In this document: positions 1 to 64,000 of the stretch, one piece after another | How positions within the stretch are numbered: position 1 is the first letter of the stretch | Layout: each line of letters opens with the position of its first letter | Assembly (NCBI GenBank): GCA_963843575.1 | Contig: CAWJKZ010000010.1 | Span: forward strand, 544,001-608,000 | Length of the DNA: 64,000 bases | Source: an uncultured Acidobacteriota bacterium | GTDB lineage: Bacteria; Acidobacteriota; UBA6911 | Direction of reading: 5' to 3' | The notes under the pieces: model-generated | What the model saw: only the letters and a program-made list of their open reading frames with translations | What the model was told of the DNA's origin: nothing | The model's database searches: none | Made by a program: the position numbers and the translations under genes

Positions 1-887
1 GTTACGCGATAATCCGCGACGGGGAGGCAAACTCAGCGAGCGCCCTCGATTACCGGATCGGCGTCTCGGTCTTTTATGAGGTCCTGGACGGCAACCGCAT
101 TGTGGACGCCGTCAGCGTTCCGGTCGGCGAACCCACTCTCCGTTGGGTATTCCCTGTCGAAATCGATGCGCTCAAAGGGCTCTACTCCGGTTTCGCCATC
201 GTGAACCTCGGTGAAGCGGACAACCATGTCACCCTGAAGCTGTGGACCGCCTTCTCCCCCGCATCTGCCGACGCCTCCGACGGTGGGACCGTCGAGCTGG
301 ACTTGGGCCCCGGAGAGCAGAAGGCCCGTTTCCTGAGCGAGCCGGGGCTTTTCCCGCAGTACCTCCTCTACAACGGCATCCTCTCGGGCACCGCGGACAA
401 ACCGGTCGCAGTCCTCGGCTTGTTGCAGACCCAGGCGGCAGTCGGCGTGCAATACTCCACCCTGGCAGCGGAGAATCTCGACTCGATCTACAGGGAGTCG
501 TACACCTACCTGCCGCAGACCTCGTCTCTGGACGCCGACGCCATCAAGGTGCCGTTTGCCACGACCGACGACGGGGGCGTCGCGGACGTTCTGTTGCAGG
601 TGATCAGTTCCACGGTGCGCTACTTCGCCCCGCAGAACGGCGCGACGCTGGCATCCCTGGGAATCCGCACGGCGGGTGAGGTCGCCACCTTGACCCTGGA
701 CGACCTCAGGGCGACCGCCTATGCGGCGACGCCGCTCGACTTCACGGACATTTCCGGAAACCTCGTCCCGGGTTTCTCGTTCGCGGTCAAAACATCTCAG
801 GGACGCTTCGCCAAGGTGCGGGTCGACCGCATTGTGAGCCTGGGTGAAGCCAAAGATGTCGTCCTCCAGGTGTCGGTCTACCGCTAA
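1..887 (+). CDS. Hypothetical protein, 5'-truncated by the window edge
   Basis: The frame of ORF 102..887 stays open back to position 3 (YAIIRDGEANSA...). Protein-like composition; no family recognised. Confidence 0.7.
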   Translation, partial: YAIIRDGEANSASALDYRIGVSVFYEVLDGNRIVDAVSVPVGEPTLRWVFPVEIDALKGLYSGFAIVNLGEADNHVTLKLWTAFSPASADASDGGTVELDLGPGEQKARFLSEPGLFPQYLLYNGILSGTADKPVAVLGLLQTQAAVGVQYSTLAAENLDSIYRESYTYLPQTSSLDADAIKVPFATTDDGGVADVLLQVISSTVRYFAPQNGATLASLGIRTAGEVATLTLDDLRATAYAATPLDFTDISGNLVPGFSFAVKTSQGRFAKVRVDRIVSLGEAKDVVLQVSVYR

Positions 888-893
888 CCCATT

Positions 894-1005
894 TGGAGTG
901 CGGCGGCTCGACGCCGCTTTGGTGGTGGCGCCTCGGCGCCACCGAATGCCGAGCCACCGGGTGTCATTTCGCAATTCGGCGTGGCTGCCGAGGCGCCGCA
1001 CTCCA
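894..1005. repeat. REP-like palindrome, family A (TGGAGTGCGGCGGCTCGACGCCGCTTT...GGCGCCGCACTCCA)
   Basis: Inverted ends. The motif recurs at 9785, 15642, 18436, 22545, 33755, 35495, 36125 and 39110. Confidence 0.85.
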
Positions 1006-1039
1006 ATTCAGGCTTGATTTGTGAGGCGCGCGCCCGATA

Positions 1040-1900
1040 ATGGGCGGTATGAAGCGGGTCGAGGAGTTGCTGCGGCTGTCGGTGCCGGAATTGCGGAAGC
1101 GCTTCGTCGAGCGGAAACGCCCGGTCCCGGCTGCCCTGCTCGAAGCCCTCGAGCGGGACGGCCGCGCGGGCGCCCGCCAGGTGGCGGAAACCGTCCGGCG
1201 GCGGCGCGCGGCAAACCGGCGCGAAGGGCAGCGGCTGCACCGCCTGTTGCGCTTTGAGACCGAGCTTTGGCGCGAGGGCATCCTCCTCATCGCCGGGGTG
1301 GACGAAGCCGGGATGGCCCCGCTCGCTGGGCCAGTTGTGGCGGCGGCCGTCATCCTTCCGCGCAATTACAGGCTGCGCGGCCTGGACGACTCGAAGAAGG
1401 TCCTGGACCCGGAATTCCGGGAGGTTCTGGCTCTGCAGATCAAGAAGGACGCCCTGTCCTGGGCGGTGGGACGAGCGGAGGTCGAAGAAATCGACCGGTT
1501 GAACATCTACCACGCGGGGCTGATCGCGATGCAGAGGGCCGTGGAGTCGCTGACCCGCAAACCGGAGTACCTGCTCGTGGACGCCCGCACCATCCCGCAG
1601 TGCGGCACCCCACAGAGGGGCATTATCCACGGTGATGCGCTCTCGGCGAGCATCGCGGCCGCCTCCATCATTGCCAAGACCACCCGCGACGCCTACATGA
1701 TCGAGGTCGACCGCCAGTACTCGGGATACCGCTTCGCCTCCCACAAGGGCTACCCGACCCCGGAGCACTGCCGCCTGCTGAAGGAACTCGGTGCCGTGCC
1801 GGTGCACAGGCAGAGCTTCGCCCGCGTGCGCCAGGTGCTCGGCCTCGACCCGGTCCAGGGAGAGCTTTTCCCGGCGGATTCGTGCGACGGGTCGGCCTGA
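1040..1900 (+). CDS. rnhB: Ribonuclease HII
   Basis: Motifs [49 protein letters not shown]. Confidence 0.97.
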
Positions 1901-1912
1901 AGGCTCGTGAGG

Positions 1913-2719
1913 TCACGGCCACAGGGAGTTCAACACGGCGGCCACCCGCAAGCCTGCCAGAATCAACCGCTCCTGCACGACCGGAACAGCGCGCAGATAA
2001 TACGCGCGGCCCAGCCTTAGCCCTGGGGTGAGCGGACGGTCGCTGCCGGGCTGCAGGTACGCGCGGCGCGCCTCGGTCAGGCTCTCGTTGGCCCAATCGA
2101 CCTCGGTCCGGCCGGCGTCTTTTCGGGCGGCCCCGATCATCCCCTCGAGCTCGCGTACCAGCCAGTTCTCGCTTCGAGCGTGCCGCTCCAGCACGCGCCA
2201 ATCCCAGACCTGGTGGAGGTTGGCGCCCTCGCCATAAAACCTTACCTGCAGGTCATTTCCGCCGCGGTCGCCGCGTCCGCCGACGTGCAATGGCTGGTGC
2301 AAGTCCTGGATTGCGTGAACGAGGAATTTCAGCGCCACCTGCTTCTCGTAGCGGGAGGAGCGCGGGTTGCGCAGGATCGCTTTGAAATCCGCTATCTTGC
2401 CAACCACGCAGCCCTCGCGCGGGCAGTAGGCAGGATCGTACCTCGTTACCGTGATGGGGACGTTGACGTAGTGCCACGGAGCGCTGTGCGGCACCTCACG
2501 CTGGAGATCGGCCCAAAGCGCCGCGTCGACGAAAGTCCCGCCGCGCTCGAGCAGGCCGGCGACGGCGGCACGGGCCGCGGGCGAGAGCCGGGGTTCGGCC
2601 AGGCGCGCGGCCACGCGATGGCCGAGCGGCCCCCAACCGGACGCCGGGACCGGCAACCCCGCAACTCCAGCCAGCAACACCAGGGCCCAGACCCGTCTCT
2701 TGGCGCTCGTGAATCTCAA
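1913..2719 (-). CDS. S1/P1 nuclease, secreted
   Basis: Signal peptide then WGPLGH; WAD, WHYVN, HAIQDLHQPLH, DRGGN, NLHQVWD. Confidence 0.95.
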   Translation of the reverse strand: MRFTSAKRRVWALVLLAGVAGLPVPASGWGPLGHRVAARLAEPRLSPAARAAVAGLLERGGTFVDAALWADLQREVPHSAPWHYVNVPITVTRYDPAYCPREGCVVGKIADFKAILRNPRSSRYEKQVALKFLVHAIQDLHQPLHVGGRGDRGGNDLQVRFYGEGANLHQVWDWRVLERHARSENWLVRELEGMIGAARKDAGRTEVDWANESLTEARRAYLQPGSDRPLTPGLRLGRAYYLRAVPVVQERLILAGLRVAAVLNSLWP

Positions 2720-3282
2720 TCCCTTACCTTGCCGTCTGCTTTCCAGAGATACAGGGTCCGGCTGTAGCCGTTGCTGTCCTGGAATGTCTCGGTCTTGGCC
2801 GCTTCCCAGTCACCCATCGAAAACGCGTGCGACACGATCCGGGCGCCGGGCTTCAACTGCCTGGTCAGCAGCGGACGCAACTTCAGGTTCGAGGACGAGA
2901 GCAGGTACAGGGTCACGACCGTGGCCTTGGAAACGTCCACGGTCGTGGCGTCCTGCAGCTTGAAACTGACCAGGTTCTCGACCCCGGCCATCTTGGCGTT
3001 CGCCTGCGACTCGCTGATCCGCTCCGGGTCGATATCGACGCCCACGCCGTGCGCGCCGTACTTCTTGGCCGCCGTGATCACGATGCGGCCGTCGCCGCAA
3101 CCGAGGTCATAGACCACGTCCTGGGACGTGACCGCCGCGAGCGCAAGCATGCGGTCCACGATCTCCTGCGGCGTCGGCACGTAAGGGGCGAGACTCTCCT
3201 GCGGTGCCGCAGCGGGATTGCCGGGCAGGCAGGCGATTGCTATCCCCACAACGAAAATCAGCGCTGCTGTTCGTAGCAACAT
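2716..3282 (-). CDS. Class I SAM-dependent methyltransferase with N-terminal signal-like segment
   Basis: APYVPTP, VYDLGCGDGR, GARIVSH. GGAGGA RBS before the ATG at 3282. Confidence 0.9.
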   Translation of the reverse strand: MLLRTAALIFVVGIAIACLPGNPAAAPQESLAPYVPTPQEIVDRMLALAAVTSQDVVYDLGCGDGRIVITAAKKYGAHGVGVDIDPERISESQANAKMAGVENLVSFKLQDATTVDVSKATVVTLYLLSSSNLKLRPLLTRQLKPGARIVSHAFSMGDWEAAKTETFQDSNGYSRTLYLWKADGKVRD

Positions 3283-3360
3283 GTGATCCTCCGTGAACTC
3301 CAGGGGGCATCGGGTATCCGGCACACTGTAGCACGGCCCGGCCACGGCCTAAACACAAAG

Positions 3361-3645
3361 CAAGTGGGTCCAACGATTGATCTGCCCGATCCAAACAAGA
3401 TACAAGTGGATCCGGGCTTCAGCCCGGACGCTGTTTGCGGTCGCTATAGCGTGCGCCCGTCGCCACATAGATCAGATCAAAAGACGTCCGGGCTGAAGCC
3501 CGGACCCACTTGTGTTACGGACAGGTCGGGCGGTTCAATCGTTGGGCAGCCTCTTCCAGCCGGACGGCGTTGTGGTTGCTGTCTAATGCAGGTGTCGCTA
3601 TATCGGCCAGATCAAACGACGTCCGGGCGAAGCCCGGATCCACGT
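3361..3645. repeat. REP mosaic, family B (CAAGTGGGTCCGGGCTTCAGCCCGGAC...GTCCGGGCTGAAGCCCGGACCCACTTG)
   Basis: Complete inverted doublet at 3403-3512 plus a degenerate copy at about 3555-3645. Near-identical units at 38996 and 43369. Confidence 0.9.
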
Positions 3646-3797
3646 CGCTTGCGTCAGGTCGGCGGCACCTAAAAAAAATTGCATTTCCGGTTCAAACCGA
3701 ATACTTTGAATGTAATCGCAACAAGTCCACTTGTAATGCGGCGCCGCCGGCCAGGCCGGCCGGAATTCATCAGAGGAAGAAGAGAGGGCTGTGCCAG

Positions 3798-6700
3798 GTG
3801 AGCAGGGATATTCGTATTCATGGAGTACCGCCTCCCCAGGGTCTGTACGATCCGAGCGGCGAGCGGGACGCTTGCGGCATCGGGTTCGTCGTCAACATCA
3901 ACGGCCAGAAGTCCCATGAAATCATACTGAAGGGGATAGAGATCCTCATCAACCTGACGCACCGCGGCGCCTGCGGGTGCGATCCGGTGACCGGCGACGG
4001 GGCCGGTCTGATGATCCAGATCCCGCACGCGTTTTTCGAGCTCGAATGCGCCAGGCTCGGGTTTGCCCTTCCCAGCCCCGGCGAGTACGGCGTCGGCATG
4101 GTGTTCCTGCCCGTCGAGCGCCACCAGCGTCTCACGTGCGAAGGGATCCTGGAACGTATCGTGCGCGAGGAGGGGCTCAGCGTCGCCGGCTGGCGCGACA
4201 CCCCGATCGACGCCAACGCGATCGGCCGCATCGCGCGCGCCTCGCAGCCGTACATCCAGCAGATCTTCGTGCGGCAGACTCCCGGAATGAACCAGGACGC
4301 GCTCGAGCGCAAGCTCTACGTCATCCGCAAGAGGGCCGAAGCCGAAGTGGCCTCGTCCGAGCTGCACGACAAGGGCTTCTTCTACATGCCCTCGCTCTCT
4401 TCCCGCACGATTGTCTACAAGGGCCTTCTGCTGGCACCGCAGATCGCCCACTTCTACAAGGAGCTCTCGAACCCGGCCGTCGTCAGCGCGCTTTGCCTCG
4501 TGCACCAGCGCTTCTCCACCAACACGTTTCCGACCTGGCACCTCGCCCACCCGTTCCGCTTCATCTGCCACAACGGGGAGATCAACACGCTGAAGGGGAA
4601 CGTGGCGTGGATGGACGCCCGGCAGTCCGTGATGGCCTCGCCGCTCTTCGGTGACGACATCGGGAAGCTCATCCCGATCATCGCCCCGGGGGGCAGCGAC
4701 TCCGCGTGCGTCGACAACGCGGTGGAACTGCTGCACCTCGCTGGCCGAAGCCTGCCGCACGTGATGGCGATGCTGATCCCCGAGGCGTGGGCGTCGGACT
4801 CCTCCATGAGCCCGGCGAAGAAGGCCTTCTACGAGTACCACGCGTCGCTGATGGAGCCGTGGGACGGGCCGGCGGCGATCGCGTTCAGCGACGGCAGGGT
4901 GATCGGAGCGACGCTCGACCGGAACGGCCTCCGCCCGGCCCGCTATCTCGTCACCAACGACGACCTGGTGATCATGGCCTCCGAAACCGGCGTCCTGCCG
5001 GTCAAGCCGGAGGATGTCCGGTTCAAGGGCCGCCTGCAGCCCGGCCGGATGCTCCTGGTGGACACCGAGCAGGGGCGCATCGTGCCCGACGAGGAGATCA
5101 AGGAAGGCCTCGCCGCGCAGACAGCCCTACGCCGAGTGGCTGAAGGAGAACCAGATCACGCTGGAGCAGCTCCCGGCGCCCCCGCGCTGGCACCCGACCG
5201 AACCCGAATCCATGGTCGGCCGGCTGCGCTGTTTCGGGTACACGGACGAGGAGCTGCGCATGATCCTCGCCCCGATGGCCGATCGACGGGCAGGAGCCGG
5301 TCGGGTCGATGGGGACGGACACCCCGCTCGCGTGCCTGTCCGACCGCCCGCAGCTGCTGTTCCACTACTTCAAGCAGCTGTTCGCCCAGGTGACCAACCC
5401 GGCGATCGACCCGATACGCGAGGAGCTGGTCATGTCGCTGACCAGCTTCATCGGCACCGAACGCAACCTGCTCGGCCGAGACGCCGCAACACTGCCACAC
5501 GCTTGAAGCTCGACGACTCCATCCTGACCAACTTCGACCTGGAGAAGCTCCGCCGCGTGTCCTGGGGCGATTTCCTGGCGACCACGCTCCCGATGCTGTA
5601 CCGGGTCGAAGGCGGCGAAAAGGAGCTGGAGCGGGCGCTGGACGGTCTTTGCCGCCGCGCGTCGCTCGCCATCCGCTCGGGCTACAGCCTGCTGATCCTC
5701 TCGGACCGCGGCGTCGAAAGCGATTACGCGCCGATCCCGAGCCTGCTGGCGCTCACGGCGGTGCACAACCACCTCGTGCGCGAGGCGACGCGCACGCAGG
5801 TGGCACTCATCGTGGAATCCGGCGAACCGCGCGAGGTCATGCACTTTGCCCTCCTGATCGGCTACGGCGCCAGCGCCATCAACCCGTACCTCGCCATCGA
5901 GACCATCGAGGAACTCCACCGCCGCGGCACGCTCCCTCCCCACATCACGGCCGCCGGCGCTCTGAAGAACTACAAGAAGGCGATCAACAAGGGCCTGCTC
6001 AAGGTGTTCTCGAAGATGGGCATTTCCACCCTCCAGAGCTACCACGGCGCCCAGGTTTTCGAGGCGATCGGGCTGAACAGGTCCCTGATCGAGAAGTATT
6101 TCACCGGCACGCCCGTCGCGCATCGAAGGGGTCGGGCTCGACGTGCTGGCGCGCGAGTCCAGGATCAAGCACCAGCACTCGCTGCGGCCGGTGACCGGGT
6201 CCGACCTGGAACTGGACTGTGGCGGCCACTACGCGTTCCGGATCGGGGGCGAGTATCACCTCTACAACCCCGTCACGATCAGCAAACTGCAGCACGCGGT
6301 GCGGCAGTCGCGCTACGAGAACTACCGGGAGTACGCCGAGCACGTCAACAACCAGACACGGCAGCTCTGCACCCTGCGCGGCCTGATGACGCTGCGCAAG
6401 TCGCTTCACCCGATTCCGCTCGAGGAGGTCGAACCGGCCCGCGAGATCGTCAAACGCTTCGCCACCGGCGCGATGTCGTTCGGCTCCATCAGCAAGGAAG
6501 CGCACGAGACCCTGGCCATCGCGATGAACCGGATCGGGGCGAAGTCCAACACGGGCGAGGGGGGCGAGGACGAGGCGCGCTTCGCGCCCGACGCCAACGG
6601 CGACTGGCGCCGGAGCGCGATCAAGCAGGTGGCTTCCGGGCGTTTCGGCGTGACCACCAACTACCTGGTCAACGCCGACGAACTGCAGATCAAGATCGCC

Positions 6701-8377
6701 CAGGGAGCCAAGCCGGGCGAGGGGGGGCAGCTTCCCGGCCACAAGGTGGACGAGGTCATCGCGCGGGTGCGCCACTCCATCCCCGGCGTCCAGCTGATCT
6801 CGCCGCCGCCGCACCACGACATCTACTCGATCGAGGACCTTGCGCAGCTGATCTACGACCTCAAAAACGTCAACCCGAAGGCCCGCATCTCGGTCAAGCT
6901 GGTCGCCGAAGTCGGAGTCGGGATCGTGGCCGCCGGCGTGGCCAAGGCCCACGCCGACGTCGTCCTCATCAGCGGCCACGACGGGGGCACCGGGGCGTCA
7001 CCGCTGTCGGCCATGAAACACTCGGGGATTCCGTGGGAACTGGGGCTGGCGGAAACCCAGCAGGTGCTGGTGATGAACGACCTGCGCAGCCGCATTCGCG
7101 TCCAGACCGACGGCAAGCTGCAGACCGGGCGCGACGTGGTCATCGCGGCGCTGCTCGGCGCGGAGGAGTTCGGGTTTGCGACCGCCCCGCTGGTGGCGCT
7201 CGGCTGCATCATGATGAGAAAGTGCCACCTGAACACCTGCCCCGCCGGCATCGCCACGCAGGACCCCGTCCTGAGGCAGAGATTCCAGGGGCAGCCGGAA
7301 CACGTGGTCAACTTCTTTTTCTACGTCGCCGAGGAAGTCCGCGGGCTGATGGCGGAAATGGGATTCCGGACGATGGACGAGATGATCGGCCGGGTCGACA
7401 TGATCGATGTGCGCGACTGCGTGGACCACTGGAAAGCGAGGGGGCTCGATCTGTCCGCGATCCTTTTCAGCCCTCCGGTTCCCGGCCGCGTGGGGCGAAG
7501 GTGCATGGTCGCTCAGGACCACGGTTTGTCGGAGGCCCTCGACTACACTCTCATCGAACGGGCCCGCCCCTCGATCGAGACCGGCGCCCCCACCGACCTG
7601 TCGCTGCCCATCCGGAACATTCACAGGACGGTCGGGGCCATGCTGAGCGGCGAGGTCGCCCGCCGACACGGGTCACGCGGCCTGCCGGACGACACCATCC
7701 GATTCCACTTCACCGGGTCCGCCGGGCAGAGTTTCGGCGCTTTCCTCGCCAAGGGCATCACCCTGACGCTCGAGGGGGACGCGAACGACTACGTCGGCAA
7801 GGGGCTTTCAGGCGGCCGGCTGATCATCCGTCCGCCCAACGGCTCGTCCTACGTACCCGAAGACAACATGATCGTCGGAAACGTCGTGCTGTACGGGGCC
7901 ACCAGCGGCGAGGCCTTCTTCAACGGCATGGCCGGGGAACGCTTTGCAGTCCGGAACTCGGGCGCCACCGCCGTGGTTGAGGCCGTCGGGGACCACGGCT
8001 GCGAATACATGACCAAAGGGATGGTCGTCATCCTGGGAAACACGGGCCGGAACTTCGCCGCAGGCATGACCGGCGGCGTCGCCTTCGTCCTGGACGAGAC
8101 CGGGGAGTTCGCCACGGTACGCTGCAACCGCGCCGGCGTCGACCTCGAATCCCTGGCCGACATGGAGGAAATCGCGGCGGTCCAGATCCTCCTGTCGCGC
8201 CACGTCGAATACACGCGCAGCCCCCGCGCACGCTGGATCCTGGACAACTGGGACGCCCTGTTGCCCAGGTTTGTAAAGGTCTTCCCCCACGAGTACAAGC
8301 GGGTGCTCGGCGCGGCCGCGACCCGGAACCCGCAGGGGGGTGGCCTGCCGGAGATCAGGCAGGTGGTCCATGGGTAA
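3798..8377 (+). CDS. gltB: Glutamate synthase large subunit (frameshifts at about 5120, 5285, 5480-5500 and 6112)
   Basis: [66 protein letters not shown] and GXGXG repeats, spread over successive frames. Confidence 0.97.
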
Positions 8378-9779
8378 AGTCACCGGGTTTCTCGAATTCG
8401 AGCGGGAGTTGCCCGAACGGCGTCCGGTCGCCGAGCGGGTCCAGGACTTCTTCGAGCTGTACCAGCCCTTCCCTGACGAGAAGGTGCGCACCCAGGGGGC
8501 GCGCTGCATGGACTGCGGCATCCCCTTCTGCCACACCGGGTGCCCCGTCAACAACATCATCCCCGACTGGAACGACCTCGCGTACCGCGACCGGTGGCAC
8601 GACGCCATACGCGTGCTGCACGCCACGAACAACTTTCCGGAATTCACCGGCCGCGTGTGCCCCGCCCCGTGCGAGACTTCGTGCGTGCTGGGCATCAGCG
8701 CTCCTCCCGTGGCCATCAAGGCGATCGAAAAGTCGATCGTGGAAAAGGCGTTCCGGGAGGGGTTCATCCGCCCCGAACCGCCGGAAACGCCAAGCGGGAA
8801 GCGGGTCGCGGTCATCGGCTCCGGCCCCGCGGGACTGGCAGCCGCCCAGCAGCTCGCGCGGGCCGGCCACACCGTCTCCGTATACGAGAAGGCCGACCGC
8901 ATCGGGGGCCTCCTCCGGTACGGCATCCCTGATTTCAAACTCGAGAAGGACGTCATCGACCGAAGGCTTGAGCAGATGAGGGCCGAGGGCGTGCAGTTCC
9001 ACACTCGGGCCCACGTCGGCATCGACGTGGCGGTCCACGAGCTGCGCAGGAATTACCACGCGGTGCTCCTCACCTGCGGGGCCGAGCAGCCACGGGAGCT
9101 CAGGGTCCCGGGGCGCGACCTGAAGGGGATCTGCTTCGCCATGCAGTTTCTGCCACAGCAGAACCGGCGCTGCGCCGGCGACCGGGTCGATCCGCGCGAG
9201 GCAATCGTTGCCACGGGCAAACGCGTAATCATCATCGGCGGCGGAGACACCGGGGCCGACTGCCTGGGAACCGCGATCCGCCAGAAGGCCCTGTCGATTC
9301 ACCAGCTTGAAATCATGCCGCGCCCCCCGGAAGCGCGCTCGCCCCAGACGCCCTGGCCTATGTGGCCCCTGATGCTGCGCACGGAGACGTCGCACGAAGA
9401 GGGGGGCATCCGCGAATGGTCCGCCGCAACGACAAAGTTCACCGGGGACGAGCAGGGCAACGTCCAGCAGCTGCACGCGGTGCGCGTCGGCCCCGCCCCG
9501 GGCTTTGAGCCTATGCCCGGGACCGAATTCACCCTGGAGGCCGACCTCGTGCTCCTGGCCATGGGCTTCGAAGGGCCCGTCCGCAGCGGCATGATCGAGC
9601 AGCTCGGGGTCGCCCTCGACGCCCGCGGCAACGCCTCCACCGACGGGAACTACATGACTTCGGTCCCAGGAGTGTTTGCCGCCGGCGACATGCGTCGCGG
9701 ACAGTCGCTCGTCGTGTGGGCCATCCGCGAGGGCCGGCAGGCCGCGCGTTCGATCGACTTCTTCCTCAAGCAGGAGTGA
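8370..9779 (+). CDS. gltD: Glutamate synthase small subunit
   Basis: [55 protein letters not shown]. Overlaps the gltB stop. Confidence 0.97.
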
Positions 9780-9784
9780 AAATC

Positions 9785-9873
9785 TGGAGTGCGGCGGATC
9801 GACGCCGCTTTGGTGGAGGCGCCCGGGCGCCGCAATGGCGCGATCCGCTGTGGCGCCAAGGCGCCGCACTCCA
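9785..9873. repeat. REP-like palindrome, family A
   Basis: TGGAGTGCGGCGGATCGACGCCGCTTT...GGCGCCGCACTCCA. Confidence 0.85.
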
Positions 9874-9888
9874 CATTGGAGATCGTCG

Positions 9889-11217
9889 ATGAGAATGACG
9901 GTTTTGCCTGCACTCTGTCTCGTTGCCATACTTCAGTCGCCCGCATCACCCAAAGCCAATTGGCCGCAATGGCGCGGGCCCGGCGGGGATGGCATCTCCC
10001 AGGAGACGGGTCTCGCCGCGGAGTGGAGCCCCGACACCAATATCCGCTGGAAAACCGCCATCCCGGGCCGGGGACACTCCTCGCCCGTCGTGTGGGACAA
10101 CCGAGTGTTCCTAACCACGGACGTCGAGGGAGACGTCGTCCCGGGCGCCAAAGCCGTGAAGCACGTCCAGGAAGGACAGGGTTTCAAGCACCCCGACAGC
10201 GTCGGGGCCGACCGCCGCCACAGCATGCGGGTGCTGTCCCTGGACAGGGGCACGGGCAAGATCCTGTGGGAAAGGATTTCTTACGAGGGGACCGTCTACG
10301 ACGACCGGCACCGGAAGGGGAGCTACGCCTCGCCCACCCCGGCGACCGACGGCCGGCGCGTCTACGCCTGGTTCGGCTCCGAAGGGCTGTACTGCTACGA
10401 CTTCCGGGGCAACCTCGTCTGGAAGACGTCCGTCGGCCCGATTGCGACCGTGGGGATGGGGGTCGCATCCTCGCCGGTGCTTCGCGGGGATCTGGTCATC
10501 CTCCAGTGCGACGAGGACAACGGCGAGAAATCATTTCTGGTCGGCATCTCCAAGGAGACCGGGAAGGAGGCCTGGAAGACCGTGCGCCCGGTCCAGGCGT
10601 CCTGGTCGAGCCCGCTGCTTGTCTCCGGCCCCGGGCGGCAGGAACTTGTCTGCAGCGGAAACGAGTGGATAATCGGTTACGACCCGTCCACGGGGAAGGA
10701 ACTGTGGCGCACCAAAGGGCACGAGAGCAACGCGATTCCCAGCCCGGTCGCAGGTCACGGGATGGTGTTCGTCTCGGCGGGATTCCCGGTCAAACAGACC
10801 GTGGCCATTCGGACCGGCGGGTCCGGGGACCTCACCGCAGGCCCGAACATCGCCTGGAAATACGAAAAGGGGACCGCGTACGTCCCTTCCGGGATCCTCT
10901 ACGGGGACTATCTCTACCTGATGACGGACCGGGGAATCCTGACCTGCCTCGACGCCCGCACCGGGGCCCTTCAGTACGACAACGGGAGAGTCCCGATCCC
11001 CGCGACCTTCACCGCCTCGCCGGTCGCCTGCGAGGGTCGCTTGCTCCTCACCAGCGAGGACGGGGACACCTTCGTCGTGAAGTCCGGTCCAAAATACGAA
11101 TTGGTCGCGACCAACTCCATCGGCGAGCCGGTGTACGCATCCCCCGCCATTTCCCACGGGATGATTCTGATCCGGGGCGAACAACACCTGTACTGCATCG
11201 CCCCGCCCGGCAGGTGA
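9889..11217 (+). CDS. PQQ-like beta-propeller protein (BamB-like repeats), secreted
   Basis: Signal peptide, NWPQWRGP, GHSSPVV, repeated tG...W propeller motifs, terminal YASPAIS...LYCI. Confidence 0.9.
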   Translation: MRMTVLPALCLVAILQSPASPKANWPQWRGPGGDGISQETGLAAEWSPDTNIRWKTAIPGRGHSSPVVWDNRVFLTTDVEGDVVPGAKAVKHVQEGQGFKHPDSVGADRRHSMRVLSLDRGTGKILWERISYEGTVYDDRHRKGSYASPTPATDGRRVYAWFGSEGLYCYDFRGNLVWKTSVGPIATVGMGVASSPVLRGDLVILQCDEDNGEKSFLVGISKETGKEAWKTVRPVQASWSSPLLVSGPGRQELVCSGNEWIIGYDPSTGKELWRTKGHESNAIPSPVAGHGMVFVSAGFPVKQTVAIRTGGSGDLTAGPNIAWKYEKGTAYVPSGILYGDYLYLMTDRGILTCLDARTGALQYDNGRVPIPATFTASPVACEGRLLLTSEDGDTFVVKSGPKYELVATNSIGEPVYASPAISHGMILIRGEQHLYCIAPPGR

Positions 11218-11233
11218 ATCGCGAGGCTGAGTC

Positions 11234-11755
11234 ATGAGATCCGCTTTCGTTCTTGCCCTGGCTTCACTCTTGATGACGCAGGGCGCCAAACCCGATTTCA
11301 GCGGAAAGTGGGTGCTCGACAAGGAGCGCAGCTTCAGCAACCCGCCGGAACTGGACCAGTCCATCGAGGTGGTGCACAAGGGGGACGAAGTCCTGTTGGA
11401 AGCCGTCCTGACCACGCCGGCGCAGGGCCGGCAGGTCGTCAGGGAGCAGTGGGCGCTGGACGGCACCGAGCGCGACTTCACGCCCCCGACCCCGCCCAAC
11501 GCAAAGGGGAAGCGCAAGGCTTACTGGCTGCCGGGCAACCGCGGCATCGTGGTCGAGGATCGCGTGACCGCGGAGACCCCCGGCGCCGGCGCCGCACTCC
11601 TGCAAACCACGCGCAAGTGGACCTTGACGGCGGACGGCGCCACCCTCACGGTCGACTATTACATCGACCGCCCGACCGGCTCCGGCGAGTCGCGCCGGGT
11701 GTTTGTCAAGGAAGCCGCCGGCGGGCGGGGGCGGCTCGACCCCGCCCCCAAATGA
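11234..11755 (+). CDS. Secreted hypothetical protein (lipocalin-like beta barrel)
   Basis: Signal peptide followed by KPDFSGKWVLD; alternating beta-strand pattern. Confidence 0.75.
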   Translation: MRSAFVLALASLLMTQGAKPDFSGKWVLDKERSFSNPPELDQSIEVVHKGDEVLLEAVLTTPAQGRQVVREQWALDGTERDFTPPTPPNAKGKRKAYWLPGNRGIVVEDRVTAETPGAGAALLQTTRKWTLTADGATLTVDYYIDRPTGSGESRRVFVKEAAGGRGRLDPAPK

Positions 11756-12948
11756 GCTGTTCAGCACATCCCGGGGCCGCGTCGGCCCGACGCGGCCCAC
11801 TCACCTGGTCCCGGCTGGGACACCCCTTCGCCGCGGCGTGCCTCGCAGCGGCCCTCGTCCTGGGCTGGCAGGCGGCCACGGTCCACCGCAATTACGAGGG
11901 GAACTGGAGCGCCCTGTTCCGCATAGGAGACCTTTGGCCGCTCCCGCCGGAACTCTCTTCGGAAAACAACCGGGTCTTCGTCCACGACCCGGGGTACGAC
12001 GGCACCTTCTACCACCTGATCGCACACGATCCCTGGTGCGCCCGCGGCTTCGCCCGGTTCGTCGACAATCCCAGCCTGCGCTGGCGCCGGATCCTCACGC
12101 CCGCCCTAGCCTACCTGGCGGCTGGCGGTTCGGGCGCGCGCATCCATGCCGCATTCGTCGGGGTGAACCTCCTGTTCGTGTTTGCCGGGACATACTGGCT
12201 CGGCCGGTTCTGCCAGTTGCACGGGTGTGGCACCGCGTGGGGGCTGCTGTTCCCGGCGGTGCCCGCCGTGCTCGTGTCCATGGACCGGCTGACCATCGAC
12301 ACCGCCCTGTCGGCGCTGGCGATCGGAGTCGTCCTTTACTCGACGACACGGCAGCGCGCCGGCACGCTCCTGCTCCTTGCGCTCTGCCCGCTCGCGCGGG
12401 AAACCGGCGCGTGCATGATCGCGGGCCAGGCTTGGGCGGATGCCCGGGAGAAGCGGTGGAAGAGGCTTGGCCTCACACTCGCGACGATCCTCCCCTTCGT
12501 CGCCTGGGCGGTCTTCGTCCACCTCCACACGACTCGGGACGGGACCGCGTGGCTCTCGTGGCCCCTGGCCGGGATCGTGCACCGGACGCTCCACCCGTTC
12601 CCTTATGCCATCACCGGGAAATGGGTGGCCGCCGCCGCCCTGTTCGATTACACGGCGCTGATCGGCGTCTGGGCGGGCCTCGTTCTGACGCTGCGGCTGG
12701 CCTGGGAGCGACGCACCGGGATCACCGAGTTGTGCGCCTACGGTTTCGCGGCCGGGGCCGTCTGGCTGGGGAAGGAGGATATCTGGGCCGGGGCATACGA
12801 GTTCGGGCGCACGATGTCTCCGCTCCTGGTCCTGCTCGGGCTCGTTGCCCTGCGGGATCGAAGGCCGGTGTTCGCGCTCCCGGTGGCCCTCGTACTGCCG
12901 CGCATCCTGCTGCAGCTCGAGCCGCAGATGCGTGGCCTCTTGCGTTGA
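11752..12948 (+). CDS. Polytopic membrane protein with GYDGxFY motif (GT-C-like, surface glycopolymer)
   Basis: DPGYDGTFY, RRILTP, LARET and multiple TM helices. ATG overlaps the upstream stop. Confidence 0.65.
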   Translation: MSCSAHPGAASARRGPLTWSRLGHPFAAACLAAALVLGWQAATVHRNYEGNWSALFRIGDLWPLPPELSSENNRVFVHDPGYDGTFYHLIAHDPWCARGFARFVDNPSLRWRRILTPALAYLAAGGSGARIHAAFVGVNLLFVFAGTYWLGRFCQLHGCGTAWGLLFPAVPAVLVSMDRLTIDTALSALAIGVVLYSTTRQRAGTLLLLALCPLARETGACMIAGQAWADAREKRWKRLGLTLATILPFVAWAVFVHLHTTRDGTAWLSWPLAGIVHRTLHPFPYAITGKWVAAAALFDYTALIGVWAGLVLTLRLAWERRTGITELCAYGFAAGAVWLGKEDIWAGAYEFGRTMSPLLVLLGLVALRDRRPVFALPVALVLPRILLQLEPQMRGLLR

Positions 12949-12964
12949 GCGGGACCTCGGCAGC

Positions 12965-14224
12965 CTACTCGTAGCGGAGGGCCTCGACAGGGTCCATCCT
13001 CGCCGCCTTGATGGCCGGCCACACCCCGAAGACGATCCCAACGCCCGCCGACATGGCCAGCGCGGTCAGAACGGCCCACAGCGGCGGTATGGCGGGCAGC
13101 GACGGGACAAGCCAGCTGACGACGAAACCGACGAGCCCGGCCAAGACCACCCCCGTCACGCCGCCCATGCCCGTCAGGAGTGTGGCCTCGAGCAGGAATT
13201 GCCAGACGATGTCGCGCCGGCGCGCGCCGACGGCTTTGCGGACTCCGATCTCCCGGGTGCGCTGCGTCACCGACATCAGCATGACGTTCATGACCCCGAT
13301 GCCCCCGACCAGCAGTCCCAACCCGGAAATCGCCAGGGTGGCGAGCCGGACAATCGAGGTTACGCGGTCGAGCTGCTCCACGATGAGGTCCGAAGTGCTC
13401 AGGAAGAAATCGTTCTCCTGGCCCGCCCTGAGCCCGCGGAGGCGGCGCAACTCCCCCTCCACCTCCCCCAGCGCCTGCTCGCGCAACCCGGGCCACGCCT
13501 GGCAATAAAACACGACGTTCTCCAGCCCGGGATAGCGGGACCTCGCGGTTTGCGCCGGGATCATCATTACGTTGTCCTGGCGGTTCTCGCCGAAAAAGCT
13601 CCCTTTGCGCTTCCCGAACACGCCGAGGACTTCGTACAACGCGCCGTCCATCAGGACCCGTTTGCCGATCGGGTCCTCCGAGGGGAAAAGCGCCGCGGCG
13701 ATGTTCGCGCCCAGCACGCAGCTGCGCGCCCGGCGTCTCTCTTCCTCCGCCGTGTACACCCGGCCCCGGCTCAGTTCGGCGTTCGTGATCTGTGCGAAGT
13801 TCCAGGTACAGCCCTGCACGAGGATCTCTTCGTTTTCTATGTTCCCGTATTTCGCGGTCAGGGCCCGGCCGCCCACGACGTCCGGGATCATGACCTGCCC
13901 GGCGACATCCCTGAGCGACGGGCAGCCGCGCGCCAGGGAATCGACAAACTCGAGCCGCAGCGGCTTGCGCGAAACCTCCTCGGGGCGGATGCTCGGCGTG
14001 TAGGGGTCACCCTGGAGGTGGAAGGCGAAGACGTTGTCGGGGCCCAGTTCCTGGAACAGCTCGACGATGTTGCTGCGCACGCCGACCAGCACCGTCGCCA
14101 CGAGCACGACCGTCACGATGCCGGCGATGATGCCCAATACGGTCAGGAGCGACCGGAACTTGTTGGCCATGATGTTGGACAACGCAAAGGACAGGGTCTC
14201 CCGGTTGAAGTGGGCCGTGCTCAT
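12965..14224 (-). CDS. MacB/FtsX-like ABC transporter permease
   Basis: RSLLTVLGI, VGGIGVMNVMLMSVTQRTREIGVRKAVGA, AARMDPVEALRYE. Confidence 0.95.
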   Translation of the reverse strand: MSTAHFNRETLSFALSNIMANKFRSLLTVLGIIAGIVTVVLVATVLVGVRSNIVELFQELGPDNVFAFHLQGDPYTPSIRPEEVSRKPLRLEFVDSLARGCPSLRDVAGQVMIPDVVGGRALTAKYGNIENEEILVQGCTWNFAQITNAELSRGRVYTAEEERRRARSCVLGANIAAALFPSEDPIGKRVLMDGALYEVLGVFGKRKGSFFGENRQDNVMMIPAQTARSRYPGLENVVFYCQAWPGLREQALGEVEGELRRLRGLRAGQENDFFLSTSDLIVEQLDRVTSIVRLATLAISGLGLLVGGIGVMNVMLMSVTQRTREIGVRKAVGARRRDIVWQFLLEATLLTGMGGVTGVVLAGLVGFVVSWLVPSLPAIPPLWAVLTALAMSAGVGIVFGVWPAIKAARMDPVEALRYE

Positions 14225-14225
14225 G

Positions 14226-15488
14226 TCAGTTCTCCGACCGCAAGGCGTCGACGGGCTGCAGCCGCGCGGCCAGGTAGGCAGGATACACGCCCGCCGCAAC
14301 CCCGACCCCTGCCGACACGCAGATCGCCAGAAGGACATACAGGGGGGGTACCCTGACGGGCGTTCCGAATGCCGTCGTCAGCCCGAGGCTGCCGAGATAG
14401 CTGAGGAGAAGTCCCAGCCCTCCACCGGCCATCGACAGAACCGTGGATTCGCACAACACCTGCCCCAGTATGTCCCGCCGTCGCGCGCCCAGAGACTTCC
14501 GCACGCCGATTTCCCGCGTGCGCTCGGTGACCGACACCAGCATCATGTTCATCACGACGATCCCCGCCACAAACAGCGCCACCGAACTTATCGGGATGAT
14601 GGCGACCGAGATCATCGTGGCGAGCTGCTCCAGGAAGCTGCGCCCGGACTCGGGAACGAGCACGTCGAAATTGTCGGGATCCGCCGGCCGCATCCGCCGC
14701 AGGGTGCGCAGCGCAAAGCGCGCCTCCTCCTGCGCCTCCGCATAATCCGTCCCGGGTTTCGGCTGGGCGAAGATCGTGACGCTGTTGCGGCTGCCCCAGA
14801 TCTTCTCGTAGCTGAGGATCGGCATCCACACGTAACGGTCCAGCGAGGCGCCGAAGCTGGAGCCCAGCGGCTGCTGCACGCCTATGACGGTGAAGGGCCG
14901 CCCCGCGATGCGGACTTCCCTTCCCAGCGGGTCGATTCCCGGGAAGAGCTCGTCCACGATGTCTTGCCCGACGACCACGACGCCGCGGCCCCGCCGGCTC
15001 TCGTCTTCGTTGAAGAAGCGCCCGGTCGAGAGCCGGATATCCCTGACGGTCTCGAGGTTGGCGGAAGAGCCCGTGATCGTGGCCGCAAGGAAGATCCGGT
15101 TCTTCGACCTCACCGCGGCGATGTTCGAGAGCGTCGGAGACAAGCGCATCGAACCAGCCACCGCGCGGGCGAGTTCCTCCGCCTCCCGGCGGTAGATTTC
15201 CGGGTTCTTACGCCGCTTCTCGGCCAGCTGCTTGCGGCTGAGATTCCCGACCGAAGCCACCTGCGAGAGTAGAAACGTGCCTGAACCAAAGGCCTGCGCG
15301 GTGGTCTGGACGGCAAACTCCCGCAGCGCCTCGACCGCCGCGCCGACCAGGACCACGGCGGCGATCCCGATGACGATCCCCAGGATCGTAAGGGCGGAGC
15401 GAAGCTTGTGAACCCACAACGATTCGACCGCAATGCACAGGGCGTTCCAGGCCGACGACCCGCCCGAGTGCAAGCCCCTCGCAGCCAT
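14226..15488 (-). CDS. MacB/FtsX-like ABC transporter permease
   Basis: HKLRSALTILGIVIG, MNMMLVSVTERTREIGVRKSLGA, AARLQPVDALRSE. Start codon uncertain. Confidence 0.95.
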   Translation of the reverse strand: MAARGLHSGGSSAWNALCIAVESLWVHKLRSALTILGIVIGIAAVVLVGAAVEALREFAVQTTAQAFGSGTFLLSQVASVGNLSRKQLAEKRRKNPEIYRREAEELARAVAGSMRLSPTLSNIAAVRSKNRIFLAATITGSSANLETVRDIRLSTGRFFNEDESRRGRGVVVVGQDIVDELFPGIDPLGREVRIAGRPFTVIGVQQPLGSSFGASLDRYVWMPILSYEKIWGSRNSVTIFAQPKPGTDYAEAQEEARFALRTLRRMRPADPDNFDVLVPESGRSFLEQLATMISVAIIPISSVALFVAGIVVMNMMLVSVTERTREIGVRKSLGARRRDILGQVLCESTVLSMAGGGLGLLLSYLGSLGLTTAFGTPVRVPPLYVLLAICVSAGVGVAAGVYPAYLAARLQPVDALRSEN

Positions 15489-15641
15489 GTGCGACCGAAC
15501 GCTGGCCGTCCCCCGACTTCCGAACACGCGCTCCCCCAGTTCTCGCGGAATCGCCGAGAGTTATATCGTGAGCGTCGGGCCGGTTCAAGGCGGCGCTGGA
15601 ATGAGTCCGGCGGGCGTATGCAGCACACGTAAGCTCGGGGT

Positions 15642-15708
15642 GGCGCCGAGGCGCCGGGGATTTCAGGCGCAGGGCGTCAGGGAAAGCGGCGCCGAGGCCT
15701 GCACTCCA
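15642..15708. repeat. REP family A, right half
   Basis: AAAGCGGCGCCGAGGCCTGCACTCCA. Confidence 0.75.
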
Positions 15709-15731
15709 TATATAATCGGGGAGTGGGCACG

Positions 15732-18363
15732 ATGTACTTGAAGCATCTTTGCGCGGTCCTCGCGGGCGTCGTTTTCGTTTCGGGCGCGGCCGCGCAGACG
15801 GCGCCGGCGCCGCAACAGGAGGAAGCTCCGAAGCAGGCCCCGGAAGCCAAGGCTCCCGAGCCGAACCGGCGCATCGAACTGAACCTGCTCGGCAAGACGG
15901 ACGCCGACTCGGGCGAGAGCCGGCGCAACGAGAATATCCAGTTCAACCTCGTGGACAACAACGCCCTCAAGGAACTCAACGTCCGGCTCGGCACGACGGC
16001 GACCATCGTGCGCGAATTCCGGGCGTCGAGCAGCTACTTCGGCGCGGAATTCGGAAACGCGCCGGCGTCGCTGATCTCCGCCACCGGGCAGTTGCGGCGC
16101 GGTTTTCACGGCACCGTCTACGCCGCCCACCTCAATTCGGTCACCAGTGCGAGGGCGTTCTTCCAGGTCGGGAGCGTGAAGCCCGCCCGGGAGAACGACT
16201 ACGGATTCAGCGTGGGCTTGCCCGCGGGGGCGCGCACCCGGCTGTTTTTCGAGGCCGGCCAGAACAAGCAGCGCGGCAGCGTCAACGGCAACGTCCTGGT
16301 CCCACGGGCCGACGAGCGGACGGCCCTGGCCACCGACCCTGCCGTCCGCGCGCTGGTGGAACGGTTTCTGTCCGCCTATCCCGCGGAGGCCCCCAACCGC
16401 ACCGACGTCAACCCGCGGGCGCTCAATACCAACGCGCCGCAGAGCATCGACAACAGCAACGCCCGCGCCCGCCTGGACCACGACTTCAGCGCGCGCGACC
16501 GGCTGGCGCTCGATTACTCCCTCGTCACCCAGAAGGTCGATGCCTTCCAGTTCGTCGCCGGGCAGAACCCGGACACGGACACCCGCGCTCACAAGGGCCG
16601 CCTCTTCTGGACACGCCAGTGGAGCCCGTCGACCGTGAGCGAGGCCACACTGGGCTTCGACAGAATCAGGTCGTACCTCCGCCCGGAACCGAATGCCGTC
16701 GGCCCGATGGTCTCCACTTCCGGGCTGGAAACCCTGGGGCCGCAGGGGAGCATCCCGATCGACCGCGCGCAAAACCTCTTCCGCTACGCCGGCCAGCTGC
16801 GCCGCAGCGCAGGGCATCACTCGTGGTACAGCGGGATCGGGTTCGTGCGGCGCCAGTTCAACGGCATCGAGTCGGACACGCACCGCGGCTTCTATTCGTT
16901 CCCCAACGATTTCGGCCGCAACGGGATTACCAACCTGCGGCTGGGCGTCACGTCGATGTACATCATCGCGGTCGGGAACGTGTTCCGCGGGTTCCGCAGC
17001 TCCGATCCCCAGTTCTTCCTGGGAGACGCGTGGAGGGTTTCCGACCGGATCAGTCTCAACTATGGGCTCCGCTACCAGCCGGTCTTCCGGCCGCACGAGG
17101 TCAACGGGCTGAACACGATCCCCTACGACTGCGACTGTAACAACGTGGCGCCGCAGTTCGGGCTCGCCTATCGCCTCCCGGGGAGCCTCGGCGTCCTCCG
17201 CGCAGGCTATGGGCTGCAGTACGGCGAGATCTTCCCGGTGACATACGGTCAGGTGCGCTTCAGCCCGCCGGGGAGCGTGAAGCTGGTGGCGATGGCCCCG
17301 AACCTCATCGACCCCCTCACGTCTCCCGTCGCGGGTGGCAAACCTCCCAGGACCCTGGGAAACCTGTACCTGCTCGACCCGGAACTCGCGGTGCCGTACT
17401 CGCACCAGTACAACGCCAGCTGGGAGCCCGACTGGAATCCCACGTGGAGGATACAGCTGGGCTACGTCGGAAGCCGCTCCCACAAGCTGTTCGTCATGTG
17501 GTACCAGAACCGCGGCCACGCCGTGGCCGGCATACCCCAGACCACGGCGACGATCAACGACAGGCGCCCGAATCCCGACTACGCGGAGATCCGTTGGGTC
17601 CTGAACGGGTCGCGCGGCTACTACGACGCTGCCCGCGCCTCGCTGGTGCTGCGTCCCTGGCACCGATTTACGACCGACGCCTCCTATTGGTTCAGCAAGG
17701 CGCTCGATCTGGGGAGCAGCTACACGAACACGGCCGCCGACGCCGACTCGCGCATCAGTCGCAGCCAATCGGAGTTCGAAACGCACCGCGACATGAAGGG
17801 GCTCAGTTCCTTCGACCAGACGCACGCCTTTCTGTGGCACTGGTCCTACCAGCTTCCGCCCTTCGGGGGGACTGGATTACTGTCGAGGCTGGCGGCCGAG
17901 TGGAGCCTGTCCGGGATCGTGCTCGTGAAGTCCGGGACGCCCTTCACCGTGGTCGACCGGGTCCGACGCCCCCGGCTTCGGCAACGTCGACGGCAACGGG
18001 AACGACCGGCCGAACCTGCTCGACCTCTCGCTCCTCGGCCGCACCGTCGGGGACCCGGACACGTCCCGCCTGATGTTGCCCCGCGCGGCATTCTCCTTCA
18101 TCGAACCCACGGGCGACGGCGGGAATATCGGACGGAACGTGTTCCGCAAGGGTCCCATCAGGAACGTCAACGCGATGCTGTCGCGCTCCTTCGCCCTGAG
18201 ACAGGAGCTCCGGCTCACGCTCCGGGCAGAGTCGGTGAACCTGTTCAACACCCCGCAGTTCGCTGAGCCGGGCGTCGAGCTGGCCAGCCAGAACTTCGGC
18301 CAGATCACCAACACCCTGAACGACGGCCGCACTTTCCGTTTCCAGTTCCAGCTCGCCTGGTGA
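15732..18363 (+). CDS. TonB-dependent/Oar-like outer-membrane barrel protein (frameshift at about 17958)
   Basis: Signal peptide; [48 protein letters not shown]; C-terminal aromatic beta-signal FQFQLAW. Confidence 0.85.
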
Positions 18364-18409
18364 CACTTCGAACGAGCACTACTATGCAGAAGTACGCTGA
18401 CGTTTCCAG

Positions 18410-18462
18410 GACGCGGATTTGCGCGGATCCAAATCTGGAGTGCGGCGCCTTGGCGCCGCTTT
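18410..18462. repeat. Family C unit (GACGCGGATTTGCGCGGAT) joined to a family A half
   Basis: 9-10 nt periodic CGCGGAT followed by TGGAGTGCGGCGCCTTGGCGCCGCTTT. Confidence 0.7.
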
Positions 18463-18524
18463 CCCGTACACCCTAAGGCCAAAATGCTCGGCGCCGACTT
18501 CTACCCGGCCATGACCGGAGCAAT

Positions 18525-18809
18525 TCAGTCTTCGAGGATGTATTTCACGTCGGCCTTGCGCAGGAAGATCTTCGGGCCGCCACCCGCCGGCCCCACGCTG
18601 AAGGTGTCGCGGTCATAGTAGCGGATGCGCCCCCGGACACGCTCGCCGCCGCACAGCACGACCGTCACCCGCGTGCGCGAGTCGATCAGGGAGCGGAGAT
18701 AACCGGCTTCGCTCCCCGTGCTGGCCACCTCCGACGAATCGTCGTCTTCAGGATCGTCCGGCACGGTGTCGCCGTCCCAGCGCCTGTGCCTGTCGTCGAA
18801 TGAGCTCAC
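18525..18809 (-). CDS. Hfq/Sm-like RNA chaperone paralogue
   Basis: EAGYLRSLIDSRTRVTVVLCGGERVRGRIRYYDRD...IFLRKADVKYI fits the Sm1/Sm2 pattern. Start uncertain. Confidence 0.75.
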   Translation of the reverse strand: MSSFDDRHRRWDGDTVPDDPEDDDSSEVASTGSEAGYLRSLIDSRTRVTVVLCGGERVRGRIRYYDRDTFSVGPAGGGPKIFLRKADVKYILED

Positions 18810-18926
18810 GGAACACCGCAAATAAGTAGGGAGTGGCCAGTCTAACGGCCCCGTACTGGAAAGTAAACCCCGATAAAATCGGGACTGCCGGGACTCGCTT
18901 TCGATCTATACTCTCTGGCGCGCCCC

Positions 18927-19838
18927 ATGGAGGGATTTGTGAAAAGAACCGCCGTTGCCGCCTGTCTGGTTGTGTTGGCCGCCGTCGCTTCCGGCGCCGT
19001 CCTGGAGAACCTGGGAGCGCCGACCGGGCAGGGACGGGTGCTTGAGGGGCTTCGGTTCAGCAGCCCGCTGCTGAACCGGGACGTGAACTACGCGGTTTAC
19101 CTGCCGCCGGACTACGACGCGTCCACGCGCCGCTACCCCGTCGTGTACCTGCTGCACGGCTTCACCGACGACGAAAGCGCCTGGATTCAGTTCGGCGAGG
19201 CGAACCTGACCGCGGACCGCGCCATCGAAGCCCGCGAGATCCCACCCATGATCATCGTGATGCCCGACGGCGGGGTCACATGGTACATTAACGACTACGG
19301 CGGGCGGGTCCGGTACGAAGACATGTTCGTGCAGGAATTCATCCCCTTCATCGACCGCACCTACCGCACCAGGCCGAAAAAGGAGTTTCGCGGCATCTCG
19401 GGACTCTCGATGGGCGGGTACGGCTCGCTAATGTACGCGATGCGACACCCGGCCCTTTTTACCGCCTGCGCAGCCTTCAGCAGCGGCGTCATGACCGATG
19501 AGGAAGTCGTCGCCCTGAAGGACTACGACCGGCTGTTCGGTGCCTTGTTCGGCACGAAGCTGGAGGGGCAGGGCCGGCTCAGCCCACACTGGCGAGCCTA
19601 CAGCCCGCTGGACCTGGTGAAGCAGGTCCCACTGGAAACTCTGAAAACGGTGAGCTGGTATCTCGACTGCGGCGATGACGACTTCCTGTACAAGGGCAAC
19701 TCGGCCCTTCACGTGCTCATGCGCGACCTCGGGCTCCCCCACGAATACCGGGTCCGGGACGGCAGCCACAGCTGGGCCTACTGGCGTTCGGGCATCACCG
19801 CCGGGCTCAAGTTCATCGGTGAGAACTTCAACCGTTAG
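18927..19838 (+). CDS. Putative esterase (alpha/beta hydrolase, CE1-like), secreted
   Basis: VYLPPDY, YPVVYLLHG, GLSMGG nucleophile, DCGDDD, GSHSWAYW. Confidence 0.92.
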   Translation: MEGFVKRTAVAACLVVLAAVASGAVLENLGAPTGQGRVLEGLRFSSPLLNRDVNYAVYLPPDYDASTRRYPVVYLLHGFTDDESAWIQFGEANLTADRAIEAREIPPMIIVMPDGGVTWYINDYGGRVRYEDMFVQEFIPFIDRTYRTRPKKEFRGISGLSMGGYGSLMYAMRHPALFTACAAFSSGVMTDEEVVALKDYDRLFGALFGTKLEGQGRLSPHWRAYSPLDLVKQVPLETLKTVSWYLDCGDDDFLYKGNSALHVLMRDLGLPHEYRVRDGSHSWAYWRSGITAGLKFIGENFNR

Positions 19839-19896
19839 ACGCGCCCAGATTTAATCCCAAGGCTCCGATTCAATCGACAGGAGGACCTCACCCGCC

Positions 19897-20880
19897 GTGA
19901 ATGTGATGTTGTTCCCCTTCTCCGAGTACTGGTGGTTTTACGGGGTATTCACGCTGTTTGTGCTGGCCCTGCTTGCGCTGGATCTGGGGGTGTTCCACCG
20001 GACGGCGCACCGGGTCTCATTCCGCGAGGCGGCGACCTGGAGCGCGGTCTGGATCGCCCTCGCCCTGGCGTTCAACTACGGGCTGTACCGCTACGCTCAC
20101 GCGAAGTTTGCGGCCGAGAGTGCCCGCGCCGTCGGCCTGGAGTTTCTCACCGGCTACATCATCGAAAAGGCGCTTTCGGTCGACAACATTTTCGTGTTCG
20201 TCGTCGTGTTCGGGTTTTTCTCGATCCCCGCCCGCTACCAGCACCGCGTCCTCTTCTTTGGCATCCTCGGGGCCCTGGTCTTCCGGGCGGTCTTCATCGC
20301 TCTCGGGGCGGCGCTCCTGAAGTATCACTGGGTGCTGCTGGTGTTCGGCGGCTTCCTGATCCTGACCGGGGTGAAGATGCTCTTTGCGCCGGAAAAGCCG
20401 CTGCAACCGGACCGCAACCCGTTGATCCGCCTGTTCCGCCGCATGATGCCCGTCACCTCCGAACTGCACGGACAGAAGTTCTTCGTCCGGGTCGACGGGG
20501 TGACGCACGCGACGCCATTGCTCCTGGCCCTTTTGTTTCTTGAGCTTACCGACGTGGTGTTCGCCGTGGACTCCGTTCCCGCGATCTTCGCCATCACAAG
20601 CGAGCCGCTTATCGTCTTCACCTCGAATATCTTCGCCATTCTCGGGCTGCGGGCGATGTATTTCCTGCTGGCGGGGGCGGTCGAGTCGTTTCACATGCTG
20701 AAATACGGCCTGGCCCTCGTCCTCGTCTTTGTCGGCCTGAAGATGGCGTGGCTCAACGACCTGTTCGGCGGGAAGTTCCCGATCGGAGTCTCGCTCGCGA
20801 TCATCAGCGCGATTATCGGCCTGTCCATCGCGCTGTCGCTGCTCTTCCCAAAGCGAAACCCCTCGGCCGAAATACGTTGA
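19897..20880 (+). CDS. TerC/Alx family membrane protein
   Basis: EKALSVDNIFVF, YQHRVLFFGILGAL, DVVFAVDSVPAI, FTSNIFAILGLRAMY. Confidence 0.95.
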   Translation: MNVMLFPFSEYWWFYGVFTLFVLALLALDLGVFHRTAHRVSFREAATWSAVWIALALAFNYGLYRYAHAKFAAESARAVGLEFLTGYIIEKALSVDNIFVFVVVFGFFSIPARYQHRVLFFGILGALVFRAVFIALGAALLKYHWVLLVFGGFLILTGVKMLFAPEKPLQPDRNPLIRLFRRMMPVTSELHGQKFFVRVDGVTHATPLLLALLFLELTDVVFAVDSVPAIFAITSEPLIVFTSNIFAILGLRAMYFLLAGAVESFHMLKYGLALVLVFVGLKMAWLNDLFGGKFPIGVSLAIISAIIGLSIALSLLFPKRNPSAEIR

Positions 20881-20934
20881 GTTTTCAGGACACGGATCTG
20901 CGCCGATGGACGCGGATACTGACCAACTCGCCCC

Positions 20935-21276
20935 TTACTCCGAGCCGAGCCCCATCAGGCGACGGAAGAATCCCACGCGTTCGGAGGACTGGTGCGCGAG
21001 CATCAGGTCCTCCAGTTCGCCGCGATCGAAGTAGACACCTTCGCACAGGGTGCACACATCCACCTTCACGTCCCGGAGGGTCCTCTCCTTCATCGCGTGG
21101 CCGCACTTCGGGCAGCGCATCCAGTGCGCCTCCCTGAGGCGGTCGCGTTCCTTCTGGGCTTCTTTCGCCTCTTCTTCCCTGATCCGTTGCTCCCGCTCTT
21201 CCTTCAGCTTGGCAATGAGTTCCCGGTCCTTCTCGATGAACCAGCGATCTTCGTGAGCCTTCTTGACCTTGTCCAT
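20935..21276 (-). CDS. zf-TFIIB zinc-ribbon protein with N-terminal coiled coil
   Basis: EDRWF..., HWMRCPKCG...VDVCTLCEGVYFDRGELE. Confidence 0.85.
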   Translation of the reverse strand: MDKVKKAHEDRWFIEKDRELIAKLKEEREQRIREEEAKEAQKERDRLREAHWMRCPKCGHAMKERTLRDVKVDVCTLCEGVYFDRGELEDLMLAHQSSERVGFFRRLMGLGSE

Positions 21277-21426
21277 GCCGAGTTTCTCCTGAGTTGGATT
21301 CCGCCCCGGATCTTCCCGGGTCCGTGATGGTCATCGTGCAAAGTTCATACGCAAATCGGTCATCAAAAACGTGGTTGAGGCCGGGAGCGTATGTGGGTGG
21401 GGTCGCCCCGACCCCGCCCCAATCAT

Positions 21427-22056
21427 CTACCTCATCAGGACGAACTCGCAGGCCGCCGAGGGGTCCTCGACGTGCACGTGCAGCTCGCCGCCCGCCGGGT
21501 GAATCCAGAATCCTTCGCCCGCTGCGGGGATACGAAGTTGCGAAACATCCCGAACCACCAGCGCCGCCTGACCCGGGGACGGGGTCGCCCCAAGATTGTA
21601 GAGCCAGGCCTCGTCTTCGACGCCCTCGACCAGTTTCCCGACGTGGACGTGCGCATGACACTGCGTCCGCGTGCGCTCACCGTTGACCGCCAACCCCCAG
21701 CCCGAACCCCAGAGCGACGACGCCTTCTCCACCGCAGCCTTCCAGAAACTCTCGCTCTGTTCGGCACCCATCTGCAGGTGGTGCATCCCCTCGGAGTGGG
21801 TGCGCGGCAGAATCAGCCAGCGGTTCGGCTTCCGCGGGTTGTTGTCTTTGAGGAAGAAAAAGAGAATTCCGGGAGCCTGGGCCTCGGCTTCGCGGCAGAG
21901 GCTGCATTGGCGCGCCTGCATGGTCTCGGAGCGCGTGGGGTCGCAGTCGCAGGCCTGGTCGTGGGTCCGGTAGAGCTGCGCCCCCGGCAGGAGAGGAGAC
22001 CCCGCACCGATCAGGAAGACAGCCAGAACTCCGAAAGACACCGTCCGAAATCGCAT
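21427..22056 (-). CDS. HIT-like / CDP-diacylglycerol pyrophosphatase-like protein, secreted
   Basis: Signal peptide, WLILP, GLAVNG, RTQCHAHVHVG. Confidence 0.6.
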   Translation of the reverse strand: MRFRTVSFGVLAVFLIGAGSPLLPGAQLYRTHDQACDCDPTRSETMQARQCSLCREAEAQAPGILFFFLKDNNPRKPNRWLILPRTHSEGMHHLQMGAEQSESFWKAAVEKASSLWGSGWGLAVNGERTRTQCHAHVHVGKLVEGVEDEAWLYNLGATPSPGQAALVVRDVSQLRIPAAGEGFWIHPAGGELHVHVEDPSAACEFVLMR

Positions 22057-22308
22057 GCAAGATTGTAGCTTGACCGCCTCTCGAATCCGAGTGCTTATGA
22101 CGCAGGGTTGTCCAGACCCGCGCTACCCGCCCTCATATTCCTGTTGACCTTCCGGGCCGGATCACTAAATCTGTCTCTTTAATGGCAGCGATTGGAAGTG
22201 AAACGTGCCGTGCACCGCACACGCAAAGCGGCGGCCAGGCTCCCCCTCCAGACTATCGCCCGAGGGCTCCTCCAGCGGCCATTAACCGCGTCCACCAGAG
22301 GAATCGAG

Positions 22309-22506
22309 ATGAGAGACGAAACGTCCGAGCACGAAGACGCGGCAGAGATCCTCCGGAAGAAATACCGGTACCGCCAACTCCTCCTGTCCGGGAGGCTGCT
22401 GCTGCCCCACGACCGCGCAGCCCAGCTGCTCGGGCCGGACTGCATGTACCAGCTGTACAGGCTCCAGGGAGCGATGAAAAAGACGCGGAAGGGCGGGCCG
22501 CGGTGA
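22309..22506 (+). CDS. Small hypothetical protein (65 aa)
   Basis: AGAGGA RBS; ATG at 22309 is in frame with ORF 22192..22506; GC3-rich codons. Confidence 0.55.
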   Translation: MRDETSEHEDAAEILRKKYRYRQLLLSGRLLLPHDRAAQLLGPDCMYQLYRLQGAMKKTRKGGPR

Positions 22507-22544
22507 GGAAACGACACGCAATCGAGGGCGGAGGCCGCCGCATT

Positions 22545-22666
22545 CGGCGCGGCGCCGAGGCGCCGCACTTCGCAGGTCGCGTCTCGCAATTCTGCAGGGC
22601 GCCGAGGCGCCGGGGATTTCGGCCGTAGCACGTAATTGGAAAGCGGCGCCGAGGCGCCGCACTCCA
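22545..22666. repeat. REP family A mosaic
   Basis: Several GGCGCCGAGGCGCC units ending in AAAGCGGCGCCGAGGCGCCGCACTCCA. Confidence 0.8.
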
Positions 22667-22676
22667 GAAGGAGAGT

Positions 22677-23792
22677 ATGAGAAGCGTCTTGTGCGTATCG
22701 CTGCTCACCATTCTCTTCAGCACGTCGGAGCCAGGGGCTGGGCTGAAGCACGTCGACGTCTTTCGGTCGGGCGACCACGGCTATTTCGGTTATCGCATTC
22801 CCGCCATCGAGACCGCGGCGGATGGCACCCTGCTTGCCTTTGTCGAAGCCCGCAAATACACGCTCGGCGATCCGGGACTCGAGGGCCAGGAAATCGACCT
22901 CGTGCTGCGCCGCAGCACCGACGGGGGCGCGACGTGGTCCCCGATGCAGCTGATAGAACATGCGGGGGATTTCTGGTCGGCCGCCAATCCCTCGACCCTC
23001 GTGGACAGGAGCGACAACCGGGTCTGGGTCTTTTATCTGCGCTGCAGGCCGGGGCGCAACACCCACACGGCCCGGCCCATGACCGACGACATCCGCCTGC
23101 TCGCCCGATCGAGCTCCGATTCCGGGGCAACCTGGACGCAACCCATCGAACTCACCGCTACCTGCCGGGACATGGAGGACGGCTCCTGGCGCACCAGCGT
23201 GCCCGGTCCCGGCGGCGCCATACAGGACGGCAAGGGACGCCTCCTGGTACCAATGTGGATGTTCGAGCCATGGCGGAATTTTGCGATTTTCAGTGAAGAC
23301 CATGGTCGGACCTGGCAGCGCGGCGCTTTCGTCCCCGGCGGCCGCGAGGGAGACGAATGCCAACTGGTTGAACTGTCCGATGGGACCCTGCTCCTCGACA
23401 TCCGACAGCAGGCCGGCGCGCACCGGTGGTTGTCGACGAGCCGTGACGGCGGGCGCACCTGGTCCGAACCAAGGGCGGGGGAGACCGTGACGCCCGTCGC
23501 CTGCGCCATCGAACGAGCGGATCGGAATCGCCTCGTCTGGACCGGGCCGCGGGGGCCGGGACGCAACAACCTCGTGCTGCGATCGTCGAGCGACGACGGC
23601 AGGAGCTTCGCCGGCGAGCTTTTGATCTTCGAAGGGCCGGCCGCCTATTCGGACCTGACGATCCTGAAAGACGGGAGCATCGGGATCCTGTGGGAACGCG
23701 GCGTCGAGCGCACGTATCAGTTCGTCAGCTTTACGCGGGTGGAATCGTCGGGTCTGAGAAACCTTGCGGCGTTCCAGAGGAAAAACCATTGA
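22677..23792 (+). CDS. Exo-alpha-sialidase family protein (BNR/Asp-box)
   Basis: YRIP motif; Asp boxes STDGGATW, SSDSGATW, SEDHGRTW, SRDGGRTW, SDDGRSF; AYSDL. Confidence 0.92.
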   Translation: MRSVLCVSLLTILFSTSEPGAGLKHVDVFRSGDHGYFGYRIPAIETAADGTLLAFVEARKYTLGDPGLEGQEIDLVLRRSTDGGATWSPMQLIEHAGDFWSAANPSTLVDRSDNRVWVFYLRCRPGRNTHTARPMTDDIRLLARSSSDSGATWTQPIELTATCRDMEDGSWRTSVPGPGGAIQDGKGRLLVPMWMFEPWRNFAIFSEDHGRTWQRGAFVPGGREGDECQLVELSDGTLLLDIRQQAGAHRWLSTSRDGGRTWSEPRAGETVTPVACAIERADRNRLVWTGPRGPGRNNLVLRSSSDDGRSFAGELLIFEGPAAYSDLTILKDGSIGILWERGVERTYQFVSFTRVESSGLRNLAAFQRKNH

Positions 23793-23805
23793 GCAGGAGA
23801 GGACC

Positions 23806-25103
23806 ATGAGAAGAAACCGTCGAGCTTTTGTCAAGAGCGCGGGGATGGCTTCGGCGTTTGCGGCCGTCGAATGTGCCAACCTGAATTCGTGGGCAATCGG
23901 GGCAAACGAGAAGGTCGTGCTCGGCCTGATCGGCGGCCGCAACCAGGGCCGCGCGGACGCCCTATCCGCCATAAAGGACGGGGCCGAGATCAAGACCTTC
24001 TGCGACATCGACGACGCCATCCTCGGCCGGGTGGGCGCGGACATCGGGAAAGCACAAGGGAAAACCCCCGCCACGTGCAAGGACTTCCGCCGGGTCCTGG
24101 AAGACCGCGACATCGACGCGGTGATCATCGCCACCCCCGATCACTGGCACGCCGTTCAGACGATCCTGGCGTGCCAGGCGGGCAAGGACGTCTACATCGA
24201 AAAGCCGCTGTCGCAGACCATCCGGGAAGGCCAGCGAATGCGCGAGGCCGCGCGCCGTTTCAAACGCGTCGTCCAGGTCGGAACCCAGCGGCGCAGCACC
24301 GTGCACATCCGGGAGGCGGTCGAGTACGCCGCATCCGGGAAGCTGGGCAAGATCTGCCTGATCAAGGCGTGGATCACCCAGCTGCGCGAGTCCATAGGCA
24401 CCCCGCCCGACGGCAACGCCCCCGGCCGGCGCCGATTACGACATGTGGCTGGGGCCCGCCCCGCTGCGACCCTTCAACCCGAACCGGTTCCACTACAACT
24501 GGCGGTTCTTCTGGGACTACGGCAACAGCGAGCTGGGCAACCAGGGCGTCCACATGCTCGACGTCGCGATGTGGGGGATCCAGAAGATGCGGGGCTTGGA
24601 CCGGTGTCTTCCCCGGCGCATCTCCAGCAACGGCGGCATCTACTGGCTGAACGACGCCAAGGAAGTGCCGGACACTCAGGTCGTCACCTACGACTACGGC
24701 GACCTGATGCTGGTCTGGGAGATGCACAGCTTCCAACAATACCACCGACTCGAGGGGGTCACGGCCGGCACTGCATTTTACGGCACCGAGGGCACCCTGG
24801 TCGTCGACGGCAGCGGCTGGAACGTGACCGGCAAGGGCGGAGCCGCAGGGCCGGGCGGCAAGGACGCCGGAGGCTCTCACACCGCCAACTTTCTGGAGTG
24901 CGTCAAGAGCCGGCAAGCAGCCGAACTCGGACGTGGAAATCGGGCGGCTCAGCACGACCCTCTGCCACCTCGGCAACATCTCGCACCACCTGGGCCGAGA
25001 CGTGGTCTTTGATCCCGGCACCGAAACCTTCGGCGACGACAAGGCCGCGAACGGCTGTCTCACGAAACCGTACCGCGGCCCGTTCGGCCTCCCGGAGCTC
25101 TAG
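23806..25103 (+). CDS. Gfo/Idh/MocA oxidoreductase, Tat-type signal (frameshifts at about 24425 and 24918)
   Basis: NRRAFVK, IATPDHWH, GKDVYIEKP, QVGTQRRS, WLGPAP, GNQGVHMLD. Confidence 0.92.
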
Positions 25104-25165
25104 CCCGACGACGCGCGAACCTTGACACGAATGAACCGCGGGGCGAAGACAGAAACAACTCGATA

Positions 25166-25473
25166 GTAGAGTAGGGGAGGGGCAACCAACGTCGCAGCCT
25201 CCCCCCTCGTCGAACCGGACATAAGGATTTCCCTTATCCGGCTCTCACAGAGACTGTCATCGCAGGACTAAGCGCGAGAACAGAGGCAGTAGGCTTCAGA
25301 AGTAGATCAGCCCAAGCCGGGCGAACAACTCGTAGAAGCTTACTCCCTGCGGTGGTCTGAAAGGCCGCTGGCTGCGCCGACGTAGATGCCGCGTCAGCCG
25401 CCACCGCGCGAACACATTGATCTTGCGGAAGGACTCTCAGCTCACTAGATGAACCGGGGGGTCCCGGCGCTTC
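25166..25473 (-). mobile_element. Internally deleted group II intron (DV, DVI, 3' end and maturase tail)
   Basis: Minus strand reads GAGAGCCGGATAAGGGAAATCCTTATGTCCGGTTCG (DV, 25212-25246), then GAGGGGGG and a DVI hairpin ending CCCTACTCTAC at 25166. Confidence 0.88.
25296..25438 (-). pseudogene. C-terminal fragment of a group II intron RT/maturase
   Basis: ESFRKINVFARWRLTRHLRRRSQRPFRPPQGVSFYELFARLGLIYF* lies just upstream of DV. Confidence 0.8.
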
Positions 25474-25552
25474 CGGAAGACACGGAGAAAAACAGAAGGA
25501 CACGGAAGGCCCCCTCGAGTTCTTTGGGCTCCTGGAGCCTTCGAGGTCGGCC

Positions 25553-26951
25553 CTACGGGTCGCGCTTCATGGGTGCCGGAAAAGGCAGGGTGTCGGGCAC
25601 GACGCGTACTCCCGAGGTGAACTTGAAAGGGTACATCCCGCCGCTCGGGAACGTCAGCTCCACGAAGAACGCAGTCCACCCTTCGGCCGGCTTGGGGACA
25701 CGCGCGAGGTAGGTGCCGTCCGATCCCGGTTCCAGCGTGGAGCTCTTGTATGCCGGGCCGAGGGTATCGAGCCGGAAGTCCCTCGCCTTGGGGTTGGTGG
25801 CTTGCCAGAGATTGACGTCTGAAGGCGGGTCCTGGGTCCGGACGGCGATGGAGCCGTCCTTCTCGAATTTCCAGGAAAACCGCGGCCGCGGCGTGCCTTT
25901 GACGATGCTTTCGTAATACCCCGCAAGAGCGAGCGCCGCGTCGGAATTCTCGAGGTCATGCCGTGTGTTGGGGACGTAGCGCAGGTATTTCTCGCCTCTG
26001 AATTCGTCGAAGTAGAACTGGGACGAGTCGGGCAGGAAATACTGGTCGCCCGTCGAGTTCACGATGTACTTCGGGATGGTGAGGCGGTCGCGGTACGAGA
26101 AGGGGTCCTCGATCTTCATCAGCGCCTTCCACTGCGGCGTGCCCACCCACTCCATCAGGTGCATCGACGTGTAGTCCTCCAGCGCTGGGGCCCAGAAACC
26201 GTAGGCGCGGAAGTGGTGCTGCATCGAGCGTTCGTTGTTGAGCACGTCGATGACGAGGGGCATCACCGCGATCACCCGGTCGTCGACCGCCGCGACCGTC
26301 CACGCTGTCCAACCGCGCTTCGACGCGCCGGCCACTACGAACTTGTCCACCTGGACGTCTTGCTGGGCGCGCAGGAAATCGCTCACGGCATCCATGGCGC
26401 GGATGGCACTCTTGGTCATCGGTAAGCGCAGCGGCCAAGTCTCGTCCCCGGTCTTCAGATACTTGTCCCAGCTGAAGGCGATAATGGCGTCCTCGGTGCG
26501 CGGGCCCGCGTCGCCGGCAAACTTGAGCGGCTCGTTCGGAACGCCCCGAATTTCGGCCAGCACCGACTGCGTACCGGTGGCGATGGCGGCCAGCGCGGGA
26601 TTGGCGGACTGGGGAGCCTTCCTGCCAAGCGATCCACCCGAGATGAAAAGCAGGGCCGTGGAACTCTTCACCTGGTCGGGCTGTATTATGACGAGCCAGT
26701 GCTCCCACACCGGGTGGTCCACCTCGGCCGCCGAACGCCACTGTTGCGAAGTCAGCGAAAGCACGTGCGTGGTGAAACCGGCTCCTCTGGGTCGAGTGGT
26801 CCAGCCGGTACCCGTAGACCGAGTCCGGGGTGAAGACGTATCGGTCCAGCGCGGTGCCGGCGCCCGGCGCGATCCGCGGCCCGGCGTAGGCCGCCATGGA
26901 CGCAATGATGGCCAGACCCAACACGACCCCTGCCTTCGTTTCATGCATCAA
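25553..26951 (-). CDS. PhoPQ-activated pathogenicity-related (PqaA-like) alpha/beta hydrolase (frameshift at about 26785)
   Basis: TALDRYV, LTSQQWR, EDAIIA, LPMTKS, GASKRGWT, DQYFLPDS, YLRYVPN. Confidence 0.9.
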
Positions 26952-27076
26952 ACAATCCCCTTAAACATTTCGGGTAATAGTACCGCATGAACCCACCGGT
27001 GCCGAGAGGGGGAATCTCGTGGAGTGAGGCGACCCGACCTGTCCTCGAGACGCAGTGCCGGGAGGGGCACACCAGT

Positions 27077-27130
27077 CCTTCCGTGTCTTCAGTATCGAGT
27101 TGTTTTTGTCTGTCTTTGCCCCGCGGCTCA
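27077..27130 (+). repeat. Family C arm plus intron-free copy of the intron target site
   Basis: CCTTCCGTGTCTTCAG|TATCGAGTTGTTT...GCCCCGCGGCTCA matches the joined flanks of the element at 25166-25473. Confidence 0.75.
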
Positions 27131-27141
27131 AGACATGTAGT

Positions 27142-29088
27142 TCACCTGGGCGGCGTCGGGCCGCCGCCGCCCATTGGGGTGGAGACGCGGCGAAGCTGGC
27201 CGTCGTAGGCTTCGCCGAAATCGATGTTGTGGGCGGCCAGGGTGCGGCCCGCCGCGCGCTCCAGCGCCGTCCGCGCCTTGGCGTACTGGCTGGTCGCGAT
27301 CACCTCGTCCGAGCGCGCCTGCGCCAGGTCGCGCTGGTATTGGATGACGAAAAAACTGGTGGTCGCGCCGACGCCGTACTTCTCCTGCTCCGCCTCGAGG
27401 GCCTCTTCCTGGAGCACCCGCGTCTGCCGCGCGGCGTCGTAGGCAGCCCGCGCACGCTCCACCGCGATCAGCGCCGCTTCCACCTCGGTGCGCACCTGGT
27501 GTTTCAGCTGCTCGAGGCGCATCTCGGCCTGGTTCACCTGCGCCCGGTCGCGCATCATGTCGCCGCGGGCCTGCCGATTGCTCAGCGGAATCGTCAACTG
27601 CAGGTAGACCGAGTAGTCGGGGAAATTGCGCCGCAGGAGCTGGGATAGAACGCTGCCATAGCCTCCGAGGAACATCGGATCGACCGTGCGGGTAAACGGT
27701 GTGCCCGCCAGGGAGCCAGGGGGAGGAATCAGGTTCGGGTCCCCGGCGAGCGCGTTGTTCTGCATCGCGCCGACCAGGTCGAGCTGCGGCTTCAGGGCGC
27801 TCCTGGAACCTTCGAGGGTGATCCGGGCGTTGTCGATCTGCAACCGTGCCTGGGCGTAGTCGGGGCGGGAGCGGAAAGCCTCCTCGACGAGGCTTTCGAG
27901 CAGTTCCGGAGGTTCCCGGTCGGGGATCCGGATGGTATCGGTGGGGACGATACGGGCGCCGCGGATTTCCGGGTCTTCCGTGCCGCGCCGGGTCAGGAAA
28001 TTCTTGAGGATGACCTCTTGCTGCAAGACCAGGCTCTCGGAGTTCGTGACGCCCTGGCGCGTGCGGGCCGCTTCGGCCTGCGCCCGCGACACCTCTATCG
28101 GGGCCAGCGTGCCGACATCGACCTGGGCCTGGTTGTTCTCGAGCAGGGTCTCGGCGCGCCTCAGCGCCTGCCGCTTGACCTCGGTGTCCTGCCGCACGCC
28201 CACCAGGTCCCAGTAGAGGCGGATGACGCCGGAGACGGTGGCAATGAGCTGCTGACGGAAGGTGAGGTCGGCAATCCTCTGATCGTTACCGGCGATCCGG
28301 ATGAAGCGCCGGTTGACGGCCGGGCCGAAACCCTGCAGCAGCGGCTGGGTGAAGGTAATCCCGAGCGACGACGCCATGCTGGGGTTATAGTCCAGGCGCC
28401 CCGAGTTCAGGCTCTGGCGGGCGTTGCTGAAACCCAGGTTGAACTGGCCGCCCGAGGCGAAGCCCTGCTGGAAACCGGTGTTGTAGGCGCGGCTGTCGGT
28501 CGTCAGAAAACTGGTCCCGTACGTGGCGCTGTTGGTCTGGGGCGAGGTCCGGTGCCCCGCGCCGAGTTGACCGGTCAGCGCCGGGTCGAAGGAAGGCACC
28601 TTGGGACCCGGAGACGTCACGCCGGTGCCGATCCCGGCGATCTGGCCGAGCGCCAGGTTGACATCCGTCTGGTTGTTGGTCGTGTCGGTCCCCCCGGCCA
28701 GCACGGTGCTGAGTGGGCCGCCGACACCGGGAGGGGCCTCGCGCACCGTGAAGGTGAGGCCGCGCAGCGAGGCCCCGGACCGGGTACGCAGCAGGTCGGC
28801 GGCCGCCAAAACGGGGGTGTACCGCTGGACGGCGATGTCGAGGTTGTTTTCGACGGCCAGAGCGATGGCGTCCTCCAGCGACAGGTAGATCTCGGCGCCG
28901 CGCATCAACGCCTTCAGCCGCGGGGTGTCCTCGAGGCGGTTCTGCGGCACGTCGGGCACGTGGTAAGGCGACTGGAACCACTGCCAGAAACCGGCGCCGT
29001 TATCCTGACCCGGCGCGGCGACTGCAGCGACGAGGCAGAGGAGGATGGCGGAACTGCGAACGGACATGGGCATACGTGTGCTCTTCAT
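27142..29088 (-). CDS. TolC-family outer-membrane efflux protein
   Basis: LSLEDAIALAVENNLDI, FTQPLLQGFG, YWDLV, EQEKYGVG. Last gene of the RND operon. Confidence 0.92.
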   Translation of the reverse strand: MKSTRMPMSVRSSAILLCLVAAVAAPGQDNGAGFWQWFQSPYHVPDVPQNRLEDTPRLKALMRGAEIYLSLEDAIALAVENNLDIAVQRYTPVLAAADLLRTRSGASLRGLTFTVREAPPGVGGPLSTVLAGGTDTTNNQTDVNLALGQIAGIGTGVTSPGPKVPSFDPALTGQLGAGHRTSPQTNSATYGTSFLTTDSRAYNTGFQQGFASGGQFNLGFSNARQSLNSGRLDYNPSMASSLGITFTQPLLQGFGPAVNRRFIRIAGNDQRIADLTFRQQLIATVSGVIRLYWDLVGVRQDTEVKRQALRRAETLLENNQAQVDVGTLAPIEVSRAQAEAARTRQGVTNSESLVLQQEVILKNFLTRRGTEDPEIRGARIVPTDTIRIPDREPPELLESLVEEAFRSRPDYAQARLQIDNARITLEGSRSALKPQLDLVGAMQNNALAGDPNLIPPPGSLAGTPFTRTVDPMFLGGYGSVLSQLLRRNFPDYSVYLQLTIPLSNRQARGDMMRDRAQVNQAEMRLEQLKHQVRTEVEAALIAVERARAAYDAARQTRVLQEEALEAEQEKYGVGATTSFFVIQYQRDLAQARSDEVIATSQYAKARTALERAAGRTLAAHNIDFGEAYDGQLRRVSTPMGGGGPTPPR

Positions 29089-29124
29089 CTTTTCGGGCCG
29101 TGTGTGCCCGTGGTGATCACTTCC

Positions 29125-30435
29125 TCACTTCGACCTCGGCGGGGCCTCCTGCGCTGGCCTGGCCTGCACGACCGCGCCTTCCCGGACGTCGTCGCTCGGG
29201 TTGATCACGATCGACTCGCCTCCGGTCAGGCCCGAGGTCACCTCGATGTCGTCGCCGTAGTCCCGCCCGAGCGTGACCTTCTGGAAGTGCACGGTGCCGT
29301 TTTGCAGGACGACCGCGACCTGCGGCCCGTCGGATCGCACCACGAGGGTCTCCCCCGGGATGGTCACCCCCGGCGCCGTCTTCGCCTTCGAGAGGGTAAC
29401 GTGCGCGTACATCCCCGGCATGAGGACGTTGCCGGTGTTCGGGACGTGGATTTCGGTCAAAAGGGTCCGGGTTGCCGGGTCCAGGGCGTTCGCCGTTCGG
29501 GCGATCCTGCCCTCGAAGCGGCTTTGCCGGAGCGCGTCGACCGTCACGGCCGCAGCGTCCCCGATCGCGATGGCAGGGATATGGATTTGCGGCACGTTGA
29601 TCAGGATGCGCAGCCTGTCGGTCTGAGCGAGCCGGTACAGCTCGCGCCCCTCGCTCGCGCCGCCGCGGATCAGGGCCCCCACTTCGGTGTTGCGCGCCGT
29701 GATGACCCCGCCGAACGGCGCCCGGATCTCCTGGAACCCCTTCAGATCCCTCAGACGCTGCAGGTCGGCTCGGCTGGCCGCGACGACGTTTTCCGCGGCG
29801 GCCACGTTTGCGCGCGCGGCGGCGTTGTCGGCCCGGCGTGCCTCGTAGGCCGCCTGTTTCTCGTCGACTTCCTGGCGCGACACGACGCGCTTGCCGAACA
29901 AGGTCGTCCAGCGCTGGGCCGTCACCTCGGCCAGCTTCAGCTGGGTGTCGGACTGCTCGAGCGCGGCCTTGGACTGCTCGAGGGCCGACTCGGTGCGCGC
30001 CATGCTCGCCTGCGCCTGCTGCACCTGGCTGTCTACCTCCGGCGCCTCGATCACCGCCAGCAGCTGCCCCTCGCGGACGCGGTCGCCGATGTCGACGAGG
30101 CGCCGGCGCACGTAACCTTCCGAGCGCGCAAAAATCGGGGTTTCGTAAATCGCCTGCATGCTCCCCGGCAACAGCAGGTCCCCCCGGGCCGGCTGGGCGG
30201 TCGCCCGGGCAACCAGGACCGTCGGCAAGCCCTGCGCCCGTTCGGAGGCCTCCATCACCTCGCGCTCCCGCGCCCACCGCGGTCGCAGCGCCGTCGCGAT
30301 CAGGACCGCGAACAAGGTGACCAGCACCGCCGCGGTGACGAGGGGTTTGACGCGCGAAAACTTCTTCCGCGGCGGCACCGCGGGGGAACCATCCCGGCTC
30401 CCCGGTCGCGTTTGTGGCATCGGCTCAGTTTGCAT
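29125..30435 (-). CDS. RND efflux periplasmic adaptor subunit
   Basis: GYVRRRLVDIGDRVREGQLLA, IRAPFGGVITARN, DPATRTL, LMPGMY. Confidence 0.95.
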   Translation of the reverse strand: MQTEPMPQTRPGSRDGSPAVPPRKKFSRVKPLVTAAVLVTLFAVLIATALRPRWAREREVMEASERAQGLPTVLVARATAQPARGDLLLPGSMQAIYETPIFARSEGYVRRRLVDIGDRVREGQLLAVIEAPEVDSQVQQAQASMARTESALEQSKAALEQSDTQLKLAEVTAQRWTTLFGKRVVSRQEVDEKQAAYEARRADNAAARANVAAAENVVAASRADLQRLRDLKGFQEIRAPFGGVITARNTEVGALIRGGASEGRELYRLAQTDRLRILINVPQIHIPAIAIGDAAAVTVDALRQSRFEGRIARTANALDPATRTLLTEIHVPNTGNVLMPGMYAHVTLSKAKTAPGVTIPGETLVVRSDGPQVAVVLQNGTVHFQKVTLGRDYGDDIEVTSGLTGGESIVINPSDDVREGAVVQARPAQEAPPRSK

Positions 30436-33400
30436 AGTGGGTCCCGCCGTCAGGCTTGCCGCCGTGCGCTGCCGTCAGTTCGGCATCGAAGTCCTTCGGC
30501 GGAGTCTTTCGGAGATAACTGTAGATCACAGGCACGAAGAAGAGGGTCGTCGCCGTCGCCAGCGCAAGACCCCCGATCACCGCTCGGGCGAGCGGCGCGT
30601 TCTGCTCTCCGCCTTCCCCCACCCCGAGCGCCATCGGGACCATCCCGATGATCATGGCCAACGCCGTCATCAGGACCGGCCGCATCCTGGTCACGCCCGC
30701 GGAAAGCGCCCCTTCCAGCGCGTTGCAGCCCAGGGCCCTCTGGTCGTTTGCGAACGTGACCACCAGGATGCTGTTGGCCGTGGCCACCCCGATCGTCATC
30801 AGGGTGCCCATCAGCGACGGCACACTCAGGGTGGTTTGGGTCACGAATAGGATCCAAAGGATACCCGAGAGCGCGCCGGGGAGCGCGGTCATGATGATGA
30901 AGGGGTCGAGCCACGACTGAAAGTTCACGACCATGAGCAGGTAGACGAGCGCGACCGCAAAGATCAGGCCGAGACCGAGGCCCGCAAAGGACGACTCCAT
31001 GGTCTCGACCTGCCCGCGCATCTCGAGGAACACCCCCTTCGGCAGGCCGGGCTCGACCTCATGCAGGATTGCACGGATCGCGCCGGCGACCGAGCCGAGG
31101 TCCCGCCCCTCGACGTTGGCGAACACGTCAAACACGGGCTGGACGTTGTAGTGATTGACCACCGCCATGGAGGTGCCGCGCTCGAACGACGCGAGATTGC
31201 TCAGCATCTGGGGCGTCCTGGAGGTCGGGGACACGACGGGGGTTCGGGCCAGCGCATCGAAGGAGTCGATCCGGTACTGGGGTGTCTGGACGAGTACGCT
31301 GTAGCTGACCCCGTTGACGGGATTGAGCCAGAAGTTGGGCGCCACCTGCCCGCTCGAGCTGAGCGAGATCAGCATGCTGCTGGCCACGTCGCGCTGCGTC
31401 AGGCCGATCTGAGCCGCACGCGCCCGGTCGACCTCGACCCGCAGCTCCGGGTAATTCATCACCTGGTGCAGGTGAACGTCAACCGCCCCCGGAACCCTCA
31501 CGATACGCCGCTCCAGCTCACGGGCTACCGCGTAGGCGGAAGGCTTGTCCCGCCCGACCACCTGCACGTCGATGGGTGCCGGGAGCCCGAAATTCAGGAT
31601 CTGGTTGGTGATGTTGGCCGGCTGGTAGAAGAAGATCAGGTCCGGGAACTCGCGCGTGAGTTCCTGGCGGAGCAGCTTCTTGTACTCCTCCGTCGACCTG
31701 CGCCTTCCGGGGGTCAGGGCGATCATGATCTCGCCGTCCGCGGCTCCAAGCGAAGACGAGTCGCTGTAGGCCAGGTTCAGCCCTCCGACCGGAAGCCCGA
31801 TGTTGTCCAGGATTGTCCGGAGCTCCTCGGGCGGGATCAACCGCCGGATCACGGCCTCCACGTTGCTGAAGATGCGCTCCGTCTGCTCGATTCTCGTGCC
31901 GGCCGGCGCCCGCACGTGCAGTCTCATCTGCCCAGAGTCGACCGTGGGGAAGAAATCCTGGCCGACAAACTGGAACAGGACCAGGGAACCCGCGAAAAAC
32001 ACCAGGAAGAAGGCCGCGGTAACCGCACGGTGGTGCAGGCACCAGTCCAGCGACCGGTTGTACCCGCGCGAGAAGCGGAGGAACCCGGCGTCGAAGCGAC
32101 GGTGCACACGCCAGAAGAAACCGTGGGATTCGCCTCCGTGCGCCTCCTCTCCCTGCCGGTAACGGCCGACCTCGCGCTTCAGCAGGAAATCCGACATGGT
32201 CGCGACCAGCGTGAAGGAGAGCAGGTACGACATCAGCATCGCGAACACCACGGCCATGGCCAGCGGGGTGAACAGGTACCGCGCCGCGCCCTTCAGAAAG
32301 ACGACCGGCACAAACACGATGCAGATGGCCAGGGTCGAGACGAACACCGGCAGCGCGATCTGGCGACAGCCGTCCAGGATACCCTCGACGAGCGGCTTCT
32401 TCATCGCGAGGTTGCGGTGGATGTTCTCGATCGTCACGATCGCGTCGTCGACGAGGATGCCGACCGCCAGCGCCAGCCCGCCGAGCGTCATGACGTTGAT
32501 CGTCTGGCCGAGGAACTTGAGCAGGATGATGGAGGTGAGGATCGAGAGCGGAATGGAGATGCAGACGATCAGGGTGCTGCGCCAGCTGCCCAGAAAGAGG
32601 ATGATCATGAGCGCCGTCAGGGCCGCGGCGATCAGCGCTTCCTGGACCACCCCCATCACGGCCGCACGCACGAACAGCGACTGGTCGAACAGCTCCGTGA
32701 TGTTCAACTCCGGCGGCAGGGTGGTCCGGATCCGCTTCAGGTTGGCGCGCACCCGCTCGACGATGTCGAGGGTCGAGGCGGTCCCCGTTTTCAGTACCGT
32801 CAGCAGCGCCGAACGGCGCCCGTTCTGCCGGACGATGTTGTTCTGGACGGCAAAGCCGTCGCGGACCTGGGCCACGTCGCGCATGTAGACGATGGCCCCG
32901 TTCACCTGTTTGATCGGCAGGTCGTTGAGGGCGTCGACGACTTCGGGGCTGCTGTTGAGCCTCACGTAGTACTCCCGCTCGGCCACTTTCGCGGTCCCGG
33001 CGGGCAGGATGAGGTTTTGCTGGTTGAGCGCGTTCGAGACGTCTATGGCCGACAGAGCCCTTGGCGTACAGCGCGTCGGGGTTGAGGTCGACCATGATCT
33101 GCCGCGGTTTCCCGCCGTAGGGCGGCGGAACGGAGGCTCCCTGGACGGTGGCCAGCTGGGTTCGTATGAAATTCAGCCCGTAGTCGAAGAGCTGCGCCTC
33201 GGTCAGGGTCTGGCTGTCGAGCGCCAGTTGGAGAATCGGCACGCTGGAGGCGTTGTACTTGATGATCGAGGGGGGAAAGATGCCGGGAGGAAGGATCCGA
33301 GTGAGGCCGCCGGAGTTGGCGTTGATCTGGGCCACGGCCATCTCGACCTTCGCGTCGGGCTGGAAATAAATGCGCAGCACGCTCACGCCGTTGAGCGACT

Positions 33401-33650
33401 GCGATTCCATGTGTTCGATGTCGTTGACGGTCGTCGTGAAGGACCGCTCGGTCACGGTGGCGATGCGGCGTTCCATCTCCTCCGGAGAAATGCCGCTGTA
33501 GGACCAGATCACGCTGACGACCGGAATGTCGATCACGGGGAAAATGTCGGTCGGGGTCGTGTAGATGGCGACCGCACCCAGGAGGGCGATGGCTATCGCC
33601 ATCACGACAAACGTATACGGTCGTGTCAACGCGACGCGGACTATCCACAT
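30425..33650 (-). CDS. RND efflux permease, AcrB/AcrD/AcrF family (frameshift at about 33055)
   Basis: TDIFPVIDIPVV, NVMTLGGLALAVGILVDDAIV, RMRPVLMTALAMIIGMVP. Confidence 0.95.
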
Positions 33651-33754
33651 AGCAGCCTGCCTGCGAACGATGCGATGGTTGTCGGGGAGCCCTATTCTAG
33701 ACTAAATCCCGCTGCGGAACTCAAGATTCACACAACTACCCAACGGTTGATTGT

Positions 33755-33936
33755 GGGAGTGCGGCGGCTCGACGCCGCTTTCCCGGCGGCGCCTCGGCGC
33801 CGCCGCTGAACGAGACCGAAGGGCTGCAACCTGCTATCCGCCCCCGAAGCGCCGGGCATTCCGGCCATAGAGCCAAGTCAAAAGCGGCGCCCAGGCTGCC
33901 CAGGCGCCGCACTCCAGATTCGCCCGGACCCCACTT
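33755..33936. repeat. REP family A element with a family B half
   Basis: A-type ends. The internal GAACGAGACCGAAGGGCTGCAACCTGCTATCCGCCCC is also present at 35523-35559. Confidence 0.85.
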
Positions 33937-35430
33937 CTATTGCGGGCGGAGGGTGACGAAGAACGGGTTGCCCCCACGCTGCACGAGCAGGAGCACCGGG
34001 GCGTTTGTCGATTTCGACAATACATTCCTCAAATCGTCCACGCTGCGCACCGGCTGGCGGTTGACCTGCACGATGAGGTCGCCCGGTCGGACTCCGGCTT
34101 CGGCCGCGGAGCCTACCGAATCGACGTCGGTCACCACGACCCCCGGAGAACCGGGTCGAATGCCGAGTTGGCTTGCCAGGTCTGGTGTGAGGGGGGTCAC
34201 GGTCAACCCGTACCGCCCGCGCTCCGGCTCGCCGGTGCCGCCCGGCGATTGGCCCGCGCCAGCCTGCCCGCCAAGTTCCGCCAGCCTGGCCCTGACCTGC
34301 TGCTCCCGGCCATCGCGCATCAGGGTCAGGGAGACCTCCGTCCCCGGCGCGAGGGCAGCGATGCTGTTCCTGAACCGGTTGCCGTCCTGCACCGGTGCCC
34401 CGTTCAGCTGCGTGATCACGTCGCCTTGCTGAACCCCGGCCCGGTCCGCCGGGCTGCCCGGCTCGACGGAGCTGACGATCACGCCGCGCACATCCTTGAG
34501 CCCCATGCTGGCCGCCAAGTCCTGGGTCACGGGCTGGATGGTGACACCCAACTTGCCGCGCCGGACGTTTCCCGCCTTGATGAGCTGTTCGCTGACCTGG
34601 CGCGCCATGTTGGAGGGAATCGCGAACCCGATCCCTATGCTTCCGCCTCCCGACGTCGACAGGATCTGCGAGTTGATTCCGATCAGCTCGGACGCCGTGT
34701 TCACCAGCGCCCCCCCGGAATTGCCACGGTTGATGGGGGCGTCGGTCTGCAGGAAGCTCTCGAAAGTGCCGTTACCCAGGCCGGTGGAGCGTTCCTTGGC
34801 GCTGATGATGCCCGCCGTCACGGTCTGGCCCACCCCAAGAGGATTGCCCACCGCGAGCACCACGTCCCCGACGCGCACCTTGTCGGAGTCGCCCAGACGC
34901 AGCATCGAGAGGTTGTTGGCGTCCACCCGCAGAACCGCGAGGTCCGAAGGGGGGTCCGAACCGACCAGCTTGGCACGATAGGTGCGGCCTCCGGCCGTTT
35001 CCACCTGGATTTCCTCGGCCCCGTCGATCACGTGATGGTTGGTCAGGACGTACCCATCCCCGGTGACGATCACCCCCGAGCCCAGGCCCATCTGGAGTTG
35101 CTGCTCCGGCGCCCGCCCGAGGTCGCCGAAGAGGTCCCGGAAAAACGGATCGTTCATGAACGGGAAGGGCCGAGGGGCGCGCACGCGCCGCTCCGAACGG
35201 ATGGTCACCACCGCGGGAGCCACCTTGCTCACGACGTCCGCATACGAGAGCACCGCCGCGCTCGGGTGCGCGGGCGGCGGCTCCAGCACCGGGCCCGAAT
35301 TGGCCGAGCGCTCTCCGGGAAGCCTGCGACACCCCTGCGTCGCCCCGGCTAGCAGAAGCACGAAAATGACGGATGCGATAAAGCCCCTGGCGATCCAGGA
35401 TCTGAATGAAGCCCCCGACATGGTCCCCAT
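33937..35430 (-). CDS. DegQ/HtrA serine protease with two PDZ domains
   Basis: LGSGVI, TNHHV, DLAVL, QTDAPINRGNSGG and two PDZ domains. Confidence 0.96.
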   Translation of the reverse strand: MGTMSGASFRSWIARGFIASVIFVLLLAGATQGCRRLPGERSANSGPVLEPPPAHPSAAVLSYADVVSKVAPAVVTIRSERRVRAPRPFPFMNDPFFRDLFGDLGRAPEQQLQMGLGSGVIVTGDGYVLTNHHVIDGAEEIQVETAGGRTYRAKLVGSDPPSDLAVLRVDANNLSMLRLGDSDKVRVGDVVLAVGNPLGVGQTVTAGIISAKERSTGLGNGTFESFLQTDAPINRGNSGGALVNTASELIGINSQILSTSGGGSIGIGFAIPSNMARQVSEQLIKAGNVRRGKLGVTIQPVTQDLAASMGLKDVRGVIVSSVEPGSPADRAGVQQGDVITQLNGAPVQDGNRFRNSIAALAPGTEVSLTLMRDGREQQVRARLAELGGQAGAGQSPGGTGEPERGRYGLTVTPLTPDLASQLGIRPGSPGVVVTDVDSVGSAAEAGVRPGDLIVQVNRQPVRSVDDLRNVLSKSTNAPVLLLVQRGGNPFFVTLRPQ

Positions 35431-35494
35431 AGGTCCTCCTCGGATGACGGCACCATGTAATCATGCGAGCAGCCAAACCAGATTTGAAGTGCTT

Positions 35495-35565
35495 TGGAGT
35501 GCGGCGGCTCGACGCCGCCGGTGAACGAGACCGAAGGGCTGCAACCTGCTATCCGCCCCGGCGGC
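35495..35565. repeat. REP family A half
   Basis: TGGAGTGCGGCGGCTCGACGCCG plus the segment shared with 33809-33845. Confidence 0.8.
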
Positions 35566-35610
35566 CCGAACTGCGAGCTGGCACAATTCACACCCAGGGT
35601 GTCACAAAGC

Positions 35611-36045
35611 CTAAGGCCGGGCGCCCCGATGCCTTTCGATCGCCGCGCAGGCGTCCTTGACGGCGTTGCCCAGCGTCCGGGTCGACCCCGAATAGACGAT
35701 GTCGCCGTTCTTTTCGAATATGGCGATCTTGTTGTCCCTGCGCACGATCTCCTTGCCTCCCTCGTGGTCCAGCAGGACGATGTAGTCCGCGTTCTCCTTC
35801 TTCATCGTGACCGTCAGCGCCGGACAGCGCTCGCGGAAGGTTTTGATTATTTCGGCAGTCTGCGGTCTTGCGCCCCCGGAAGCTCCGCCCCCCGCGGCAT
35901 CCGACCCGGCGCCAAAGCCGCCGGACATCTCCCAGGAGGTGCTGTCGGTAACGAACACCCGGACCTTGCCGTCCTGTCCAGGCGCAGCCGCACACACCAA
36001 GAGAATCATGAGCCCCACCCCGAATGCAGTCTCGCGCGCTCGCAT
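35611..36045 (-). CDS. Secreted hypothetical protein
   Basis: Signal peptide; GGARPQTAEIIKTFRERCP...NAVKDAC with two Cys. Confidence 0.75.
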   Translation of the reverse strand: MRARETAFGVGLMILLVCAAAPGQDGKVRVFVTDSTSWEMSGGFGAGSDAAGGGASGGARPQTAEIIKTFRERCPALTVTMKKENADYIVLLDHEGGKEIVRRDNKIAIFEKNGDIVYSGSTRTLGNAVKDACAAIERHRGARP

Positions 36046-36196
36046 GCCCGCCTCCTGTGATTTAATTCTGGTACTCTTTCCCTGACACAAGAGACTGGCG
36101 CAGCACCGAAAGGGTTCACCTCTTTGAGTGGGCCGCGGCGGCTCGACGCGGCCCTCAGGGCTCGCCCCCGGACCACCACACTCGGAGTCGACATCG

Positions 36197-36694
36197 ATGA
36201 AAAAGAAAGACCGGCCCCAACCTACCCGGCCCACGCTGCAGGAAGGCTATGGACTTACTCAGCCCGAGAAACCCGGCGACTTTCTCCCCTGGGAATGGGT
36301 CGAGGAGAGACTGTCGAAATGCCGGATCTATTGGGTCTCCACGACGCGGCCCGACGGCAGGCCCCACACGATGCCCGTGTGGGGCATCTGGTGCGACGGC
36401 TCGTTTGTCTTCGGCACGGACCGGAATTCCCGCAAGGCGCGCAACCTCGCCGCGAACCCGGCTGTCGCCGTGCACACCGAGACCGGCGAGGACGCCGTCA
36501 TCTTCGAGGGCACTGCTCGTGAAATCGAGCTTGGCCCCCAGTCCGATCCAATGGAACGGGCCTATCTCGACAAGTACGAAATGAAATTGGGAGAAGCGCC
36601 GGGAGACCTGGCGGTGTTCGAGATGACCCCCAGGGTGGTTTTTGCCTGGCGCGAGCGCGATTTCAACCAGATCGCCACACGCTGGAAGTTCTGA
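36197..36694 (+). CDS. Pyridoxamine 5'-phosphate oxidase-like split-barrel protein
   Basis: YWVSTTRPDGRPHTMPVWG, SRKARNLAANP, ATRWKF. Confidence 0.9.
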   Translation: MKKKDRPQPTRPTLQEGYGLTQPEKPGDFLPWEWVEERLSKCRIYWVSTTRPDGRPHTMPVWGIWCDGSFVFGTDRNSRKARNLAANPAVAVHTETGEDAVIFEGTAREIELGPQSDPMERAYLDKYEMKLGEAPGDLAVFEMTPRVVFAWRERDFNQIATRWKF

Positions 36695-36701
36695 CCGGCG
36701 G

Positions 36702-37610
36702 TCAGCGTCCCGTGCCGGGGACGTCGACCCGGATCTGGAACAGCGTCTTCCCCGCGGTCACGTAAAGCGTCTTCATGTCCGCGCCGCCGAAGGCGCAGTT
36801 TGTGACCGTGTCTTCCGGAATCGGGTAATAGCGGAGCAGTTTGCCCTGGGGCGAGATGACGTGGATGCCGGCCCGGGTATCGAGCGTTTCGCTCGTGCCG
36901 CGCCGCCGATTCAATCCCGCGGCGGCATAGATGTTTCCCTGCGTGTCGATCGCCAACCCGTCCGCGCTGCGCCCCGGGTAGAAGTTGTAGTGCACCCGCA
37001 TGTTGCTCACCGAACCGTCCGGCGCCAGATCGAACGCGCGAATCATGCGCTCCCCGCCCTTGGACTGGTTTGCCTCCACGTGGTAAAGCGTGCGGTCGTC
37101 CGGCGAGATCACGATCCCGTTGGGTCGCTGAATGTCGGGGGCCGCGAGGATCCGGTCGATCCTCCCTCCGGGATCGACGCGGTAGACGGCGCCGCCCGGG
37201 AGATCCGTGAAATAGACGCGCCCCTTCCCATCGAGGGTCACGTCGTTGGGCGCCACGAACGGTTTGCCGTTCCACGCATCCGCCAGCACCTCCACCTCAC
37301 CGGACTTCATGTCGGTGCGGGTGACGCGCGGCGGCTCCGCTTCGCAGGCCAGTAGCCGCCACTGCGCATCGAAGACCAGCCCGTTGGAGCCGTGGCTTTT
37401 CTCGCGGAAGACCGTAACCCCTTGCCCCGGGGCGAACCGGAGGATGCGTCCGCTCCACATCTCTGAGAAGAAGACGTTTCCTGCCGCATCGACCGCCGGT
37501 CCTTCGGTAAAGGCCACGGTGGCGGCGATCGACGCGTCTTCCTGGGGTGTGGCGGCGGCCACTGCCGGCGCCGCGACAAGGCAGCAGAGCAGGATAGCCG
37601 TCGTTCGCAT
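36702..37610 (-). CDS. SMP-30/gluconolactonase family protein
   Basis: FTEGP, SNGL, PNDV, PNGIVISPD, DGLAID, TNCAFGG. Confidence 0.93.
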   Translation of the reverse strand: MRTTAILLCCLVAAPAVAAATPQEDASIAATVAFTEGPAVDAAGNVFFSEMWSGRILRFAPGQGVTVFREKSHGSNGLVFDAQWRLLACEAEPPRVTRTDMKSGEVEVLADAWNGKPFVAPNDVTLDGKGRVYFTDLPGGAVYRVDPGGRIDRILAAPDIQRPNGIVISPDDRTLYHVEANQSKGGERMIRAFDLAPDGSVSNMRVHYNFYPGRSADGLAIDTQGNIYAAAGLNRRRGTSETLDTRAGIHVISPQGKLLRYYPIPEDTVTNCAFGGADMKTLYVTAGKTLFQIRVDVPGTGR

Positions 37611-37617
37611 CGTCGGA

Positions 37618-38922
37618 TCACCTCCCACCGGCGGAAGCGCCCCTGCGCCCGAAGTGCCGGTCGGCAAAATCGAGATAGCGGTCCCAGTCGTAGGCCGTCA
37701 CGTCGTGCTTACCCGTGCGGATGTGATAGCCGATCGTGTCGCCGACCGGGCTGTTGGGCGGGGGCATGTCTTCGACGCCCAGCCCGTGTTTCCCGAAGAG
37801 TGCGTACACGGGTTGCGCGTGCTTCGCCGAGAGGAACTCGCCGCGCGGGTCGGCCCAGAGGTCCTCCTGCGCGCTCGCCACGTAAACGGGGCGCGGCGCG
37901 ATGAGGGCGATCAGCATGTGCTGATCCACCGGCAGCGCGTTCTCGTTCTCGTTGTAGTTGCGGAAGTTCGCGCAGAACCAGTGGGGGAAGGCCTTGTTGA
38001 TCGCCGCCACCGTCTCGCCGAAATGCCGCCGGCTCAGGGCCGCGCCGCCGCAGCCGGAATCGTTCGAGATCACGATGGCAAAGCGCTCGTCCTCCGCTCC
38101 GGCCCACAGGGCGGTCTTGCCGAGCCGCGAGTGGCCCAGCAGAGCCACCCGGGAGGCGTCCAGCGCCTTGTCGGTCACGACGTAGTCCATGATGCGGCTC
38201 AAGCCCCAGGCCCAGGCCGCGATCGAGCCCCACTCGTCGGGGCCCGGCCGGGTCTGGCCGGCCCGGTAGAACAGCGGGTGCACGCCGTTCTTGAAGCCGT
38301 CGTCGAAGTCGGGGTCGATGTCGTTGTAGCAGGCGGTCACCAGCGCGTAGCCTCGCGCCAGGACCTTCTCGAGTTGCCACCGGCTGGCCTCTCCCCCCCG
38401 GGAAGCCTCCGTCGCGCGGTTTTCCGTGATGCCCTTTTCCTTGCTGTTCCGGAGCCACGCAGTCGACAGGGGAACGCCCGGGTCCCGGGCGACGGCCTGG
38501 TTCCCATCGAAATTGAGTCCGGCAAAAACCGGCACCGGGCCCGGGACGTTGTTCGGGATGTACACCAGCACGTCGATTTTGCCTTCGTCCCCTGCGCCCA
38601 GGTGTATCGTGACGAGCTTCCGCGTGGCGGTTCCGGACAGTGCACCGCTCTCCACCGATTTCACCTCGACGCGCATCGCGGGCGGGCGCCCCGGGCTGCG
38701 GCCATAAACGTGGGTGCGGAACAGCTCCAGGATTCCTGCGCGGCGCGAGTTGCGCCACTCGTCGGCCGTGGCGACCTTCCCGCCGCCGGCGCGTGCGAGC
38801 GGGTCCGGCAGCGTATAGGCCGGCACCTTGCTCTCGTCGTAATTGGCCTGCTGCTGGGCGCCCGCCGCAAGGGCGGCAATCAAACCGATCAGACTCGAGA
38901 CCAGGATCTTTGCAGGTTTCAT
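37618..38922 (-). CDS. CE15 glucuronoyl esterase-like protein
   Basis: NYDESKVPAYTLPDPL, AWAWG, GHSRLGKTALWA, SGCGGAAL, LPVDQH, WADP. Confidence 0.92.
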   Translation of the reverse strand: MKPAKILVSSLIGLIAALAAGAQQQANYDESKVPAYTLPDPLARAGGGKVATADEWRNSRRAGILELFRTHVYGRSPGRPPAMRVEVKSVESGALSGTATRKLVTIHLGAGDEGKIDVLVYIPNNVPGPVPVFAGLNFDGNQAVARDPGVPLSTAWLRNSKEKGITENRATEASRGGEASRWQLEKVLARGYALVTACYNDIDPDFDDGFKNGVHPLFYRAGQTRPGPDEWGSIAAWAWGLSRIMDYVVTDKALDASRVALLGHSRLGKTALWAGAEDERFAIVISNDSGCGGAALSRRHFGETVAAINKAFPHWFCANFRNYNENENALPVDQHMLIALIAPRPVYVASAQEDLWADPRGEFLSAKHAQPVYALFGKHGLGVEDMPPPNSPVGDTIGYHIRTGKHDVTAYDWDRYLDFADRHFGRRGASAGGR

Positions 38923-38995
38923 GCCCCCAACCTAAACCAGTTGCCGCACAAAAGCCATGGCGGAAATAACCACAAAACCATAGAACCATAAAACC

Positions 38996-39280
38996 AGGTG
39001 GGTCCGGGCTTTCAGCCCGGACGCTGTTTGCGGTCGCTCTAGGTGCGCCCGTCGCCACATAGATCAGATCAGAAGACGTCCGGGCTGAGACTGTCCAACG
39101 GTTGTTTGTGCAGTGCGGCAGCTCGACGCCGTTTGGTCGCGGCGTCTCGGCGCCACATAGGTCGAGGTCGCAGCGTCGGTCTCGCAATTCGCCTGGCGCG
39201 AGGCGCCGAGCATTTCAGCCGAGGACGAGTGAATGCGGGGAGACGCCGCTCGCCACAAGACAGCCTCTTCAGCCCGGACG
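38996..39280. repeat. Family B doublet whose second REP is interrupted by an insert with GAGACTGTCC...GACAGCCTC ends carrying a family A unit
   Basis: Directly visible in the sequence; compare the intact doublets at 3403 and 43369. Confidence 0.8.
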
Positions 39281-39414
39281 CTTTGAGATTTGCCCTATTC
39301 ACCAGCAGTTACACTCTGCAGTGACCCAAACACTAGCTACACAGGGGGGGACGAAAAAGGATTTCGTGGTATACTTAAAGGTTACACCAACTCATCATAA
39401 AGGAGATCCATACC

Positions 39415-40443
39415 ATGCCATTAGTCTCGATGCGGCAGCTGCTCGACGAAGCTGCAAAAGGTGGATACGGCGTCGGCGCCTTCAACGTCAACAACATGGA
39501 GCAGATCCAGGCCATCATGGAGGCGGCGCGCGAAACCAAGTCGCCGGTCATCGTCCAGGCGAGCCGCGGAGCGCGCAGCTATTCACAGGACAACTACCTC
39601 TATCATCTCATGCTGGCAGCGGCCGAGCTGTACCCGGAAGTTCCGATGGTGCTGCACCTGGACCACGGCAACAGCGCCGAAACGTGCAAGTCGGCGATCG
39701 ACCTCGGCTTCACCAGCGTCATGATGGACGGTTCGCTCATGCCCGACGGGAAGACCCCGTCGACCTTCGAATACAACGTCGAGGTCACCCGCAAGGTCGT
39801 CGCGATGGCACACGCCAAGGGCGTGACCGTCGAAGGGGAAATCGGCGTGCTGGGCGGCATCGAGGACGGCCACGGCGCCGGCGGCAGCGGCCTGGAGCAC
39901 GTCACCGACCCGGACCAGGCTGCCGAGTTCGTACAGAAGACCGGCGTCGACGCCCTCGCCATCGCCATCGGCACCAGCCACGGCGCCTACAAGTTCACCA
40001 AGAAGCCCGACGGCTCCGTGCTGAAAATGGACCGCCTCATCGAAATCCACAACAGGCTCCCGCACGTCCACCTGGTCATGCACGGCTCTTCCAGCGTGCC
40101 GAAGGAACTGCAGGACGTCATCAACCAGTACGGCGGCAAGCTGAAGCAGACCTGGGGCGTCCCGATCGAGGAGATCCAGCTCGGCATCAAGAACGGCGTC
40201 CGCAAGGTCAACGTCGACACGGACAACCGCCTGGCCATCACGGGCGCGATCCGCAAGGTCTTCGCCGAGACGCCCGAAAAGTTCGATCCGCGCGACTACC
40301 TCAAGCCGGCGCGCGAGGCCATGAAGAAGGTGGTTGCCCAGCGCATGACCCAGTTCGGACAGGCCGGCCACTTCGCCGACTACAGCCCGATCCCGCTCGC
40401 CGAGATGGCGAAGCGGTACGCCGGGGCAACGGCCGCGAACTAA
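39415..40443 (+). CDS. fba: Class II fructose-bisphosphate aldolase
   Basis: [50 protein letters not shown]. Confidence 0.97.
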
Positions 40444-40450
40444 GAAACAA

Positions 40451-40600
40451 AAGCCGGAAGCCGGGAGCCAGGCTTCCGGCTTCTGCAGCTTCACGTGCGC
40501 TTGAAGGCCAACAGCCCGAGCACGATCACTGCCCCACCGCCCCACCGCCCTCACCAGGGGAGCCAGAAGCCTGGCTTCCGGCTCCCGGCTCCCGGCTTCT
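40451..40600. repeat. Inverted heptamer (CCGGGAG/CCGGAAG) repeats between convergent genes
   Basis: AAGCCGGAAGCCGGGAGCCAGGCTTC...GAAGCCTGGCTTCCGGCTCCCGGCTCCCGGCTT. Confidence 0.75.
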
Positions 40601-40605
40601 GCTTT

Positions 40606-41136
40606 TTAGGGTCGTCGCGGGATTACCCGGAACAGCCGCACGACGTTGAAGGCCACCAGCCCGAACACGATCACAAGGCCGGGCCACACCCCCCACCAGG
40701 GGAGCCGGTCGTACCTGCCGAGGGCTACCAGGATCGTCGCGGCGATTACGGCGAAAAACACCAGGTTGCATCCGGCCGCGAGCGAGAGGAACACGTCCCG
40801 CAGCCCGGCCCAGAAAGGCTCCTGCCGTCCCGGCGGCAAGGCGAGAAATGCCGCTTTGTTCGGCAGGTTCACCCACTGAGGGTGCCGCCGGAAAAATGGC
40901 ACCAGGAGGGTGAACCCGTACATCATGGCCGTGAGGAAGAATGGTATGGCGAGCAGGCCCACGAGCTCGGCCTTCGCCCCCCAGCGGTCCGGGAAGCCGC
41001 TCGCCCCGAAGTGCATCGGGATCCGCTCCGGGAGCCGGTTCCAGGTAGCGGCCATGATCGCCACGTCACCCAGCAGCGTCAGGGCCGTGACGGCGTGACA
41101 CAGGTTCGCCACGGCGTCGACGCGTTCGTCTTTCAT
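40606..41136 (-). CDS. DUF1648-domain membrane protein
   Basis: LPERIPMHFGASGFPDRWG and four TM segments. Confidence 0.85.
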   Translation of the reverse strand: MKDERVDAVANLCHAVTALTLLGDVAIMAATWNRLPERIPMHFGASGFPDRWGAKAELVGLLAIPFFLTAMMYGFTLLVPFFRRHPQWVNLPNKAAFLALPPGRQEPFWAGLRDVFLSLAAGCNLVFFAVIAATILVALGRYDRLPWWGVWPGLVIVFGLVAFNVVRLFRVIPRRP

Positions 41137-41164
41137 GGGTCCTCCGGGGGGAAAGGCGCCGGCC

Positions 41165-42031
41165 CTATCGCGGCACCTTGATGCCGTGGATGCGGGCGAT
41201 GGTCAGGCCGTAGGACTTCGCGCGCGTCTCCTCCGGCACGCCGCAGGCGTCGAGCATCTTGTCGAAGCGCCTGATGTTCTCTTCGAAGGCTTCGGGCCCC
41301 TCGTCCGTGGCGAACAGGATCTTCTCGAAGGCGGGCATCGCGTCGGCCGGCATGTGCGCCTTGCCGAGATAGGGAGTCCACCAGAGGAATTGCTTCCAGT
41401 ACCCCGGATCTTCTTCTTTCTTGATCAGGGACGAACCGGACAGATCGAAGAACAGGTTGTTGTTCCGGCGCGTCGCCTCCCCCGCCTCGTCGTACCAGGG
41501 ATTGCCAAAGTGAGCGGAGTGGATGACGAGCTTAGGGAAACGCGACGCGACGGTGGCGAGAAACGACGGACGCATGCGCGCCATCATGCCGTTGGCCAGG
41601 ATCCCCGTGTGCGGCGCCACCGGCATCCCGAGTTCCTGTGCGAGTGTCCAGATGGGGTCGTACTTGGGGTCGTCGTAATTCCACTGCCGCGTCGCGAACA
41701 GCTCGCCCAACCCCTTGAAACCCATGGAACGGGCCTTCTTGATGTCCGCCGTCACGGTCGCGCTGTCGATGTCGATCGCCGCATACGGGATCACCCGGTC
41801 CGGGTGCGCTTTGGCAAAGGCGATGCCGCGCTGCAGGTCCTTCATGCCGATCAGGACGCACCCCATCGCGTTATGCTTGCCGTATACCGAGAGGAAGGAT
41901 TTCTCCCAATCGTCGGCGGCGCGGTAGTGCGTGTGCGAATCGATGATGAAACCGGGCGTCTTCCCCGGCGTCTGCGCCCACCCGAAGCTCACCACAATCA
42001 GAACGCCAGCAATGACAGAGACTCGTCTCAT
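41165..42031 (-). CDS. Amidohydrolase_2 family protein, secreted
   Basis: IIDSHTH, FKGLGE, PHTG, AHFGNPW, LFATD. Confidence 0.9.
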   Translation of the reverse strand: MRRVSVIAGVLIVVSFGWAQTPGKTPGFIIDSHTHYRAADDWEKSFLSVYGKHNAMGCVLIGMKDLQRGIAFAKAHPDRVIPYAAIDIDSATVTADIKKARSMGFKGLGELFATRQWNYDDPKYDPIWTLAQELGMPVAPHTGILANGMMARMRPSFLATVASRFPKLVIHSAHFGNPWYDEAGEATRRNNNLFFDLSGSSLIKKEEDPGYWKQFLWWTPYLGKAHMPADAMPAFEKILFATDEGPEAFEENIRRFDKMLDACGVPEETRAKSYGLTIARIHGIKVPR

Positions 42032-42089
42032 AAGGTCCTCTCCGACGGTGTTGAAGGACCTCGATTGTGGCCTCCGGCGTAACCCGAGT

Positions 42090-42212
42090 CAAGTGGGTCC
42101 GGGCTTCAGAGGCTGTCCAACGGCGAGCCAAAACAAAAACTAGCCCCGGAAGACACGGAAGAACACGGAAAGCTCACATTTGAAATTCCGCGGATTCCGT
42201 GCCTTCCGTGGC
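42090..42212. repeat. Family B half, GAGGCTGTCCAACG end, and family C palindrome
   Basis: CAAGTGGGTCCGGGCTTCA|GAGGCTGTCCAACGG, then CACGGAAGAACACGGAA...TTCCGTGCCTTCCGTG. Confidence 0.8.
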
Positions 42213-42240
42213 AGGTTGTTGTATTTATCCGAGCGGCGCG

Positions 42241-42675
42241 CTACTCCCCTGCGAGTTGCGGGACCGGTTCGCCCGAGGGCAGTGCGCCTTCCTCATAGCT
42301 CCATCCGGTCCAGAGACCCAGCATGAAGTAGGCCAGCGCGGCCACCCCCGCCAGGAAGATGGTGTCACCGACAAACCGCATCCAGCGCAGCATCTGCACC
42401 CAGGGCTGCTGCAGGAAGTCCGCGCTGCGGGCGAACCAGAGCCCGTGCTCGACGCTGCCCACGCCTGAGCTATACCAATCGGGAGGAGGCTGAGCGCGAC
42501 CATGAGACCGAGTCCGATGTTGGTCGCCCAGAAGGCGATCGCAATGGGCCGCTCGCGCCAGGCGCGCCCCGCCGTGAGGAGGCGGGCGACGAGCAGGACC
42601 AGCCCGAGGGCCAGCAGGCCGTACACACCGAACAGCGCGGTGTGCGCGTGCACCGGGGTCGTGTTCAGGCCCTGC
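42241..42675 (-). pseudogene. norB: C-terminal fragment of quinol-dependent nitric oxide reductase (qNor)
   Basis: [43 protein letters not shown]. Only about 145 aa present. Confidence 0.88.
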
Positions 42676-42757
42676 GGGTAAATGCCACCGTCCCACCGTC
42701 GGCCATCACCCTCGCGGGGATCGGCGGGGCCTGCCGGTAGACCTCTTTCCCGAAAAA

Positions 42758-43339
<582 letters not shown>

Positions 43340-43368
43340 TGCGAGCGTGCCCCGACTTTAGCGCAAAA

Positions 43369-43472
43369 CAAGTGGGTCCGGGCTTCAGCCCGGACGCGGT
43401 TGCTATAACCTGCGCCCGTCGCCACGTAGATCAGATCAAAAGACGTCCGGGCTGAAGCCCGAACCCACTTGT
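43369..43472. repeat. REP family B doublet
   Basis: Near-identical to 3403-3512. Confidence 0.9.
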
Positions 43473-43486
43473 TTTTCCTATTTCTC

Positions 43487-43948
43487 TCAGGAAACTGTAC
43501 TGGCGGGGTCGGGCTGCCCCGCCCACCGGCCGCTCATGCGAGCTGGTTTGATGCGGAACCAGCGCAGCAGCCCGTGGCGTCCGCGCCTCTCGTATTCGAC
43601 GGCCATCCATTCTGGCATGTCCGGGAACCGCCCAAAGAGGGCGGGGCGGATCCGTTCGATCTCCGCTGCGTCGGTAACGGCCTGGATACTCCCCTCGCCG
43701 GTTACGCTGCGCCACTCGAATACCCCGGTCCGTGCGGAGGTGTCGACCTGGAACGCCACGTCCGGGTTCATCGCGGCCAGCCGGGTCTTTCGTCCCTCCG
43801 TTGAAACGACCCATATGAAGCCGTCCAGCCAGACGTAGCCAAGCGGCACGAGGTAGTGTTCGCCGGCGGCGTGGAGCGCAAGCCGGAGAACTCGTTCCGA
43901 CGCCAGCAACTGCTCGATTTCGGTTTGGGAGAGGTCACGGTGGGCCAT
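43487..43948 (-). CDS. Pyridoxamine 5'-phosphate oxidase / flavin-binding family protein
   Basis: YLVPLGY, EGRK, NPDVAFQVD, WRSV, MSGR. Confidence 0.88.
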   Translation of the reverse strand: MAHRDLSQTEIEQLLASERVLRLALHAAGEHYLVPLGYVWLDGFIWVVSTEGRKTRLAAMNPDVAFQVDTSARTGVFEWRSVTGEGSIQAVTDAAEIERIRPALFGRFPDMPEWMAVEYERRGRHGLLRWFRIKPARMSGRWAGQPDPASTVS

Positions 43949-43966
43949 GCCTTATTATAGCTCATG

Positions 43967-44024
43967 GCCCGGGAGGGACCCGCCCGCCGGGACGACCGGG
44001 GGCGGGACCTCTCGTTTCCCGGGC
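43967..44024 (-). terminator. GC-rich hairpin downstream of pfp
   Basis: GCCCGGGA...TCCCGGGC outer stem with an inner CCCGCCC/GGGCGGG stem. No clear U tract. Confidence 0.45.
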
Positions 44025-44028
44025 GAAC

Positions 44029-45264
44029 TTATTCCAGGGTGGCCGCGGGGGCCCACAAGCGTTCGAGGTAGGGACCGTTGGAGCCCAGCAGCGGCTGCAG
44101 GTAGCTGCGGAAGGCGTCGGTGACGCCGTTGCCTTCGGCATTGATGAACTCGTCGGGCATGTAACGGGTCTTGGCCGCCATGTCTTCGAGTTTCGCCAGG
44201 TCGTAGCGGACGGCGTAATCGCCCATCCGCAGGATCACGACGGAGCCGTCGACGTTGTGCCAGCAGGCGAAGTGCGCGGCCTTCTCCCCCACTTCGCGCG
44301 CCTCGCGCGCGTCGACGTTGGAGCAGACGCCGGGGAAGGAACGCTGCAGGTAGCCGAACGTATCCGACCGGACACGCTTGATCTTGAGCTGCTTCTGCAC
44401 CACGTCGGCGAGTTCATCGGCCAGGGCGCCGCCGGAGAGCTGGATGTTGCCGTGCGCGTCGACCTGCGGCTCGCGGCCGCCCTTGCTCATCAGGTCGGCG
44501 GCCAGCGGGACCTTTTTCCCCTTCTCGTTGCGGCTCGCCCAGACGCCTTCGGACAGGGCGACGATGCAACGCTTGTGTTTGCGGAAGACGCGGTCCACGT
44601 CGGCCAGGTACTGGTCGATCGAGAACTGGCGCTCCGGCAAGTAGACCAGGTGCGGGCCGTCATCCTCGTGCTTGCGGGCGAGCGCGGAGGCCGCGGTCAG
44701 CCAGCCGGCGTGCCGCCCCATGACCACCCCGATGTAGACGCCGGGGAGGGACAGGTTGTCGGCGTTGACGCCGCTGAAGGCCGAGGAGACAAACAGGGCC
44801 GCGGACGGGTAGCCGGGGCAGTGATCGGTGATCGGCAGGTCGTTGTCGACCGTTTTCGGGATGTGGATCGAACGGAGCTCGTACCCCTCGTTGGCCGCGC
44901 TTTCGTTCACGATCCGGACGGTGTCGGCCGAGTCGTTGCCGCCGATGTAGAAGAAATAACGAACGTCGTATTTCTTGAACACGTCGTAGATCTTCCCGCA
45001 ATACTCGGCATCGGGCTTGTCGCGCGTCGACCCGAGGGCGGATGAAGGCGTGTTAGCCACGAGTTCCAGGTTGTGGGTCGTGGCCTCGCTCAGGTCGAGG
45101 AACCGTTCCTCGACGATCCCGCGCACGCCGTGCACGGCGCCCCAGACGCGGGTGATCTCCGGGAACTTCCGCATCTCGATGACGGCGCCCACCAGGCTCT
45201 GATTGATCACCGCCGTCGGACCGCCCCCCTGCGCGATGACGACCTTCCCCTTGAGTCGACTCAT
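44029..45264 (-). CDS. pfp: Phosphofructokinase, probably PPi-dependent
   Basis: QGGGPTAVIN, IGGNDS (Asp specificity position), PKTVDND, MGRHAGW, GYLQR. Confidence 0.9.
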   Translation of the reverse strand: MSRLKGKVVIAQGGGPTAVINQSLVGAVIEMRKFPEITRVWGAVHGVRGIVEERFLDLSEATTHNLELVANTPSSALGSTRDKPDAEYCGKIYDVFKKYDVRYFFYIGGNDSADTVRIVNESAANEGYELRSIHIPKTVDNDLPITDHCPGYPSAALFVSSAFSGVNADNLSLPGVYIGVVMGRHAGWLTAASALARKHEDDGPHLVYLPERQFSIDQYLADVDRVFRKHKRCIVALSEGVWASRNEKGKKVPLAADLMSKGGREPQVDAHGNIQLSGGALADELADVVQKQLKIKRVRSDTFGYLQRSFPGVCSNVDAREAREVGEKAAHFACWHNVDGSVVILRMGDYAVRYDLAKLEDMAAKTRYMPDEFINAEGNGVTDAFRSYLQPLLGSNGPYLERLWAPAATLE

Positions 45265-45368
45265 TATTCTCTCCTCCTGCCATGGGTTAAAAGTGCTGTT
45301 GCCGTTGCTTTAAAACTTTTTATCATCCACGATTTCGCCCCCGCGCGCAAGGATCGAGGTATCATCCT

Positions 45369-45729
45369 CTGCGATTCAGACACTGGGGATCCTGCAAGCT
45401 TCCTGGAACGCGGATTCTCGCGGATTTACGTTGTAGCTTAGGGCTCGCGCCAAAATATGAACTTAACCCTAAGTTTGCTCTGATCCGTGTGCAAAGCTCG
45501 ACGGGGCGCTCTGGATGTGGTTCTCCGGGGTGGGGTGGCGGCAAACGCTCTCGTGCCAGGCCGGACCCGCACTCCAAGCTCCAGTGCGCTTGCCGCCACC
45601 CCACCCCGGAGAACCACCCGGCGCTTTGCGCCGGCCGCTGTGCGGCATCCAGGGCGCCCCGTCGAGCTTTGCCAGCGTTCGTCCGCGTCCGAGGGATTTT
45701 GAGTCGCCTGCGCACTGTCTGAACCGCAG
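45369..45729. mobile_element. 361-bp MITE with 17-bp terminal inverted repeats and a 10-bp target duplication
   Basis: TIRs CTGCGATTCAGACACTG / CACTGTCTGAACCGCAG (15/17). GTATCATCCT flanks both sides (45359-45368 and 45730-45739). Confidence 0.8.
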
Positions 45730-45764
45730 GTATCATCCTGTATCATCCTCGGGGAGGAACAACG

Positions 45765-46749
45765 ATGCAGAAACGCAAGCTGGGCGGCGAACTTGGTCGT
45801 GTCGGCCCTCGGATTGGGCTGCATGGGGATGTCGGAGTTCTACGGGACCGGCGACGAGGCGGAATCGCTCCGCACGATCCACCGCGCGCTCGATCTCGGT
45901 GTCGATTTCCTGGACACCGCCGACATGTACGGCAGCGGCCGCAACGAGGAGCTGGTCGGGCGCGCCCTGCGCGGCCGCCGCGCGCAGGTAGTGCTGGCGA
46001 CGAAATTCGGCAACGTGCGCGGCCCCAACGGCGAGTTCCTCGGCATCAGCGGCACCCCGGATTACGTGCGCCGAGCCTGCGACGCGAGCCTCCGGCGCCT
46101 CGGGGTAGAGACGATCGACTTGTACTATCAGCACCGCGTTGACCCGGCCACGCCCATAGAGGACACAGTCGGCGCCATGGCGGAGCTCGTGCGCGCCGGC
46201 AAGGTCCGGTATCTCGGCCTGTCCGAGGCCGCGCCGGCCACCCTGCGCCGGGCTTGTGCCGTTTATCCGATCGCGGCGCTGCAGACGGAGTACTCGCTCT
46301 GGAGCCGCGATCCCGAGGCGGAGATCCTCGCGGCCTGCCGGACCCTGGGCGTCGGCTTCGTGGCGTACAGCCCGCTCGGCCGCGGTTTCCTGACGGGCCG
46401 CTTTGCCCGACCCGAGGACCTGCCCGAAGACGACTGGCGCCGTCACCACCCGCGCTTCGAGGGGGAGAACTTCCGGCGGAACCTGCGGCTCGCCGACACG
46501 GTCCGGCGGATGGCGCACGGGAAGGGGCGCACGCCGGCCCAGCTCGCGCTCGCCTGGGTCCTCTCCCGGGGCGAAGACGTCGTTCCGATTCCCGGGACCA
46601 AGCGCGTGCGTTACCTGGAAGAAAACCTGGGTGCACTCGACGTCCAGCTGGACGACGGCGACCTGCGGGGTCTGGAAGACGCCTTCCCGCCCGGCGCCGC
46701 CTCCGGCGAGCGCTACCACCCCCAGGGCATGCAGAGCCTCAACCGCTAG
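45765..46749 (+). CDS. Aldo/keto reductase (frameshift at about 45790)
   Basis: [42 protein letters not shown]. Confidence 0.95.
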
Positions 46750-46942
46750 TTGCCCAGGGGGCCGCAGCGGGCCGCCGCGACCCACGGGCACAACGTGGAC
46801 TTGGAGTTACAGCCGGAGACTGATACAATCTATCCCGTTCCGCGAACCTCGTGCCGGCACTGGAACCGGGGGAGCGAATTTTAACACCATCATGGGGCTG
46901 AGTGTGCGACTTGGCTCAAATGGAGTCAGGGAGCACACCGTA

Positions 46943-48163
46943 GTGAATTTCGATCAATTCTCCTTCAACCCGCAGATCTCGGCAGCCATCAGCGCCATCG
47001 GCTTTTCCAAGCCGACTCCGATTCAGAAAGAGGCCATCCCGGTGGTGCTTCAAGGGCGTGATTGCCTGGGGTTGGCGCAGACCGGCACCGGTAAGACGGC
47101 GGCCTACGTCTTACCGACATTGCAGCGGCTGAGCAAGGGCCCCTCGGGCCGTGTGCGCGCCCTGGTCGTGGCCCCCACGCGCGAGCTGGCGCAGCAGATC
47201 CACCAGGCGATCTCCGACCTCGGCCGGGGCAGCCGCGTGCGCAGCGCGGCCATCTACGGGGGTGTGAGCAAGCGTGGTCAACTCGGCGCGCTGCGCCGTG
47301 GAGTCGACATCGTGGTGGCCTGCCCCGGCCGCCTGCTTGACCACGTCGACTGCGGCGACCTCGACCTGTCCTCGGTGGAGATCCTGGTGATCGACGAGGC
47401 CGACCGGATGTGTGACATGGGTTTCCTGCCGGACATCCGGCGCATCCTGCTGAACCTGCCTGCGCGGCGCCAGACCCTGCTGTTTTCGGCCACGATGCCC
47501 GCGGACATCCGCCTCTTGGCCGGCAACATCCTCAAGGACCCGGTCCACGTCCAGATCGGGCACATGGCGCCGGTCGAGACGGTCTCGCACGCGCTGTATC
47601 CCGTGTCGGAGGCCCTGAAGCCGAAACTGCTCCTCGAGGTGCTGAGCCGGACGCCGGCAGGACGTGTCCTGGTCTTCACACGGACGAAACGCCGGGCGCA
47701 CAACCTTGCGGCCAACCTCGCCAAGAGCGGCTACCGCGTCTCCGCGCTGCAGGGGAACATGACGCAGAACCGCCGGCAGGCGGCCATCGACGGGTTCCGC
47801 GACGGGCGATTCGATATCCTGGTCGCCACCGACGTCGCCGCCCGAGGCATCGACGTGTCGGAAATATCCCACGTGATCAACTTCGACATGCCCGACACCG
47901 CCGACGCGTACACACACCGGATCGGGCGCACGGGGCGCGCCCACCACACCGGCGAGGCGTTCACCTTCACCGCCCAGACGGACGAGGGGATCGTGCGGCA
48001 GATCGAGAAGGTCCTGGGCGCGAACATCGAGCGGCGGCACCTGCCCGGCTTCGCGCCTGCGGGGCCCCTCCCGCAGGTGTCCCTACCGACCGAGTCCCAA
48101 CCCCGGCGGCGCCACTTCCAGTTGAGCGTTTCCGCTCGGCGCCGGCGGGCGCGTCGAACATAG
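46943..48163 (+). CDS. DEAD-box RNA helicase (RhlE-like)
   Basis: PTPIQ, AQTGTGKT, PTRELA, DEAD, SAT, ARGID, HRIGRTGRA. Confidence 0.96.
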   Translation: MNFDQFSFNPQISAAISAIGFSKPTPIQKEAIPVVLQGRDCLGLAQTGTGKTAAYVLPTLQRLSKGPSGRVRALVVAPTRELAQQIHQAISDLGRGSRVRSAAIYGGVSKRGQLGALRRGVDIVVACPGRLLDHVDCGDLDLSSVEILVIDEADRMCDMGFLPDIRRILLNLPARRQTLLFSATMPADIRLLAGNILKDPVHVQIGHMAPVETVSHALYPVSEALKPKLLLEVLSRTPAGRVLVFTRTKRRAHNLAANLAKSGYRVSALQGNMTQNRRQAAIDGFRDGRFDILVATDVAARGIDVSEISHVINFDMPDTADAYTHRIGRTGRAHHTGEAFTFTAQTDEGIVRQIEKVLGANIERRHLPGFAPAGPLPQVSLPTESQPRRRHFQLSVSARRRRARRT

Positions 48164-48177
48164 CAGAGGAGAACACC

Positions 48178-48354
48178 ATGGCTACAAAAAGACCGTCGTT
48201 CCTGAAGCGGCAGAAAGAGCAAAAACGAGCCGCGCGAGCCCTCGAGAAACGCGAAGCGCGCCGCGCGCGCAAGCAGGACAAACCCGGCACCCCCAACCCC
48301 GAGGAAACGGAAGTATTCGACCCGGGTACCGCCGACTCCACACCCCCCGAGTGA
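48178..48354 (+). CDS. Small basic protein (58 aa)
   Basis: GAGGAG RBS; MATKRPSFLKRQKEQKRAARALEKREARRARK...; followed by a hairpin. Absent from the ORF track. Confidence 0.75.
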   Translation: MATKRPSFLKRQKEQKRAARALEKREARRARKQDKPGTPNPEETEVFDPGTADSTPPE

Positions 48355-48367
48355 AGTTCCGGAAAGT

Positions 48368-48393
48368 GGGCGGGGGCGGCCCGCCCCCGCCTT
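48368..48393 (+). terminator. Putative terminator hairpin
   Basis: GGCGGGGGCGG-c-CCGCCCCCGCC followed by TT. Confidence 0.55.
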
Positions 48394-48548
48394 GCTGAAC
48401 GTTTCGCAAACCCTACGAGAGTCTATGAGTCCCTGGAGTGAGGTAAGCCCTCGTCTCGTCGGTGAGCGAAAGTCCGAGCCGCGTTGTGCGGCGGCTGAAC
48501 TGGTCATCCCATCCCTTAAAGCTGTTGCCTGACGTATTGTTGGGGCAG

Positions 48549-48648
48549 AACGCGGATATCCGCGGATTTCACCGATTCAAGCCGATCTACCGGGCGCGGC
48601 CTGTCACCAGGTCAGTATCTGCGTGTATCCGCGCAAACCTGCGTTCTG
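48549..48648. repeat. Family C palindromic repeat
   Basis: AACGCGGATATCCGCGGATTTCACCGAT...ATCTGCGTGTATCCGCGCAAACCTGCGTT. Confidence 0.75.
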
Positions 48649-48698
48649 GAAACGCATCGGCTACCCGCTGGAACTCCCAGCGTTTCCCCTTGTCGCCC

Positions 48699-48959
48699 CT
48701 ACGGGTTCGTCGGGTCGAGCCTCTTAAGCTTTTCGAAATTGGAAAAGGCGGTTTCGATGGCTTCAAGAGAAGTATCATCTCCACTTACTGCTTCGATCCT
48801 CTCCAGTTTCGCGTTCACCTTGGTCAGTTCGGCCCCAAGAGAGTGAATGCCTTTCGCTAACTTCTCGATAGCTCTGCAAATCCCGAAGAGGCAGCCAATC
48901 GCGCAGATTGCCATCACAAATAAAACGGTTATCTGCCAGGTGGACATTCCGGTCCTCAC
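48699..48959 (-). CDS. Small membrane protein (TM helix plus coiled coil)
   Basis: Hydrophobic N-terminus followed by a heptad pattern; lower GC than surroundings. Confidence 0.6.
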   Translation of the reverse strand: MRTGMSTWQITVLFVMAICAIGCLFGICRAIEKLAKGIHSLGAELTKVNAKLERIEAVSGDDTSLEAIETAFSNFEKLKRLDPTNP

Positions 48960-49148
48960 AGCTTATGAATCAATGCGGCATGGTCGCGCCTTGTGTCCCT
49001 TTATCATTTCGGCTCGTTTACCTGGTTTAGATCACTTTATTTGGCTCGGCGCCTTGCTGCCTTTTCCGGGGGGGCTTGTCGGAGCCCGAAATGCTATCGT
49101 AATTGCGGAAGCCGGGATCTAATCGATCTGACGGCGAATCACACGAGG

Positions 49149-49586
49149 GTGACCAGCGTGAAGAAAAGCGTTTTGTTTCTGTGTACCGGGAACTCCTGCC
49201 GCAGCCAGATGGCTGAAGGCCTCCTGCGACATCTGGCGGGCGACCGTTACGATGTCGCGAGCGCCGGGACGCAGCCCGGCAACCTGAATCCCGAAGCCGT
49301 GGAAATCATGCGGGAAATAGGTGTGGATATTTCGGGGCACCGCTCGAAGTCCGTCGAGGAGTTCCTTGATCGTGAGTTCGATCATGTGATCACGGTGTGC
49401 GATCATGCCCGGGCTTCATGCCCCATCTTTCCCGCGAGCGTGACCAATCTGCATTGGAGCCTGGAGGATCCTGCTGCCGCAAGCGGTTCGCCCGAGCACA
49501 GGCAGACCGTATTTCGCCGCGTGCGTGACGAAATTGCCAGCCGGCTCCGCGAATTCCTGATCAACCCGGCGGGGGACCCTTCCTGA
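49149..49586 (+). CDS. arsC: Arsenate reductase, LMW-PTP/thioredoxin-coupled type
   Basis: LFLCTGNSCRSQMAEG, VITVCD...CP, HWSLEDP, FRRVRDEI. Confidence 0.93.
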   Translation: MTSVKKSVLFLCTGNSCRSQMAEGLLRHLAGDRYDVASAGTQPGNLNPEAVEIMREIGVDISGHRSKSVEEFLDREFDHVITVCDHARASCPIFPASVTNLHWSLEDPAAASGSPEHRQTVFRRVRDEIASRLREFLINPAGDPS

Positions 49587-49628
49587 CCGATCCGTGCCCC
49601 ACCCGGGAGCGGGTGAGCGCAGTCACTA

Positions 49629-49733
49629 ATGAGGAATGATCAGTTGCGCAGAATGCTGGCTGTCACAAATGCCCTGGCAGACAAAGGCCGCGTGCGGACT
49701 GTCACGCCCTCCACAGGGTGCCTGGCCTCCTGA
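49629..49733 (+). pseudogene. N-terminal remnant of an ArsR-family regulator
   Basis: MRNDQLRRMLAVTNALADKGRVR matches ArsR helix 1 (ALADxxR); similarity then stops. Confidence 0.5.
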
Positions 49734-49743
49734 AACAGTTCCG

Positions 49744-50436
49744 TCAGAACAACTCGAGAATGTGATCGAACGTGTAGTAGAGGCCGACGGCAATAAAAAC
49801 CGCTCCAGTGGCACGCCGCGCCCATCGCTCGATTTCGCCGAGCCTGTTCAGCGCGGCGCTTAGTGACTGGGCCCCGGCAGCCAGCCCGATCGCAAACAGC
49901 GCCACCGGCAGTCCGGTCCCGATGCCGTACAGGACCGGCAGGACGATCCGGGAATCCGCCTTCAGCGAGAGGGGTATCAGGCTCCCGAAAGAAAAGCGCC
50001 GCCGATACCGGGCAGAACGTCAGCGCAAAGATCATGCCCAGCAGTCCCGCCCCCCAGGTTCCCCAGTGTTGGGCGCGATCCTGCAAAGAACTGCTCACCA
50101 GGGAAGTGCTGAAATTGAAGCGGAGCAAGTCGAGCAGGAACATGCCGACCAGTATCAGGATCGGTCCGATCAGACGGTTCATCCAATACTGGAGACGCCA
50201 TCGAGACCTGTGGGATCGACAGCACGCTGCCGACGAGCAGCGCTCCCAGCGCCGCATAGGTCAGGGTTCGGCCGACCGTGTACAGCATCCCCGTCCAGAA
50301 AACCCGGGCCGGCGATGCGACGTCGCGACTTATAAAGGAAATCGCGACGAGATTCGTGGCCAGCGGGCACGGGCTGATCGAGGTCAGGATGCCCAGCCAG
50401 GCAGCGGTCGCCGCCGGAAGGAGAGGAAGGCTCCAC
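49744..50436 (-). CDS. arsG: ArsG-family / CcdA-like membrane protein (about 3 frameshifts)
   Basis: WLGILTSISPCPLATN, YTVGRT, FALTFCPVSAALFF, GSLIPL, YGIGTGLPV. Confidence 0.82.
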
Positions 50437-50932
50437 TACTTCTTCTCCAGGTAGCCGCGGACTCCGTGCTGAACATACCGCAAGGAACGCGTCGTGATCG
50501 CCCGTCAGTTCCCAGACCCGGGTCAGGTTGGTCCACTCCACCTGCTTGCCGTCTTTCATGCGGACCAGGACGAGCGACTTGGTGACCAGCTTGTAGTCCT
50601 GCATGAAATGCTGGTTTTCAGGAGTCTCGACGTTGACGAGCCGGAACTCCAGCTTGCCGTCCGCCAGTTCCCGCGCAAATCCCGTGTCGATCGCCTCCCT
50701 CGAATACGCCTCGATGCGCCGGCACGTCGGGCAGCGGTAGTTCGTGTGGAAATAGTAGGCGACGATCTTGTCGGCTTGCGCTTTGGGCGCGGGTGCCGCT
50801 GCCTGGGATCCCCTCCTGCGCAGCCACGGGATCCGGGGTGGTCCACCGCCGTGATTCCTTGACGGCGAGAAAAACAACGCTCACAAGAACAAAGGCAAGA
50901 AGTGCTGTTTTGATGATGGATTTTGAGCTCAT
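50436..50932 (-). CDS. arsF: ArsF-family exported thioredoxin-like protein (2 frameshifts)
   Basis: N-terminal TM; VAYYFHTNYRCPTCRRIE, NQHFMQDYKLVTKSLVL, WTNLTRVW. Confidence 0.82.
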
Positions 50933-50997
50933 TGGAGCATTCCTCAGAAATCGATACGGATCGTTCCGTGTTCAAGCTGGTTCATGTCGCAGCCCGC

Positions 50998-51243
50998 TCA
51001 GGCGGACAGCGCAATATCCAGCAATAGCCTGCTGATGGAGAGGCGATAGCACGTTTCGTGCTCTTCGCACGTCACGCATCGACGCCATGCTTTTTCGTCG
51101 ACCGAAACCGAGCGGTCCGTAGGCATCATCCCCGGACGCTCAACCCGATAGCTGAGCACCTTGCCGGCCACCGTGACATTGTCGGGGTGCCTGATCACAG
51201 GCGGGAACATCTTTCCATAGCAATCCTTTTCTGCGTTTGCCAT
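50998..51243 (-). CDS. Small Cys-rich hypothetical protein (81 aa)
   Basis: GGAGGA RBS; DCYGKMFP...WRRCVTCEEHETCYRLS. Confidence 0.8.
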   Translation of the reverse strand: MANAEKDCYGKMFPPVIRHPDNVTVAGKVLSYRVERPGMMPTDRSVSVDEKAWRRCVTCEEHETCYRLSISRLLLDIALSA

Positions 51244-51296
51244 GGTCTATCCTCCGGTGCCGGCTGCTCAGGTTGCGGTTTTGTACGACCGTACGC

Positions 51297-51552
51297 TCAA
51301 CCCTTCGCGGCCATGGCGTTTGTCAGCCACGTGGTAACCTCTGCCGCCGTGGGGATGCGTCCCGCGCATACAACCTTCTCGTCGATCACGAGACCCGGGC
51401 GTGGCCAGAATCTGGTACTTACGAATTTGCGGGAAATCCGTGACCTTGGCGATCTCGGCTTCGGCGCCCAAGTCGGTCACGGCTTTCCGGGCAATATCCG
51501 CGACCTTGACGCAGTTCGAGCAACCCGGACCGAGCACTTTGATCGAAATCAT
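51297..51552 (-). CDS. MTH895/ArsE-family small thioredoxin-like protein (frameshift at about 51395)
   Basis: [11 protein letters not shown]...[20 protein letters not shown]. Confidence 0.88.
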
Positions 51553-51569
51553 TTCATCCTCCCAGAAAA

Positions 51570-52350
51570 TCAGTTCTTCAGCTTGGCGTACAAGCCCTCG
51601 AGCCTGGCGTGATAAGCCGCCTTGATATTTCCTTCCTCTTCCCCCAGCGGCTTAACCGGGATCAGATCCATTACTTCTTCAGCCGTCAGGCCCGATCCAA
51701 ACAGGGTTCTTTCAGCGCCGGCCACCATCTCGGAGGTACCGGTTTGCGCCTCCTCGCGCGACAGCCCGAAGGATTCGGCAATTGCCTGCAGCTCGCGGAG
51801 CTGAAACCAGAGGTAGGTGGGGCCCATGGCTGTGAGAATGGCGTACGCTTCCAGCTTGCCTTCATCCACCTCCGGGCACTTGCCCAGGGGCCTCAGCAAA
51901 GCGGATATCTCCGCTCTTTTCGCTTCGGCCCAATCCGCTCGAGAAGGAAACAGGATTGAATCCCTCGCCGATGATGGACGGGGCGTTGGGGATCATGCGG
52001 ACTATGCGGCCGAAGCCGCCCAGCATGCCGGCGAGTTTGGCAGCCGTCAGCTTCGGAGCCAGGGAGATCAGGATCGCATCCGGTTTCAGGCAATCCTTGA
52101 TTTCGCCCAGGCAGCCCCCCAGTGCCGGCGGATGCAGTGCCGCGAAAACCAGATCCTGCCCTGCCGCCGCTTTGTTGTCGTTGTGGGCAATCTGGATCTC
52201 CGGGTACTTCGCCTTCAGCCGCTCCAGGACATCCAGGCTGATGTCGCTGACGACGACGTTCGCCGGCATTTGCCCGGCTTTCTTCAACCCGCCCAGGATG
52301 ATGTGCGCTACCCTTCCCCCGCCGATGAAACCAACGCTCTTCGCTGTCAT
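51570..52350 (-). CDS. Pyrroline-5-carboxylate reductase-like NAD(P)-dependent oxidoreductase (frameshift at about 51912)
   Basis: [28 protein letters not shown]. Lacks the canonical ProC SPGGTT motif. Confidence 0.82.
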
Positions 52351-52847
52351 GGATTTCTCCTTGCAGGTAGTGCCGCATTGCCGGCCTCGCCGGCTCCAGC
52401 AATGATGTCGATTTGAGGTTCGACGACGATTTCCGACTTGATCGAATTCGCGACCAGGCTGTACTTCACCGCGCTTTCGAGCGCCCGCTGCACGCGCTTC
52501 CGTGTCTCTTCCGATTGGGCCGCAGCCGCGCGCACAACGATTCGGGGAGCGAGGGCGACCTTGGTGAAGATCTCCGTCCGGTCCAGCTCGATTCGCTTGG
52601 TGCCTTCCGCGGCGCACTCATAGGAGACGAGGTCCAGCTTGAACCGCTCGGTCGCCCAGATGAACATCATCATGACGCAGGTGTTGACCGCTGCCACAAA
52701 GGCGTCTTCCGGGGTGAGGACCCCGGCATGCCCATGAGCGTCGGGAGGGGCCGAGAAATCCATCTCGGGACCATTTCCCATCCGGATATGCCCCCAGTGT
52801 TCGCCTTTCCAGTGAACGGTCGTGCGGTAAAGAGCCGTGCGGGTCAT
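52347..52847 (-). CDS. OsmC/Ohr-family protein lacking the canonical second Cys
   Basis: SAPP..G...TPEDAFVAAVNTC; the second motif reads KYSLVANSIK. Confidence 0.85.
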   Translation of the reverse strand: MTRTALYRTTVHWKGEHWGHIRMGNGPEMDFSAPPDAHGHAGVLTPEDAFVAAVNTCVMMMFIWATERFKLDLVSYECAAEGTKRIELDRTEIFTKVALAPRIVVRAAAAQSEETRKRVQRALESAVKYSLVANSIKSEIVVEPQIDIIAGAGEAGNAALPARRNP

Positions 52848-53558
52848 TCTCCCTCCGCGCTGTAGGAGGCATAGGCACGGCCGAGCGCCAGCTTCCAGAA
52901 GGCCTCGGCGCCCTCGGGCACCTGGTTGTAGAGCCGCACGGTCTCGAGCAACTCCGCGGCCGTTTCGTCACTGGCAGGTTTGGCAGCTTCGCGGAACATT
53001 TCGAGGATTAGAGGCAATGCCAGGACCTCGACTTGGCGCCCATCGATCTCGAGGACTTTGACGGGCACTCCTGAACCGCAGGAGCAGGTGGCGGTCGGTT
53101 TTTCGTTCGCCGGCGCGGCATCCGCGGCCTGTCCTTGCGTCCTGTCCCAAGGGATTCCGAGCAGCCGGTCGACCTGGCCCGCAATCTCAGCGGCAACGGC
53201 GTTTACGGCGTCCATGCCGGCCGCGTTCAGATCGGCGCGCCGTCCCGAGTTGTCCCGCCGCGGTCGGACACAGATCGTTTACCACGATGGAGGCGGCCGG
53301 TCTTGCGCTGTACATTTCGGTGCCCCGGGCGGCGCATCGCTTTTCACAACCGTCGATCGCTATGGTCGGGTAAAACCGGGCGAACGCTCGATCCCCCTCG
53401 CCCCCTGCGAGAAACAGCGGGAGGCATATGGTGACGGTGGCGTCCGGGCGCAGGGACTCCAGGACCTTGAGGGTTGCGAGCCGGGTGACGGTGCCTTCGG
53501 CCATTTCTTCGCCCGAACACGACACGAGACCCACTTTCCGTTTGGGCAGTTCAGGCAT
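52844..53558 (-). CDS. DGC-domain zinc-binding protein with C-terminal CxC extension (frameshift at about 53228)
   Basis: VSCSG, TICLP, IDGCEKRCA; continues as LNAAGMDAV...ATCSCGSG in the next frame. Confidence 0.85.
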
Positions 53559-53961
53559 TATCCTCCTCCGCCGCGACCCGGTCCGCCAGGTCGGACACTT
53601 CCTCTGCCAGGACGTTTGCGAGCTTATGCCCGGCCTCGTTCAACTCGGCGATCCCGGCCGGTTTCAGGTGCCGGTTCCTTCGATAGACGTCGAGCACCTG
53701 CAGGGCGCGCGCCACGGTCCCGCCCGACTCGGCGACGACCTTGGCGGCGCAGGCAAGCTTGCACCCGTCTATGGTTATCGCCGGAGACGTGTTAATCGCG
53801 TCGCGCACCGCTTCGTCCCCAAGAACCACGAGCGCAAGCGGCACAAGCCGGGTGCTGCCGGGACGGAGGTCTTCGGTAACGATGTGCGCGCTTTCGCGCG
53901 CCACGGTCCCGTAGGTCTTGCCGATGCCGCTGCAGGGCACGATCAGGGTCTTGTGTGTCAT
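53551..53961 (-). CDS. DGC-domain putative zinc-binding protein
   Basis: VPCSGIGK, IDGCKLACA. ATG overlaps the gcvH-like stop. Confidence 0.87.
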   Translation of the reverse strand: MTHKTLIVPCSGIGKTYGTVARESAHIVTEDLRPGSTRLVPLALVVLGDEAVRDAINTSPAITIDGCKLACAAKVVAESGGTVARALQVLDVYRRNRHLKPAGIAELNEAGHKLANVLAEEVSDLADRVAAEEDNA

Positions 53962-54395
53962 TTCTTCAACTCCGCCTCGGCCTGCCGCTTTACCAGTTCG
54001 AGGTAGTCCTGGGGATCGAGCAACCCCTGCCTGTTGAACTCCCCGTCGCTCAACTCGAGAACCACCATCCAACCCTTTCCATACGGGTCCTGGTTGATGA
54101 CCTCCGGGCTATCCTCGAGCAGCGGATTGACCTCGGCAATCTTTCCCGGGACCGGTGTCGGCAGCCCGACGTTCACCTTGACGGTTTCGATGCTCCCGAA
54201 CTCGTCTCCGATATTGACCGCGGTGCCGGCGGGATAGACGTTGGCGAAGGCGATGTCGCCGTTCACCTGTTGGGCGAAATCGGAGAGGCCCAGACGCGCG
54301 CGCGCGCCTTCCACGGCCACCCAGATGCCCGCATCGCTGAACAGGAGTGTCTCGGGAACCCTGAATTTGAATTTGTCAACGGTGACTTCCAGCAT
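53958..54395 (-). CDS. GcvH-like lipoyl-carrier protein
   Basis: LGLSDFAQQ..GDI, GSIETVK (lipoyl-Lys), PVPGKIAEVN, PEVINQDPYGKGW. Confidence 0.93.
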   Translation of the reverse strand: MLEVTVDKFKFRVPETLLFSDAGIWVAVEGARARLGLSDFAQQVNGDIAFANVYPAGTAVNIGDEFGSIETVKVNVGLPTPVPGKIAEVNPLLEDSPEVINQDPYGKGWMVVLELSDGEFNRQGLLDPQDYLELVKRQAEAELKK

Positions 54396-54439
54396 GCTTG
54401 CAGCCTTTCGTCGTCAACCGGCCCGAGTTTCAGGCGGGA

Positions 54440-54841
54440 TTACCTTGAAGTTGCGCATCGTCGGGAAGAGCAGCAGCAGGATCCCGCCGTTTCCAGCCGG
54501 CAGGTTCCGGCGGCAACGGCCTCGCGGAAACGCGCGACGTCGGCCCGCATTAGCTCATCCTGCGGGCAGCAACGGTCCAGGAGTTCATAGAGCGCCTCGA
54601 GATAGGGACTGTCTGTCGCGGAAGCGAGCGCATAAACCATCCGCGTCCCTCTCCGTTCATCCGTGACCAATCCGCCATGTCTCAATGCGGCCAGGTGTCG
54701 TGAAACGCTTGGTTGCGGGATCCGGAGTACGGTTTGGAGATCGCACACGCAGATTCCACCGAGGCGAAGCAGATTTAGGAGACGCAGGCGCGTAGGATCC
54801 GCGGCGGCTTTCAGCATCTCGTCCAATCGACCTGATCGCAT
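54440..54841 (-). CDS. arsR: ArsR/SmtB repressor
   Basis: KAAADPTRLRLL, ICVCDL, SVSRHLAALR, Cys-rich tail. Confidence 0.92.
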   Translation of the reverse strand: MRSGRLDEMLKAAADPTRLRLLNLLRLGGICVCDLQTVLRIPQPSVSRHLAALRHGGLVTDERRGTRMVYALASATDSPYLEALYELLDRCCPQDELMRADVARFREAVAAGTCRLETAGSCCCSSRRCATSR

Positions 54842-54904
54842 GGTTGTTCCTCCTCCATTTGCCTAGCAGGATATTCAAATGTACAGCTGATAGGTGGATT
54901 GGCG

Positions 54905-54955
54905 CAACAGCTATCTATCGCAATTATTCGTATATACAGATACAACATTAATGAT
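54905..54955. promoter_or_regulatory. AT-rich imperfect palindrome, candidate ArsR operator/promoter
   Basis: TATCTATCGCAATTATTCGTATATACAGATA, about 70 nt upstream of the arsR start. Confidence 0.5.
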
Positions 54956-55089
54956 GGAAAAAGAGCCGGTCCCTGGTCGGAAACCCTTCCCTCATGATGG
55001 GAGGCGGTCCGGCCTTGATGTATGCGGCGCAAGCGCAGGATGCGATTAAACAATTCCAGCCCCAGCCCGCCTACCGCTTACCCCACCTC

Positions 55090-55118
55090 TTGACTGCAAC
55101 CGTCAAACCGGTTATAAG
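55090..55118 (+). promoter_or_regulatory. Sigma70-type promoter of arsR2-acr3
   Basis: TTGACT-17 nt-TATAAG. Confidence 0.65.
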
Positions 55119-55142
55119 AATGTCGTCCCATGAGGTAACACA

Positions 55143-55544
55143 GTGAAGGATACGGCCGAATTCTTTGGGGTTCTCGCCGACGAGGCCCGGCTCAAGATGC
55201 TCTGGCTCCTGTTCAATCACCGCGAGCTCTGCGTCTGCGATTTCATGGAAGTGCTTGGCATCACCCAGTCGAAGGCTTCCCGGCACCTCAGGATCCTGTA
55301 TCGGGCAGGCCTCGTCACCGACCGGCGCGATGGGTTGTGGGTCTACTATGCGCTTCGTCCACTGGAGCCGGGATTGGAAAAGGCCCTGCTGGCCGAGTTG
55401 TGCGAGCACCTGGCCGACCGGCCCGCAGCCGTGCAGCTGCTCGCAAAATTGTCGGCTTGGCGTGGCCGCGACGGGGCGGAGCTGCATCGCACCCGAAGAC
55501 CGGCGTGTGGCCCCGAGTCGGGCGAGCGCGTGCTGCCCGACTGA
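55143..55544 (+). CDS. arsR: ArsR/SmtB repressor
   Basis: LADEARL, ELCVCD, SKASRHLRIL, RRDGLWVYY. Confidence 0.93.
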   Translation: MKDTAEFFGVLADEARLKMLWLLFNHRELCVCDFMEVLGITQSKASRHLRILYRAGLVTDRRDGLWVYYALRPLEPGLEKALLAELCEHLADRPAAVQLLAKLSAWRGRDGAELHRTRRPACGPESGERVLPD

Positions 55545-55556
55545 ATTGTCCGGGCG

Positions 55557-55657
55557 GTGAGGGTCTGCGAGAACTGCTGGTGTTTCTGTATAACGAATGT
55601 TGTTCAAGAAAAGGCGAGAACGTTTTTCGAGTCGGAAAACCGACGGCGTGCTGCTGA
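55557..55657 (+). pseudogene. C-terminal remnant of a different ArsR (vicinal CC type)
   Basis: EGLRELLVFLYNECCSRK...TACC*, with no start codon of its own. Confidence 0.6.
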
Positions 55658-55690
55658 ATCTGCGTCCAGGTCAGTGGGAGAGCACTTGAT

Positions 55691-56777
55691 ATGAGTCGAG
55701 CAACTGTTGAGGTCGCAGCGAAGCGGCTGAGTGTCTTCGAAAGATACCTGAGCCTGTGGGTCGGAGCCTGCATGATTGTCGGCGTCATCCTCGGCAAGCT
55801 CGTGCCGGCTTCTATCGACAGTTTGAGACGGATGGAATTCGGCAGCGGCAGCCAGATCAACATTCCGATCGCCGTCCTGATCTGGCTGATGATCATACCC
55901 ATGATGATGAAGGTCGACTTTGCTTCGATCCGCAATGTCGGGAAGCGGCCGCGGGGGCTGTTGGTGACCCTGTTCGTCAACTGGCTGGTGAAGCCATTTT
56001 CCATGGCGCTGATCGCGTGGGTCTTTTTCCGATTGGTCTTTTCCCTCTGGATTTCGCCGGCAGAGGCGGATCAGTACATTGCCGGCTGCATTATTCTGGC
56101 CGCCGCACCCTGCACCGCGATGGTGTTCGTCTGGAGCTACCTCACGGACGGGGATCCCGCCTACACGCTGGTGCAGGTTTCGGTGAACGACCTGATCATG
56201 CTGGTCCTGTTCGCGCCGATCGTGCGGTTCCTGGTGAGCGGCGCCTCGTCACTCGAAGTGCCGTTCCGCGTCCTTCTCTATGCTGTGGCGATCTTCATCG
56301 TCGATCCCCCTGACCGTCGGCGTGATTCTGCGGGGCTGGTTCATCCACAGAAAGGGATCGGAATGGTTTGAGCAGACGCTGCTGCCGCGCTTTGCGCCGG
56401 TCAGCATGACGGCGCTGCTGGCGACTCTTGTGTTGATTTTCGCGTTCCAGGCCGACAACATCACGCAGAAATACCTGCATGTCCTGCTTATCGCGGTGCC
56501 GATTCTCATCCAGGTCTACTTCAATTCGTCGCTGACCTACGGCCTGATGCGGCTGTTCAAGGTTCCCTACTCGGTTGCCGCCCCGGGCGCGCTCATCGGC
56601 GCGAGCAACTTCTTCGAGCTGGCGGTAGCCACCGCCATCGCCCTTTTCGGACCCGGCTCGGGAGCGGCTCTGGCCACAGTCGTCGGCGTCCTCATCGAAG
56701 TGCCCGTGATGCTGTCGGTCTGCTCGGTCTGCAACCGCACGCGCCACTGGTTCAGGGTTGTGCCGGCCGAAAGTTAA
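55691..56777 (+). CDS. acr3: ACR3-family arsenite efflux transporter (frameshift at about 56303)
   Basis: FERYLSLWV, LIWLMIIPMMMKVDF, NWLVKPF, APCTAMVFVWS, GASNFFELAVA, GVLIEVPVML. Confidence 0.96.
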
Positions 56778-56897
56778 CCAGCGGCTGGCGGCGCACATCA
56801 GTGTCTGCTCGGAGAAGCGATGAAAAGCCTCGAAGGGGCTCGGCCATCCAGATCCCTGCGGTGCCAGATGGTCGGGCCCAAACGGGCGCCCGGATCG

Positions 56898-57035
56898 TGC
56901 CCAGCAGCAAGGAGCGATCAACATGGTCTCGATTTCGCGGGCGGTTTCCTCATCGGTCTGAGGAGCCGCAAACACCGTGAGACAGAAGGTGATGATCAGC
57001 GATACTGCTTTATGGCGTGCGTTGTTGTCCCCATT
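56898..57035 (-). pseudogene. N-terminal fragment of a CcmH/NrfF-like protein
   Basis: Signal-like segment then AREIETMLIAPCCW; truncated afterwards. Confidence 0.55.
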
Positions 57036-57053
57036 CAGAACTACCCTGATCCC

Positions 57054-57400
57054 TTACTCGGCGCGCAGAGTAGATACGGGACTCGCCAGTGATGCCTTCC
57101 GGCCGGTTATCGTCCCAACAACCAGACCGATTGCGGCGGAACTGGCCACCGCAAGCACAATCGTTTCGGATGCCAATATCGCCTGCCAGCCGGCGAAATG
57201 GGGCACGACAAGCGTTGCGACGATCCCGACGAGCACGCCGACAACGCCACCCGAAAGACCCAGCATCACGGCCTCGACCAGGAACTGGAACAGAATGTCC
57301 CCGCGTCAGGCGCCAAGCGCGCGACGCAGGCCGATCTCTCCCACTCTCTCCCGTACGGACATCAGCATGACGGCCAGGCCAACTCCTCCCACCGCTAGAG
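57054..57400 (-). pseudogene. C-terminal fragment of a MacB-like ABC permease
   Basis: VGGVGLAVMLMSVRERVGEIGLRRALGA...ASPVSTLRAE; no 5' part. Confidence 0.8.
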
Positions 57401-57455
57401 AAACCAATGCCACCCCGACTGTCGGCGATGTGAACAGGTGCCGAACGGGTGCGTG

Positions 57456-57484
57456 TTGACAGTAAAATGGCGGAGCCTTAGAAT
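57456..57484 (+). promoter_or_regulatory. Near-consensus sigma70 promoter
   Basis: TTGACA-17 nt-TAGAAT. Confidence 0.7.
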
Positions 57485-57890
57485 GCACCTCAGTAGGACG
57501 CATGTTGCCATTCCGCATGCGCCGGGTCCTGGAGGATGCTCCTTCAGGAGGAATCCGCGGTTGGTCGGGCCGCCATCCGGAGAATCATAGAGTGCCCTAA
57601 GGGGTCGGTTGCACCATCTGAATACCGGCGCCGGGCAGATGCTCGAAAATGGTTTCTTCGGTTGGCTCGCCAGGCGGGTTCGCGGCGCGGTGCGATGTAA
57701 CGGGATATCCATTTTGCTTCGCTCCTCTCCACCCCTACCTCATATCCCCTGAACGCTGCAGAGCGATCCCTCGCAGCTACTCTGCACCTCGAAACCCAGC
57801 AGCCGATCCTCCATTGCTATCAGAAAAACTGCCCAGGCACATCCCCTCCTCCCGTTTACGCGGTCGGAGTGCAACGGAAAAGAGGTCGTC

Positions 57891-57986
57891 ATGCCATTGG
57901 ACAAAATCGTAGTGTTCGCTCTGGCGATCTTATTCTTTGGAGGCATGATCTATCTGGCCGTGAAGAGCCGTTCGAAAACCAATTGA
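57891..57986 (+). CDS. 31-aa single-TM peptide
   Basis: AGAGG RBS; MPLDKIVVFALAILFFGGMIYLAVKSRSKTN*. Confidence 0.6.
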   Translation: MPLDKIVVFALAILFFGGMIYLAVKSRSKTN

Positions 57987-58175
57987 CTGCAATCTGAGAG
58001 CGGCGCTTCACGCGACAAAGCAGCCTGCGTGGAGCGGGTGATGGGCATTGCATGTTACCCCATGGGTAGCCTTCTCTGTCCCTATGGGCAGATCACGCAA
58101 TTAACACTCAACTCCGGCTTGCCAGATTGCGTCCCGATTGCCGCATCTTTCCCACGGGAATCGTAAGATCGATCT

Positions 58176-58225
58176 GGCGATGGAGTTCGCCATAACCGGC
58201 CGCCCAAGCGCCTGATAACTCCTAC
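58176..58225 (+). ncRNA. Fluoride riboswitch (crcB motif) aptamer
   Basis: GGCGATGGAGTTCGCCATAACC...CTGATAACTCCTAC, with the GGCGA/TCGCC stem and the GGAGT/ACTCC pseudoknot. Confidence 0.92.
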
Positions 58226-58270
58226 TCCGAGGCAGACGGCGGGTAGGAACTTAGTGCGAAGGATTTTGAG

Positions 58271-58312
58271 AGACCCCGCCCGACGTAAACCTAGGGTGGG
58301 GTTTTTGTTTTT
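58271..58312 (+). terminator. Intrinsic terminator (riboswitch expression platform)
   Basis: AGACCCCGCCC...GGGTGGGGTTT stem followed by TTGTTTTT. Confidence 0.8.
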
Positions 58313-58513
58313 GCGCGGGGAGGACGGCGAATGCAGGAAGCTGCACCCATAACGGCTCGAGCCGGAAGAACAGCATCGAACATCGCACTGCCCGGTAGAC
58401 CGGATTGAAGCGATCGAAACAAGGTACGAGATTTCCGCTGTCCGGCCTCATCTGGACGTCTGCAAAGCGATTCATCAGAGGGACGCCATAGATGTCGGTG
58501 TCTTCGGGCGCTT

Positions 58514-58675
58514 CCCGCTCCGGAAGAGGCTATTCAGTGGATTCGCAAGGCGGGAGCGATCGGCGTTTGCGGGAACCACGACTTCGCCATGGCCACCGGC
58601 GCCGACTGCCGTAGTTCGCCGGTCTCCTATGCCCTCTCGGTCGCTACGCGCGAGCATTTCAGGCCTCTGCTCATC
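58514..58675 (+). pseudogene. Metallophosphoesterase internal fragment
   Basis: PAPEEAIQWIRKAGAIGVCGNHDFAMATGADCRSS...LSVATRE (GNHD motif). Confidence 0.65.
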
Positions 58676-58765
58676 TTGGAGTGCCCGGTGAAGCCCACAA
58701 CCAGGAGATCGAAGTCCCCCTCCCGGGCGAATTCGACGATGGCCTTTACCTCGTGTGCCGGAGGG
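58676..58765 (-). pseudogene. Universal stress protein fragment
   Basis: HEVKAIVEFAREGDFDLLVVGFTGHS. Confidence 0.7.
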
Positions 58766-58816
58766 CGCTCCCGGTTTTTGTGCCATGCGGGCCGACTCCG
58801 GGAGTATATTGGAAGC

Positions 58817-59057
58817 ATGACAGTCGATAATATCCAAAGCGACGCGGCGGGCTCGTGATCAGCAATCCCGAAGTGCTGGGGGGAAAGCCGGTATTGATCG
58901 CGGAACCAGGCTGCCGGTTTCCACCCTCTTCGAATACCTGGCGGACGGATTGTCCATCGATTACTTCCTCGAGAGTTTTCCCTCGGTTACCCGGGAACAG
59001 GCCGTTGGCGTGCTTCTATATGGCCAGCGCCGCATCGAGGAAGAACTCGCCGCATGA
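58817..59057 (+). CDS. DUF433 antitoxin (frameshifted)
   Basis: SNPEVLGGKP/GTRLPVSTLFEYLADGLSIDYFLESFPSVTREQA. Confidence 0.85.
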
Positions 59058-59385
59058 AGATACTGCTTGATGATGTCCCGATCAGGTGCGCAACGCCTTG
59101 CCGGGGCATGAGGTCCACTCCGCGACCGATCCGCAATGGCGCGGCCTGAGCAACGGCGAGTTGCTGCGACTTGCTGAAGAGCAGGGTTTCGACCTGTTCA
59201 TCGTCGCGGACAAAAACATGCGTTACCAGCAGGATCTGTCCAGCCGGCGGATAGCCGTTCTGGAACTCGGACCAACCACCGGCCCACTGCGCAAACTCCG
59301 AGCACATCAGAGTCGAGTCGAACGGATCGCTCCCGGTGCATACCTCGAGTTGACGGCGCCGTCTTCATCTCCACGCAGTAGATAA
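59054..59385 (+). CDS. DUF5615 PIN-like toxin (frameshifted)
   Basis: MKILLD/GHEVHS, WRGLSNGELL, FDLFIVADKNMRYQQ. ATGA overlap with the antitoxin. Confidence 0.85.
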
Positions 59386-59478
59386 CTCATTAGGGCAGAA
59401 GAGCCGGGCGCTGCGACGTCACCGGAAGAAGCGCCAACATCGTACCGGCAAGCTCCCGCGCCACTGACTCGACCCGGC

Positions 59479-61110
59479 CTAGTAGGATGTGACTTGTCCT
59501 TTTCGCCTCTTTGCGCCGCCCGTCGGCCCCACCGAGACAACGAACATGGATCCTGATCGGCTCAGCACCCCGACCTGGAAACCATATGTGCCGTTTGTGT
59601 AGGTTTGGCCGGGACTGAATTGCGCATTGGACAGCGCATATCCCTGACCCGTGGTGCAGCTATAGTCACCGGGGGTCGAATCGATCGGCACGGCCCAACC
59701 CGACTGGCTATTGAAAAAGCACGTCCCTCCGATAGGTGCCCTGTTGCCCAGGAAATCGTGAATGATGACGCCTTCGTTCGGAATCCCGTTGTCATATTGC
59801 GAAATGGAACCCAATCCACTCACCCGGGCCTCCACCGTAAAGTAATGTGCCGATCCGCCGGTGCAGGGCAGCCCCGTGAGGCATATTTTCAGAATCTTCG
59901 GCGCCGAGCTCAACGGGAGAGAGTCGGCTTCAAGGGCGACAGTGACCGACGAACTTGAATCGGTGGTCACTTCGTTCACGTTCGGTATCCAGCCCAGGTA
60001 ATCCTTGTGGGGGGCGATGAAGCCGTCTCCAGGCTCCGTGCAGTACACATCGCGAAAGCCGCTGCTGTTTGCCGAGTAGTAACTAGCACACTTGGCATAC
60101 GCGGCCGAGGCCCTCGAGCTCATCATGTCCCAGGGGCTGTCGTAAGCGTAGTAGACCCAGCCGGAGTGCGGCAAACCGATGCTGTGCCCCATTTCGTGGA
60201 CGTAGACACCGGTTTCCTGTCCCCACGGGGGTTCCCAGGTGGCTCCGTACACCCTGGCGTCAACGGGGCTGTAATACCCGCCCCCCCAGGCGCAGCAGTC
60301 CAGGTCATTGCTCAGGACAAAGTTGATGCTGTCGTAATTGGTGAAGTTGATCCCCTCTGCCCTTCCAACGGCAGTCCCGTCATCACCAATGGCGCCCACA
60401 TCGGCACAGGCGGTGGACCAGCCGCACGGGGCGTAGTGGCTCTTCGGGTGCGGCAGCGTCAGCCACCCGCCGGGGGCTCCGACTCCGCCGGCCCCGCCTA
60501 CGTCGCCCAGCCAGGAGAATTGGTTCCACGACGTTTTCTTGAAGAAGGCATTGATTGTCGCGGGAAACGCCTCGCCGGGGGGTGGGGTGTCGGGGTTGGT
60601 CAGGCCGGTATAGAAGGTTGGCGGATGGGGTACGTCGGCATCGTCCGAGAATTTGAGCAGGAGGAAAATGACTTTCCTGATTCCGGAAACGCCGGCAGCC
60701 AGGGGCTCGCCCCGCTCAGCCGGGCTCGGGGCGATGGACTCGATGATCATCGCCTGCGGACCTGAAGCCGGCGCGGCCGATCCCTGGTCCTGCACCATCC
60801 GCCCGGAGACAACCACGCGCTTGGAGAAGTAATAGGCGGCGAGGCCTTCCTGGCCCGCGAGCTGAAGGGGAACCCTCGTCCCGTCCGACAATGCCAGATT
60901 GTAGATCGCTTTGGCGCCGGAACCGAGTGTCGGGTGTGGGTCGCCCCAGATCACATTCAAGGTCCCTTCCAGTGTGGTGACCGCCTGCTGAACAGGTGCA
61001 GGGGCCTGGGCCACGGCCGGCCATGCGATGAGAAGCAGAACAACAAGGGATGTCGCGGTCGATCCGATACCGGTTCTCATTTCTGTTCCTGTTTCTGTTC
61101 CATTCCGCAC
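59479..61110 (-). CDS. Secreted zinc metalloprotease (M6/M11-like)
   Basis: Signal peptide, HEMGHSIGLPH, SPWDMMS Met-turn, HKDYLGW. Confidence 0.88.
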   Translation of the reverse strand: MRNGTETGTEMRTGIGSTATSLVVLLLIAWPAVAQAPAPVQQAVTTLEGTLNVIWGDPHPTLGSGAKAIYNLALSDGTRVPLQLAGQEGLAAYYFSKRVVVSGRMVQDQGSAAPASGPQAMIIESIAPSPAERGEPLAAGVSGIRKVIFLLLKFSDDADVPHPPTFYTGLTNPDTPPPGEAFPATINAFFKKTSWNQFSWLGDVGGAGGVGAPGGWLTLPHPKSHYAPCGWSTACADVGAIGDDGTAVGRAEGINFTNYDSINFVLSNDLDCCAWGGGYYSPVDARVYGATWEPPWGQETGVYVHEMGHSIGLPHSGWVYYAYDSPWDMMSSRASAAYAKCASYYSANSSGFRDVYCTEPGDGFIAPHKDYLGWIPNVNEVTTDSSSSVTVALEADSLPLSSAPKILKICLTGLPCTGGSAHYFTVEARVSGLGSISQYDNGIPNEGVIIHDFLGNRAPIGGTCFFNSQSGWAVPIDSTPGDYSCTTGQGYALSNAQFSPGQTYTNGTYGFQVGVLSRSGSMFVVSVGPTGGAKRRKGQVTSY

Positions 61111-61153
61111 GAGAGTGTCTGATCAGTGCACCGCATCCTTCATGGGCGCGGGC

Positions 61154-62801
61154 TCAGTTCACCGTTGCCTTTATTGCGACGGTGACCCGCTTGGCGACGC
61201 CTCCCGCGGTGACCATCACGAAGTTCAGCCTGTCATCGAGGTTGAGCACCCCTTGAGCGGCAACGACGCTGCTGCTGGTGGCGCCTGAAGGTGAACAGGT
61301 CAGATTACCGACCAGGATGTCGGCAACGGCGCCACTATCGCGCTGAAGGTTTATGACAGGCGATCCCGCGTCGGAGAAGCAGGTCACCGAATTGATGGTC
61401 ATGGCGCCTGTGAGGTTGACGAAAATCGTGCGCTGATCGTCGGAATCGGTCAGGACGCTGCAGCTGTCGCAACCGGCCAGATAGGTGACAGACCGGATGC
61501 GCGCCGCAAGGCTCGAAGTCAGGCTGCTGCCGTCCGGGAAAACGATCCCGTTGCCCGTGCCCGTGACCTTGACATTACCGGCGACCTCGAGCCGTTGCGT
61601 CGGATTCATGGTCCCGATACCGACTCTCCCGCTGGTATCGACCGTCATCCTGGTGTTCTTGTTTGTGTAGATGCGGAACGGATGATTGCTGGTGGTCCCG
61701 AAATAACCTCCGTCCATTGCTATGGACTGCATCTCCTGCGTCACGCTTCCGGCGACCAAGGCCAGACGGGACCGGCTGAGATCGGCGGTGTCCGCCGCAT
61801 TCGTCAGCTGCAGGTAGGTCGATGCGTTCTGGTCTTTTCTGATCTCGAGGAGCCGCGACGGGGTGGTCGTGCCGATGCCGACGTTGCCGGAGGACTCGAA
61901 CAAGACCGAATCTCCGAGATCCGACGCGCTGACGAATTTTGCGATCCGCCCGGTTGTGCCCAGTGATGCAAGCACGGGGGTGACCGCGCCGACGGTCGAA
62001 AGAACCCGCGTGACCTTGCCGGCCGTGTTCCCGGAGCCCGTTTTCCCGCGCAATTCTATTCCGGCCGGTGCCTCGTTGGAGGAGCTGTCTGAAACCAGAA
62101 CCGGGTACCCGCTATCCATCTTCAGGATCGTCCCGTCGGAAAACTGAATACCTTCCGACGCGCGGATCAGGCCTGCGACATCCAGTTTCGCGCGCGGTTC
62201 CTTTACTCCGACCCCAAGGTTCCCTTCCGGTGTGAGCCGCAGGTGGGGGGCCGAATCGGCGGACATGCTGCCCGCCTGAAAGTTCAGGCCGCCGGCCGCA
62301 CTCTCGATCCAACCTTCCGTGCCGTCGTGCGAAACGATAGTGAACGGGGACGACTCCCCGGTCTTCAGGATCACGATGCTGTCGTGCTCGTCCGAGGGTT
62401 CGTCCGGCGTGTCCCTGTCGTAGAACGCGGCGGCTCCGTCCTTCACGCGGAGCACAGCCAGGCTGCGGCTCTGGCGACCGTGAAGATCGGCGACGGTGAC
62501 GAGGCAGCCATAGAGTCCATCGGGGAGTACCGCTCCACCCTGGTCCCTTGTGGTCCATTCAAGGCGGTTGCCGGGCTGGCGGCGGGAGTCGTAGACGACC
62601 TCGCCAACAGTGGAGAGGACCTGCAGCTGGATGTGTCGAGTGAGAGCGAGCGCGGCGAAGCGGATCCGGTCATTCGATGCGGCAGCCGTCACCAGGAGAG
62701 TGGCATCGTCCGGGTCACTGATGCGAGCGCGGGCGGGGCTCTGCGCATGAAGGGACGGGAACGGCTAGGACGATCGATAGCAATACAGAAGGTCGAAACA
62801 T
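61154..62801 (-). CDS. Secreted protein with FlgD-Ig-like N-domain and GNVGIGTxxP repeats (frameshift at about 62750)
   Basis: Signal peptide from the ATG at 62801; LEWTTRDQGGAVLPDGLY; GNLGVGVKEP, GNVGIGTTTP, GRVGIGTMNP. Confidence 0.75.
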
Positions 62802-63012
62802 GGCATGGCTCCATTCGGGACCACCTTTCCACTATTCGACCCACACCGCGAGCTGGGGATCTGTGCGGCCGGCTACCCGCTCTGCTTTACATGGGGCATC
62901 CGTGGCAGCTGTAGCATATTTCAATTCTGGAAGAAAAGAAACAACACCCACACCGGTCTGCAAGTTCTCTCGCACTCGATTCGAAAAGGGTACTGTGGCT
63001 GGGTATTATTCA

Positions 63013-63095
63013 GGACGCGGATGCGCGCGGATCCCCACGGATCGACCTGGCGACAGGCCGCGTGAATCCGTTGGATCCGCGGAATCTGCGTTCTG
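63013..63095. repeat. Family C palindromic repeat
   Basis: GACGCGGATGCGCGCGGATCCCCACGGAT...ATCCGTTGGATCCGCGGAATCTGCGTT. Confidence 0.78.
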
Positions 63096-63148
63096 TTTTG
63101 GCATTTTTCTTTAATCGCCGGTGTTCGATAGGTATCGGGTATGGCTGC

Positions 63149-64000
63149 TCAGTTGGCTTTCGAACGAAGCGGCGCGCTCTGCCAATCGTCGGCCGCAAGG
63201 CCGTTCAGGTCCCAGACCACGCGGCCGGCGCGGATGGTCAGTTCCCCCACCAACTTCTGCGCGCCGTTCATGCGCCTGCCGGCGGCATCGAGGAAACCGA
63301 AGTCGCCCTTGACCAGCCGCAGCACGGCGATGTCCGCCGGGGCTCCCACCGACAGATGGCCAAGTTCTTCGTGGTGGATCTCGCGGGCGGGATTCCACGT
63401 GGAACGTGCGACCACATCCTCGAGCGACATCCCGAGGGCCAGGAACTTCGACATCACGTTGAGCATGTCCTTCATGCCGGCGTTCATGCTGCTCACGTGC
63501 AGGTCGGTGGAAATCGAATCGGGGACGAAGCCCTGCCGCACCGCCGGGACGGCCTGCCGCCACAGGAAGCTGCCGCCGCCGTGGCCCACGTCGAAGATCA
63601 CGCCGCGCTTGCGGGCTTCGAACAGGTACGGCAGGACCTTGCCCTCCGCGTCCAGCATGGGGACGGCCCCCAGGTACAGATGCGTGTAGATATCCCCCGG
63701 ACGGAGGTGTTCCAGCACGAGTTGCTGGAACGGCCGTTCCTTGCGGAACTCGGCGAAATCCACCATCACGGGCAGTTTGGCCAGGCGGCCGGCCTCCACG
63801 GCGCGGTCGACGGCGATCCACTCGGGTCCGGCGTAGTGCGCGATCTTGATCCCCACGATGAGGCCGGGGTAGCGCGCGGCTTCCGCCGCGGTCCGCTCGG
63901 GCTCCATGTCGCTGGTGTCCTGCTCGGTGGTCTCGCGGCCCCCCATGCCCTTCCCCACGATGTTCAGGAATGCCAGCACGCGCGTTCGGGAAGTATCGAT
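63149..64000 (-). CDS. Dihydroorotase-like amidohydrolase/deacetylase, 5'-truncated by the window edge
   Basis: IVGIK, LRPGDIYTH, FDVGHGGGSF, ISTDLH, STWNPA, GAPADIAVL. Confidence 0.92.
   Translation of the reverse strand: MDTSRTRVLAFLNIVGKGMGGRETTEQDTSDMEPERTAAEAARYPGLIVGIKIAHYAGPEWIAVDRAVEAGRLAKLPVMVDFAEFRKERPFQQLVLEHLRPGDIYTHLYLGAVPMLDAEGKVLPYLFEARKRGVIFDVGHGGGSFLWRQAVPAVRQGFVPDSISTDLHVSSMNAGMKDMLNVMSKFLALGMSLEDVVARSTWNPAREIHHEELGHLSVGAPADIAVLRLVKGDFGFLDAAGRRMNGAQKLVGELTIRAGRVVWDLNGLAADDWQSAPLRSKAN

Follow-up and report, generated by a model that had tools for sequence, protein, structure and literature searches.

Nyvltova et al. reportedly described in 2016 a peroxide-reducing chain of L protein, H protein and OsmC in the hydrogenosomes of Trichomonas vaginalis, and a lipoyl-dependent Ohr peroxidase is said to have been described by Cussiol et al. 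in 2010. In Mycobacterium tuberculosis, a relay runs from Lpd through the lipoyl protein SucB and AhpD to AhpC. Arsenate reductases (ArsC) of the pI258 or Bacillus type are thioredoxin-coupled and use a three-cysteine relay. ArsD is an arsenic metallochaperone with three essential cysteines that passes the metalloid to ArsA, and the organoarsenical system ArsEFG was reportedly described by Chen, Zhang and Rosen in 2019. Dithiols bind As(III) avidly, and the dihydrolipoyl group is its classical high-affinity target. Two H-protein paralogues are described as non-glycine-cleavage proteins in excerpts of PMC10332631 and PMC12440151: LbpA, which belongs to sHdr sulfur oxidation, and GcvH-L from Staphylococcus aureus.

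Here, we analysed a 64-kb window (64,000 nucleotides) of a soil Acidobacteriota genome. As the earlier note had claimed, it holds an ars operon of ten co-oriented minus-strand genes (49744-54841) lying between arsC and a divergent arsR2-acr3 pair (55143-56777); arsC is convergent with the operon and outside it (Table 1). The operon encodes ArsR1, a GcvH-like protein, DGC1, DGC2, an OsmC-like protein, a ProC-like enzyme, an ArsE-type thioredoxin-like protein, an 81-aa Cys4 protein, ArsF and ArsG. The overlapping stop and start codons that had been noticed are also present, as ATGA at the GcvH/DGC1, DGC2/OsmC and OsmC/ProC junctions, an 8-nt overlap between DGC1 and DGC2, and TAGTG between ArsF and ArsG. 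The G+C content is 0.59-0.60 in the island and 0.65-0.68 in the left flank.

Table 1. Genes of the ars operon and its flanks, in window positions.
Gene or product	Position	Strand	Assignment
arsR1	54430..54841	-	ArsR/SmtB repressor; HTH_5 E 1.7e-13; NF033788 84.3 bits (cut-off 55)
GcvH-like lipoyl carrier, 145 aa, intact, Lys K73	53958..54395	-	PF01597 104.4 bits
DGC1, 136 aa, intact	53551..53961	-	PF08859 51.8 bits
DGC2, about 237 aa, split as printed	52844..53558	-	PF08859 54.8 bits
OsmC-like, 166 aa, intact	52347..52847	-	PF02566 41.5 bits
ProC-like NAD(P)-binding oxidoreductase, about 259 aa, split	51570..52350	-	PF03807 + PF14748; TIGR00112 well below cut-off
ArsE-type thioredoxin-like (CxxC), about 84 aa, split	51297..51552	-	Thioredoxin_3; TIGR00412
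81-aa Cys4 protein (Cys8, 56, 59, 65)	50998..51243	-	outside known families
ArsF family	50436..50932	-	NF040494 112.7 bits (cut-off 60); two frame changes
ArsG family, DsbD_2/CcdA-like membrane protein	49744..50436	-	NF040495 pieces 20.9, 80, 39.3 bits, three frames
arsC, low-molecular-weight-phosphatase (thioredoxin) type	about 49155..49586 (start approximate)	+	TIGR02691 152.3 bits (cut-off 174.3)
arsR2, divergent from arsR1	55143..55544	+	NF033788 92.8 bits
acr3, arsenite efflux	55691..56777	+	TIGR00832 positions 1-184 and 185-327 in two ORFs

Some assignments were completed with intact orthologues. The truncated ArsE ORF of the window scored 52.9 bits against TIGR00412 (cut-off 62) and the L002 orthologue 89.2 bits; the L005 ArsG orthologue reached 272.9 bits against NF040495 (cut-off 200) and matched Pfam DsbD_2. 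ArsF has an N-terminal membrane helix and a thioredoxin-like domain with CPTC. The Cys4 protein had no match in the Pfam and NCBIfam scans, and a search of 5.8 billion proteins gave only 16 relatives, of which 13 have the same length of 81 aa.

We surveyed 80 loci, of which 73 extend 2.1 kb or more beyond GcvH in the downstream direction and 41 have full flanks. The order GcvH-like/DGC1/DGC2/OsmC-like was kept in 72 of the 73 loci with enough downstream sequence (DGC1 72/73, DGC2 73/73, OsmC 73/73), and because the same order recurs in this way, the four-gene core arrangement is far from chance. By record titles, the carriers belong to at least five phyla. ArsR was found in 77/80 loci, and ArsR or a dedicated ars gene lay within 10 kb in all 80, which bears out the proposed linkage of the block to ars genes across phyla; a dedicated ars gene was present in 54/80 loci (33/41 with full flanks). 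The companions were ArsE (67/80), Acr3 (34), ArsC (33), AhpD-like proteins (23), ArsA (15), ArsD (12) and ArsM (10). The earlier note had also cast the ProC-like enzyme as a partner and coupled the block to ArsF/ArsG thiol exchange. The survey did not support a general role for either: the ProC-like enzyme occurred in 4/80 loci and the Cys4 protein in 3/80, and since ArsF was found in 7/80 and ArsG in 5/80, these two are a lineage-specific addition to the core. We found no paper describing a GcvH-like/DGC/DGC/OsmC-like ars cassette in the literature searched. The cassette is a widespread gene set in ars operons and, as far as that literature goes, an undescribed one.

The lipoyl lysine of the GcvH-like protein, which the note had pointed out, is present as K73 (ETVK) and invariant in 60/60 aligned cassette copies. 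It is also true that gcvT, gcvP, lpd and lipoate genes are missing from the 64-kb window; elsewhere in the genome, a canonical gcvH adjoins gcvT (contig C26), and contig C14 carries lipA, lpd and one BPL/LplA/LipB-family match. Dihydrolipoyl dehydrogenase is absent from the window operon; in 15/80 loci, a protein that passes its equivalog model (489 bits, cut-off 408.8) is encoded shortly upstream of GcvH in the same direction. Queries taken from the proteins of this genome found no lipA or ligase in any of the 80 loci.

The strongest functional clue for the GcvH-like subfamily is its fusion and adjacency to ArsC. The note had overlooked it, along with the frame changes and the C-terminal CxC domain of DGC2. 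Eighteen of 19 longer GcvH-like homologues are fusions of about 271-289 aa with an ArsC domain of the LMW-phosphatase/thioredoxin type, and the six complete fusions examined retain the CX5R loop and two distal cysteines in their ArsC part and the lipoyl lysine in their GcvH part. Over 119 aa, the window arsC product and the ArsC part of fusion P0141 share 64% identity. Four metagenome contigs (L120-L123) carry an uninterrupted ArsC-GcvH fusion followed by DGC1-DGC2-OsmC, 10 further contigs have ArsC and GcvH 0-66 nt apart, and ArsC is directly upstream of GcvH in 4/4 same-phylum genomes, which were chosen knowing that they had matches. However, feeding ArsC cannot be the sole role of the carrier, because ArsC is missing within 10 kb from 47/80 loci and is convergent in the window; in only 19/80 is it found between -3 and +6 kb in the same orientation.

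In the OsmC-like protein, Cys57 and Cys78 are invariant (66/66). The family's first cysteine is kept, and alignment to 2onf and 2d7v places Ser130 at the canonical second one. The only NCBIfam peroxiredoxin model touched gave 30.7 bits against a cut-off of 166.15. Models of two OsmC-like chains with GcvH scored 0.81, 0.79 and 0.79, against 0.00 for the best of three controls, which supports the idea that GcvH feeds the OsmC-like enzyme. The three runs had at least 93% of contacts in common and a partner pLDDT of at least 92; the scores express the confidence of a model rather than a measured interaction. In calibration, 58/80 solved complexes and 2/110 mismatched pairs reached the mark, rates that carry over only approximately to this case. 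The modelled interface joins GcvH residues 43-50 and 70-74 (the lipoyl hairpin) to OsmC residues 64-70 and 114-129, among them K128 and Y129, the neighbours of S130. This suggests that the lipoyl-lysine hairpin may dock on the OsmC-like dimer where the lost resolving cysteine would sit.

DGC1 has invariant Cys10, Cys67 and Cys71 (69/69) and a nearly invariant PCSGIGK loop after strand 1; its AF2 model (pLDDT 94) is flavodoxin-like. DGC2 joins a DGC domain (Cys14, 45, 71, 75) to a C-terminal domain with CxC (Cys158, Cys160), and these columns are invariant (70/70), the CxC lying on a low-confidence linker (pLDDT < 50, residues 146-162). A separate gene for the 123-aa ORF at 52844-53215 was rejected: it is the C-terminal half of DGC2, since in 70/80 loci a single ORF spans 85% or more of the 237-aa DGC2 reference. 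Structure comparison of both models gave no specific relative; the top matches, to an uncharacterised protein, had Z values of 9.2 and 8.4, within the tool's range for common arrangements. One DGC-GcvH fusion was found (P0155). A DGC gene also lies in an ArsR-ArsP-ArsE operon of Pseudodesulfovibrio mercurii, according to an excerpt of bioRxiv 10.1101/2022.10.17.512643.

We assign a probability of about 0.5 to the reading that an ArsR-controlled, presumably arsenite-induced lipoyl dithiol carrier feeds ArsC and the OsmC-like enzyme. The cassette probably supplies reducing power for arsenic detoxification. Arsenite induction is presumed from the ArsR family and the CVC motif (ICVCDL in ArsR1). 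The GcvH paralogue would be lipoylated by the housekeeping machinery, and its dithiol would be kept reduced by dihydrolipoyl dehydrogenase and NADH, the reductase being the housekeeping Lpd in this genome and, in other lineages, an Lpd encoded in the operon itself; alternatively, the ProC-like NAD(P)H enzyme of the operon could play this part. The swinging lipoyl arm would then serve the thiol enzymes of the ars island. Gene fusion and adjacency suggest that it may re-reduce the disulfide of thioredoxin-type ArsC, replacing thioredoxin, and the complex model and residue conservation suggest that it could act as a resolving cysteine in trans for the OsmC-like dimer. DGC1 and DGC2 would be obligatory cysteine-cluster partners, which may bind metal or As(III) or be the point of electron entry. 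In this Acidobacteriota lineage, the core shares one operon with ArsE, the Cys4 miniprotein, membrane-anchored ArsF and the transmembrane CcdA-like ArsG.

It is possible, if rather unlikely, that the cassette is instead a trap or chaperone for As(III) or organoarsenicals, in which the reduced lipoyl arm and the three-cysteine site of DGC1 bind trivalent arsenicals. By analogy with ArsD, such a protein would shield the lipoyl enzymes of central metabolism and hand the metalloid to Acr3, ArsA or ArsP. The invariant lipoyl lysine, the exactly three invariant cysteines of DGC1, the four of DGC2 with the CxC on its low-confidence linker, the frequent efflux neighbours (Acr3 34/80, ArsA 15/80), the P. 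mercurii operon with a DGC gene beside ArsP and ArsE, and the avidity of dithiols for As(III) all agree with this. Moreover, because the dihydrolipoyl group is an As(III) target, a redox carrier should be poisoned by its own inducer, which suits a trap at least equally well. However, a stoichiometric sink is costly, and the directly upstream Lpd in 15/80 loci and the fusion to the redox enzyme ArsC favour electron transfer over stoichiometric binding.

The docking model, the retained first cysteine of the OsmC family, the AhpD-like proteins in 23/80 loci and the reported precedents in T. vaginalis and lipoyl-dependent Ohr would also fit peroxide defence only, with electrons passing from Lpd through the H-protein paralogue to an OsmC-like peroxidase, no direct action on arsenicals, and co-regulation with ars genes since arsenic causes oxidative stress. 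We consider this unlikely. It leaves the ArsC-GcvH fusions, the two obligatory DGC proteins and the near-exclusive ArsR context unexplained, and the OsmC-like protein lacks the canonical resolving cysteine and scores far below the peroxiredoxin cut-off. By record titles, many carriers are Anaerolineae, Geobacter and Aminicenantes, which we take to be anaerobic groups.

In the printed letters, seven of the ten operon genes have lost their frame, and so has acr3, which lies beyond the operon; those split are ArsR1 (C-terminus), DGC2, ProC-like, ArsE, ArsF, ArsG and Acr3. All nine changes mapped in the operon are 1-nt insertions when compared with L001 and/or L002, which are collinear relatives. 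The printed arsR1 ORF stops at 54440, and removing an insertion near 54479 gives the end QGNPA, with TGA at 54432-54430; ArsR1 of L001 and L002 also ends in QGNPA. From tblastn pieces, insertions were placed near 53232 in DGC2 (53558-53232 and 53230-52850), near 51915 in ProC-like and near 51400 in ArsE, and changes at about 50810-50829 and about 50480 in ArsF (three pieces). ArsG changes frame near 50424, 50196 and 49990, and acr3 is in two frames with a break near 56280-56371. Because essential rpoB (at least five frame pieces) and gcvT (four) of the same genome are split likewise, the operon frame changes are assembly errors, not decay. Contigs of an independent run cover two insertion sites, and the window is one base longer at both: one lacks the base at 50197 (ArsG), and the other has 65 letters against 66 across 51889-51956 (each a single contig, depth about 2). 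The pieces between breaks are 75-95% identical to intact orthologues. Thus, despite the number of broken genes and the lower G+C content of the island, real pseudogenisation of a non-functional ars island is very improbable.

Judged by sequence and gene context, the GcvH-like protein is not the genome's glycine-cleavage H protein but a separate paralogue of it, as the note had supposed. It scores 108.5 bits against TIGR00527, below the cut-off of 115.85, and is 34% identical to the genome's canonical copy (32-40% to canonical GcvHs). All 81 cassette copies fell on one side of one branch in a quick tree, with weak support (SH-aLRT 65). Source databases label the relatives 'glycine cleavage system H protein'. 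Even with this annotation, the Pfam GCV_H domain and the lipoyl lysine, it is scarcely credible that the protein is an ordinary H protein of glycine cleavage or one-carbon metabolism that just happens to lie near ars genes, given the score below cut-off, the weakly supported shared branch, the better-scoring gcvH beside gcvT (157.4 vs 104.3 bits) and a separate high-scoring copy in each of 5 other carrier genomes.

Like the Trichomonas chain and lipoyl-dependent Ohr, the cassette pairs an H-protein-type lipoyl carrier with an OsmC-family thiol enzyme, with Lpd adjoining in 15/80 loci and modelled docking via the lipoyl hairpin. In contrast to them, its carrier is a dedicated, ArsR-controlled paralogue that some lineages have fused to ArsC or next to it, its OsmC-like protein has lost the canonical resolving cysteine and has another invariant one (C78), and two DGC proteins are obligatory. 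The proposed sequence of NADH, Lpd, lipoyl protein, CxxC adaptor and thiol peroxidase resembles the M. tuberculosis relay, and CxxC proteins accompany the core (ArsE type 67/80, AhpD-like 23/80); however, the carrier stands alone as an H-protein paralogue instead of being an E2 subunit, and the end enzyme is OsmC-like, not AhpC, in an arsenic context.

The window ArsC and the fusion halves match TIGR02691 (115-152 bits) with CX5R and two distal cysteines, as pI258-type ArsC does, but all are below the equivalog cut-off of 174.3, and the proposed reductant is not thioredoxin but the lipoyl arm of a GcvH paralogue, fused or encoded nearby, a coupling absent from the literature searched. DGC1, a small three-cysteine protein of ars operons, is a possible analogue of ArsD; however, the DGC models are flavodoxin-like, neither protein matched an ArsD family in the Pfam and NCBIfam scans, and ArsD itself co-occurs as a separate gene in 12/80 loci. 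LbpA and GcvH-L, as described, are likewise lipoyl carriers with a dedicated use in thiol, sulfur or oxidative-stress chemistry, whereas the cassette has DGC, OsmC-like and ArsC partners and an ArsR regulator. Finally, the ArsE, ArsF and ArsG family models are matched by window pieces or intact orthologues, but unlike in ArsEFG, the window genes follow a lipoyl core in one operon with the ProC-like enzyme and the Cys4 miniprotein, and the core is combined with ArsF in 7/80 loci and with ArsG in 5/80.

The genes for the GcvH-like protein, DGC1, DGC2 and the OsmC-like protein form a conserved cassette that is linked to arsenic resistance (ars) genes. We collected loci by a pattern scan with one genome per species, in which 246 of 321 matched stretches were confirmed by tblastn, and the best 80 were used. 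By record title, Chloroflexota make up the majority, and the other titles point to Acidobacteriota (including Aminicenantes), Planctomycetota, Bacteroidota, Geobacter and a "delta proteobacterium". At 73 loci at least 2.1 kb of sequence follow GcvH; of these, DGC1 was found in 72, DGC2 in 73, the OsmC-like gene in 73, and all three in 72. One planctomycetal locus (L054) is an exception, with the permuted order GcvH-OsmC-ArsE-DGC1-DGC2 followed by ArsF.

The earlier note had asked whether this block is linked to ars genes across phyla, and the neighbourhoods bear this out: an ArsR or a dedicated ars gene was present at all 80 loci. A dedicated ars gene was found at 54 of the 80, and at 33 of the 41 loci with at least 9 kb on both sides, while 49 of the 65 loci with enough flank had a same-strand ArsR no more than 2.6 kb upstream. 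As background we assumed, in place of a random-locus control, that ars genes make up about 1% of a genome. Neighbours were counted by tblastn with the window proteins and by clustering of neighbouring ORFs. They were, in number of loci out of 80, ArsR at any position (77), an ArsE-type protein (67; its CxxC is invariant, 65/65), Acr3 (34), ArsC (33), a radical-SAM/SPASM protein (30), an AhpD-like protein (23), a PF04060 Fe-S protein (23), TauE (16), ArsA (15), dihydrolipoyl dehydrogenase (Lpd) directly upstream (15), ArsD (12), an XdhC-like protein (11) and ArsM (10). Within the phylum of the window, full DGC2 was present in 13 of 401 sampled genomes and 12 of 228 genera, which is a patchy distribution, and phyla were intermixed in a quick GcvH tree, as expected for mobile ars islands.

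The radical-SAM/SPASM protein has an AbrB/MazE-like N-terminus and is absent from the window. It also occurs at L116, L117 and L120-L123, and at the loci inspected it adjoins ArsR upstream of the core, mostly between ArsR and GcvH or ArsC. Its nearest model is a tungsten-cofactor oxidoreductase maturase (277 bits, under the cut-off of 380).

In the window, the ten co-oriented genes described between arsC and arsR-acr3 were read again as ten minus-strand genes, and the overlapping stop and start codons were recovered as ATGA at GcvH/DGC1, DGC2/OsmC and OsmC/ProC and as TAGTG at ArsF/ArsG; DGC1 and DGC2 overlap by 8 nt. Both regulators carry CVC cysteines in the DNA-binding region (ICVCDL in ArsR1, LCVCDF in ArsR2), which we take to be the mark of an As(III)-responsive ArsR. 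Between 49400 and 55300, sigma-70-like sites were not found (0, with 1.1 expected) and terminator-like sites were about as frequent as chance predicts (6 against 5.2); the arsR1/arsR2 spacer contains short imperfect palindromes only. No RNA dataset holding the window sequence was listed, and 9% of the sampled words occur in one DNA run. The G+C content is 0.59-0.60 over about 48-60 kb (window 48000-60000) versus 0.65-0.68 on the left flank, and two relatives, L001 and L002, are collinear with the window over about 49147-56861 only. The ars region therefore appears to be an acquired island whose flanks differ in each genome. Just right of it lie two large ORFs (543 and 512 aa).

Features of the ars region and of related sequences (window coordinates unless another sequence is named)
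Feature	Position	Strand	Family match or remark
arsC	~49155-49586	+	
Ten-gene operon	49744-54841	-	genes in the order of the next nine rows, from 54841
ArsR1		-	ArsR/SmtB metalloregulator model NF033788, 84.3 bits, above cut-off 55
GcvH-like		-	GCV_H domain PF01597, 104.4 bits, above cut-off 22.2
DGC1, DGC2		-	PF08859, 51.8 and 54.8 bits, above cut-off 27
OsmC-like		-	PF02566, 41.5 bits, above cut-off 27.5
ProC-like		-	PF03807 and PF14748
ArsE-type thioredoxin-like		-	Thioredoxin_3; TIGR00412 (cut-off 62): truncated window ORF 52.9 bits, intact L002 orthologue 89.2
Cys4 protein, 81 aa	50998-51243	-	no family match; between ArsE and ArsF
ArsF		-	NF040494, 112.7 bits, above cut-off 60
ArsG		-	NF040495 (cut-off 200): pieces of 20.9, 80 and 39.3 bits in three frames; intact L005 orthologue 272.9
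arsR2-acr3 pair	55143-56777	+	divergent from operon
1-nt insertion sites	near 54479, 53232, 51915, 51400, 50809-50816, 50480-50485, 50424, 50196, 49988-49991		
123-aa ORF	52844-53215		part of DGC2
ORF right of island	59479-61110	-	signal-like N-terminus, HEMGHSIGLPH zinc-protease-like motif
ORF right of island	61154-62692	-	
rpoB, same genome	contig C24:252860-257103		at least five frame pieces
gcvT, same genome	contig C26:103406-104485		four frame pieces
Third GCV_H-like domain, same genome	contig C27:86720-87025 (L083)		67 bits
Lpd C-terminal match, genome G361	L119:4249-4431		query residues 408-466
Radical-SAM/SPASM protein	L057:13531-14787		29 other loci

As printed, the sequence has frame changes in the ArsR1 C-terminus, DGC2, ProC-like, ArsE, ArsF (two), ArsG (three) and acr3. 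We compared the operon with L001 and L002 (82-84% DNA identity across it) and found that all nine of its frame changes are 1-nt insertions in the window. They could be taken as a sign of pseudogenes; this reading was rejected, since rpoB and gcvT of the same genome are split likewise. Contigs from an independent run cover two of the insertion sites, and the window is one base longer at both (one base is omitted at 50197, and 65 letters replace 66 window letters across 51889-51956), which is weak support because there is a single contig per site with a depth of about 2. The frame changes are assembly errors, and we do not regard the operon as decayed; the genes were thus read via intact orthologues. 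Single-base insertions seem to be frequent throughout the assembly of this genome and may adversely affect the completeness estimate of 88%.

The GcvH-like protein is a paralogue and not a glycine-cleavage protein. It scores 108.5 bits against the equivalog model TIGR00527, below the cut-off of 115.85. The same genome has a gcvT-adjacent copy on contig C26 that scores 157.4 bits against PF01597 versus 104.3 for the cassette copy, and the two are 34% identical. Each of five other carrier genomes likewise has a separate copy (143-156 bits) besides the cassette copy (102-112 bits). The observation that gcvT and gcvP are missing from the window holds, and gcvT stands beside the canonical copy on C26. 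The retained lipoyl lysine was also seen; it is K73 in the hairpin, invariant in 60 of 60 cassette copies. A separate grouping from canonical copies was borne out in part: in a quick tree of 98 rows, 81 cassette copies fell on one side of a branch, but its support is weak (SH-aLRT 65). The closest relatives of the window protein are 145 aa long and 70-86% identical. Elsewhere in the genome we detected LipA (382.8 bits), one Lpd (558 bits) and one BPL/LplA/LipB-family match. No dedicated lipoylation genes were found in the 80 loci with the LipA and BPL-family proteins of this genome as queries, which weaker relatives could escape. A third, weaker GCV_H-like domain forms the C-terminus of a protein of about 224 aa on contig C27; similar paralogues exist in other carrier genomes, and L096 and L097 carry relatives.

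We found 19 longer relatives of the GcvH-like protein. Eighteen are fusions of 271-289 aa that join an LMW-phosphatase/ArsC domain to this GcvH subfamily (50-60% identical over 98-100% of the window protein), and several sources name them "arsenate reductase"; the remaining one is a DGC-GcvH fusion. Thioredoxin-type ArsC is defined by a CX5R loop plus two distal cysteines. These are present in the window ArsC and in the six complete fusions that were read (P0137, P0144, P0146, P0148, P0151, P0154), whose GcvH halves keep the lipoyl lysine. A further fusion, P0141, is without the N-terminal loop, and its ArsC half is 64% identical to the window ArsC. Scores against TIGR02691 were below its cut-off of 174.3 bits for both the window ArsC (152.3) and the fusion ArsC halves (115-120).

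The fusions were checked at the DNA level by a metagenome scan, in which 80 of 482 confirmed stretches were kept. Four of the 80 (L120-L123) have an uninterrupted ArsC-GcvH frame followed directly by DGC1-DGC2-OsmC, and in ten the two parts are adjacent genes, 0-66 nt apart in different frames. The others have the ArsC part only (15), the GcvH part only (44) or parts 3.8 kb apart (2), or were unclassed (5). ArsC lies directly upstream of GcvH in four of four genomes from the phylum of the window, which were chosen knowing of matches; of the first 80 loci, 19 have a same-strand ArsC between -3 and +6 kb, and 2 have it directly upstream. At L119, a short match to the C-terminus of Lpd lies between ArsC and GcvH and may be a remnant or a small domain.

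In the OsmC-like protein, C57 and C78 are invariant (66/66). C57 is the first (peroxidatic) cysteine on the central helix and aligns with the cysteine of 2onf and 2d7v, the nearest solved OsmC-like structures, both hypothetical proteins. The second (resolving) cysteine near the C-terminus is not kept. Because Ser130, invariant in 60 of 60, takes the place of the second cysteine of 2onf and 2d7v, the protein lacks one defining feature of OsmC/Ohr peroxidases. A complex of two OsmC-like chains and one GcvH-like chain was modelled in three runs with three controls, and the pairing suggested in the earlier note passed, with scores of 0.81, 0.79 and 0.79 (best control 0.00), at least 93% of contacts shared between runs and a partner pLDDT of at least 92. 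When the tool was calibrated, 58 of 80 solved complexes and 2 of 110 mismatched pairs came up to its mark, a calibration that is only roughly valid here because of own alignments and a three-chain job. GcvH takes part in the modelled interface with residues 43-50 and 70-74 (the lipoyl hairpin); one OsmC-like subunit contributes residues 64-70 and 114-129 (including K128 and Y129 beside Ser130) and the other residues 87-90. The models thus support binding between the two proteins as a prediction. We know of no solved complex of an H-protein with an OsmC protein.

The DGC domain has, to our knowledge, neither a known function nor a solved structure, and in this genome DGC genes occur in this operon only. 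The 123-aa ORF was considered as an eleventh gene and rejected, since in the intact relatives L002, L004 and L005 its counterpart is the C-terminal half of a 237-aa DGC2; at 70 of the 80 loci, DGC2 is a single ORF covering at least 85% of this length. The AlphaFold2 model of DGC2 (pLDDT 84) has three parts, namely an N-terminal flavodoxin-like domain, a low-confidence linker (146-162) bearing the invariant Cys158-x-Cys160, and a small domain of a hairpin plus helices. DGC1 was modelled confidently (pLDDT 94, pTM 0.89) and has a nearly invariant PCSGIGK loop following strand 1. Four conserved cysteines are described for the domain in excerpts of a preprint (bioRxiv 10.1101/2022.10.17.512643). 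This feature is complete in DGC2, whose invariant cysteines are C14, C45, C71, C75, C158 and C160 (70/70), and DGC1 has three only, C10, C67 and C71 (69/69). Foldseek gave no match to the PDB at E ≤ 0.001 for either protein, and profile searches of the PDB with alignments A2 (E up to 1) and A6 (E up to 10) gave nothing. The best VIA-align Z-scores (8.4 for DGC2, 9.2 for DGC1) were both to 3pu6, an uncharacterised protein, amid generic flavodoxin-like rows. Both models are accordingly flavodoxin-like in a generic way, with no solved structure as a specific relative. An ArsC-like fold is neither shown nor excluded by them, because LMW-phosphatase/ArsC chains appear only far down (DGC2, Z 6.1 at VIA rank 50; DGC1, Foldseek rank 44).

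On the parsimonious reading, the GcvH-like protein would act as a lipoyl dithiol carrier dedicated to the thiol enzymes of the ars island, and Lpd would reduce it with NADH. It would reduce ArsC, replacing thioredoxin, and would stand in for the lost resolving cysteine of the one-cysteine OsmC-like enzyme. What the analysis shows is conservation, context, fusions, residue patterns and a complex model that passes, whereas lipoylation of the carrier, the path of the electrons, induction by arsenic and each step of catalysis are inferred. However, ArsC is missing from 47 of the 80 neighbourhoods, Lpd is present in only 15, and the window arsC is convergent with the operon.

Lipoic acid is a textbook target of arsenite. 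The dihydrolipoyl arm should itself bind As(III), and it may instead act as an As(III) trap or chaperone. A bolder and rather improbable alternative is a self-contained, lipoate-driven system for reducing arsenate and organoarsenicals, in which electrons would pass from NADH through Lpd and lipoyl-GcvH to ArsC and DGC1. DGC1 would then be a new three-cysteine enzyme that imitates the ArsC relay with a different, flavodoxin-like fold unrelated to it; its nucleophilic cysteine would lie in the glycine-rich, lysine-bearing loop that follows strand 1, and its CxxxC pair would come after strand 3. DGC2 (with its CxC arm) and the one-cysteine OsmC-like protein would handle the trivalent product. Such a reductase would explain the loci without a nearby ArsC.

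To the core, the lineage of the window has added ProC-like, ArsE, the Cys4 miniprotein, ArsF and ArsG. The Cys4 family is narrow: 5.8 billion proteins yielded 16 relatives, of which 13 have a length of exactly 81 aa, and among the 80 loci its ORF was confined to three, L001-L003. ProC-like, ArsF and ArsG had been taken as parts of the system; all are in the window operon, but they are not general, being found at 4, 7 and 5 of the 80 loci. Thiol exchange across the membrane via ArsF and ArsG is a reasonable proposal from sequence, because ArsG is DsbD_2/CcdA-like, and would not be general to the cassette.

If hundreds of uncultured species have an arsenic-regulated operon centred on a lipoyl carrier of its own, the textbook view of lipoic acid as the target would be turned round, and the cofactor that arsenite poisons would serve detoxification. 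The ArsC-GcvH fusions yield a testable hypothesis, with NADH, Lpd and lipoyl-GcvH as the ArsC reductant, and the fusions are a first handle on the DGC domain. Surveys of ars genes in soils, sediments and aquifers at present label these genes "glycine cleavage H", "OsmC" or "hypothetical", and would miss them as arsenic genes.

Full-text searches turned up no paper that deals with the cassette or with an ArsC coupled to a lipoyl protein; supplementary files, which could list such genes, were outside the scope of the search. PMC7438021 refers to arsR and has no mention of GcvH, OsmC or lipoyl. For DGC, the sole published mention that we found concerns Pseudodesulfovibrio mercurii, in which a DGC gene belongs to an ArsR-ArsP-ArsE operon, in excerpts of the same preprint (bioRxiv 10.1101/2022.10.17.512643). 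New here are the diagnosis of the frameshifts, the recognition of DGC2 as a two-domain protein, the fusions of GcvH with ArsC and with DGC in their context, the modelled docking of GcvH and OsmC, and an Acidobacteriota variant in which the core is joined to ArsEFG. If lipoate does drive arsenic reduction, it would be a further power source for it beside thioredoxin, glutaredoxin and mycothiol.
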